Assembly (NCBI GenBank): GCA_026770705.1 | Contig: JANJGN010000024.1 | Span: 14,694,001-14,758,000 of the forward strand | Source of the DNA: Isurus oxyrinchus | Lineage: Eukaryota | Direction of reading: 5' to 3' | DNA length: 64,000 bases | In this document: positions 1-64,000 of the stretch, one piece after another | Position numbering within the stretch: the first letter of the stretch is position 1 | How the letters are laid out: every line of letters begins with the position of its first letter | Translations under genes and position numbers: made by a program | The notes under the pieces: generated by a model | Seen by the model: only the letters and a program-made list of their open reading frames with translations | Told to the model about the DNA's origin: nothing | Databases searched by the model: none

Positions 1-31
1 GGCAATGGCTACAACTGACCTCAGTACCTCA

Positions 32-252
32 AAACAAAAACAGAATTACCTGGAAAAACTCAGCAGGTCTGGCAGCATCGGCGGAGAAGAAAAGAGTTGA
101 CGTTTCGAGTCCTCATGACCCTTCAACAGAGTCATGAGGACTCGAAACGTCAACTCTTTTCTTCTCCGCCGATGCTGCCAGACCTGCTGAGTTTTTCCAG
201 GTAATTCTGTTTTTGTTTTGGATTTCCAGCATCCGCAGTTTTTTGTTTTTAT
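32..252. mobile_element. Palindromic non-autonomous Penelope-like element (two inverted terminal-repeat arms with hammerhead-like motif), in TRAPPC4 intron 1
   Basis: 32-130 is largely the reverse complement of 131-220. The arms match the PLE 3' terminal repeat at 3920-4055 and 22330-22469. TSD ctcagtacctca at 20-31 and 253-264. Confidence 0.9.
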
Positions 253-945
253 CTCAGTACCTCACAGTTGCCTGAGGGAGTATAAATTACTGTGGTTGAG
301 CACAATCCAGTTCCTCCATTAGAAATATTTGTGGATGAATGTTGGCATGGGCAGGATCCGACAATGGTCACCATGCAACACTGTGAGAGGTCTCGGTTCA
401 CCTATAAACAGCAGCAACTGCAATGGGGAACTAGAAAGCAGCCCATGCCAATGGAGTAAACCAGCAGGCCAGGAGGGAACAACCCATAAAAAAATTGCAG
501 GTGTTTAACAAAGCTGTGACCCCACAATCAACTGAAATACCCAAACATACTGAAATCCAAGTATAGGTCTCAGTTAACACTGTTACATATTAAACAATTC
601 CAAATACCCATCTCTAAACTAACCCAGATCCACTGCAACAGATACAAGGGCTTCACCAGTGGGTGAGGGTGATATTTTTCACTGATATATTTCTCCTTCT
701 AGTTGCACCAAGTTGCAGGCAAACTTGAAGGATTTAAAGGTAAAATCTTGGAATCTATCGGAATTAGGTGATGGATGAAAGGTAACTAACGTAGTCCAAC
801 CGACCATTTGTTAAGATGTCTGACTATGAACTGTGAATACCAGGAGATTATTTAAAACTACTTTATGTGCCAGGCCCAGGCTTCCAGGGACCTTTCCTAA
901 GAGCAGGAGCCGCCAGCCGCGCCCCAGCGCCCGGCCTGCCCTCAC

Positions 946-1120
946 CTTTGATGCCATCCCTCTGACCGAAAGACACCACAACCCGCTCGTCGTACACCTT
1001 CAGCACAAGGTCGAGCGGGTAACTGAAGGTCTTCTCCACATCGGTGCGGGGTGAGTAATTGTCGTACTGGTAAACCAAGCCGCCAGCTTTATTCACCACA
1101 TAAACACTGAAAACCACCAT
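946..1120 (-). CDS. TRAPPC4: Trafficking protein particle complex subunit 4, coding exon 1 (gene continues off the left edge)
   Basis: [58 protein letters not shown] matches the TRAPPC4/Trs23 N-terminus. Donor AAAG|gtgag at 945. Synteny with RPS25 and CCDC84. Confidence 0.95.
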
Positions 1121-1133
1121 TGCTGCACCGCCC

Positions 1134-1240
1134 GGGGAACGCTGGGAAATGTAGTCCCTCCCCCACCCCCGTGCCGCGGCTGCGCAGTGAAACGCCTATA
1201 ACTCCCAGGGAGCTACGCGCTGGGGGCAAGGGAATGCTGG
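1134..1240. promoter_or_regulatory. TRAPPC4 proximal promoter with ZNF143/SBS (ACTACAnnTCCCAG) motifs
   Basis: gctgggaaatgtagtc at 1141-1156 and cctataactcccag near 1195-1208; CpG-rich; directly upstream of the ATG. Confidence 0.7.
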
Positions 1241-1360
1241 TCCCATCTTGGACCCTCCATCCTTGCATGTCCCTCTGTCCCCACCCCATTTTCCAATCCC
1301 AGCCCCAGCTGTGTATTCACTATACCCCCTGACCTCCCCCTCTCCGACGCTGAATGTTAA

Positions 1361-3535
1361 GTGCTCAGCAAAGGACTTAGTTTCATACCCCTACGCCCTC
1401 ACGTTAATGAATTTCGGGCTCGGCACGATGCTGAACTCTTCTTCCGCCGTCTTCGTCTCCGGGCTCACTTCTTTGGGCAGGAGTCTTCTCCCCGTTCAAT
1501 GGAGCCTTTTACCCACCTCCAATATTCTCCCTCCACCTGGACCCCTCCCTCTGGATTCTTACCTTCTCTTGATCTTTTCATTGAGAACTGTCGGCGCGAC
1601 GTTAGTCGTCTCAATTTCTCTGCTCCTCTCACCCACTCTAACCTGTCTCTCTCTGAACTTGCTGCACTCTATTCTCTCAGGTCCAACCCCAACATTGTCA
1701 TCAAACCTGCTGACAAGGGTGGTGCTGTTGTTGTCTGGCGCACTGATCTCTACCTCGCGGAGGCTGAGCATCAACTCGCAGACACTTCCTCCTACCTCTC
1801 CCTAGACCATGACCCCACCACTGAACATCAAGACACTGTTTCCAGGACTGTCACTGACCTCATCTCCTCTGGAGATCTTCCTCCCACAGCTTCCAACCTG
1901 ATAGTCGCCCAACCTCGGACGGCCCGCTTCTATCTCCTACCCAAAATACACAAACAGGACTGTCCCAGCAGACCGATCATGTCAGCCTGTTGCTGCCCCA
2001 AGGAACTAATTTCTCGTTATCTTGACTCCCTTCTCTCTCCCCTTGTCCAGTCCCTTCCCACCTACATCCGTGATTCCTCTAACACCTTACGTCACATCAA
2101 CAATTTCCAGTTCCCTGGCCCCAACCACTTCCTCTTCACCATGGACATCCAATCCCTCTACACCTCCATCCCCCACCAGGATGGTCTGAGGGCCCTTAGC
2201 TTCTTCCTCGAACAGAGGCCCAAACAATCCCCATCCACCATTACTCTCCTCCGTCTGGCTGAACTTGTTCTCACACTGAACAGTTTCTCCTTCAACTCCT
2301 CTCACTTCCTCCAAATAAAAGGTGTGGCTATGGATACCCGCAGGGGCCCCAGCTATGCCTGTCTCTTTATGGGGTATGTGGAACATTCCTTGTTCCAATC
2401 CTACTCCGGCCCCCTTCCACAATTCTTTCTCTGGTACATCGATGATTACTTCGGTGCTGCTTCATGCTCTCATCGGGACTTGGAAAAATTTATTAATTTT
2501 GCTTCCAATTTCCACCCCTCCATCATTTTCACGTGGTTCATCTCTGACACTTCCCTTCCCTTCCTTGACCTCTCTGACTCAATCTCTGGTGATAGACTGT
2601 CCACCAATATCCATTACAAACCCACCGACTCCCACAGCTACCTCGACTACAGCTCCTCACACCCCGCTTCCTGTAAGGACTCCATCCCATTCTCTCAGTT
2701 CCTTCGCCTCCGTTGCATCTGTTCTGATGATGCTACCTTCAAAAATAGTTCCTCTGACAAGTCCTCCTCCTTCCTTAACCGAGGTTTTCCACCCACGGTC
2801 GTTGACAGGGCCCTCAACCGTGTCCGGCCCATCTCCCGCGCATCCGGCCTCACACCTTCTCCTCCCTCCCAAAACCATGATAGGGTGCCCCTTGTCCTCA
2901 CTTATCACCCCACCAGCCTCCGCATTCAAAGGATCATCCTCCGCCATTTCTGCCAACCCAGCATGATGCCACCTCCAAACACATCTTCCCTTCACCACCA
3001 CCACCCCCCCCCCCCCCCCCCCCCCCCCTCTCAGGCAGCATTCCGTAGAGATCGTTCCCTCCGGGACACCCTGGTCCACTCCTCCATCACCTCCTACTCC
3101 TCAACCTCCACCTATGGCACCTCCCAATGCCCACGCAAAAGTTGCAACACCTGCCCCTTCACTTCCTCTCTCCTCACCGTCCAAGGGCCCAAACACTCCT
3201 TTCAAGTGAAGCAGCATTTCACTTGCATTTTCCCCAACTTAGTCTACTGCATTCGTTGCTCCCAATGCAGTCTCCTCTACATTGGCGAGACCAAACGTAA
3301 ACTGGGCGACCGCTTTGCAGAACACCTGCAATCTGTCCGCAAGAATGACCCAAACCTCCTTGTCGTTTGCCATTTTAACACTCCACCCTGCTCTCTTGCC
3401 CACATGTCTGTCCTTGGCTTGCTGCATTGTTCCAGTGAAGCCCAACACAAACTGGAGGAACAGCACCTCATCTTCCGACTAGGCACTTTACAGCCTTCCG
3501 GACTGAATATTGAATTCAACAACTTTAGATCTTGA
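1361..3535 (+). CDS. PLE polyprotein, 5'-truncated: RT ([28 protein letters not shown]), Cys linker (CPRKSCNTC), GIY-YIG endonuclease ([15 protein letters not shown])
   Basis: 724-aa ORF with diagnostic PLE motifs. It lacks the native ATG and carries substitutions such as GTRMGP>DTRRGP. Confidence 0.88.
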   Translation: MLSKGLSFIPLRPHVNEFRARHDAELFFRRLRLRAHFFGQESSPRSMEPFTHLQYSPSTWTPPSGFLPSLDLFIENCRRDVSRLNFSAPLTHSNLSLSELAALYSLRSNPNIVIKPADKGGAVVVWRTDLYLAEAEHQLADTSSYLSLDHDPTTEHQDTVSRTVTDLISSGDLPPTASNLIVAQPRTARFYLLPKIHKQDCPSRPIMSACCCPKELISRYLDSLLSPLVQSLPTYIRDSSNTLRHINNFQFPGPNHFLFTMDIQSLYTSIPHQDGLRALSFFLEQRPKQSPSTITLLRLAELVLTLNSFSFNSSHFLQIKGVAMDTRRGPSYACLFMGYVEHSLFQSYSGPLPQFFLWYIDDYFGAASCSHRDLEKFINFASNFHPSIIFTWFISDTSLPFLDLSDSISGDRLSTNIHYKPTDSHSYLDYSSSHPASCKDSIPFSQFLRLRCICSDDATFKNSSSDKSSSFLNRGFPPTVVDRALNRVRPISRASGLTPSPPSQNHDRVPLVLTYHPTSLRIQRIILRHFCQPSMMPPPNTSSLHHHHPPPPPPPPSQAAFRRDRSLRDTLVHSSITSYSSTSTYGTSQCPRKSCNTCPFTSSLLTVQGPKHSFQVKQHFTCIFPNLVYCIRCSQCSLLYIGETKRKLGDRFAEHLQSVRKNDPNLLVVCHFNTPPCSLAHMSVLGLLHCSSEAQHKLEEQHLIFRLGTLQPSGLNIEFNNFRS

Positions 3536-3917
3536 ACTCCCTCCTCCATCCCCACCCCCTTTCCGTTTCTTCCCCCTTCATTTTGTTTTTTCCAATAATT
3601 TATATAGATTTTTCTTTTCCCACCTATTTCCATTATTTTTAAATCTTTTATGCCCCCCTACTCCCACTAGAACTGTACCTTGAGTGCCGTACCATCCATT
3701 CTTAATTAGCATATTCGTTTAGATAATAACATCAACTTCAACACCTCTGTGTTCTTTTGTCTGTGTCATCTTTTGATGATCTGCTTCTATCACTGCTTGC
3801 TTGTCCCTACAACAACACCCCCCCCTCCACTTCTCTCCCCCACCAACCACCATCCCCCCCACCCCCCACCACCACCTTAAACCAGCTTATATTTCACCCC
3901 TCTCCTTGGATTCACCC

Positions 3918-3956
3918 AGTTCTGTTGAAGGATCATGAGGACTCGAAACGTTAACT
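3918..3956 (+). ncRNA. Minimal type I hammerhead-like motif (core variant CUGUUGA)
   Basis: agtt-CTGTTGA-aggatc-atgag-gactc-GAAA-cgtt-aact. Confidence 0.55.
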
Positions 3957-4061
3957 CTCTTCTTCTCCGCCGATGCTGCCAGACCTGCTGAGTTTTTCCA
4001 GGTAATTCTGTTTTTGTTTTGGATTTCCAGCATCCGCAGTTTTTTGTTTTTATCTTATTAT

Positions 4062-4220
4062 AATGCTGGGGGGATGTAGTCTTCTTCTCAGGGCTGTGCA
4101 ATTGGCAGCCTACAGATCCCAGGGGGCACTGTGGTGGGGGAAAGGGAATGCTGGGGGATGTAGTCTTCTCCTCATGGCTGTGCAATTGACAGCCTACAAC
4201 CCCCATGGGGCACCGTGGTA
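4062..4220. promoter_or_regulatory. Displaced repeat units of the TRAPPC4 promoter SBS array
   Basis: Two units of about 87 bp (aatgctgggggatgtagtc...cctaca..cccca.ggggcac) homologous to 1134-1225. Confidence 0.65.
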
Positions 4221-4261
4221 AGCCCCAAAGGGAGACAATTAAGAACTTTTGAAGTATAGTC

Positions 4262-7200
4262 ACCTGATATTAATTTTCAAATGCTCTCTGGCCACAGGAG
4301 AGTTGCCAGAGGACTGCAAATGTGTTACCATTATTCAAGAAGAGTGGTAGGGATAAACCAGGGAACTGTAGGCCACTGAGTCTAACATCAGTGGTAGGGA
4401 AACCTTGGAAAAAATTCTGAGGGACAGGATTAATCTCCATTTGGAGAGGCAGGGATTAATCAAGGAAAGTCAGCATGGCTTTGTCAGGGGGAGATCATGT
4501 CTAACAAATTTAATTGAATTTTTCAAGGAGGTGACTAGGTGTGTAGATGAGGGTAGTGTGGTTGGTGTAGTCTACATGGACTTCAGTAAGGCTTTTGACA
4601 AGGTCTCTCACATGGGAGACTGGTCAAAAAGGTAAATCCCCATGGGATCCAGGGCAATTTGGAAAATTGGATCCAAAAGTGGCTTATTGGCAGGAGGCAG
4701 AGGGTGGTGGTTGAAGGTTGTTTTTGTGACTGGAAGCCTGTGTCCAGTGGCGTACCGCAGGGTTCAGTGCTGGGTCCCTTGCTATTTGGCACCTAGACGT
4801 GAATGTAGGAGGAATGATCAGTAAGTTCACAGATGACACGAAAATTGGTGATCTGGTAAATAGCGAGGAGGAGAGCCTTAGACAACAGGACGATATAGAT
4901 GGACTGGTCAGATGGGCAGAATAGTGGCAAATGGAATTTAATCCTGAAAATTCTGAGGTGATGCATTTTGGGAGGACTAACAAGGCAAGGTAGTACATGA
5001 TGAAAGGTAGGACCCGAGGAAGTACAGAGGACCGGAGGGACCTTGGTGTGCATGTCCATAGATCCTTAAAGGCAGCAGGACAGGTAGATGAGGTGGCTAA
5101 GAAGGTGTATAGGATACTTGCCTTTATTAGCTGAGGCATTGAAAACAAGAGCATGGAGGTTATAAAGCATTAGTTAGGCCACATCTGGAGTATTATATGC
5201 AGGTCTGGTTGCCACATTATAGGAAAGATGTGATTGCACTGGAGAGGGTGCAAAGGAGATTTACCAGGATGTTGCCTGAGCTGGAGTGTTTCAGCTATGA
5301 AGAGAGAGTAGATAGGCTGGGGTTGTTTTCCTTAGAGCAGAGAAGGCTGAGGAAGGACCCAATAGAGGCATACAAAATTATGAGGGACACTTCCTCCTAC
5401 CTCCCCCTTGACCATGACCCCACCACTGAACATCAAGCCATTGTTTCCAGGACTGTCACTGACCTCATCTTCTCTGGAAATCTTCCTTCCACAGCTTCCA
5501 ACCTCAGCCTCCCAACCTCGGATAGCCCGCTTCTACCTCCTAACCAAAATCCACAAACAGGACTGTCCTGGCAGACCAATCGTGTCAGCCTGTTCATGCC
5601 CCAAAAAACTCATTTCTTGCTATCTTGACTCCATTCTCTCTCCCTTGTCTAGTCCCTTCCCACCTACATCCGTGATTCCTCTGACATCCTACATCATATC
5701 AATAATTTCCAGTTCCCTGGTGCCAACTGCCTCTTCTTCACCATGGACGTCCAATCCCTCTATACCTATATCCCCCACCGGGATAGTCTGATGGGTCTCC
5801 TCTTCTTCCTCGAACAGAGGCCCGAACAATCCCTATCCACCGCTACTCACCTCCGTCTGGCTGAACTTGTTCTCACGCTGAACAATTTCTCCTTAAACTC
5901 CTCTCACTTCCCCCAAATAAAAGGTGTGGCTATGGGTACCCGCAAGGGCCCCAGTTATGTCTTTCTCTTTATGGGGTATGTGGAACATTCCTTGTTCCAG
6001 TCCTACTCTGGCCCCCTCCCACAACTCTTTCTCCAATACATCGATGATTGCTTCGGTGCTGCTTTATGCTCTCGTCTGGACCTGGAAAAATTTATTAATT
6101 TTGCTTCCAATTTCCACCCCTCCATCATTTTCACATGGTCCATCTCTGACACTTCCCTTCCCTTCCTTGACCTCTCTGTCTCAATTTCTGATGATAGACT
6201 GTCCACCAATATCCATTACAAGCCTACCGACTCCCACAGCTACCTCGAGTACAGCTCCTCACACCCCGCTTCCTGTAAGGACTCCATCCCATTCTCTCAG
6301 TTCCTTCGCCTCCGTCGCATCTGTTCTGATGATGCTACCTTCAAAAACAGTTCCTCCAACATGTCTTCTTTCTTCCTTAACCGAGGTTTTCCACCCACGA
6401 TGGTTGACAGGGCCCTCAATCATGTCCGGCCCATCTCCTGAGCACCCACCCTCACACCTTCCTCTCCCTCCCAGAACCTCGATAGGATCCCTCTTCCCCT
6501 CACTTATCACCCCACAAGCCTCTGCATTCAAAGGATCATCCTCCAACATTTCCGCCAGCTCCAGCATGATGCCACCACCAAACGCATCTTCCCTTCACCT
6601 CCCCAGTGGCTTTTTCACAGGGATTGTTCCCTCTGGGACATCTGATTGCCTCCTCCATCACTCCCTACACCTCAACGCCCTCCCACGGCACCTATCCATG
6701 CAACCGCAGAAGGTTCAACACCTGCCCCTTTACTTCCCCTCTCCTCACTGTCCAAGGGCCCAAACGCTCCTTTCAAGTGAAGCAGCATTTCACTTGCACT
6801 TCCCTCAATTTAGTCTACTGCATTCGTTGCTCCCAATGCGGTTTCCTCTACATTGGAGAGACCAAACATAGACTGAGTGACCACTTTGCAGAACACCTTT
6901 GGTCTGTCCACAAGCATGACCCAGACCTCCCTGTCGCTTGCTATTTCAACACTCCACCCTGCTCTCATGATCACATGTCCATGTTTGACCTGCTGCATTG
7001 TTCCAGTGAAGCTCAACGCAAACTGGAGGAACAGCACCTCATTTTCTGACTAGGCACTTTACAGCCTTCCGGACTGAATACTGAGTTCAACAATTTCAGA
7101 TCATGAACTCTCTCCTCCATCCCCATCCCCTTTCCGATCCCCCCCTTTTTTTCCAATAATTTATATAGATTTTTCTTTTCCCACCTATTTCCATTATTTT

Positions 7201-7910
7201 TAAATGTATTTCCATTCATTGTTTTATCTCTACCTTTTAGCCTATTTCAATCCCTTCCCTTCACCCCACCCCACCCCACCCCGACTAGGGCTATCTGTAC
7301 CTTGCTTGTCCTGCTTTCTACCCTTAATTAGCACATTCCTTAGATAATATCACCACTTCTTTGTCCTTTTGTCTATAACATCTTTTGGCTATCTCCACCT
7401 ATCACTGGCCTTTTATCTAGCTCTACCTATCTCACCCACCCCCTCTTAAACCAGCTTATATTTCACCTCTTTTTTATTTTTACTTAGTTCTGATGAAGAG
7501 TCATACGGACTCAAAAAGTTAACTGTGTTCCTCTCCGCAGATGCTGCCAGACCTGCTGAGTTTGTCCAGGTATTTTTATTTTTGTTTTGGATTTCCAGCA
7601 TCTGCAGTTTTTTGCTTTTATCTTATGAGGGGCATAGATGGGGTATATATGAAGAAACTTTTCCCCTTAGTGGATGTGTCAATAATCAGGGGGCATAGAT
7701 TTAAGGTAAGGGGCAGGAGGTTTAAAGGGGATTTGAGGAAAAATTTTTTCACCCAGAGGGTGGGTGAGTTTCTGGAACCCACTGCTGAATGGGTGCTAGA
7801 GGCGGGAACCCTCACAACATTTAAAAAGTATTTAGATGAACATTTGAAATGCCATAACATACAAGGCTACCGGCCAAGTGCTGGAAAATGGGATTAGAGT
7901 AGATAGGGGC
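4262..7910 (+). mobile_element. Decayed CR1-type LINE, interrupted by a PLE at 5387-7622
   Basis: QHGFVRGRSCLTNLIEFF, YMDFSKAFDKV, QVWLPHYRKDVIALERVQRRFTRM; resumes after the PLE with RGHRFKVRGRRF..NFFTQR. Confidence 0.88.
5387..7622 (+). mobile_element. Older, decayed Penelope-like element nested in the CR1 LINE
   Basis: RT and GIY-YIG fragments with stops and frameshifts. Terminal repeat has canonical CTGATGA at 7490-7496. TSD ttatgaggg at 5378-5386 and 7623-7631. Confidence 0.9.
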
Positions 7911-9689
7911 TTGATGATTGGCACAGACGCAATGGGCTGAAGGGCCTCTTTCCATGCTGTAAGACTCTATGACTCTATGTTGCAATGTAGGAAAGTTGGC
8001 TGTTAAATTGCACACAGCAAACTGCCACAAGCCACAAATTATGTTTTTCTGACAGTAATTCTTTGTTGTGGGGTAAATTATGGCCAGGATACTCTTTTTC
8101 AAATATTGCTACAGGACTGAAAGTTGACACTTCAAACAATATGCTGTCTCAGCACGAGCATTGGGATTGTCAACCTGGATTTTTTGCTCAATCTTCTGAT
8201 TCAATACTACCAACTGAGCCACAGGTGACACCTGACAGTCGGCTATGCAGCACAGCTAAACGCCATTTGGTCCAACAAAAGAGCTCTATCCCTATAACCC
8301 TGTAAATTATTTTCCTGTTCAAGTGTTATTATTTAAATATTTATCAAACTCAGCTTCTAAAATTCTACGCAATGGTTAAAGAGCAACTTTTTATAATTGT
8401 TCATGTGATTTTTTTTTAATATTCGTTCATTGCTGCAGCCAGCATTTCAGAGAACATTTAAAACTCAGCTACATTGCTCTGGGTCTGGAGACCTGATTTC
8501 CTTCCCTAAAGGACATATTTTTAAAAAGATAAAAATAACGTTAGCAGTTTATTTACACAGATCTTTACCACAACATGGCAATAGGATGTGCCATGGAGAC
8601 AGTTACATATCAACATTCTGATTACCAGATGCAAGACAGAAGGTATACCAACCCTTCATGGTTCCTAGGAAAGTTCATCCAGGTTAACTGGTGGTCCTCA
8701 GACTCTGAGAAAGCCACTTCCAGTTGGGTTCTCTTAAATCCAATGTTATTATGGGATGCACACACTGACATGCTTACACAGGCCATATTGCACCATATCC
8801 CAACTGTCCAGCAGCTTGTGACACCAGGCATGATTCAATCTCACTATTTCCCTTTTCTGTCACTAAGGGGAAGATGCCATTCAGCTGGTGGATTCTTCCT
8901 CATCTCCCAAATTGGAAGGTGCCTCTTTTGGTCCTCTATGTGAACTAGATGGAACCACCAACAATGATTTCGCGGCCATCATCAGAGTTTTCTTGAATTC
9001 AAATTTCAGCATCTGTAATTCAAATCCGGGTCACTGGAATATTAATCCAGTGACAATATCACTATGCCACACTCCCCCTTGAAGTATATTAATTTATCTT
9101 GCAATGCACTGAATGTTATGTAGGCAAACACCACCCCAAAACAGCACTGGAATAAGTGCTGATGAAAGGTTGTTCACCTGTAGAATTAACTTAGGTCTTT
9201 CTCTCTCTGTTCCATGACCTGCTGAAGGTTTCCAGTGTTTTTTGTCTTTTTATTTCTGAATTTCAGGTAGGAGGGTATGAGGTTTGGAAGTAAATCCCAG
9301 AGCTGAAGGATGGTCATGGTGAATAACTAGAATTGGACATGCTCCAGCGGCCAGAATCAGAGGAGCACCAAATCTCAGAGGCTGGAGGAGATTAGAGGTA
9401 GGGATCTCTACAGCTATCAGATCTGATGCATGCTTTATGAATGCAAATTATCGCAAATCAATGCAAAGCATTAAGTGTTGGAGTGTGAGAATGTAGTGGA
9501 GGCAGCTTCAGTCATGTCTTTCAAAAGGGAATTGGATTACTGAAGAGAAAATATTTGCAGGGCTGGGGGGAAGCTGTGAGATGGCAGGGACATGTGACTA
9601 GCTGAGTTGCTCTTACATAGGACAATGGGCTGAATGGCCGCTGTCTGTTCTCTAAATGTGATTCTTTGAAGAAACATTCTATACAAATA

Positions 9690-9905
9690 TACCACCATCC
9701 TGACTTGGAAATACATCGCCGTTCCTTCACTGTCGCTGGGTTAAAAACCTGGAACTCCCTCCCTAACAACACTGTGGGTGTACCTGCACCCCAGGGACTG
9801 CAGCGATTCAAGAAGGCTGCTCACCACCACCTTCTCAAGGGCAACTAGGGATGGGCAATAAATGCTGGCCCAGCCAGCGAAGCCCATATCCTATGAACAA
9901 ATAAA
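9690..9905 (+). mobile_element. 3' end of a CR1-like LINE family
   Basis: ttcactgtcgctggg...accaccaccttctcaagggcaactagggatgggcaataaatgctggcc; recurs at 47840-48670, 58500-59350 and 63340-63790. Confidence 0.7.
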
Positions 9906-9958
9906 TAAAATAAATGCAAGTGATTTCTGATAAATAGATAGGGTGGAATCAAGAAATG

Positions 9959-11296
9959 AAAACAAAGAAAACTGCGGATGCTGGAAATCCAAAACAAAAA
10001 CAGAATTACCTGGAAAAACTCAGCAGGTCTGGCAGCATCGGCGGAGAAGAAAAGAGTTGACGTTTCGAGTCCTCATGACCCTTCGACAAAACTTGATTGA
10101 GTGCAGTAAGTTCAGAGAGAGACAGGTTAGAATGGGTGAGAGGAGCAGAGAAATTGAGACGACTAATGTCGCGCCGACAGTTCTCAATGAAAAGATCAAG
10201 AGAAGGTAAGAATCCAGAGGGAGGGGTCCAGGTGGAGGGAGAATATTGGAGATGGGTAAAAGGATCTGTTGAACTGGGAGAGGACTCCTGCCCAAAGAAG
10301 TGAGCCCGGAGACGAAGACGGCGAAAGAAGAGTTCAGCATCATGCCGAGCCCGAAATTCATTGAGGTGAGGGCGTAAGGGTATGAAACTAAGTCCTTTGC
10401 TGAGCACTGAACGTTCAGCATCGGAGAGGGGAAGGTCAGGGGGTATAGTGAATACACGGCTGGGGCTGGGATTGGAAGATGGGGTGGGGACGGAGGGACA
10501 GGCTGGGGTGGAGGGTCCTAGATGGGTGTTGGTGTCGATGAGTTGTTGGAGCTTGCGTTCCTTAGCAGTTGAGAGAAAGAGAAAAAGTTTCTTGTTGAGG
10601 CGTCGGATGAGCCGAAGGATAAAATGAAACTGGGGGCACGCGCAGCTTTGAAAAAGGGTACGGCGGTGCTGCTGGAGGGAGAGGTCGAGTGTGTTCATAT
10701 GGCGGCGCATGGCACTGAGTGTGGATTTCAGAATGTGACGGGAACAGCAGTCTGAGAAACGTTTTATGTCCCGGAGATACCGGTAATCCTGGGTGGGTTC
10801 AAAAGATGAGGGGTGGAATTTCAGTTGAAATCCACGTGGGATAAGTCGGAGACGGAGGCAGTCACTGAGAAAGGAGATATGGCTGTGAAAGCGGGTTTTA
10901 GTAAACACCTTGTCAAACACTAGGAGGGAAATGGAAAGCAAAGAAGGTGAACAAGGCAACAGAGAGATACGGAAATCTTGTCGCAGAGAAGAACAGAACT
11001 TCTTCAAGGAGGTAGGCATTTCTTGAAGAGCAGTGGCAGTCAATTAAACACAGAGATGAAAACAAAGAAAACTGCGGATGCTGGAAATCCAAAACAAAAA
11101 CAGAATTACCTGGAAAAACTCAGCAGGTCTGGCAGCATCGGCGGAGAAGAAAAGAGTTGACGTTTCGAGTCCTCATGACCCTTCGACAGAACTTGATTGA
11201 ACTCAAGTTCTGTCGAAGGGTCATGAGGACTCGAAACGTCAACTCTTTTCTTCTCCGCCGATGCTGCCAGACCTGCTGAGTTTTTCCAGGTAATTC
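9959..11296 (-). mobile_element. PLE insertion: inverted repeat + 5' repeat + ORF N-terminus + 3' repeat (RT/EN absent)
   Basis: Three terminal-repeat copies at 9959-10096, 11058-11197 and (inverted) 11200-11296. 15-bp TSD tggaatcaagaaatg at 9944-9958 and 11297-11311. Confidence 0.9.
10006..11019 (-). CDS. N-terminal ~310 aa of the PLE polyprotein, fused in frame to terminal-repeat sequence
   Basis: ATG at 11019 (MPTSLKK...). HISFLSDCLRLRLIPRGFQL motif. The C-terminal part overlaps the start of the 1361-3535 ORF (LSKGLSFIP...NLSLSEL). Confidence 0.75.
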   Translation of the reverse strand: MPTSLKKFCSSLRQDFRISLLPCSPSLLSISLLVFDKVFTKTRFHSHISFLSDCLRLRLIPRGFQLKFHPSSFEPTQDYRYLRDIKRFSDCCSRHILKSTLSAMRRHMNTLDLSLQQHRRTLFQSCACPQFHFILRLIRRLNKKLFLFLSTAKERKLQQLIDTNTHLGPSTPACPSVPTPSSNPSPSRVFTIPPDLPLSDAERSVLSKGLSFIPLRPHLNEFRARHDAELFFRRLRLRAHFFGQESSPSSTDPFTHLQYSPSTWTPPSGFLPSLDLFIENCRRDISRLNFSAPLTHSNLSLSELTALNQVLSKGHEDSKRQLFSSPPMLPDLLSFSR

Positions 11297-11439
11297 TGGA
11301 ATCAAGAAATGTTGTGTGGGTTTTACTTTGATTTATTATGTTGATGTTTACTATGCATTATCTTCAAAATTAAACATTTCAACAGTCCCCTTGGACAAGT
11401 CCAAACGCTTGGGGCAAACTTCAGTTAACTTAGAATCCT

Positions 11440-11562
11440 ATTGGCTGGAAGTTTGGGCTATAGAGGGCCGGAAGCGGAGTGACGTCAGTTCCGCCGGGGA
11501 GACCGGAAGTCGCCACAACCCCGGGGTTTCCTCGGCTGCCGGAGCAGGGGCTCTTCCTTTTC
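11440..11562 (+). promoter_or_regulatory. RPS25 promoter: ETS/GABP sites, CRE, and TCT/5'TOP initiator
   Basis: ccggaag at 11468 and 11503, tgacgtca at 11480-11487, polypyrimidine initiator ctcttcctttt at 11551. Confidence 0.8.
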
Positions 11563-11588
11563 GTCTCGGACATCTTGGAAGCGGCAAC

Positions 11589-18042
<6,454 letters not shown>

Positions 18043-18829
18043 ACAGGTACTGTTTGGCTGATTGGACAGCCATCATTGTCACTCCTTTACCTTTTTCTCC
18101 CTCATATGCTGTAGTTTGTGGGTAGTCTGTTTTGCTTTTGAGCTAGCTGCTAGTGATCTTTTTTGCCCCTTTCGGGGAGGAGGGGGCGGGGAAGAATGAA
18201 GCTCCCAATAATATGAGCAGGGGTGCACATTCCCCAGCTGTGCCTTGAGTGCACAGCGCACAAATTGAGAACCTCTGGCAGCTGGTTGTCAGCATGAGGT
18301 AATGTGCACCTCTGAATCCTTCCCAGCGATGCAGTCAGCTTTTTGGTAAAGTTCTCCAAAAGTAATATTCTCTGGTGGTTCTGCTGGTTACAGCATTAGA
18401 TAGTGAGGTATACAAGATTGATTTGGATGAAGACTGTTCATTTGATTTTAGCCTTTTGAATTTCAATCCTGGCATCACAGAATAAAGATCTGATCAGCAA
18501 GTGCTCTGACGGGCATTCTAATTCACCTTGGATTAGGGCAGGTCAGCTAAGATTACAGTACCTGCAATCCCTACAATTGATCCTTTGCTGGAAGAACATC
18601 TGTGTAGACATTTGAGGTCAGGATTGGGCCAGTCTGAGTAAATAGTTTTTGCTGTGTGTGTAAGTGGAACATAGTTATTGGCAGCAGTAACTTTAAACAT
18701 TAATTTTGGGGTATCAAGCTTATACCTAGCTTGAATGTAATGTATTGTGTTTAAGATTTAATGCCTGAGAATTTTCAAATTAATTTTACAGCAAAGGTTT
18801 TCTGAAGCATCAAACATTTTCTTTTCCAG

Positions 18830-18900
18830 GTTCTGGAGTGGATCCCAAGTGAGAGTATTTGGATAACAATTGTAAAATAAAAATAAAAATGATGTACTAC
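18830..18900 (+). terminator. RPS25: RPS25 non-coding last exon with poly(A) signal
   Basis: Donor acag|gtac at 18046, acceptor cttttccag at 18829, tandem AATAAA from 18876. Confidence 0.75.
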
Positions 18901-19123
18901 AATGTGTTACACGTGATTGATTTATTAAATAGGTATCTGCATACAACTGTTATTGTGCAGGATATTCCTGTTTGCTCTAATGCTGCTTTTTAACCTGTGG
19001 GCTATGAGGTTAAATTACCTCTGGGTCAAGTTAGGATAGTAATTGAAGCTCAGGCAATCTCATTAGTTGGAGTAGCTGATGCTATGTTATCAGGTATGGA
19101 CTGAGCAACTATTAAAATATTAA

Positions 19124-22100
19124 AAACAAAAACAGAATTACCTGGAAAAACTCAGCAGGTCTGGCAGCATCGGCGGAGAAGAAAAGAGTTGACGTTTCGA
19201 GTCCTCATGACCCTTCGACAGAACTTGATTTCGAGTCCAGGAAAGAGTTGAAATATAAGCTGGTTTAAGGTGTGGGGGGGGGGGGGGAGAGATAGAGAGA
19301 GAGAGAGGTGCTTGTGTAGACAAACAAGCAGTGATAGAAGCAAATCATCAAAAGATGTCAGTCACAATGGTACAAAAGAACACATAGGTGTTAAAGTTAA
19401 AGTTGGTGATATTATCTAAACGAATGTGCTAATTAAGAATGGATGGTAGGGCACTCAAGGTACAGCTCTAGTGGGGGTGGGAGGAGCATAAAAGATTTTA
19501 AAATATTTAAAAATAATGGAAATAGGTGGGAAAAGAAAAATCTATATAATTTATAGGGAAAAAGGGGGAAACAGAAAGGGGGTGGGGATGGGGGAGGGAG
19601 CTCACGACCTAAAGTTGTTGAACTCAATATTCAGACCGGAAGGCTGTAAGGTGCCTAGTCGGAAGATGAGGTGTTGTTCCTCCAGTTTGCGTTGGGCTTC
19701 ACTGGAACAATGCAGCAAGCCAAGGACAGACGTGTGGGCAAGAGAGCAGGGTGGAGTGTTAAAATGGCAAGCGACAGGGAGGTTTGGATCATTCTTGCGG
19801 ACAGACCGCAGGTGTTCTGCAAAGCGGTCGCCCAGTTTACGTTTGGTCTCTCCAATGTAGAGGAGACCACATTGGGAGCAACGAATGCAGTAGACTAAGT
19901 TGGGGAAATGCAAGTGAAATGCTGCTTCACTTGAAAGGAATGTTTGGGCCCTTGGATGGTGAGGAGAGGAAGTGAAGGGGCAGGTGTTACATCTTTTGCG
20001 TGGGCATGGGGTGGTGCCATAGGAGGGGGTTGAGGAGTAGGGGGTGATGGAGGAGTGGACCAGGGTGTCCTGGAGGGAGCGATCCCTACGGAATGCCGAT
20101 AAGGGGGGTGAAGGGAAGATGTGTTTGGTGGTGGCATCATGCTGGAGTTGGCGGAAATGGCGGAGGATGATCCTTTGAATGCGGAGGCTGGTGGGGTGAT
20201 AAGTGAGGACAAGGGGGACCCTATCATGTTTCTGGGAGGGAGGAGAAGGCGTGAGGGCGGATGCGCGGGAGATGGGCCGGACACGGTTGAGGGCCCTGTC
20301 AACGACCGTGGGTGGAAAACCTCGGTTAAGGAAGAAGGAGGACATGTCAGAGGAACCGTTTTTGAAGGTAGCATCATCGGAACAGATGCGACGACTGCCC
20401 CGGTAGACCAATTGTCTCAGCTTGCTCCTGACCCACAGAACTCATCTCTCGTTATCTTGACTCCCTTCTCTCTCCCCTTGTCCAGTCCCTTCCCACCTAC
20501 ATCCGTGATTCCTCTGACACCTTACGTCACATCAACAATTTCCAGTTCCCTGGCTCCAACCGCTTCCTCTTCACCATGGACGTCCAATCCCTCTACATCT
20601 CCATCCCCCACCAGGATGGTCTGAGGGCCCTTAGCTTCTTCCTCGAACAGAGGCCCGAACAATCCCCATCCACCACTACTCTCCTCCGTCTGGCTGAACT
20701 TGTTCTCACACCGAACAATTTCTCCTTCAACTCCTCTCACTTTCTCCAAATAAAAGGTGTGGCTATGGGTACCCGCATGGGCCCCAGCTATGCCTGTCTC
20801 TTTATGGGGTATGTGGAACATTCCTTGTTGCAGTCCTACTCCGGCCCCCTTCCACAACTTTTTCTCCGGTACATCGATGATTACTTCGGTGCCGCTTCAT
20901 GCTCTCGTCGGGACTTGGAAAAATTTATTAATTTTGCTTCCAATCTCCACCCCTCCATCATTTTCACGTGGTCCATCTCTGACACTTCCCTTCCCTTCCT
21001 TGACCTCTCTGTCTCAATCTCTGGGGATAGACTGTCCACCAATATCCATTACAAACCCACCGACTCCCACAGCTACCTCGACTACAGCTCCTCACACCCC
21101 GCTTCCTGTAAGGACTCCATCCCATTCTCCCAGTTCCTTCGCCTTCGTCGCATCTGTTCCGATGATGCTACCTTCAAAAACGGTTCCTCTGACATGTCCT
21201 CCTTCTTCCTTAACCGAGGTTTTCCACCCACGGTCGTTGACAGGGCCCTCAACCGTGTCCGGCCCATCTCCCGCGCATCCGCCCTCACGCCTTCTCCTCC
21301 CTCCCAGAAACATGATAGGGTCCCCCTTGTCCTCACTTATCACCCCACCAGCCTCCGCATTCAAAGGATCATCCTCCGCCATTTCCGCCAACTCCAGCAT
21401 GATGCCACCACCAAACACATCTTCCCTTCACCCCCCTTATCGGCATTCCGTAGGGATCGCTCCCTCCAGGACACCCTGGTCCACTCCTCCATCACCCCCT
21501 ACTCCTCAACCCCCTCCTATGGCACCACCCCATGCCCACGCAAAAGATGTAACACCTGCCCCTTCACTTCCTCTCTCCTCACCATCCAAGGGCCCAAACA
21601 TTCCTTTCAAGTGAAGCAGCATTTCACTTGCATTTCCCCCAACTTAGTCTACTGCATTCGTTGCTCCCAATGTGGTCTCCTCTACATTGGAGAGACCAAA
21701 CGTAAACTGGGCGACCGCTTTGCAGAACACCTGCGGTCTGTCCGCAAGAATGATCCAAACCTCCCTGTCGCTTGCCATTTTAACACTCCACCCTGCTCTC
21801 TTGCCCACATGTCTGTCCTTGGCTTGCTGCATTGTTCCAGTGAAGCCAAACGCAAACTGGAGGAACAACACCTCATCTTCCGACTAGGCACCTTACAGCC
21901 TTCCGGTCTGAATATTGAGTTCAACAACTTTAGGTCGTGAGCTCCCTCCCCCATCCCCACCCCCTTTCTGTTTCCCCCTTTTTCCCTTTTTTTCCCTATA
22001 AATTATATAGATTTTTCTTTTCCCACCTATTTCCATTATTTTCAAATATTTTAAAATCTTTTATGCTCCCCCCACCCCCTCTAGAGCTGTACCTTGAGTG

Positions 22101-22469
22101 CCCTACCATCCATTCTTAATTAGCACATTCGTTTAGATAATATCACCAACTTTAACTTTAACACCTATGTGTTCTTTTGTACCATTGTGACTGACACCTT
22201 TTGATGATTTGCTTCTATCACTGCTTGTTTGTCTACACAAGCACCTCTCTCTCTCTATCTCCCCCGCCCCCCCCCCCCCCCCCCCCCACCTTAAACCAGC
22301 TTATATTTCAACTCTTTCCTGGACTCGAAATCAAGTTCTGTCGAAGGGTCATGAGGACTCGAAACGTCAACTCTTTTCTTCTCCGCCGATGCTGCCAGAC
22401 CTGCTGAGTTTTTCCAGGTAATTCTGTTTTTGTTTTGGATTTCCAGCATCCGCAGTTTTGTTTTGTCTT
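19124..22469. mobile_element. Large fold-back PLE insertion: minus arm 19124-20394, plus arm ~20393-22469 (454-aa RT/GIY-YIG ORF at 20576-21940)
   Basis: Arms are near-identical over about 1.27 kb. 14-bp TSD tattaaaatattaa at 19110-19123 and 22470-22483. Confidence 0.93.
22334..22372 (+). ncRNA. Minimal type I hammerhead-like motif (core variant CUGUCGA)
   Basis: agtt-CTGTCGA-a-gggtc-atgag-gactc-GAAA-cGTC-aact: stem I agtt/aact, stem II gggtc/gactc, palindromic ACGT stem III. Confidence 0.6.
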
Positions 22470-23413
22470 TATTAAAATATTAAGTAGGGACTACCTACAG
22501 ATGTTTTTTGATGTGGATACATGACCAGGAATGTTTATAACTAAATACAAATATGCTTTTGTATGGTGGTTGTTAGCTGTGGTATTATTCGGTTGTGTAA
22601 ATTGTGACCTGTAAATGGTTACTTTTCATCCCATGTGACAATTCTACAAGACCTTTAAGAGCAAAAGGGCACACTGCAAATTAGTTCACTTTCATTCTAC
22701 CCAACTTTTTTTTTTAAAGTTAATAGCAATCCCATAAGACAGTTTGATAGCTGCTTTTATCCAAACAAATTTACTAAGTAGTATATCCATTATCCTTTTT
22801 CTTTGCAATTGGAATGTGCCAAATCCAAATTAATTAATCTGCTCTTGTATGTAGACCTTATCTGTAAAATGGGTGCAGAGCCCCTGCCCAAGTGCAAGTT
22901 TTGAGGATTGCTGATCTTGAGTGCACTAGCACAAATAATTAGAAACACAGGAAAATGGATTGTAATTACTAATTTTTGATAAAAGTAATGCACTGTTAAT
23001 GAACTGAGAAGGATGGAGGTAACCATCAAATAACAATTCCATTTGAACAGATCTTTTATTACATGGAAATTACAGTCTTGCATTGATCGATGAACTAAAT
23101 CCATTTTTACCATAGGATTAGTTTACAATAGTTAAGGCCAGCAGGTAGGACAGTGGTTTATAAACAGACTATATACCATTAGTGAGGAGTACAAATAATT
23201 TACAGTCCTGGTTATTGCAATGGAATATAAAACTAGGTTTCAACTATTGACCTAATTTACTTGAGTATACAATATTTCAGTAAAACATTTTATACTAGAT
23301 CTGAGTCTAGCCATAAGTAACATGTTAAATATTTAACATTAAAATATTTCTTTAAAGCACAAAAAATCTCAACCATTTTCCTCTTCCCAAATCCATTTGG
23401 AATAGTCCTCTGG

Positions 23414-26400
23414 TCATCTCTTGTCCCGTTTTCTTTTTTTGCCTTCCTCTAACCTGAACTGATGCCTATAAAAACGAAAGAGAAGTCAATTCAAGGTGGT
23501 GGACAACACTTAGCAGCCAAATGCTGAGGCTAGCAGTTTGCACCGATTAAGTACAAGGAAACAAACTTTGGGGGAGAGGAATCACCAGCCACACAAAAGA
23601 AATGAAACCTTTGGAGGTATACAAAACTTATTTGGTCAATGATTGGTGGTTTTGATAGGACAGTGCATGGGAAGGAAGTTTGAAGCCAGGAAATAAAGTT
23701 ATAGAAGCAATACATTTTTATCTATTACACTGATGCAGAAGCCCATACCCCTGAACCCAAGGCACTAGCAAATATTGCATGAATCAAAGTCCCCTAACCT
23801 TGACTGCCACCTTCTGCCGTCATTCCAGACCCGGCCAAACGAAGGTAACCAGGAGTCGTCCGTTTCTGATGTGTGGTTGAAATTTGCACCAACTCTATTT
23901 GGAGGAAGTTTCTTCAGTTTCTCTTTCTCTTCTAAAATTAAAACAAACCTTGAGTACTGGTGAATTTAATTGTACAAGTATGTCCTAAAACCCAGCTGGA
24001 AGTTGCTGTAGATTGACAAGTACCACACTTGTCTTCAATATCACTTGATAGAAATGAGGTTATTTGCCCCACCCAGTCCATTCTGGTTTTCCCTCCTTTT
24101 TAGCAGAAGTCTAATCTCATACCTGGCCAAGCTTTTGCTCTAAAACAAAGTATTCCATTAGTTTAGTGTCCTTTTAAGTAATGAAACACTTCAAATCTTT
24201 ATGCTCTTCCATATTTCTCAATTTTACCTAAAATGTAACATGCCACCTCACAATGAAATTCATTCAATTTAAAGTATTGTCTATAATGTGGACAGTACTT
24301 CAAGACTTGTATTGTTTCTGTATAGTGTACAATCATAAAAGAATACTATATAAAAGCACAGTTGGTATACATGCTGAAAGGATGGCAGCAGTTTAAAAGG
24401 TGGGTTTACCACTTCAAGGACAGTTTGAGATATGCAATAAATGGTGGTCTTGCTTGTGAAGCCTACATCCCATGAATGATGACCAAAAAACTTAGGATTG
24501 AAATAGTGAACAGTTTGAACACCCCGTTATAAAGCTTTAAAACCAACAAAAATATGCAGGGGAGATTTACAGTTCAGGATCACGATTTGAGAAGTTGGTA
24601 TTTTTAGCTAATAGTGCAGAGAAGTCTAAGGGCAAACCTCAAAAGGTTCAAAATTATGAAAGGATATGATAAATAGATTGCTTTCCTTGGTCAGTAAGAG
24701 TGGCTTGAACATTTTTTTTAGTGGGTACAATATGTTACATTGTCATAACTAAAAGATTAAAGAGTACAAGGAACAAGCAAGAAAATGGGATGAGATTAGC
24801 TAGTTAAAAGTGGCTCACTGACCTACATTTTTTCCAAGTACAGCAAACACCTCAATTTTAAAATTCTCAGCCTGGTTTTCAAAATCCCTCCATAGCATTA
24901 CTATGTAATCTCCACCAACTCAACAACCAGAGATCTCTATGGTCCTCCAATTCTGGCCTCTCAAGCATCCCCAATTTTATAATGCATTGGAGGACATAAC
25001 TTCAACTACCTAGACCATAAGCTCTACCTCCCTCTCCTCTGAAGAGCAGACGCATTGGCTGCCTGTGGCACTGGACTTCTGGGAGTGACAGAACAACTTG
25101 GTTGGGCTCCTCCTTCAGCGTGTGCTTTCTTCCCAAGCTCACCATAGCTGGGCCCCCGGAGGGCACATGTATCATCTTCTCAACTGACCCCTGTTAGCAT
25201 GGTGCATCTTGGGGCAATGCTTGCCTGCATGCAACAGGGAAGTGGGGGGGAGAAAGAGAGCAGCACAGAAGCCCACATGGTTCAGGATTGTGGCACTGAA
25301 ACAGGCTGAGCGATGTGGTTCAGAAGAGAATATGATGCAGTTGAAAGAAAGGACGGACAAAAAAATTAAGGTTGAATCTAGGAAATATAAAGGGTATTGC
25401 AGTTTGTGTCACAAAGTAGCTGATTGACCCGAACTAGCCATACAGTGCACAGGGTTGTCATGAAGGGTTCAGATAAAGGTGTTTCTAGGAAATCCACGCC
25501 ATTGAGTCTGTCATGAACAGGGCTGAAGAGGTTCTGCAGCAGTGCACCATTTGTGAAGATTGTGCCTGTGGAACTCAGATTGCTTGGGAGCTGCTGACAG
25601 TTGAGGATTGAGGCTAAATCCTTGAAGAAAAAGAGCTGGAATTCTACCCAAAGTACTTCAGAGCTTTGAAGGGCTTTGTGGCTGAAAATGGTGCCATATA
25701 TGCTGAAAACACACTTCAGTAAATTTTAGATCTTTATCTTTGTCATCTCTGCTATTTAATGTGCAATTTTTAGTTTATATTGACCCCAATTTGCCTGTCA
25801 ATTTGTTTTTTTATGTTGATTATTAAAGTTACAAAAGTGAAATCTTGAGCATTAGTTTTCTTGTTGGTAAATTCGGTTCTTTTGGTTTGTTCGTCTCCAT
25901 AGAGACAAAACCAACTCTGATCAATCTTTTGGTCATCTGTCCTAAAATCTCCTTATCTGGCTCTGTCAAATTTTGTTTATTAATACACCCATGAACCACC
26001 TTGGCGACATTTGTCAATATTTTATACCATTGGTGCTATATAAATGTAAATTGTTTTTTTGTGTAGTAACATTATGATTCCATAATATTTCAACCCATTC
26101 TAATTAACTAGCCATCCCAAATATCAAACACATACTCTGTTGGATAAACTCCTCGTAAGATGGCCCTATTGGTTTTGGTGTAGTGTCTGGATCTTCCTCA
26201 TCGATAAGCCAGGGTGGAATTGCACCTGAAGTCAGATGTAAAGATTATTAACTGAACATAAAGATACAATCACTACAGCATGATCTTATTCAGATTAGGT
26301 TTTAATTCTACCACATGTAGAGTTGAAAGGTTGAGAAAAGTAAAAATGGCAATATTTAACCTAAAGAGCAGCATCTTTTATTGTACAGAGGAATTTGGTC

Positions 26401-29400
26401 TAATTTATTTCACAAAGCTCAAATAGGCTTGCAGTTTGAGATTTTGTAGAATAAAGTGAAGATACAGATATCCACCAAGACTGCCCCCTGCCCTTATGAT
26501 CCTGAACATTGAGTAAAATGAATATTTTAAACATTAGAATTTATGAAAAATAATTTACTGCTAAGTTGGAAAGGTAATTGATAACATTTATGGTATACAG
26601 TACACAAAGACCCAGATGGTGAGTTGTCCTCACATCTGTTGTGCTGTTGAAGGCCAGTAATACACTGCTTTTCTCTTAGCTGAGAAATGTGGGAATACCT
26701 TCAGCAAAGAGACTGCAGCAGTTCAAAAAGGTGACTCACTGTTACCTTCTCAATGGCAACCAGGGATAGGCAATAAATGCCAGCCTTGTTAGTGATTCCC
26801 AGAATATTAAGGAAAAAAATCAAAGAGGGAAGACGGAAGAAACCAAAAGAAAATAAAAGTTTTATCAAATATAAAAATGGTCCAATTATACGTATGTTGA
26901 GTCACTTGAAAAGTATTCACGTTTCTGCAAATATTCTACACCAAAAACATGCTTTTAAAAAATATCTATAGGGTACGCCTATGCTTTCTACAACTCTACA
27001 ATGGAGATTGTGAAATTTAGTCATCAGATTTTGCAGTACTATAAATTTACTAATAATGCATTCCACTGTATGCTTGTATGTTAATCAGCAGTATTCACTC
27101 AAGTGATATTCAAGTCACTTCACCAGACTCTATATCATTGTGAAAATTGCAAATTACCACTTCATATGGAAGATGTTTGTTTACTGATCACAGCACCATC
27201 CAAATATATAACACTTACATAATCATCTTTTGCCCAAATCCCACTTCAAAAATCAGTCATACATTACACACTGAAAACCTGCACAAAGTGACATCTTCAC
27301 CTGTGTGAATATTCCCAGTTTCTGTTCTGGATATCTGGAACTGTAGAAAAAGTTAGACAGACATTAATTGCAAATCCTAGCAGACCAAATCTAAATAAAA
27401 AATTAACATAATTTTAAAAAAAATTCAGATATTTGTCAGTATCCTTTTCATCTTTTCATATACTTATATGACCAAGCTACATGGGTCAGCTACATCATGT
27501 TTACTTAGATAACATTAGTTATGCCACTCCAACAATTATGTAGTTTTAACCTATATCAATAACATAACCACTACGTAAATACAACTGCATTGCTGATCAC
27601 AAGTCAAGGGACTTAAAATCTATAAACCTCTTTTTAGAGTGATGGTTGACATTAAGTTTATTTTCAGAAAACCATCATAAACCTACAGCATTTTCTCCAA
27701 AAGCTTTGTCAAAATCCAAACAGCTGATGCATGGAGTATATCTGACTTCAGCACAAGCCATGAAGGTTGATTTACGCATTGACTTTAGTGTAAACCACCT
27801 TGTCGTGTCAGTAGAGTGAGAGTATGATGTTACATAAGCCAGCTGACTTCCAGTCACACTTGGAATTGTAGTCCAAGTATCGGCCTCAGTAGATTAGGTC
27901 CAAACTCTTTCCTGTAGCAAGCAACACTGAAATGCCACAAAGCTTCCGAAAGTAGAAGGGAGTTGAATGAACCAGTGCAAATTTTCTCCCTAAACCTGCT
28001 GCAAACTCAAGAGTTCACTGCAATGCAAAGGAATCAGGGGTGCAGTAGCATTGCACATCAAACTTTCCTTCCATTTTAATAGATTTCACTGCAACATCTA
28101 ATGCTGTCATACACCCAAAACACATTTTGACACTTCAGAGAAGTACCTCACTACATATTCACACATCACCTGGTCACCAACGAAAGTCAAAGTTTGTCCA
28201 TTTGTTATACCACCAGAATAAGGAAAATGTACTCCACTCGGTCCAGGTTCTGTCTCTTCAGCGCTGTAGGTAACAACACCATGACATGCAGAGAAACAGC
28301 AGAATTATCTGAATAACTTATGTAAAAAAAGCATGTTTCCACACACACCCCCCCCCCCACCCCCCCAACTGAAAACAAACATCTGGATGGAATTTTCATT
28401 GAGAGCATGAATCTATCACTCTGGACCATGGCTGACCTTCACTAGTAGCATGCAACATAACTACAAGGTTCTGTAGCCTGAGCAACAGCAGACTGAATAC
28501 CGTTGGCAATTCAAACACAGCAATTAAAACTGTGTACTTATATCCTCACTCTACCAGACACATTGCAACATTAAGATTGGAAACTCGAGACAAAACAGCA
28601 TTTTTACTTCTACCACTCCTCCTCAAACCTCTGCAATTTGTGGTGTTACCACATGTTCACAGTGGGTCTTCCAATCAGCAGTTTTTATTCTGGAATAAAA
28701 CTGTCCAAGCAATTGCTGGTCTCAGAAATATTCCCCTTTTCAGCACCTTAACATCACCCTGTGCTAAAGGTTTCCTACTTGCACTGACAATCATGAATTG
28801 TCTTTGTACCAATTACTTTGAGTAGAGAGGTTTGATTTGGTTAGAAAGAAATGAGGCGGGTCTTGGCCACAGGAAAGGAGAAGTCAAAGTTGTCTTAGTG
28901 GTTAGTTTGTGGCTAGCACTGGCAGAGGCTAAGGGGCAGATGCACACCAGTCCTCCAAATTGCTGAATGGGGCACAGCTGGGAACAAAATAACTTAGTAA
29001 GAGAAGTGTATTTTACATTAATTCCTTTCAATCCTGCCAATGTGTATCACAGTTGAGTACTCAATAATCCAAGAAATAGGAGCAGAAGTCGTCTCTACTG
29101 AATAACTGGTACTCAGGGATAGCTTTAGTTGTGTGCCACCCTCCCCTGTTTAATAGTTCTACTGTTCCTGGAAAAAAACATTTCAGCCATTAAAAAAAGC
29201 ATCAAGGGAATACAGACAATAGCTTACAGGATCTAAGAAAATGTGGATCTCCAAGGTCACAACAGAAAGAAATATGGTGGCAGGGGGGATGGAAGAATGG
29301 AGATGGGGGTGATGAAGTTATAGGTCATAATCTGAAAGTCCTCCACCCTCTAGTGGTTCTATCTATATATCTGTGAATAAGACTTAATTTAGATGATGCC

Positions 29401-32400
29401 ACAGCAAAACCAGCTGTTGGAAGAGAAAGACAAGTTGCTAGATGTTCACACACATTCTTTCGATCAAGTGTAAGGATGAATAATCTGACTCCACAACTCT
29501 GTGCTAGTGCCACTCTACAACTAGCTGCTGGAATGCACATAAGCATGACTCTTTCCAATTGCCATTTTCCCTACTAAAGGCATCTAGCACCTAGCCTCTG
29601 GCACCNNNNNNNNNNNNNNNNNNNNNNNNNNNNNNNNNNNNNNNNNNNNNNNNNNNNNNNNNNNNNNNNNNNNNNNNNNNNNNNNNNNNNNNNNNNNNNN
29701 NNNNNNNNNNNNNNNNNNNNNNNNNNNNNNNNNNNNNNNNNNNNNNNNNNNNCCTACATGCATGGTGCTATATGCTGACTTTCCAACATGGGGTAGCACC
29801 ATGGGGTTTGATAACTTTTAATATCTGCCTTTTAAGACCCCCACAAGCTAATATTCAGGTAAAATTGACAGCTTTGGCCTGAGTTTACACATCATAATCA
29901 GAGCACAGACAGGACTTAAAAATACTAAGGAGCATGTTTTCCAGGAACCAGAGACAGAGGGAGAGACTGTTGCAATTACAGCAATGCCTCAATTTATGCA
30001 ACTCTTCCTGGGGTATGGTCCCATCAGAGCAGGTAGCCTTCCAGTATCAAGTCATACAATACCTGGTCAATCTTCATATGCGAGCCTTGATAACAAATAT
30101 TCAAGTGCCTGATCCTAAGCTTACTCAATATTCATATCTATGCAATTTCTAACACAGATTAAAGTGTCACAAGTAGGACTGATTGCTGTGATAATAATAG
30201 TATTTAAACATTTCAGAAGAATATCCAGAGATTTTAAAAAATAAAAACATTTCTCTTACCTCTCATAGTGGTTGACTGCAAACACTGGGAATCCATCAAC
30301 AGAATTCTGCTCTGCCTGTGGCTGGTTTTGATTCAGGAAAAATCAACACTTTTTTTCTTAAAGTTTAAAATAAAGCATCAGCAGTAACTATTGCACTAGT
30401 GACGAGCAAGCAATTTATCTGTAAAATGCATTCTAGCAGAGGTATGAAGTTTCTAGATATTCAACTCCAATGGACTTGGTGTATAGGATATAATCCACAA
30501 TACATTCTACTTGACTTTATAAGTGCTCCCTCTGCATTATTTAGATAACAGACTCCCAGCTATAAACTCTCATTCACTTCACCTGCATTGGTAAGATCTC
30601 AGGGCTGGGTAAAGGAGTCACATCCTTCCTGTGTTCCAAGGCTGCTTGAAGCAATGCTAATGCCTTCCACACCTGAGCCATACAAATACAGAGGATGCCC
30701 TCCACTTTAGAATGGGGCTGTAGACAGAAGCTACCTCACCCACCTTGAACCAGGTGACAACATGGAATGCTCGAAATGGAAATCCACAACACTCCCCCTA
30801 CCCTCCTTTAACCCAGGTTGGATGAGCTGTGGGGAACCATGAAAATAGCAGATGAATGGGGAAAAGAGAAACACTTCAAAAACAAATTAAACTTTTCAAT
30901 TTCCAAACATTCCCCTTCATTGTTCCTATATAAAAAGGAGACTAGCATTAAATATGCTAGTCTAGGAAATAATTACATGAATAGAATGACACTATATCAA
31001 ATATTGTGACAAACCATTGTAACCAAAATAAATAAAGTTTGTTTTGTGTTACTGTATTGCAATGGATATATTTACTATGCCCATTTTCTTCTTAACATCC
31101 AAAGCAGAGGATCAGTTTTCTATTATTCCCGACAGCTCACTGGGAAAGAGAGAAAATACACTTGAAAATTTATATATACAGGTAGAGTATTCTTTATCCA
31201 AAACCCTTGGGGCCAATTGCATTTGGGTTTTCAGATACTGCATATAAACTTACATCACAATATCCTAACCCTAGGCTAGCTCTAGTCCAATGTAAATTAA
31301 ATGGCCAGAAAAGTAAGATGTATCACTGAATAATAAATACAGGGTGCCTGTAATAAGTTTAATCACAAAAATCATAAGGTAAACAGGGCAGAAAAACAAT
31401 TAGGCTTCCTGTGTTATAGGTTGATGAAGTTCAAAAAAAAAGTGCAGCTTTTGAATGTGTTCGGTTTTCAGATTTATGGATAAAGGATATTCGACCTGTA
31501 TAAAAAATCATTCACAGTTTAAAATAATCCTCATTTCCCTCTTCCTTTAAGGCACAGAATCATCACTGGAGTGCAATCAGAGAAAGATGTTCAGTTCTCT
31601 TAAAATGCATAGATAGAAAACTCAAAATATACCCAACCTGACTAAAATGCAATTTAGGAGGTTTTCCATCATAATGAGGCACCCCACCACTGAACATCAA
31701 GCCATTGTTTCCAGGACTGTCACTGACCTCATCTCCTCTGGGGATCTCCCTCCCACAGCTTCCAACCTGATAGTCACCCAACCTTGGATGGCCCGCTTCT
31801 ATCTCCTGCCCAAAATCCACAAACAGAACTGCCCCGGTAGACCGATCGTCTCAGCTTGCTCCTGCCCCACAGAACTCATTTCTCGTTATCTTGACTCCCT
31901 GCTCTCTCCCCTTGTCCAGTCCCTTCCCACCTACATCCGTGATTCCTCTGACACCTTACGTCACATTAACAATTTCCAGTTCCCTGGCCCCAGCCGCTTC
32001 CTCTTCACCATGGACGTCCAATCCCTCTACACCTCCATCCCCCACCAGGATGGTCTGAGGGCCCTTAGCTTCTTCCTCGAACAGAGGCCCGAACAATCCC
32101 CATCCACCACTACTCTCCTCCGTCTGGCTGAACTTGTTCTCACGCTGAACAATTTCTCCTTCAACTCCTCTCACTTCCTCCAAATAAAAGGTGTGGCTAT
32201 GGGTACCTGCATGGGCCCCAGCTATGCCTGTCTCTTTATGGGGTATGCAGAACATTCCTTGTTCCAGTCCTACTCCGGCCCCCTTCCACAACTCTTTCTC
32301 CGGTACATCGATGATTACTTCGGTGCTGCTTTATGCTCTCGTCGGGACTTGGAAAAATTTATTAATTTTGCTTCCAATCTCCACCCCTCCATCATTTTCA

Positions 32401-35400
32401 CGTGGTCCATCTCTGACACTTCCCTTCCCTTCCTTGACCTCTGTCTCAATCTCTGGTAATAGACTGTCCACCAATATCCATTACAAACCCACCGACTCCC
32501 ACAGCTATCTCGACTACAGCTCCTCACACCCCGCTTCCTGTAAGGACTCCATCCCATTCTCTCAGTTCCTTCGTCTCCGTCGCATCTGTTCCGATGATGC
32601 TACCTTCAAAAACAGTTCCTCTGACATGTCCTCCTTCTTCCTTAACCGAGGTTTTCCACCCACGGTCGTTGACAGGGCCCTCAACCGTGTCCGGCCCATC
32701 TCCCGCGCATCCGCCCTCACGCCTTCTCCTCCCTCCCAGAAACATGATAGGGTCCCCCTTGTCCTCACTTATCACCCCACCAGCCTCTGCATTCAAAGGA
32801 TCATCCTCCACCATTTCCGCCAACTCCAGCATGATGCCACCACCAAATACATATTCCCTTCACCCCCCCTATCAGCATCCCGTAGGGATTGCTCCCTCCG
32901 GGACACCCTGGTCCACTCCTCCATCACCCCCTACTCCTCAACCCCCTCCTATGGCACCACCCCATGCCCACGCAAAAGATGCAACACCTGCCCCTTCACT
33001 TCCTCTCTCCTCACCGTCCAAGGACCCAAACACTCCTTTCAAGTGAAGCAGCATTTCACTTGCATTTCCCCCAACTTAGTCTACTGCATTCGTTGCTCCC
33101 AATGTGGTCTCCTCTACATTGGAGAGACCAAACGTAAACTGGGCGACCGCTTTGCAGAACACCTCGGTCTGTCCGCAAGAATGACCCAAACCTCCCTGTC
33201 GCTTGCCATTTTAACACTCCACCCTGCTCTCTTGCCCACATGTCTGTCCTTGGCTTGCTGCATTGTTCCAGTGAAGCCCAACGCAAACTGGAGGAACAAC
33301 ACCTCATCTTCCGACAGGCACTTTACAGCCTTCCGGACTGAATATTGAATTCAACAACTTTAGGTCGTGAGCTCCCTACCCCATCCCCACCCCCCACTTT
33401 CTGTTTCCCCCTTCCTTTTTTTTTCCAATAAATTAAAAAAAAATTTAAAAATTTAAAAAATCTTTTATGCTCTCCCCACCCCCACTAGAGCTATACCTTG
33501 AGTGCCCTACCATCCATTAATTAGCACATTCGTTTAGATAATATCACCAACTTTAACACCTATGTGTTCTTTTGTACTATTGTTGTTGACATCTTTTGAT
33601 GATCTGCTTCTATCACTGCTTGTTTGTCCCTACAACCACACCCCCACTCCACTTCTCTCTCTCTCTCCGCCCCCCACACACACACCTTAAACCAGCTTAT
33701 ATTTCAACTCTTTCTTGGACTCAAACTCAAGTTCTGTCGAAGGGTCATGAGGACTCAAAACGTCAACTCTTTCCTTCTCCGCCGATGCTGCCAGACCTGC
33801 TGAGTTTTTCCAGGTAATTCTGTTTTTGTTTTTGTTATGTTGTAGGAATAATCAGTCTGTACTTATTGTATGAGTTCCTCTAGTTTTTAAACTGAGCATC
33901 ATCTTTATTGCCCCCAGTACATTAAATCTCACCAGGGCCACCCATATTTTGCCTTTGAACAAATAGCTGAGGTCCGGGACCAGGTTGGAGGAAAGCAATT
34001 CTGTTCTCAGATTCAGAAGTTTAAAAAAAATTCCTGTGATGTAAACATTTTTGGCATGCACACGTGTATAGAGGGGTTGGAACCACAGAAAGTAGGACAT
34101 AGGGTGAGGCCATTCAGCCCATTGAATTGGAGCCATCACCTGAATCCACTTTTTCTGCTCATTTTTTATAACTTTTTATAGAATGGAGAAAAATAACTTG
34201 GGTTGATATCCCCAACTCAAAACAGGAAAACCAAAATGAGTTAAATGTTCATGCATTACTAGAACCATATTCAGGGGCACTACTGTATATAACAGTTCTA
34301 CTTTTCAAAAAAAACTCAACTCTATGATCCTGTTCTATGAAAATTAAAACAATTGCTATAGATAAGAGATTTCTAGGTTTGGGTTGGTTTAGTTTGAATT
34401 TAGTGAAAAACACAGCATCGCTTAAGATTTTTGAATCCTTTTCTTTCCTCTCTGTAGGCCCCACTCTGCTAACTCACCAAAGTAGCCAAGCTCTGTGAGT
34501 CTTAACAGGCAATGTTGGCAGGCCATTGGTGAAACTAACTGAAGTCAAGTCAAGCCCAACCCCAGCTTTATGCAATATCTACACAGACACTTTTTGGGGC
34601 GACAGGGGAAGGGGAAGGAGCACTGGATTGTGATTGACACAAAGAATCTTAGTTTTCTGACTTTCCATTCTAGGCCAATTGCAGCCACCCTAATGTTGGC
34701 CTCACTGAGATTAGCTAAAACAAATTAGGGATCAAAATCTGGGGCCTTTTTTTTTTACAGCTTGGCTATATGCTGCCTTAACCCAGCAAACTATCAAGGT
34801 AGCCCCATTTAATGCTTTTAGAATCATTGTGCAATACATAGATCAGTAGGTGTAAAATACAACAGTTGCCATGGATACTGTTCAGGCTCATCCAGGTAAA
34901 ACCAACCTCAAAGGCAGCCTGCACAACCTCCTGTCTTCTCCGTTCCACTTCTCGAATATATTCTGCTTCCTACAGAGGATCGACCAAATGACAAATTAAA
35001 AATAATCAGTCATATAATAATCACTGGAGTGAAAAAGTCGAAAGACAATGGAATTTATTAAACAAAAGTAGGTGGGGGGGTGGGCAGGGGGAGAGAATCA
35101 CAAGCCTGCCTTTACACAGAGACGATATATTATTGATAACAAATACACTAATGGGTTGGTATTAAATTCCACTACAGTATCTGAATTCAATTATAAGCAT
35201 TCAAAAAGATGAGTAGGTTAACTCCTTTGTTAAAATAGCAAACAAAAGGATTCCAACTTATATTGTTAACAAAGATGCTAATGTATCAATATGATTGCAA
35301 TCAGAGTGTCTTAAATCATTCAAAAATACCAAGCTTCTTTGAATCAATAACAAAGACCATCCTTTGCAAATTTTCAACACCAGGAGAGCACAAGATGCAT

Positions 35401-37917
35401 TTTCTGACCAGCATTGTTCCCACGGATACATAATTGGATTAACACCAGTGTTACAAAAAGCAGAGCACTTTAGTACTATAAGGTATACCTCTATATTCTC
35501 AGTAGTCACTGTGGTTTTGTTTCCATTAGATTTTTCAGTAATAAACAGGACATGCTCCATAATTTTCACAACAGAAATGTAAATTTAGAGGGCTTACAGT
35601 ATACCTGAATCTAATTATTTAAATGGTTGAAAAAGTGAGACTTTGCTCGACCTATTACAATTATCAACCTTCTTTTATTCAAACTAAAATTTTATTCTGA
35701 CCGAGTCCTCTCTCATTTTGTCCCCACGCACCCCCGGTAACTGAGTGTGGACAGCCAATCCGCTTCTAATCCTCGACCCATTCACGTTAATAGCAGTTGC
35801 ATGGACAAGCCTGGTGATGTTTCTGCCAATCCTTTCAGATTGCGTTTTGGAGACCTTTAGCCTCTACTCAGCAGCACACCAGACAGTACAACAACATAGC
35901 TGAGATGCAGCAAGTCACTGGAAAAAGACAGACTTGCACATTTCACAACACCTTTCACAACCTCAGGACATCCCAAAGTACTTTTCAGCCAATGAAGTAA
36001 TTTTGAAGTAATGTAGGAAATGCAGCAGCCAATTTGCAAGTTCCCACAAAATGACGAAATAACCAGATAATTTTTTTCCGGTGGTTTTTGATTGGGGGAA
36101 CAAAATTAGGGAAAACGCTTCTGCTCTTTAAAATTTCTCCATTTCTTTGAAATAGTGCCATGGGATCTTTTATGACCACCTGAGGGAGCAGCCAATGCCT
36201 TTGCTTAACACCTCATCTGAAAGACAGCACAGCTGACAGAGCAGCACACACTCAATACTGCACTGAGTGTCGGGATAGAATTTGTGATGAAGTCCTTTGA
36301 GTAGGACTTGAACTCAACCTACTGACTCAGGCGAGAATGCTACCCACAACTGACACCTTAATAATAACACTACATAGAACTGGATTCATTTACACCAAAT
36401 TAATACATACACACCTGTTTAATATATTCATCCTCCTTCTCTTCATAGTTTTCCACTGCCTTTGCGACAGCTTCTTTGAACCTTAAGAAAATACACAGTG
36501 GAAGAGAATTCTGAAAAACAATGCTAGATTTTAATGATTTCAAAGTGCATTTTTCTTCTCTCATAATTGGCCTCCAATAGGCAAGTCTCCAATTAAGGAA
36601 GCAGGTAGGGCCCCCTAAACTCTATCAAAAGTGCGTGCATATCACTCTGCAACATAGTAAAGAACAACAAATGGGAAAAAAAATCATAGAAAAACAGTTG
36701 CCAGCTCATGCAGCCAGTGTGGATTTGCAGTAAGACCTCAAATAGGAGTTGGCCGAGGTCCTGGATGAAGCTAATGCCACTGTCTAGAGAAGGTTGTTAC
36801 CTTTCGTTCACAGTTGTCTCATGGGTCTTGTCTGACCGCCACTGGAGGCTTGGAATGGAATTTTCCCCAGTTTTCCCTTTTATCCCCAAATTAATCTCAT
36901 TTTCTCTAAATAAAAATGTTTTTTGCCTCTTTGAGGGAGTTGACATGGCTGATGGTGAGTAGGCCCTTTCCCGTCTGTCATTTTCGTACATTAATTGTTG
37001 AACAGTGTTGAACATTAGTACAGGGCTATATTTCAAAACAAGTCCCTAATCTCCCCCCGCCTTTTTAATATAAACTCTCAGGAGTTTTGAAGAATGAGAG
37101 GTGTTCTCATCAAAACATTAAAAGGCTTGAGAAGGTACACACAGAGGTTTTCTCCGCTGGCTCAAGACCCTAGAACTCAGAAGCAGAATCTCTGGATAGG
37201 GGGCTGGACATTTAGGACAGAGATGAGGAGAAATTTCTTCATTCAGAGTTGTAGATACTCAATAGTTGAGCGTTTTCAAGGCTGAGATTGATAAACCTTT
37301 TGGAATCAGAGATTAAGGGGAGCAGACAGGAAAGGGGAGTTGAGGTTGAAGATTAACCATGATTGTACTGAATGGCCTTTCCTCTCATTTCTAAAGTTAT
37401 CAAGATCAATTTTTGATAATACAGCATTGATTGTAGTCAAAATCCACCACTTACTTCTCATAAGCATCGCCAGACAGCAGAAACTTGTCTTTCAATTTAA
37501 CGTCTGCTTTGTTTTCCCACCAGAAAATGTTGGTTTGCTTCAGGTGTTCTGAACTGCACAAGAAAGTCAAGAAGTTAGCACTTAAAGGGCAATCATATCA
37601 GTTGAGATGACTAGTGCTTCCTATTTTATTGCAAATCAGAGCAACGAGTGTAACCTAGTTGCCAGTCATGGCCACTGAAATTTTCTCTCATTGTAGCAGG
37701 GAATTCTTTATTCTACAATGGATTGAAGTGGGGAAGAGGCAATTCAGTACCTCTCAAAGTGTTCCAGCAGCCCTCCATACAGCACAGCGAGGCTCTCGTT
37801 CGTGATGTGTTTCTTCACATCCCTCTTGCAGCAGTAGCACCAGAAGTTCTGCTCGTGCTCAGTGAAGTCATATTTCTCCACTTTCACTTCTTTAAGAAAC
37901 GGCTGAGCATCTTCTGC
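23414..37917 (-). CDS. CENATAC: Centrosomal AT-AC splicing factor (CCDC84), exons 2-12: 37917-37751, 37553-37455, 36481-36415, 34969-34907, 30321-30260, 30148-30125, 28263-28170, 27340-27301, 26225-26136, 23931-23799, 23465-23414
   Basis: [106 protein letters not shown]. All phases are compatible with GT-AG introns. Exon 1 was not found. Confidence 0.93.
29606..29752. other. Assembly gap
   Basis: Run of N. Confidence 1.
31179..31498. mobile_element. Tc1/mariner-pogo (Tigger-like) MITE
   Basis: Imperfect TIRs caggtagagtattctttatcca / tggataaaggatattcgacctg, flanked by TA. Confidence 0.7.
31681..33835 (+). mobile_element. 5'-truncated Penelope-like element in CENATAC intron 5 (antisense to the host gene)
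   Basis: RT and GIY-YIG ORF pieces with small frameshifts; terminal repeat at 33725-33835. Confidence 0.9.
35925..36360 (-). mobile_element. Abundant tRNA-derived SINE (Deu-domain/SacSINE-like family)
   Basis: gacttgca...cagccaatgaagta...gcagcagccaatttgc...aatagtgccatgggatctttta; homologous copies near 40460, 42650, 43770, 45620, 54080 and 55775. Family name is an inference. Confidence 0.65.
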
Positions 37918-38219
37918 CTGGGGATTAACAGCAACCACTTTTAGAGAAACCATCGTTGCTTTGGTGAACTTCTCTACATTGTACTCATCAAATTTACTTT
38001 TACAAAAACAAGATGGAATCTTTTGAAAGCCTGTCAAATACTTTCCTGCCAAGTTCTTAATTTAATTGCAATTCTTTTTGTTGAAAACTTGCAAGACAAG
38101 TATCTCTCTGTCTCACTAAACATCTCCAATAATCAGCATGGAAAATGTTAAATGTTTTCACAAAAACAGCAAGAATGGTGGTGAATGATAATGGAAGAGT
38201 GAGGGAAATTCCAATCAAA

Positions 38220-39467
38220 CATAGAAAATAGGAGCAGGAGTAGGCCATTTGGCCCTTCGAGCCTGCTCCGTCATTCATGATCAGGGTTGTTCATCCAACT
38301 CAATAGCCTGCTCCCACTTTCTCCCCATATCCTTTGATCCATTTTGCTCCAAAAGCAATATCTAACTCCTTCTTGAAAACATACATTGTTTTGGCCCAAA
38401 CTACTTTCTGTGGTAGCGAATTCCACAGGCTGACCACTCTGTGTGAAGAAATTTCTCTTCATCTCAGTCCTAAATGGTCTACCCCGCATCTTCAGACTGT
38501 GACCCCTGGTTCTGGACTCACCCACTATTGGGAACATTTTTCCTGCATCTGCCCTGTCTAGTCCTGTTAGAATTTTATAGGTTTCTATGAGATGCCCCCA
38601 TATTCTTCTAAACTCCAGTGAATATAATCCAAACCAACTCAATCTCTCTTCATATGTCAGTCCCATTATCCCAGGAATCAGTCAAGTAAATCTTCGCTGC
38701 ACTCCCTCTATAGCAAGAACATCCTTCCTCAGATAAGGAGACCAAAACTGCACACAAAATCCTAGGTGTGGTCTCCTCAAGGCCCTGTATAATTGCAGCA
38801 AGACATCCCTGCTCCTGTACTCGAATCCTCTCGCTATGAAGGCCAACATACCATTTGCTTTCTTTACTGCCTGCTGCAACTGCATGCTTACCTTCAGCGA
38901 TTGGTTGCACATTCCCTTCTCTCAATTTATAGCCATTCAGATAATAATCTGCCTTCCTGTTTTTGCTACCAAAACACTTATCCACATTATACTGCATCTG
39001 CCATGCATTTGCCTACTCACTCCCTTGTCCAAATCACACTGAAGCATCTCTCCATCCTCCTCACAGCTCACCCTCATCCCCAGCACACCCTCCAACCCAG
39101 CTTTGAGTCATTTGCAAATTTGGAGATATTACATTTAGTTCCCTCATCTAAATCACTAATATATATTGTGAATAGCTGGGGTCCCAGCCCCGATCTCTGC
39201 GGTACATCACCCGGTACTGGCTGCCTTTCGGAAAAAGACCCATTTATTCCTACTCTGATTCCTGTCTGCCAATCGGTTTTCTATCCTCCTCAATACACTA
39301 TCCCTAATTTCATGCACTTTAATTTTACACGCTAATCTCTTATGTGGGACTTTGTCGAAAACCTTCTGAAAGTCCAAATAAATCACACCCATTGGCTTCC
39401 CCTCATCAACTCTACTAGTAACATCATCAAAAAATTCCAGTAGATTTGTCAAGCGTGACTTCCTTGC
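38220..39467 (-). mobile_element. Decayed CR1 LINE
   Basis: [48 protein letters not shown]. Confidence 0.88.
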
Positions 39468-40273
39468 TAAAAACAAAAAACTGCGGATGCTGGAAATCCA
39501 AAACAAAAATAAAAATACCTGGAAAAACTCAGGTCTGGCAGCATCTGCAGAGAGGAACACAGTTAACGTTTCGAGTCCGAATGACCCTTCAACAGAACTA
39601 AGTAAAAATAGAAAAGAGGTGAAATATAAGCTGGTTTAAGGGGGGGGGGGGGGGAAGAAGAGCTGGATAGGGGGCCAGTGATAGGTGGAGATAGCTAAAA
39701 GATGTCATAGACAAAAGGACAAAGAGGTGTTGAAGGTGGTGATATTATCTGAGGAATGTGCTAATTAAGGATAAAAAGCAGGACAAGCAAGGTACAGATA
39801 GCCCTAGTCGGGGTGGGTGAAGAGAAGGGATCGAAATAGGCTAAAAGGTAGAGTGTTAAAACAATGGATGGAAATACATTTAAAAATAATGGAAATAGGT
39901 GGGAAAAGAAAAATCTATATAAATTATTGAGAAAAAAGGGGGAAATCAGAAAGGGGGTGGGGATGGAGGAGAGTTCATGATCTAAAATTGTTGAACTCAA
40001 TATTCAGTCCGGAAAGCTGTAAAGTGCCTAGTCGGAAGATGAGGTGCTGTTCCTCCAGTTTGCGTTGAGCTTCACTGGAACAATGCAGCAGGCCAAGGAC
40101 GTACATGCAGGTATGAGATCAGGGTGGAATGTTGAAATGGCAAGTGACAAGGAGGTCTGGGTCAAGCTTGCTGACAGACCAAAGGTGTTCTGCAAAGCGG
40201 TCACCCAGTCTGCGTTTGGTGTCTTCAGTGTAGAGGAAACCACATTGGGAGCAACGAATGCAGTAGACTAAAT
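39468..40273 (-). mobile_element. 3' part of a Penelope-like element, cut by the gap
   Basis: GIY-YIG fragment [10 protein letters not shown], 3' UTR and terminal repeat. Confidence 0.88.
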
Positions 40274-40373
40274 NNNNNNNNNNNNNNNNNNNNNNNNNNN
40301 NNNNNNNNNNNNNNNNNNNNNNNNNNNNNNNNNNNNNNNNNNNNNNNNNNNNNNNNNNNNNNNNNNNNNNNNN
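40274..40373. other. Assembly gap (100 N)
   Basis: Run of N. Confidence 1.
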
Positions 40374-41958
40374 TTTCCTTCTCAAGGGCAGTTATGGATG
40401 TGCAGTACATGCTGGTTTAGCCAGCAACACCCATATACTGTGGAATTTTTTTTTAAAAGCGCAGCAACCAATTTGTTCGCAGCAAGCCCCCCGCAAGCAG
40501 CAATGTGATAATGACCACACTGATAATTTTCCATGATGTTGATTAAGGGATAAATATTGGCCAGGATACTGGGGATAACCCCCTGCTCTTCTTCAAAATT
40601 ATGACATGGGCTCTTTTACATCCACAGAAGAGGGAGGACAGGGCCTCAATTTAACACTTCATCCAAAAGGCTACACCTCCAACAGTGCAGCACTCTCTCA
40701 GTGCTGCATCAGCCTTGATTTTTATACACAAGTGCTTATGTCAGGCTTAGAACCCACAAACGTCTAACCCAGAGAGGAGTGAGCTACCAACTGAGCCGCA
40801 GCTCACTTTAAAAGCTGACCTCAACTCAATAGTGCAACAACAGCCATCATTTGCACTTATATAGCATTTAATGCAGCAAAATGCCCCAAGATGCTTCACA
40901 GGAATGAAATCAAACATGATACCAAGCTAAAGAAAGGAGTCATCAGACCAGGTGACTAAAAGTTTGGCCAAAGAGGTAGGTTTTATAGGTGTTTTAAAGG
41001 ATTAGGGAGAGAAGCAGAGCAGTCTAGGAAGAGAATTCCAGACTTTAGGATCTAGGTGGCTGAAGGCACAGTTGCCAATGTCAGAATGAAGGAACCGGAG
41101 GTTGCACAAGAGTTAGAAGAATGTAGAGTTTTCACAGGGTCACAGGGCTGGAGAAGGTTTCAGAGATGGTTTGAATGGCCTCTTTCTGTGCCATATCAAT
41201 CTACCATTCAATGAAATCAGGATGGGTAAGGCTATTGAGGGAGTTAAACATGGGAGAATGTTTTATAATTTGTTGGACTGGGAGTCAATGTTAGTCGATG
41301 AGCACACGGGTACAGAAATAAACAGCAAATGTTGTTAGAATAGATGTTGAATATAAAGTTGGCATAGAACCATAGCATCTTACAGCACAGGGGGAGACCA
41401 TTCGGCCCATCATACTTGTGTCAGTTCTTTGAAAGAATTAGTCCCAATTCAAAAAGGAGAACGTCTGGGATCACAAAGTTCTCTTGCATGTGAAGACAAT
41501 GTGGGAAAAGAAACCACTCCCACAAGCTTCCTATTTTCCCACTAATTAGCATGTGAATTAGGAAGTTCATTATTGTGTTAGCCTGTCATTTCATCAGAAC
41601 TCAATGATGCTAAATTTCCTCTTTCAAGGAATCACACACCCCGTGAGATATATTTTGTCCTTGTACCATTTAAAGTAGTCTCCAACTGGAGGGGTAAGCA
41701 GAACTCAAAACCCTTCTGCAAGGAGAAGAGCAGGGGGTGAAGGGCGGGCAACGTGACAAATAACACAGTAATTTCAGTCCATAGACCATAATTAAATCTG
41801 GGCAGTAAATTTCTAAATGTCACACAAAAGCATACAGGTTGTTTCTTTGAAAAGAAACACACGAGGGTTTGCAGCACATTTGGCCTCTCGGATTTCGAAG
41901 GTGCAATGTCCCTTTTAATTATTTTTCCCATCTCAACGCTCGCGATAGCTTTAGTTCT

Positions 41959-41961
41959 GGT

Positions 41962-41986
<25 letters not shown>
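41959..41986. repeat. (GT)n microsatellite
   Basis: Direct observation. Confidence 0.9.
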
Positions 41987-41992
<6 letters not shown>

Positions 41993-42067
41993 GAGGAGGG
42001 GGAAGGCTCTTTAGTAGGATCGGAAGAGGAGAGACAGAGGCGTCGGTGGGTGAAATCGGAGCGACAT

Positions 42068-43482
42068 ATGGTGAGGGAGCAGTGAGTTTGCTTCAGTTTT
42101 AAAGCCCCGCTTAGTGGCGAAGTCTCTGCCTAGTTGGGGGGCTACATTGTAGCGAGCGAAGGAGCACGGATGAAATTGTTTCCTCTTCCCAGCGTGCGAA
42201 ACACTCTGCCCACATACAATCCATTACCTTTCCCCCACTTGTTTCCTCTCCCCTTGTACCATTTCAAACTGATCTTAGATGGCAGGTTACAATTTTGGGA
42301 GGTTTGGATCTTCTCCTCCGCCCCCCCCCCCAAAAAAAAAAACTTAAGCCCATACTAAAAGTGTAGCAATGTAGCTTTAAGCATGTAACCATCTGAAAGC
42401 CATTAGGTTTCTTTTCTGGCGGGGGGGCGAGTGGCGAGGGGTGGGTGGGGGGGTGGGTAGAATGGTGAGTTCTGACTGAGCACAGTTTAAATTCCGGGGA
42501 ATTCTTCTCTCCATGTGTCTGTTAAACATTGGTCTCAGTCTGCATATGGGATTGTTTTGGGGCATGACCTGAGTTACTTTGGAACTCTGCCCCTAGCACT
42601 GCCTGTCACTCGACTAATGTTGTGGAGGGGTATCCAACAGAGAAAAAAAAAGGACTTGCATTTATATTGCGCTTTTCACGACCATGCGTATGGTAAAGTG
42701 CTTTACAGCCAATGAAGTACTTTTGACCTGTTGTAGGATGTGCAGCATACAGCTTGCACACAGCAAGCTCCCACAAACAGCAATGTGATAATGACCAGAT
42801 GAACTGTTTTTGTGATGTTGATTAAAGGATAAATATTGGCCAGGACACTGGGGAGATGCCCCATGTTCTTTTTCAAAATAGTGCTATGGAATCTTTTACT
42901 TGGGTCTGGAGTGGGGGTGGGGGTGGGGGTGGAATATAAAGAAGAGAGAGTGGTGTAATGATAATGCCACTGAACTGGTAATCCAGAGTCCAGACTAATG
43001 CTTAAAAATTCATAACCCACCATAGCAGCTGGTGGAATTTAAAATTAATTAATAAATATGGAATATAAAGCTATTCTCAATGATGGTGACCATGACAACT
43101 ATCTTTGATTGTTGTAAAAACCCATCTGGCTCACTAAAGCCTAACAATCTTCCATCCTTAACTGATCTGGCCTAACTGTGACTCCAGGCTCAGCACAATG
43201 TGGTTGACTCTCAAAGTGCCCTCTGAAATGGCCTAACAAGCCACTTAATTCAAGGGCAATATGGGATGGGCAACAAATGCTGGCCTTGCTAGTGACGCCC
43301 ACATCCTATGAAAGAACATAGAGAAAAAAAATCCACCTGAGAGGGCCTTGGTTCAACATCTCATTTGAAAGACAGCACCTCTGACAGTGCAGCAGATTTC
43401 AGATGAATGGTTCCATAGCACTATTATCTGTACCCCCAACATCTTTTACCCCTTACCTCACCACCCCCTGCTTCCGCACCCT

Positions 43483-43514
<32 letters not shown>

Positions 43515-46500
43515 CCTTGAGAATCCCACTCCCTTTCAGAGGAAACAAACTTCCCCAGGCTGGGGCAAGAGATGTAACACTCATAAACTTTCTGTAAATT
43601 TTAGTGCTGTGAGTTGTGTGATCTGCTACTTGTATTTTGCATTAGAATCCTAGACTGAGAGCAGACATAAATGAAAACTTGTCCTAGTAATAGTCCCGTC
43701 AGAGTAAACCTAAACAGCATTTTGTACCCTGAGGTATTCACTATCATGTTTTAAGCCTTCTTGTGTTTGAGACAGAAGGTGGTAGGTTTAAGCCTTAATT
43801 GCAGGTAAGCCAGGCCGTCACTCCAGTGCAGTACTGAGCGTGTGCCGCACTGCCGTTTGGATGAGACATTAAACCAAGATTGTAAAAGATCTCAACTGTT
43901 CTGGAAAAATTGCAAGGAATTTCTGCCTGGTTTTCTGGTCAATGTTTATCCCTCAACCAACGCCATTAAAGCATTCATCTCATTGCTGTTTCTGGGAGCT
44001 TGCTGTTGCTTTTGCCTAAATTACAATAGTGACTGCACTTCAAAAGTATCTTGTTGGCTGTGATATGATTTGGGGTGCCCTGAGGTGGTAAAAAGCACTA
44101 AGTAAATGCAAGTTCCGATTCTTTCTTTGGAGGTCTTGTGGCTCAGTGGATAGTGTTTGCTGCTGAGTCAAAATTCTGGGTTCAAGTCCCACTCCAGAAC
44201 TTGATGGCCATGGAAGGTGTGTTCACAACACAGCCAAACCGATTGATTGTCAATCTGTAAATCCTTTTAACATGCCTACTGCAGGCCATAGGAGGGGGAG
44301 AGACTCTAGGTCAGCTGTACTTGGTGCGGAGTGGTGCCCCTCAAGTTATAACCTCTGGCTTCAGGCTAGCGACCTGTTCCAGGAAATGTGAGCTATGGAA
44401 AGAAATATAAGCACGTGCTTCGTCTGCCTAATACATCTCTAGATGCGGGAAGCCTTCTAAGTCTATTCTCTCTTTACTCCTTCCCACATTCTCACAAGCT
44501 GAGTGATTCAAACTCAGACTCCGTAGCAGAGGCAATGTTGGTCCCCTACTTCTCCAATCAGGTGTCTGTTTGACAAGATCATGCCAGCCAAACCTAATAC
44601 TACCCTCGATTGATATCCCCATGTGAGCATTCGTCTAGCAGGCTTGCTTGGTGAGTGAGCTGAACAGAAACAGGCCATTCAGCCCAATCAGCTATCTGGT
44701 GAATAATTCAAGATAACTGAAAAGGCCACAGAACAAGAAATAACCTTTAGACCGTCAACTTTGTTTACACTTTAGTTACTTGATAAACCAATTGAATCTT
44801 TGTTCTGTGAGTTTATTTCTGAAACCTGAAGAAGTAGCATCTGGAGGCCCAGTGTGAGCTGGTTTACAACTCACCTAAAGGGACATTAAAAAAATTAGTT
44901 CTTTTGAAAAGAATTTAACATCCTGTCTTAAAACTACCCCGTTCAGTGTGCTTTGATTATAATAGAAAGTTATATTCGTGTTGAATTTGGCTGTGGATGT
45001 ATAATATGGAAATTAATGCATGATATGTATTCATTTTTCTCTGCTTCATTGAAAGCTCCCAAGCCGTGGTTATGGCTTAACTGACCTTGGTTGCCTAGTT
45101 TTATAAATGAAAGATAATTTTTAGCTGATTGGACAAATTAACAAAGGTAAGATCTGCAGCAGAGATTTAGAAGGGACAGTTAACAGAGATGGGCTGGGAA
45201 GAAAGCCTGTGCAATGTCAGTGTGGAGATAACAGTTATTGAGGTTAATTGGTTTCTCACCTTTGCGCCCCTTCTCTCCTGAAGGGGTTAACCCTCCACTG
45301 AGAGTATGATTTCACAGACAGCATTAACCTCAGAAGCTTGTGCAGGTGGTCATTGTTCATTATGTGAGACATGACTGTAAGCATCAGCAAGCTGTTTAAC
45401 GATGTGCGCACCATGATTGAGTCCGATCCTATCCTTGCTCAATGTCCACGCATACTCCCAGCAGGGATTTCTGCTCAGTAATTCAGGAGCAAGAGCCATA
45501 ATCACTACTGAAGCCCGGGTCTGTATCTGCCCTGGCTGAGATCACCCAATGTAGCCCGCACTGGACTTCTAACCTTGTATGACTTGTGTGTTGGAGCTGT
45601 CAGGCTGCACTCATGAAAAAAAAAGAAAAAACTTGCATTTATATATAGTTCCTTTCATATCCTGAGGACGTTTCAAAGTGCTTTACAGTCACCTAGCTAT
45701 TAAATTTGAAGTGTAAAAGTGCAGCAGCCAATCTGCTCACAGCAAGCTCCAGCAGACAGCAATGTGATGATGACCACATATTGTGTTTTTCTGATGTTAG
45801 CTGAGAGATAATATTGGCCTGGATACTGGGGATCACTTTCCTGCTGTTCTTTGAAATAGTGCCATGGGACTTTCTTAATGTCTAACTAAAAGGGTAGATG
45901 GGCCCTGCATCTGAAGGACAACACTGCCAACAGTGCAGCACACCTTCAGTAATGTTGCCAATTCTGATTAAATGCATGCCTGGAGGTTTCACCACATGAC
46001 TTGCCCCCATGGTCCTGCCATCAGTCGACCAACACATCCATCCTTGTGATGCACTGCCTTCCTATGCCAACTGGAATTCAAAAAAGCTCATTACCCAATT
46101 GGATGATGCTTAACTGTCAGCCAAAAAGCCTCCCCCACCCCACTCCTCCGTTTGCAATGTTTTAAATCTGGTAAAGAGAAATGTTCAAAGAAAATTACAA
46201 AAAAAAAAATTTAATGTCCCAATGATTTTTCTCCAGATTTGCACACAGCAGTGTCCTGGAGATCGATTTTCAATTCCTGGAGACTCCAGGCCAATCCTGG
46301 AGGGTTGGCAACCCAACTGGAGTGTTAGCCCCATTTGTATGTATAAGGTTCTGGAGTGGGACTTGAACCCACAGGCTCAGAGGCCTGTACGTTACTAACT
46401 GAGTGACAGCTGACACCTAGAGCCATTTCTAGAGCTCAATAAATGGTCCCACCTCACTGCCCCTGTCCATAGCTTAGCAAATGTTGGTAATTCTAATAAT

Positions 46501-49500
46501 ACACAGTTGCATGGCATGTCATGCTTTATCATTAAATATGCCACAGGCATCATACAATGTTTCATTTCTTGTCACGTACTATTACCAGCCAGTGGAACAA
46601 TTCTGTAAGAAAGCCAGGAAGCAATATCTGGTGCCATGATAAAACTAGTAGAATTTTGTGTATGTGCTGTAATAGATATCTAAAAGTGTGTTTGTATAAA
46701 TTTGAGTTCAGACTCATTTCAGCAAACGTTCTGTAAAGTTATGAAGTAAGTTGTTGTAGGGAGTGGATGTGAAGACATTAACACTTTTTAATGCACCTTT
46801 TTAATTACAGAAAACTGTGACCATGAGGTCTTCAATATCAGTTGGTAAGCATTTTTTATATTAATATTCCATTTTAATTATAAAATATTTATTATTTTCT
46901 GATTGCCTGCAGCTGCCATGTTTGATGTCATCCCCCATTGCTGTCAGTGCGGCTTTTTAAATACTGCTGAGGTGCTGGATGTGGGATATGGTTCCACAAG
47001 TGCCATTAGCCCGGATATCCATTCTTGATGTGTTGGCATGGATGATATATGGGACATCCCTGACTGCTGTGGCTTAGCATTATAACGGCAACAATTTGTA
47101 TTTAATGTTAACTAGAAGTCTGAAGGTGCTTCGGAGGAGCGTTATAAAGCAGAATATGACAGAGTCACAGGGGTGATATTAAGCCAGATGACCAAAAGGA
47201 GCCAGAGAGGCACGTTTTAAGGAGTGTCTTAAAGGAGGAAAGCAAGATGGAGCAGTGTAGAGGGGGTATTCTAGAACTTGGGGCCTACGCAGCTAAAGGT
47301 ATGGGCATCAATAGTGGAATCATTAAAACCGGAAATCAGAGGCTAGAATTAAGCGAGTGCAGATATCTTGGAGTGTTGTGGGGCTGGAGGAGATTACAGA
47401 GATCAGGAGGGGTAAGACCATGGAGGGATTTAAAAACAAGGATGAGAATTTTAAAATTGAGGAGTTGCCTGACTGGGAGCCAATGTAGATCAGTATGCAC
47501 AGGGGTGATAATTGACCTGGACCTGGAGCACAGGCAGCAAAGTTTTGGATCACCTCAAGTTTACAGAGGGTAGAAGGTTGGAGCTGAGCCAAGGTTGCAT
47601 TGGAATAGCCATGTCTAGAGGTAACAAAGGCATGTTTGGGAGTTTGAGCAGCAGATGAGCTAAGGCAGGGTGAAGTCAGGTGACGAAGGCGAAAATAGGG
47701 AGTCTTAGTGATGGCGCAGACCTGTGGTTGGAAGTTCACCTTGGGGTCACGTATGACACCAAGGTTGCAAACAGACTGGTTTAGTCTCAGACAGCTGTTA
47801 GGCAGAAGGATGGAGTTTTTAAAAAAAAAATGCTTATTCATTCATGAGATGTGGGCATTGCTATCTAGGCCAGTATTTATTGCCCACCCAAATAGCCCTT
47901 GAGAAGGTGGTGGTGAGCTGCCTCCATGAACTGCTGCAGTCCATGTGGTGTAGGAACACTCGCAATGCTGTTTGGAAGGGAATTCCAGGATTTTAACCCA
48001 GCGACAGTGAAGGAATGGCGATATATTTCCAAATCAGGATGGTGTGTGGCATGGAGGAGAACGTGCAGGTGTTGGTGTTCCCATGCATCTGCTGCCCTTG
48101 TCCTTCTAGATGGCAGAGGTTGTGAGTTTAGATGTTGCTGCCGAAGGAGCCTTGGTGAGTGCATCTTGTGGATGGTACACACTGCTGCCACTGTGCCTCA
48201 GTGGTGGAGAGAGTAAATGTGTAAGGTGGTGGATGGGGTGCCAATCAAGCCAACTGCTTTGTCCTCGATTGTGTCAAGCTTATTGAGTGTTGGTGGAGCT
48301 GCGGTCATCTAGGCAAGTGGAGAGTATTCCATCACATTCCTAGCTTATGTCTTATAGATGGTGGGCAGGCTTTGGGACTCAGGAGGTGAATTGCTGTCCG
48401 CAGAATTTCCAGTCTCTGACCTGCTCTTGTAGTGATAGTATTAATATGGCTGGCCCAGTTAAGTTTCTGGTTAATGGTACCTCCCAGGATCTTAATAGTG
48501 GGGGACTCAGCAGCGGTAATGCCATTGAATGTCAAGGGGAGATGGTTAGATTCTCTATTGTTGGAGATGGTCAATGCCTGGCACTTGTGTGGCGCGAATG
48601 TTACATGCCACTTAGCCCAAAGTTGTCCAGTTCTTGTTGCATATGGATACAGTTTCAGTATTTGAAGAGTGATTGAGAGAGAAAGGTGTTGTGTAAGTTG
48701 CTAATTTTGGCTCTTAAGATATAAACTGCTAAATAATATGTTGATGTTACAGGTACCTCAATTACATGCATGAAATACTAAGGTGCCATTTAAAAGTCAA
48801 GTGGTGAACATGGAAGCCTTCTACATCTTGTCAGTTTTTTTATTGTTTCCCATATTATCTCATCCTTTTAGAAGAGATGGCTTCTGATTGGTGTAAGATG
48901 ACACCAGAGCACTATCTGCAACATTGTCACCTCACTTTTATAAATGTGTTTAACGAGCTCCTCTTCAGCCAGCAACACGAGCCAACAAGATACCTCAAGT
49001 GGGCCCAGGAGGGACTGCTGCTCAGTAAAAAAGTGTAAGTTTATGAAAATACACAGCATACTAATGAGAACCATGGCCTGGATTTTGTACTAGTAGTGAC
49101 GGTGAAACTATTAATGTTCTCCATTGTTCCTTCTGTGTAACTGAAGCATCTTTGGGACTCCATAAATCTCCCGAATAACACGGAGATCCGGGAGTTGCTG
49201 TAAGTAATTGTATGCTACTCTAGAGAATGTTCTGTTGAGGTCACCCCAGACTGTTACCGATGAGAAATGTTTGAACTGTCAAGAATATCCACTTTTTAGC
49301 TCCGAGTCTCACTGTAAAACCTCTTGAATTATACTGACAATAAGGTGGACAAAGACCTCAGTGTTATAGAACTGACTTTGAAACACAAACACGCACACAC
49401 AAACACACTTGGACTCGGTGTAATTGGCATCAATTTCACTTGATGTATCATTTCCACCACAGCGAAAGCAAGGACTGGAGTCTTTAAAATTGCATTCTTA

Positions 49501-52500
49501 GTCCTCAATGTGCTCATTAGCAATGCAGTGACAAAGGATGCCTGTTGAGTGTGTGACTTTCAATAGGGCATGGATGGTGAAGGAATCTGTTGTCAGCTTT
49601 AATTGTTAGTACGTTTTAAGAAATAAATGTACTTTCAGAAAAGACAAAGTCACTGTCAGGAAACCAGATAGGCTGACATTTTTTAATTGTAACTTTTAAT
49701 TTAAATCCTGATATGATTAGATTTAAAACCTTTAAGACGTAGGAGAGAAGTAGGCCATTCGGCCCATTGAGTCTGCTCCACCATCCAATGAGATTATGGC
49801 TGACCTGATAATCCGCAACTCCACTTTCCTGCCTTTTCCCCATAATCTTTGATTTCCTTACTGATTAAAAATCTGTCCATCTCAGCCTTCAATATACTTA
49901 ATGACCCAACCTCTATAGTCCTCTTGGTAAAGAATTCCACAGATTAACTACCCTCTGAGAGAAGAAATTCCTCCTCATCTCTGTCTTAAATGGGTGACCC
50001 CTATCAAGACCCCTAAGAATCTTATATATTTCGCCTCTCATTCTTCTAAATTTCAGTGAGTACAGGCCCAATCTATTCAACCTCTCCTCATAAGAAAATC
50101 TCTCCATACCTGGGATCAGCCTAGTGAACTTTCATTGGATTGCCTCCAATGCCAGTACATCTTTCCTTAGACAAGGGGACCAAAACTGTTCACAGTATTC
50201 TAGGTGTGGTCTAACTAGTACCTTTTATAGTTTTAACAAGGCTTCCCCATCTTTATACTCTATTCCCTTTGAATTAAAGGCCAACATTCCATTTGCCTTC
50301 CCTATTACCTGTTGAACTTGTGTGCTAGCTTCTTGGGATTCATGTACGAGGACCCCCAAGTCCCTCTGTGCTGCAGCTTTCTGCAGTCTTTCTCCATTTA
50401 AATAATATTCAGCTCTTCTATTCTTCCTAGCAAAATGCATAATCTCACATTTTTCCACATTATATTCCATCTGCCAAGTTTTTGACCATTCACTTAACTT
50501 GCCTATATCCCTCTGTAGACTCTTTGTGTCATCCTCACCACTTGCCTTCCCACCTATTTTTGTGTCATCTGCAAACTTGGCAATAGTACATTCACTTCTC
50601 TCATCCAATTCATTAATATATATTGTAAATAATTGTGGCCCCAGCACTGATCCCTGTGGCATTCCACTAGTTACAGGTTTCCATCCTGAAAATTCCCCCT
50701 TTTTCCCAGTTTTCTGTCTTCTATTAATTAGCCAGCCCTCTATCCTTGCTAATATATTACCTGCAACACCATGGGTTGTTATCTTATTAAGTAGCCTTAT
50801 GGGTGGTACCTTATCCAACACTTTTGGAAATCCAAATATATTACCTCCACTCGTTCCCCTTTATCTATTCTGCTTGTTACATCCTCAAAGAATTCTAATA
50901 AATTTGTCAGGCATGATTTCCTCTTCATGAAGCCATGCTGACTCTGCTTGATTATATTATGCATTTCTAAATGCTCTGCTATTACATCATTTTTAATAGG
51001 CTCTAACGTTTTCCTAATGACAGGTGGGCTTAATGCATGTGGATAAAGGCCGGGGAGCAGGGCTAAGTAGGCAGGATTTTTTCTGTGGGATGGTACAGTT
51101 GGGATGGGCTGAATGGCCCCCATCTGTGCTGTAAAAATTTCATGTTATTATATGTTAGTACATCTTTCGTGGCATTGGTCACATTGAGTCGGCGGAGACG
51201 GTATTTTGTAGCAATAGTGGTGTCTATGCCACGAAGGAGGCAACATCAGGGCCATTGAATTACAGCGACTCAATAAGTCAAAGCACATTTTTATTTTTGT
51301 GGGATTTCTAATGGTGTTTTTGGGATTACATTCTGCGATGTTCCATTATTCTGTGCAAACCATAAACGAGTTACCTTTATTGCACATTTATGTTTCTTTA
51401 CCCATTTTGGTGTTTTGATATCCTTCACTGGTTTCAGTGCTCAGCATACACAGTAACGTGGTTTGCAAGCTGTACCAGTTGGAGTTAGAAATGCAGTATG
51501 TAGAATTACTGGGTTAGGGGGAGTGGAGGACTGCAGCTTTGAGGGCACTCTTGCACATTGGTAGCACAGGAAGATGGTCATGATCTTTGGTGGAAATGGG
51601 GTGGAAGTCTTGGAGTTCGACAGCACTGGTGTTAGGTGCCCGGGATTTTACAGCACAGTGGATCATCCTTTGGCCTGAATACTACTTCACAGTAAATTGG
51701 GTTAGGAAGACCAGAGGGCATGAATTTCAATTAGTGAAAGTTACATTTAGAACAGATAGATTAGAAAGAACTTCTTTATTCAAAGGTGATGACTGTTTAG
51801 AATTACTAGTTCAGCAGGTTATTTGAAGCAAAGACATTGGGGGCATTTGGTTATAGGCCGGGATTTTCCGGCCCTGACACCAGCGGGCATCGTCGCAGGT
51901 GGAACGGGAAAATTTGGAGAGCCATTAACTTTTAGCAGCTCTCTAAATTTTCCCATGCCCACTGGGTGTGGGGGCCAGAAAACTCTGCCCATAGACCGGG
52001 TGGAGTTTAGGAATGAGCTTTGACAGGTCAAATGGGCTATTTCTGTCCTTGACTAATATGTCCTCAACCCAACATAAGCATTAAGGTAATATTCCGCGTT
52101 TGCCTTCTTCAAGCTATTTCTTAGTCAGGTTCACCCTTAACCTTCTATCGAAGTTTGAAATTAATCTCAAGTCGGTTGGTACTAGGGATGGAACAACTTG
52201 GCAGTGATGGCTCTGAGCCAGAAACTGGGTGAGCAGAATATCAAACCAAGGTTTCTTGCTTGTGGTTGCAAGCAAGTTAACCCTGCTGGGAAGTGCCATG
52301 TATGATATGCTTATCCTTGCCACCCTCATATCAGGTAAAGCCTGGTCACCCCTCTTGTCTGTGTGACAACTGAGACAACCAATTGCCTATAATAGTCAGG
52401 ATGATGGGTCTAATCACTTTCCTGTCACAAACCCTGTTTCACGGCCCAGTCTCACCTTTCCCTGCTGGTCTTTTCCAGTGCAGCAGACCATCTGGGACAG

Positions 52501-55500
52501 GAGTTATATCTTGGCAACATAATCTAGAATCTGTTGGCATAATGAGCTGGAACCAGGCCCTGAACATTGTGGAGAATGTGTAGGAGTTCCAGCGGCAGTT
52601 TTCACACCCATTGCTTTATGTTAAAATTAAACACCCAGCTTAATGACTTTGTGCAATAAAAATAAAATTCATACCTTTCAACTCTTTATTTTGTTGAGAC
52701 GCAAGGTTGCTTACTCTGGTTAGACATATTCCTGGATGTTTCAGCACATGACCCCCCTCCACCTCCAACCGCCCCACCCAGTCAAATAGTCTTTATTCAA
52801 GTCTTTGAATATATTTGAAACTAGTAAACAAAGTGACAAAACCTAAGCAATTTTTTACAATTTTCTCCAACGATTTATTTTCCCTTCTCGTTGCTCACAG
52901 CAATGCCCATGAGATTAATCTTTAATTCTTGGAGACTCCAGGACCAACTTGGAGAGGTGGGAGAGGAGATGAACATTTTGGTCCCAGCCTTTCAACTAAT
53001 TCTCATAAACCTATAAAATTCTGAGGAGACTTGACAGGGTAACTGTTGAGAGGATGTTTCCCTTTATGGGGGAATCTAGAGCTGATGGGCCCAGTTTCAA
53101 AATGAGGATCCCCCCATTTAAGATGGAGATGAAGGGGAATGTCTTCTGTCAGAAAGTTGTTAGTGTTTAGAATTCTCTCCCTCAGTGAACACTGGTGGCT
53201 CTGTCGTTGAATATATTCACGGCTGAGTTAGACCGATTTTTGATTGAGAAGAGAGTCAATGGTAATGGGGGACAGGCAGGAAAGTGGAGTTAGGGCCACA
53301 TCAGATCAGCCAAGATCTTATTGACTGGCGGAGCAGGTTCAAGGGGCTGAATGGCCTACTGCTCTTATTTCTTATGCTCTTATTACTTCAAGGGTGGTCA
53401 GCTCACACATTGCTGAGCAATCAGTGCCAGCCTTCAAATGTGCATACACTTCTCCCGTCACCTAGTTCACTTGTCAAACTTGTACTAAGCAAAGTGAAAG
53501 GTTTGTAACAAGCCAAAGCTTCTGGGGGCCCAAACCAGACCCTGAACCCCTGGTGAGCTTTCCCAAACCACCACCTTTGGCTGAACCTTCATTCCCCGCC
53601 CCGCAAAACAAAAACTGTAACTCGGCCTGAACATTGTGCTCCTGACTACCCATTGAATTTAAAGGAAAATATTCCAGGAATAAATACTTTCCATCAAACA
53701 CTTCAGCTGCAATGGCTGGGAGCTGAGCTCTGTTGCAACTGCATAAAAAGTATGCTTTGTTGCAGCAAGGAATTTGGAATTTGCACTCAGTTGTACCAAT
53801 CGGACATCTCATTTAGAGATTGTTAACAATACAAACTTCAGAAAATGGAAATCCAAATTCGTCCAAATAGTTTTTCCTTCCACGCCAATTAGCCCTCTCC
53901 TTTATTTTATTCATTCTTGGGTTGTGGGTTTCGTTGGCAGGGCCGATGTTTATTGCCCATCCCTAGTTGCCCTTTATTCAATCACTGCAGTGCTGTTGGT
54001 TAGGATTTTGGCCCAGTCACAAATCTGGAATGGTGCTAGATGTACAGTATAATATGGCATGCTTGTATGTGAAAGAACAAAGAAAGACTTACATTTATGT
54101 AATGCTCTTCACACCACATGACAGCCCATTAAGTACTTTTTGAAGTATACTCACTTTTGTAAAGTGAGAAATGTGGCAGCCAAATTGCGCACAGCAAGCT
54201 CCAACAAACAGCAATGTGATAATGATAAGATAATAAATATTGGCCAGGATACTGGGCAATACTCCTCTTCGAAATAGTGCCATGGGATCCTTTACGTCCA
54301 ACCGAGCAGGCAGATGCGGCCTTGGTTTAACATCCCATCCAAAAGCTGGCATCTCCAACAGTGCAGTACTCCCTCAGTCCTTGATTTTTGTGCTCAAGCC
54401 CTGGAGTGGTTCAGAGAGGCGCAAGTGCTACCCATTAGAAGGTTCCAGCAATCTTCTGATACCTCACCTATGTGTCCAATGAAGAATGGTGTGTGCCTTG
54501 CCTTGCCTTGGAGGGGAACCTACAGACAGTGGTGTTTGCATGCAGTGTGCTGTTGTTGTCCTTCTAGGTGGCGGAGATCATGTGTTTGGAGGATTCTGCC
54601 AAAGCAACCTTGGCATAAAGCGTACGGAAGGACCAACGTTGGGCTTGGCTTATTACTGTTGTATGTGGGCCATTAGCCTTCAGCTATCTCACCCACCTGT
54701 CATATGAATATGCGTACATACATACGATCATATGAAATAGGAGCAGAAGTAGGCCATTTGGCCCCTTGAGCCTGCTCCACCATTAAATAAGATCATGACC
54801 GATCTGTTTCTGTTTCGAATTCCACATTCCCATCTACCCCCGATAACATTTGATTCCCTTGCCTAACAAGAATCTATCTACCTCTGCCTTAAAAATATTC
54901 AATGACCCCGCCTCGGTCACCTCCTGAGTCAGGGAGTTCCAAAGTCGCACAACCCTCTGAGAGACAAAAATTTCTCTTCATCCCTGTCCTAAAAGGGTGA
55001 CGCCTCATTCCGGACTCACCATAAGAGGAAACATTCTTTCGAGGCCTTTTGAGGTATGGTAGAGCCATGACAGCCCAGGCTGAACTTGACATGAATATAC
55101 ATGAAGTTTGCAGCAAGTGTCACTAGAAAACAACAAGGAGTGAGACCTTATCCTCAATCCAGGCGTGCTTAGGCTGATGATGGTGTCCAGCGATCGGTGC
55201 AGGTGAGATCAGCTTAGTTTACTTTCACGAGTCTATCTTAAAAGAAAATTGAAAAATTCAACTTTCTTTAGGTGCTGTCTCTTTTCTTCATTTTCCACCC
55301 CTAAATCACATGCACCGTCCATGCGCAGACAGTTGGCCTGTCCCTAGGTTGATGTAAATGTTTAGAGTTTTTTTGGCAGCTTAGGCCTCGGTTACAGCCA
55401 GCTTGCTCCCTACGTGTGTTTTACTTTCCCCTCTTACTTCAGGGAAAAATGCCCTCTTCTTCACAGCCTTATGGTTTTGGGAGCTTGCCAAGCCAGGAAT

Positions 55501-58500
55501 TGAGTGGGCAGATTGGCATTCTGCCATCATGTAGTGTGGGTTAGCACTCCAGCACATGACAGCACTGGGGGGGGCCCTGTAATTTTATTAATCGCTTATT
55601 TTCTCTCCATTGTTACATTACAGCGCCCTGTGGAATATTTTTTCCAATATGACAAGTGGCAGATCTGCTGACAGCTGCCGAGAGATACCTGTGAACAACC
55701 TTCCATTAGCATTTCATTTCAAAATTATTTTTCTCTTCTTTCTGCTGAGAAACTGTCTCTAACATCCTCGTTTCTGATTTCTCTCGCCTCTGAGTCAGAA
55801 GGTTGTGGGTTCCAGATCCACTCCAGAGATTTGCACTCAATACCTGGGCTGACATTCCTAGTGCAGTACTGAAGGAGCCCTGCGCTGTCTGAGGTGCTGT
55901 CCTTCAGATCAGACATTAAACTGAGGCCCTGTCTGCCCTCTCATGTGAATGTAAACGATGTCATGGCATTGTTTTGAAGAAGAGCAGGAGAGTTCTCCTT
56001 GGTGTCTTGGCCAATGTTTATCCCTCAACCAGTATCAATTAAACAGATTATTTGGTTATTGTCATATTTCTGTTGTGGGAGCTTGCTGTGTGCAATTTTG
56101 GCTGTTGCATTTCTTCAGTGACTACATTTCAAAAACATCTCATTTGCTGTAAAGCACTTTTGGACGACCTGAGGTCATGAAAAGCGTTATATCTAGATGA
56201 TTTTCTGACTTTGTTTTTGACACAGGTTTAAGGTTTTGGGCAAGATTTGCAGGGGAACTTTCTCATGCAGCAAGTGATGATGACCCAAAACCTGCTGCCT
56301 ACAAGGGTGATAGAAGCGGAGATGACAAATGATTTCCCAAGGAAATTGGATAGACACTTGGGGGAAATAAACATGCAGGGCTACAGGGGCAGAATGGGGG
56401 AATGGGACTGACAGAGAGCTGGCATGGACTCAATGGGCCAAATGGCCTCCTCCTATGCTGTAATGACTCTTATAACTGGATTCCCTGATGGTTCATGATC
56501 TGATGTCTCTGACCTATACAGATGAGGAACGTTCCCAGTGACCTGTCACTACTCAGAGGGCCCCAAGGACAGGGAAGGGAAAGTCAGCCAGGGATTTTAT
56601 TGACAAGGTCACATGTAATTATAGATGTTTATTATTGCCTTGTATCTGCAGTTGTGTAACTTTTTTGAGTACAAACCTGTTTCCATCTGTTTCAGATGAA
56701 GTTACATTGTTTCATAGTTTGCCATTGTGAGATTTGAACTCTTGATCTTGGGGTTACAAACCCAGTACCATAACCACTTGGCTATTTAGGCCAAGCCATG
56801 TAATTATAGATACTCTTTCGAGCACAAACCCGTTTCCATCTGTTTCAGATGAAGTTACATTGTTTCATAGTTTTGCCAGTGCGAGAGTTGAACTCTTGAT
56901 CTTGGGGTTACAAACCCAGTACCATAACCACTTGGCTATTTAGGCCAAGCCATGTAATTATAGATGAGGAAGGATAATCATCCTAAGCTTAATTCATCCA
57001 TCTGAAGGTCATTAGCCATAGTCCACAAAGGGTCGTCCACAAAGGGCCATAGATATTTCTCTCCATTAGAGAGTCACAGTTGGTTTTATATAGCTTGAGG
57101 GGCACCATTCTGCAAACATGGAGCAAGGTGAGGAGGCAGTTCTCCATGAACTACCATAGCTGATACGGAATTGAACCCATACCATTGGCATTGCATTCTA
57201 GCCAACTGAGCTAACCAGCCTCCAGATTGGTCCATCTAGTAATTTGTCCATCTTATAGTCCTCATTGAATGCATCTAATTGTTTTTTAAACAATTAAATC
57301 CCAGTGTTTTTACCCCCACTATTCTATTGTATTCCTTTGAATGAAGAATAATTACTTGATTTTTGCCCTAAAATAACAGTTTCCTAGTTTGAACCTGTCC
57401 CCTTGACCTACTCTCACAATTTAATTTGAAAGAACAATTCAAATTTACTTTTTCCATTTCTTTAACTATTTGAAATATCTGCCGTAAGATCTCAGATCTC
57501 TCCTTTAGGCTGAAAAATCTTTGTTTCTCCAGTCTTTCCTCATAACTCGAACTTTTGACCTGAGCTTATGATTCTTCTTTGCACTACCTTCAGGTCACTG
57601 TGCAGCAACCATTACTGGAAGTGCATCTGCATTGATGTTAGATGAGGACACACTGGCCTTTCAGTGCTAACTGAATGGTGCCGTGTGGCTGAGGTGTGAG
57701 CAGGCAACTGCTGCCCTGGGAGCTGATGGAGGGGTTCAGTGGATTCAGGAAAAGAGGAGAGGGGAGAAGCCTGAAGTGCTTAAAAGGCACGGTACCTGGA
57801 TTCTGTGTTCTATCACCCTGTGGCAGTTGGAATGTAGATTGCAGCATGTTAAGGGAGTCCTGGAAATCGATGCAGTGATTGACAAAAGGCTGGAGAGGCA
57901 TCAATGGTCACTGTGCAAATGAGAATGGTCACCATGCCGAAGTCCGTGGTTAAACTGGGACTGTTGGGCCAAATGTGAAAAACATGAGAGTGACTTAGGG
58001 GAGAAATTAATTTAGCAATGGCAGATTGATGTTGGGTCATGACTTGGATCAAGCTGTTTTTCCTCCTGATTCTGCAGGAACTGCAAAGATGAGACCGTGG
58101 ATATAACTGTGATCCAGACCATGGAAATCATGTGGATGCTTTATGGAGAGATGCAAAAGAAATGTGTAAGTTAGAGCTTCTTATTTTGGAAATCTCATTG
58201 TGGTGGCAGTTACACTGATGGCTACATGCAAGTAACCACTTCCCGGAATGCCAGTCTGGAGCTGAATTATGATCTCCTATCAATGTCCTTACAGGAAATG
58301 GGCACTGTTGAATTGCAAAATTTCACAACGAGTCCCTAGGATGAGAGAGGAGGCACCTTATGCATGCTTTGTTGTATATTGACCAATTAATTTCTCCCCT
58401 TCCCCCTGAAAGCCTTGGCTTGAGTAATATGTCTCCATAGTCACTGGTGGAGTCCAGTATCTTGGACAGTGAATGCTGGTGAGCTTTTTTTAAAAAAAAA

Positions 58501-61500
58501 TTCTTTCTTGGGATGTGAGCATTTCTTACCCATCCCTAATTGCCCCTTGAGAAGGTGGTGGTGAGCCGCCTTATTGAACTGTTGCAGTCCATGTGGTGTA
58601 GGTACACCCACAGTGCTGTTAGGGAGAGAGTTGCAGGATTTTGATCCAGGGACAGTGAAGGGACGGTGATATATTTCCAAGTCAGGATGCTGTGTGGCTT
58701 AGAGGGGAGCTTGCAGGTGGTGGTGTTTCCATGCATCTGCTGCCCTTGTTCTTCTAGGCGCTAGAGGTCGTGAATTTGGAAGGTGTTATTGAAGGAGCCT
58801 TGGCAAGTTGCTGCATTGCATCTTGTCGATGGCACACACTGCTGCCAGTGTGCATTGGTGGTGGAGGGAGTGAATGTTAAAAGTTGTGGATAGGGTGCTG
58901 ATCAAGCAGGCTGATTTGTCGAGCTTCTTGAGTTTTGTTGGAGCTGCCTCATCCAGGCAAGTGGAGGTTATTCCGTCACGGTCATGACTTGTGCCTTGTA
59001 GATGGCGGATAGACTTTGGGGAGTCAACAGGTGAGTTACTCGGCGCAGAGTTCCCAGCCTCTGATCTGATCAGCCACAGTATTTACACAGCCGGTCTAGT
59101 TCAGTTTCTGGTCAATGGTAACCCCAGTTACCATTGGTGATGGTAGGGGATTTAGTGATGGTAATGCCAGTCAATGTTATGGATGGATGGTTAGATTCTC
59201 TCTTGAAGGAGATGGTCATTGCCTGGCACTTGTGTGGCGTGAATGTTACTTGCCACTTATCAGCCCAAGCCTGAATGTTGTCCAGGTCTTGCTGCATATG
59301 AACAAAGACTGCTTCAGTATCTGAGGAGTTGCAAATGGCACTGAATAATCGTGAGCAAATGTTCTGACTTCTGAGAGAGAAGCTATTCAACTGCAGGAGT
59401 TAGTACAAACACAGGATTACTCTTGACAGTGATAAGCTATTGTTAAATTTATTGACTATAAAATGATGGATGTCTTGAAGTAATACAAAATTATTCCTCT
59501 ACTTAATGGGCTCTGGGAGGGGAAAATTGGTTTGATGGGAGGAGGATTGGGGGCAATTAAAAGGAAACATGGAATATTCCATAATTAAAGCTTTATGTAA
59601 TATGTATGCAGTGTCTCCATAGTCGGGAGTTGTTTGTCTTATTTTCTTTCTCATTTCAATTTCAGAATCAAGGCGGGTTTGTTGCTGCCCTCCTGAAGAA
59701 CTTTGAACAAGTGAAGGTGAGTAATCAGGAAAGGAGCTGGTTGAAAGATTTCTATTCAGCTAGCTGGAGCTGCACAAGGTGTGTGGGATGTGCCTGACTG
59801 TGGGCATCTGCAGTAATTCAGAATGGAGAAAGCTGCCTGTCGCTTAAGTTCTCCCCCAGTGCAGAGGAGACTGCATTGTGTGCAGCAAATGCAGTGTACC
59901 AAATTGAAGGAAGTACAAATAAATCGCTGCTTCACCTGGAAGGAAATAAAAATGGGATTACGATGGGGTTACCAAATGCAGATTGCGTGACTGTTTCGCA
60001 AACACCTCTGTTTAGTCTGACCCCACCAAGCATCCAGTGGCCTGTAACTTTAACTCTCCACCTTACTCTGATGTTGACATCTCTATCCTTGGCTTGTTGC
60101 ACCGTTCCAGCGAAGCTCAACATAAGCTTGAGGAACAGCATATCATCTTTTGATTAGGCACTTTTTTTTCCCTTATTCTTTCATGGGATGTGAGCTTTGC
60201 TGGCAAGGCCAACATCTGTTGTTCATCTCTAATTGCCCTTTAACTGAGTGACTTGCCAGGCCATTTCAGAGTTAAGAGTCAACCACATTGCTGTGGTTGG
60301 AGTCACATGTAGGCCAGACCAGGTAAGGATGGCAAATTTCTTTCCCTAAAGGACATTAGTGAACCAGATGGGTTTTTACCACAATCAGCAATTGTTTCAT
60401 GGTCACTGTTACTGAGAGCAGCTTTTAATTCCAGACTTAATAATTTAGTTTAAATTCCAAATTCCACCAGCTGCACAGTGGTTTTTGAAAATATGCCCCC
60501 GGAGTATTATAAAAGCAAAATGCTGTGGATGCTGGAAATCTGAAACAAAAACAGAAAATGCTGGAAAAACTCAGCAGGTCTGACAGCATCTGTGGGGATA
60601 GAAACAGAGTTAATGTTTCGAGTCCGTATGACTCTTCCTCAGATGTCCATGGTCGCCAACGCCCTCTTAAAGCATGGTGCCTGAAGGAGGAGGAGGAGCC
60701 ATAGTGGTTATGTTACTGGACTAGTAATCCAGGAGCTTGGACTAATGATTGGAGGCATAGAGCCCAATTTGAACCCTGAAGAAAGAGTCATACATACTCG
60801 AAACATTAACTCTGATTCTTTCTCCACAGATGCTGTCAGACCTGCTGAATTTTTCCAGCACTTTCTGTTTTTGTCCCCAGAGTATTAGCCTGGAATACCA
60901 GTTTGGTGACATTACCTCTACACCAGCATCTGCCCATAAAGCTTTAACGGCCTTCCAGAATCAATGTTGAATTCAGCAATTTCAGACCATAATCTTTTAT
61001 CCCCATTTTGTTTCCTTACTTGGTATCTTTTGGCTTTTCTCTTATTTTTACTTTCAACACGCCTACTCCCGGCACATCTCCTGTTTCTCCGTTTCTTTAC
61101 CTGCCCCTTCCCCATTCCCTTCGGCCATGCAAGACTAACTCTCCTGTTATTCAGCCTCTCCTGTCTTTCACTCCATCATAGACCTTCCTTATGACCTTGT
61201 CCCATCTGCCCCTTGATCAAATTCTATTACATTTCTAACTTTTCTCAGTTCTGATGAAAGGACATCAACTGGAAATGTTCACTTTGTTTCTGTTTCTACA
61301 GAAAGGAAAGGAGCTGACCTGCTGAGTATTTCCAGCATTTACTGTTCTTATATTAAACTCCCTCTGGTTCTTCTGGCAATTATCTTAGATTTATCCTCTG
61401 TGTGATAACCCTCCTGCCAGTCGAAGCAGTTTCTCCCCATCAGCTCATTAAAACCCTTTAAAAATTTGAAAGACGTCTATAAATCTCCCTTTCAAACTTC

Positions 61501-63244
61501 CCTGCTCTAAGGAGATTGATCCTGGCTTCTCTACTCTTTCCACATAACTGAAGTGCCTCACCTCTGTTAACATTCTCTCCATAACACCCTACCCAAGGCC
61601 TTGACCCTTCTTAAAGCTAGGGTTGCCAACTGTAATTAAATGTAGTCCTGGAGGTTTCATCACATGAGTTGCTCCCACCCTCCAGCCATTAGTCGGCCAA
61701 CACATCCATCCTTGTGACGCACAGCCTTCCTACGCCAATTGGAAAGCAAAGATTCATTACCCAAGTGGATGATTCTTGACTGTCAGTCAAACAGCCTTCC
61801 CCCTCCCCAACCACCCCCATTCTCAATATTTTTATATCTATTAAAGAGAAATTTCCAAAGAAAATTACAAAAATAGTCAATATTTTTTTATATCCTGATG
61901 ATTTTACAGCAGTGTCCTGGAGATTGATATTCAACTCCTGGAAGCTCCAGGCCAATCCCGGAGGGTTGGCAACCCAAATTAAAGTGAAGTACCTGAACTG
62001 GACAAAATTCTCCAGCTGAGACCTGACCATTGCTTTATTAGGAAATCCAAGTTTCACAGATTTCCTGTCCTCTACCATCTCTTAAGTTGATGTCAAGCCC
62101 CCGTGCGTCAATATCAGGCAGCCTGCTGATGGAACCCTTTCTTGCGAGAGGATGCTGTCCATGTCACCTGACTTCATGTTTGGTTGAGGCGGGAACATAG
62201 TGCAAGGATTAGTAATTTTTTCTACCCTGTGATTTACAAGGACACATTCCCTGGTGCCTAGCAACACTCGGTTGCTTTCCTTCAGTAATTTTCTCATTAT
62301 CCCTAAACTATCTGGCCTACTGTTAATTATGCTATTTATTGTAGCATTACAATTATAGTATAAACATCACACGTCAAAATCTAATCTATTCTATTACTCA
62401 TGCTGTCTTAATTTTATATTGTGCTTAATAACAGACAAAGCCCTGTTCTTCCTCCTCATCTCAATAAAGATTTCAGTTACCTGACAACAGGAATGTTTTA
62501 CCAGTGTTGTCTTGACAACCTGTCTTCAGTGAAGTGCTTGTCTTTCTAACTCAGGTGATCTCCATATTCCCACAGTACATATTAGCTATTATGTCAAGGA
62601 ATGTTAGTCATCTTATGTTAATATAAGCCTAAAATCTACAGGTGACAGACTATTTGACTATAGGACCATCACAAACTAGCCAGACTGTTCATCCATGGCT
62701 CTCGCACAGACTCTCTTCCAGGTGGAAAGCAATAAAAAGAGTAATAACCAAGGCTGTTGTTTTTTACAACCTTTCTGCCATCGTCGTTGCCATGGCAATG
62801 TGAGCAAAAAAAAATCTGGAAATGAAAACTAATCTTGGTAATGGTAACCATGCAACTATCATTGATTATTGTAAAAACCCATTTGGCTCGCTAATGTTCT
62901 TTAGGGAACAAAATCTGCCTGGCCTACATGTGACTGCAGACTCACAGCAATGTGGTTGACTCTCAAGGACAGTTAGGGACAAGCAGCAAGTGCTGATCTT
63001 GCCAGCAATGACCACATCCCATGAAAGAATTTTTAAAAAATGAGCCTTTGAGAGAAGCAAAAGCTTATTCCTAACAAAGGGGAATCTACCATTTTTCTTT
63101 TGTCTTCCCTCTAGGACGACTCTGAACTGAAGGAGGTCATCTGCTCTGCAAAACCTTTAATAAACCAAATTCCTATTGACAGCATAGCCCCTCATTGGAC
63201 AGATCTCCAGAAGAACACGGCCCTGACGATACTGCTGGCACATT
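42068..63244 (+). CDS. Unidentified multi-exon protein-coding gene, 3'-incomplete; exons 42068-42070 (tentative), 46811-46844, 48872-49034, 58078-58165, 59666-59716, 63115-63244
   Basis: Each internal exon has a pyrimidine-AG acceptor and a gtaag/gtgag donor. Phases chain 0-1-2-0-0-1 with no stops: [156 protein letters not shown]... Confidence 0.65.
45954..46315. mobile_element. hAT (Blackjack-like) MITE nested in a SINE
   Basis: TIRs gttgccaa / gttggcaaccc; homologous to 61618-61977 and ~52704-52960. Confidence 0.65.
47085..47815 (-). mobile_element. L2-type LINE 3' fragment
   Basis: [26 protein letters not shown] resembles the L2 ORF2 C-terminus. Confidence 0.7.
47840..48670 (-). mobile_element. 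CR1-like LINE 3' fragment
   Basis: [24 protein letters not shown]; same family as 9690 and 58500. Confidence 0.75.
49735..51020 (-). mobile_element. Decayed CR1 LINE
   Basis: [22 protein letters not shown] motifs. Confidence 0.9.
51856..51990. mobile_element. Small palindromic MITE, PIF/Harbinger-like
   Basis: Ends ggccgggattttccggccc / gggccagaaaactctgccc, internal gggaaaatttggagagc / gctctctaaattttccc, 3-bp ATA TSD. Confidence 0.65.
56627..56950 (-). mobile_element. Two tandem tRNA-derived SINEs (56627-56796, 56812-56950)
   Basis: Minus-strand A box tagccaagtgg and B box gttcaaatc. Target catgtaattatagat appears three times. Confidence 0.8.
58500..59350 (-). mobile_element. CR1-like LINE 3' fragment
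   Basis: [22 protein letters not shown]. Confidence 0.75.
60510..60874. mobile_element. Older palindromic mini-PLE with a ~130-bp foreign spacer
   Basis: Arms 60510-60643 and 60776-60874. TSD ccccggagtatta/ccccagagtatta. Confidence 0.85.
61618..61977. mobile_element. hAT (Blackjack-like) MITE
   Basis: TIRs tagggttgccaac / gttggcaaccc; degenerate 8-bp TSD. Confidence 0.7.
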
Positions 63245-63339
63245 GTAAGTTTTCTTCTCAATCAGGCTGCAACTTATGACGTACTTCAAAAAAAATTTAG
63301 CTTTTATAGGTCCTTTTGTGTTGTTTACGCCAACTCACT

Positions 63340-63795
63340 TCAATTGAGTGGAGCTCGCCACAACATTCAAGAATCTTGACACCATCCAGGATAAAGCAGT
63401 CCACTTGATGGGTGCCTTCAACATTCACTCCCTCCACCTTTATGCATACTAACAGCAGTGTGTGCCATCTACAAGATGCACTGCAGGAACTCACCAAGGC
63501 TCCTCAGACAGCACCTTCCAAACTCGCAACCTCTACCATCGAGAAGGACAAGGGCAGCAGATGAATGGAAACACCACCTCCTGCAAGTTCCCCTCAGCAT
63601 CCTGACTTGGAACTATATCGCCGTTCCTTCACTGTCGCTGGGTCAAAGCCCTGGAACACTCTCCCTAACAGCGCTGTGGGCGTACCTCCACATGCACTAC
63701 AGTGGTTCAAGAAGGCTGCTCACCAGCACCTTCTTGAGGGCAATTAGGGATGCGCAGTAAATACTGACCTAGCCAGTGATGCCCACAGCCTGTAA
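63340..63795 (+). mobile_element. CR1-like LINE 3' fragment
   Basis: Same family as 9690-9905. Confidence 0.7.
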
Positions 63796-64000
63796 ATAAA
63801 CATTTAAAAAAATTATTGTATCTTATTGTAGGTTAAGTTTATATCCGAATATCTTTTTTTGGGGAGCGGTTGAACAATACTTTGGGATAATAATTTGAGA
63901 CCTGACTTATTGGAAGTTTACTGCGCTCAGGAGCAACAGGTGCTTTTGCTCTTTTTATTTTGTCTGGCTGTATTGTAGACTCATTGATAGAGATTGATCA

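Follow-up and report, generated by a model that had tools for sequence, protein, structure and literature searches.

Head-to-head hairpins in an Isurus oxyrinchus contig as insertion products of a PLE assigned to the Neptune/Nematis type, possibly primed by both target strands

Six head-to-head hairpins lie in the window (the whole stretch of 64,000 nt analysed here), and they are almost certainly insertion products of a PLE. We put at roughly 0.55 the probability that they were made by both nicked target strands, each priming a separate cDNA on the element RNA. The architecture has already been described: these are ordinary PLE insertion products, a new instance in a family assigned to the Neptune/Nematis type, and their mechanistic value is modest.

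Inverted-repeat and BLAST scans of the window, together with direct reading, identified c1–c6 as head-to-head pairs of one repeat, which in all six is the PLE 3' end (pseudo-LTR, pLTR). They lie where a sequence-only reading had placed them (32–252, 9959–11296, 13144–13451, 16318–16664, 19124–22469, and 60510–60874). Five of the six fall within the first 22.5 kb, and about 22% of the window is PLE sequence. Their parts are given below, with arm ends given as the distance in nucleotides that separates the TSD from the predicted hammerhead cut (+67 is 67 nt past the cut).

20–31: left TSD of c1, a 12-bp word with its right copy at 253–264
32–130, minus strand: tail-less arm of c1, ending at +67 and reaching 8–11 nt further 5' than its partner
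131–252, plus strand: tail arm of c1, starting within helix II without the 5' half of the core and ending at +101
253–264: right TSD of c1, the 12-bp word
9944–9958: left TSD of c2, 14–15 bp, with its right copy at 11297–11311
9959–10098, minus strand: outer pLTR of c2 with tail, ending at +100, its 5' end at the same element position as that of the inner pLTR
10099–11055, minus strand: PLE 5' region and N-terminal part of the ORF in c2, with the ATG at 11019; 94% identical to 1242–1672
11056–11198, minus strand: inner pLTR and tail of c2, contiguous with the ORF 5' region and 98.7% identical to the outer pLTR
11199–11296, plus strand: inverted tail-less arm of c2, ending at +56
13135–13460: fold-back c3, TSD 13135–13143/13452–13460 (9 bp with 1 mismatch)
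13144–13280, minus strand, and 13279–13451, plus strand: tail-less and tail arms of c3, with a 2-nt centre microhomology and the tail-less arm 8 nt longer
16304–16678: fold-back c4, TSD 14 bp
16318–16486, minus strand, and 16487–16664, plus strand: tail-less and tail arms of c4, the tail arm with a 10-nt deletion in helix II
19110–22483: long fold-back c5, TSD 14 bp
19124–20394, minus strand: tail-less arm of c5, 1.27 kb
20394–22469, plus strand: tail arm of c5, 2.08 kb, with the C-terminal half of the RT and the GIY-YIG domain; 751 nt longer than its partner
60497–60887: older-subfamily fold-back c6, TSD 13 bp with 1 mismatch
60510–60643, minus strand, and about 60777–60874, plus strand: tail and tail-less arms of c6, with canonical CUGANGA cores and without the 5' strand of helix I

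The best shared flank words measure 12 bp in c1, 15 bp in c2, 9 bp in c3 (1 mismatch), 14 bp in both c4 and c5, and 13 bp in c6 (1 mismatch). Compared with 2000 random segment pairs per copy, these lengths were matched by at most 1 of 2000 pairs for five copies, with no random pair as long as the c1 word, and c3 is marginal (random-pair fraction 0.05). The TSD of 9–15 bp claimed around each pair is accordingly clear in five cases and marginal in one. Variable-length TSDs characterize canonical EN+ PLEs, and here they span 9–15 bp, with five of six significant.

Long, tail-bearing ends lie 101, 100, 105, 95, 101, and 102 nt past the cut site in c1–c6, and short, tail-less ends 67, 56, 61, 65, 67, and 67 nt past it. 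The tail sits on exactly one outer end in all six insertions, with a long–short difference of 30–44 nt per insertion, in agreement with the claim that one arm is complete and the other stops at least ~30 nt earlier. Short ends had been said to stop in or just before the tgtttttg tract; some do, and others stop just after it. Palindrome centres differ among all six copies, as proposed, and the label “mini” suits c1, c3, c4, and c6 (221–365 nt) but not c2 (1.3 kb) or c5 (3.3 kb).

The arms are contiguous with an ORF encoding RT and GIY-YIG that carries DKG and YIDD motifs, and in c5 RT/EN coding sequence is present in both arms. A profile search gave an RVT_1 match above the cut-off in 20432–21940 and below it in 1361–3535, and a GIY-YIG match (E 2–5e-4) just below the Pfam cut-off. 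Further marks of canonical EN+ PLEs are also present: a single ORF with RT followed by a C-terminal GIY-YIG, direct or inverted pLTRs with 5' truncation, and a tail of 30–40 bp at one end (30–44 nt here, in 6/6). All 3 scanned ORFs carry a CX4CxxC linker, as do 104 of the 120 homologues listed. In PMC8557442, as far as its accessible text goes, a CX2-5CxxC linker upstream of GIY-YIG marks Neptune/Nematis and is absent in Penelope/Poseidon, and from this motif we assign the PLE to the Neptune/Nematis type. Among the matches listed, sharks and rays supply the named homologues of highest identity (59–70%), which points to a cartilaginous fish as the likely host.

Four single-arm copies, absent from the sequence-only reading, accompany the hairpins; three are long-ended and one is short-ended.

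1242–4052, plus strand: 5'-truncated copy with a 724-aa open frame (DKG, YIDD, CX4CxxC linker, GIY-YIG) and a long end
5388–7622, plus strand: older copy with a long end and a 9-bp TSD
31681–33834, plus strand: copy with a short end; no significant TSD or inverted partner detected
39468–40273, minus strand: PLE 3' end with tail, the other end lost in an N gap

Of the three long-ended copies, one has a clear 9-bp TSD, another has a weak TSD, and the third is cut by the N gap. This N run (an assembly gap, 40274–40374) truncates the copy at 39468–40273. The copy at 5388–7622, like c3, is apparently inserted into decayed LINE-type repeats.

The accessible portions of earlier PLE papers describe much of this structure. 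Inverted pLTRs within 8–10 bp TSDs, with a 31-bp tail optional on one of them, and sequences captured between solo pLTRs were reported together with a self-priming proposal (PMC3846280, Arkhipova et al. 2013); an inverted 5'-truncated copy with a one-sided tail of 30–40 bp is typical of PLEs (PMC8557442, Craig et al. 2021) and is given as curation lore in PMC8969392. Our copies resemble the EN+ PLE units of PMC3846280 and PMC8557442 in their head-to-head inverted pLTRs, one-end tail, TSD (9–15 bp here, about 8–10 bp in PMC3846280), partial tandems, and captured foreign sequence. They differ in that four of the six consist of pLTR arms only. As accessible, the published accounts (PMC3846280, PMC8557442) explain inversion by self-priming and give no tally of the arm with the greater reach at the centre.

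A hammerhead motif is recognizable in the arms, as in the tail arm of c5.

22334–22372, plus strand: minimal type I hammerhead-like motif in the tail arm of c5, by descriptor features from PMC4209133

In this motif, helix I is formed by 22334–37 and 22369–72, the core occupies 22338–44 with U at position 6, a bulged A precedes a 5-bp helix II, GAAA lies at 22361–64, and the cut is predicted after 22368. The helix layout appears to match the minimal type I descriptor in the accessible part of PMC4209133 (93.5% of 108 cells paired, against 16–49% when the layout was slid), and with the minimal hammerheads of that paper it seems to share a 4-bp helix I, a bulged base before helix II, G10.1–C11.1, and a palindromic helix III stub. 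Unlike them, the arms carry U at core position 6 in 13/17 cases, a variant absent from the accessible part of that paper, and no covariation, with 0 compensatory pairs among the 14 of 17 arms aligned. Position 6 is A in 3/17 arms, which lack helix I (c6) or G12 (s5386), and the core is absent in one. Most arms thus lack the CUGANGA core of minimal type I hammerheads, and a complete canonical hammerhead is found in 0/17 arms, a result new here; the motif is recognizable and, in most arms, non-canonical. A natural A6C hammerhead variant has low activity, according to the accessible text of PMC3088659. Rfam gave 0 hits at gathering thresholds over the window, and its hammerhead models gave none on 7400–7700 at E up to 10; both results are uninformative for minimal hammerheads, which lack helix III.

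A read-through transcript of c1 is predicted to pair arm with arm over 196 of 221 nt. The description of the insertions as hairpin/ribozyme cassettes is therefore not supported, given 0/17 complete canonical hammerheads, U at position 6 in 13/17 arms, and arms predicted to pair mutually in RNA. All arms span the predicted cut site and none ends there, so the RNA templates were uncleaved. Dual minimal hammerheads on opposite strands, 100–700 bp apart, are on record in Schistosoma (PMC4209133, in the part accessible).

On element coordinates, the tail-less arm extends further 5' at the centre in c1 (8–11 nt), c3 (8 nt), and c4 (by roughly 10 nt or more, within a slippery G/C tract), and the tail arm is the longer one in c5 (751 nt) and in c2 (a 1.2-kb partial tandem containing the ORF N-terminus). 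Since the tail is present in one arm only, the arms of c1, c3, and c4 each hold sequence absent from their partner. Neither class of arm is consistently contained in the other, an observation new here. In c6, about 135 nt of non-PLE spacer separates arms of similar reach. Because the arms are non-nested and no single copying order fits the five informative cases, two independent RNA-templated cDNAs are favoured.

The spacer of c6 (60644–60779) partly resembles dispersed repeats at 14209–14241, 56751–56783, 56905–56937, and 9034–9079, and may be a captured fragment or a later insertion.

Over 81 nt, the cores of c1, c2, and c5 show 0–1 differences, yet they have three different centres, and no centre is common to any two of the six; the hairpin is therefore not an amplified unit. 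Together with an architecture that is standard for PLE insertions (PMC3846280 and PMC8557442, as accessible), this speaks against the distinct mini-element family that had been envisaged. The arms of one insertion belong to the same subfamily by their sequence differences (7 between the c6 arms versus 14 or more to others, and 4 versus 6 or more in c3; c4 is ambiguous). Between the two arms of c5, 12 of 1271 aligned positions differ (6 of them beyond a poly-C tract), against at least 6% to other copies.

Of the six, c2 is the most informative. In the order of cDNA synthesis, it begins at the long register and halts about 140 nt further on. A jump through 2–4 nt of microhomology (at about 10099, where the ORF segment joins the outer pLTR) takes it into the ORF about 920 nt past the ATG, from where it runs back through tail and pLTR to a second stop at the same position. 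Its three termini, including that of the inverted arm, lie within about 4 nt of one element position, and such a triple stop at one 5' point within a single copy, combined with a jump into the ORF, is new here. Most simply read, these stops would mark a defined 5' end of the RNA, close upstream of the hammerhead motif, where the cDNA ran off and then made an end-to-end template jump. Such jumps are a known phenomenon. Both c1 and c6 stop within about 20 nt of the c2 stop point, and c3 and c4 stop 30–65 nt further upstream. At the outer junctions, the overlap between TSD and element continuation is 0–3 nt in 11 junctions (the c5 long end left out), a figure that carries no null expectation.

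In the dual-priming explanation, the endonuclease would make a staggered cut of 9–15 nt, one strand would prime at a distal register that includes the tail, and the other would prime at a proximal register about 35 nt away. Each cDNA would stop independently, and the two cDNA 3' ends would be joined through 0–3 nt of microhomology or a captured fragment. For the small copies, priming may have occurred in the 5' pLTR of an uncleaved transcript, the cDNAs reaching its 5' end, close upstream of the hammerhead motif, and running off there; such copies are predicted to be dead-end by-products and not a self-amplifying family.

Published in vitro work on an anole element supports several of these steps. 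In the accessible text of PMC11167929, both target strands are substrates for cleavage and extension by the anole PLE protein. Its RT starts at two internal sites that bound the tail, with no need for ribozyme cleavage. Top and bottom strands did not differ in start site in that system, which therefore does not explain why each insertion here has one long and one short end. The element studied there, Anolis Poseidon PAc (Frangieh et al. 2024, PMC11167929), resembles ours in having registers that bound the tail and uncleaved RNA as template; it belongs to the Poseidon clade and its ORF starts inside the ribozyme, whereas ours has a CX4CxxC linker and a first ATG about 40 nt past the tail. The accessible text of that paper does not address inverted ends.

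A parallel exists in L1 twin priming, in which both target strands prime and leave an inversion with junction microhomology inside one TSD. The hairpins share the microhomology inversion within a single TSD; L1, by contrast, inverts a different, upstream part of its RNA, and here both arms copy the same region from starts about 35 nt apart. A literature search, with key subscription papers outside its reach, found no dual- or twin-priming model for PLE inversions.

Evidence from beyond the window comes from contigs of four coded runs aligned to one tailed arm (22100–22520, 421 nt), to which organism A (run X1) contributes 68,121 contigs and organism B (run X9) 60,172. Among the best six rows per run (846 more lie beyond them), counted as contigs and not as copy numbers, 3' loose ends at 22459 occur in 436 (X1) and 516 (X9) contigs, their loose letters being the rest of the tail, in a pile sharpened by a private variant of the reference. 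In the same rows, short-register ends occur at 22436 (264 and 347 contigs) and 22435 (183 and 224), and those at 22417 (181 and 255) reflect subfamily divergence. Both end registers are prominent in two related organisms in similar numbers; loose ends of this kind say nothing about the pairing of short with long ends. Strand-change joints are rare, at 1–2 contigs per run each, and the comparison of centres does not draw on them. Two contigs of X1 and two of X9 carry an opposite-strand joint at 22434/22472 that connects the short register with the tail end.

The proposal that each nicked strand primes its own cDNA from one of two registers thus gains from the presence of both registers here and in the contigs of two organisms, from the non-nested arms, and from the agreement of the in vitro data (PMC11167929, as accessible); the priming step itself we infer. 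It is not obligatory, given that three of the four single-arm copies are long-ended without an inverted partner. The sample is six insertions, and the main caveat is that later asymmetric deletion at the centre could mimic non-nesting in a hairpin that had copied itself. Long palindromes are prone to such deletion.

That self-copying is what the published accounts propose: an RNA-templated arm, sense or antisense, would fold at the centre and be copied into the second arm, with the tail difference left by endonuclease resolution and the centre asymmetry by later deletion. Palindromes at inverted junctions led to the idea (PMC3846280) and the tail has been ascribed to EN-mediated resolution (PMC8557442), both as accessible; the near-identical arms of young copies and the near-perfect palindromes at the c1 and c2 centres fit it as well. 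Snap-back copying requires nesting, however, and cannot account for c1, c3, and c4 with the tail arm made first, nor for c2 and c5 with the tail-less arm made first; the c6 centre holds about 135 nt of foreign sequence, and in vitro, reverse transcription begins at the tail boundaries of sense RNA (PMC11167929, in its accessible text), so we regard this origin as rather unlikely. Less likely again is a combination in which a first cDNA from the proximal, tail-less register snaps back with a loop of 8–11 nt and synthesis from the second target strand begins on the RNA tail and then switches to the snap-back strand. The tail-less arms of c1, c3, and c4, all longer by a similar 8–11 nt or slightly more, and the 2-nt microhomology of c3 are what it would predict, but it could not produce c2 and c5, where the tail arm has 0.75–1.1 kb absent from its partner, and would need a second pathway. 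A more speculative and rather unlikely arrangement would derive the pseudo-LTRs and the inverted ends of PLEs from a strong-stop-like mechanism. Two RT subunits would load on a single uncleaved transcript close to its 5' end, about 35 nt from each other, and each would be primed by one target strand. The pair would run off the RNA 5' end to give a double strong-stop hairpin (the mini fold-back), or one would jump to an RNA 3' end and copy a whole unit into a direct pLTR, as may be frozen in c2; in a young, recently active lineage with an A6U core, the motif would then be a protein-binding or promoter structure and not a catalyst.

Readings that treat the hairpin as a mobile unit or as an error fare worse. 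A non-autonomous retro-family, similar to retrozymes or SINEs, would have the fold-back itself transcribed and re-inserted by the PLE protein. Non-LTR retrozymes do derive from PLE pLTRs and, like our copies, are short, hammerhead-bearing, and present in a cartilaginous fish (bioRxiv 10.64898/2026.07.22.740005, as accessible), and contig depth over the pLTR core far exceeds that over the upstream UTR, a difference confounded by subfamily divergence and not a copy number. Retrozymes, however, are direct head-to-tail tandems of a fixed unit, each with a complete, active type I ribozyme, and we find head-to-head pairs with non-canonical motifs and unique centres, three of them around the near-identical cores of c1, c2, and c5; such a family is very improbable. 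The idea of a transposase-moved DNA MITE with terminal inverted repeats draws on a superficial likeness in shape (221–365 nt, inverted arms, a TSD) and is effectively refuted by TSDs that vary from 9 to 15 bp, ends asymmetric by 30–44 nt in place of symmetric TIRs, variable centres in place of a uniform internal structure, and arms contiguous with an RT ORF. On this point the earlier view that the insertions look like MITEs and are retro-products is upheld, the RT and GIY-YIG ORF being contiguous with them. Least probable of all is an assembly or library fold-back artefact. Palindromic chimeras are known from long-read data, and the assembly has homopolymer indels and an N gap; against this, TSDs flank the whole structure, the arms of c3, c4, and c6 have diverged at 4–7 of about 80 sites, and one X5 contig crosses the right junction of c5 (22443–22520) without differences, which covers that junction.

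The origin of tandem and inverted PLE ends is an acknowledged open question (PMC8557442, in its accessible text), and a genome with very many such junctions (68,121 contigs of one run on 421 nt) offers a natural dataset for weighing dual priming against self-priming. For annotation, such hairpins should be treated as PLE products and not as MITEs.

The insertions are distributed within and between two genes, a likely trappc4 (weak Sybindin hit) and rps25, and fold-backs in or beside these host genes would form long double-stranded stems in pre-mRNA. The likely trappc4 exon 1 (944–1120, minus strand) and the rps25 exons (11590–16184, plus strand) are arranged head to head. Within this arrangement, the presumed rps25 ATG comes about 290 nt after the end of c2; c3 is placed between two of the rps25 exons, and c4 just after the last exon identified.

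Within the element, a donor-like motif (CAG/GTAATT) lies just before the short register and an acceptor-like motif (TTCAAG) just before the ORF ATG; these putative splice-like motifs are at 11056–11020 and 11102–11107 on the minus strand, with the same motif at 22415–22423 on the plus strand, and the donor-like GT is missing in the older c6 subfamily. If they bound an intron, both RT start registers would be intronic and only unspliced RNA could serve as template.

At 22397, an A>G difference stands at 10–12% in two small, possibly RNA, runs versus 1–3%; it was rejected as a sign of editing because it comes with neither a T>C counterpart nor matched DNA from the same individual. At 22397 and 22421, A>G is 5–10 times commoner in the small, possibly RNA, runs than in the DNA runs, which is probably a matter of subfamily composition rather than editing.

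Pattern scans did not find the pLTR core in viral or metagenome contigs, and a protein scan of metagenome contigs gave 3 loci among 63 candidates, with no evident pair of inverted pLTRs around the match at any of them. At L002:366–780, a GC-rich cluster of direct and inverted repeats lies upstream of a distant PLE-like ORF, with an (AAT)n tract at 2882–3046 downstream. Elsewhere in the window, decayed RT-bearing LINE fragments occur at 4300–5380, 38602–39464, and 50040–50930 (RVT_1 match 50225–50860), and 56659–56965 is a direct tandem duplication of 154 nt with 95% identity.
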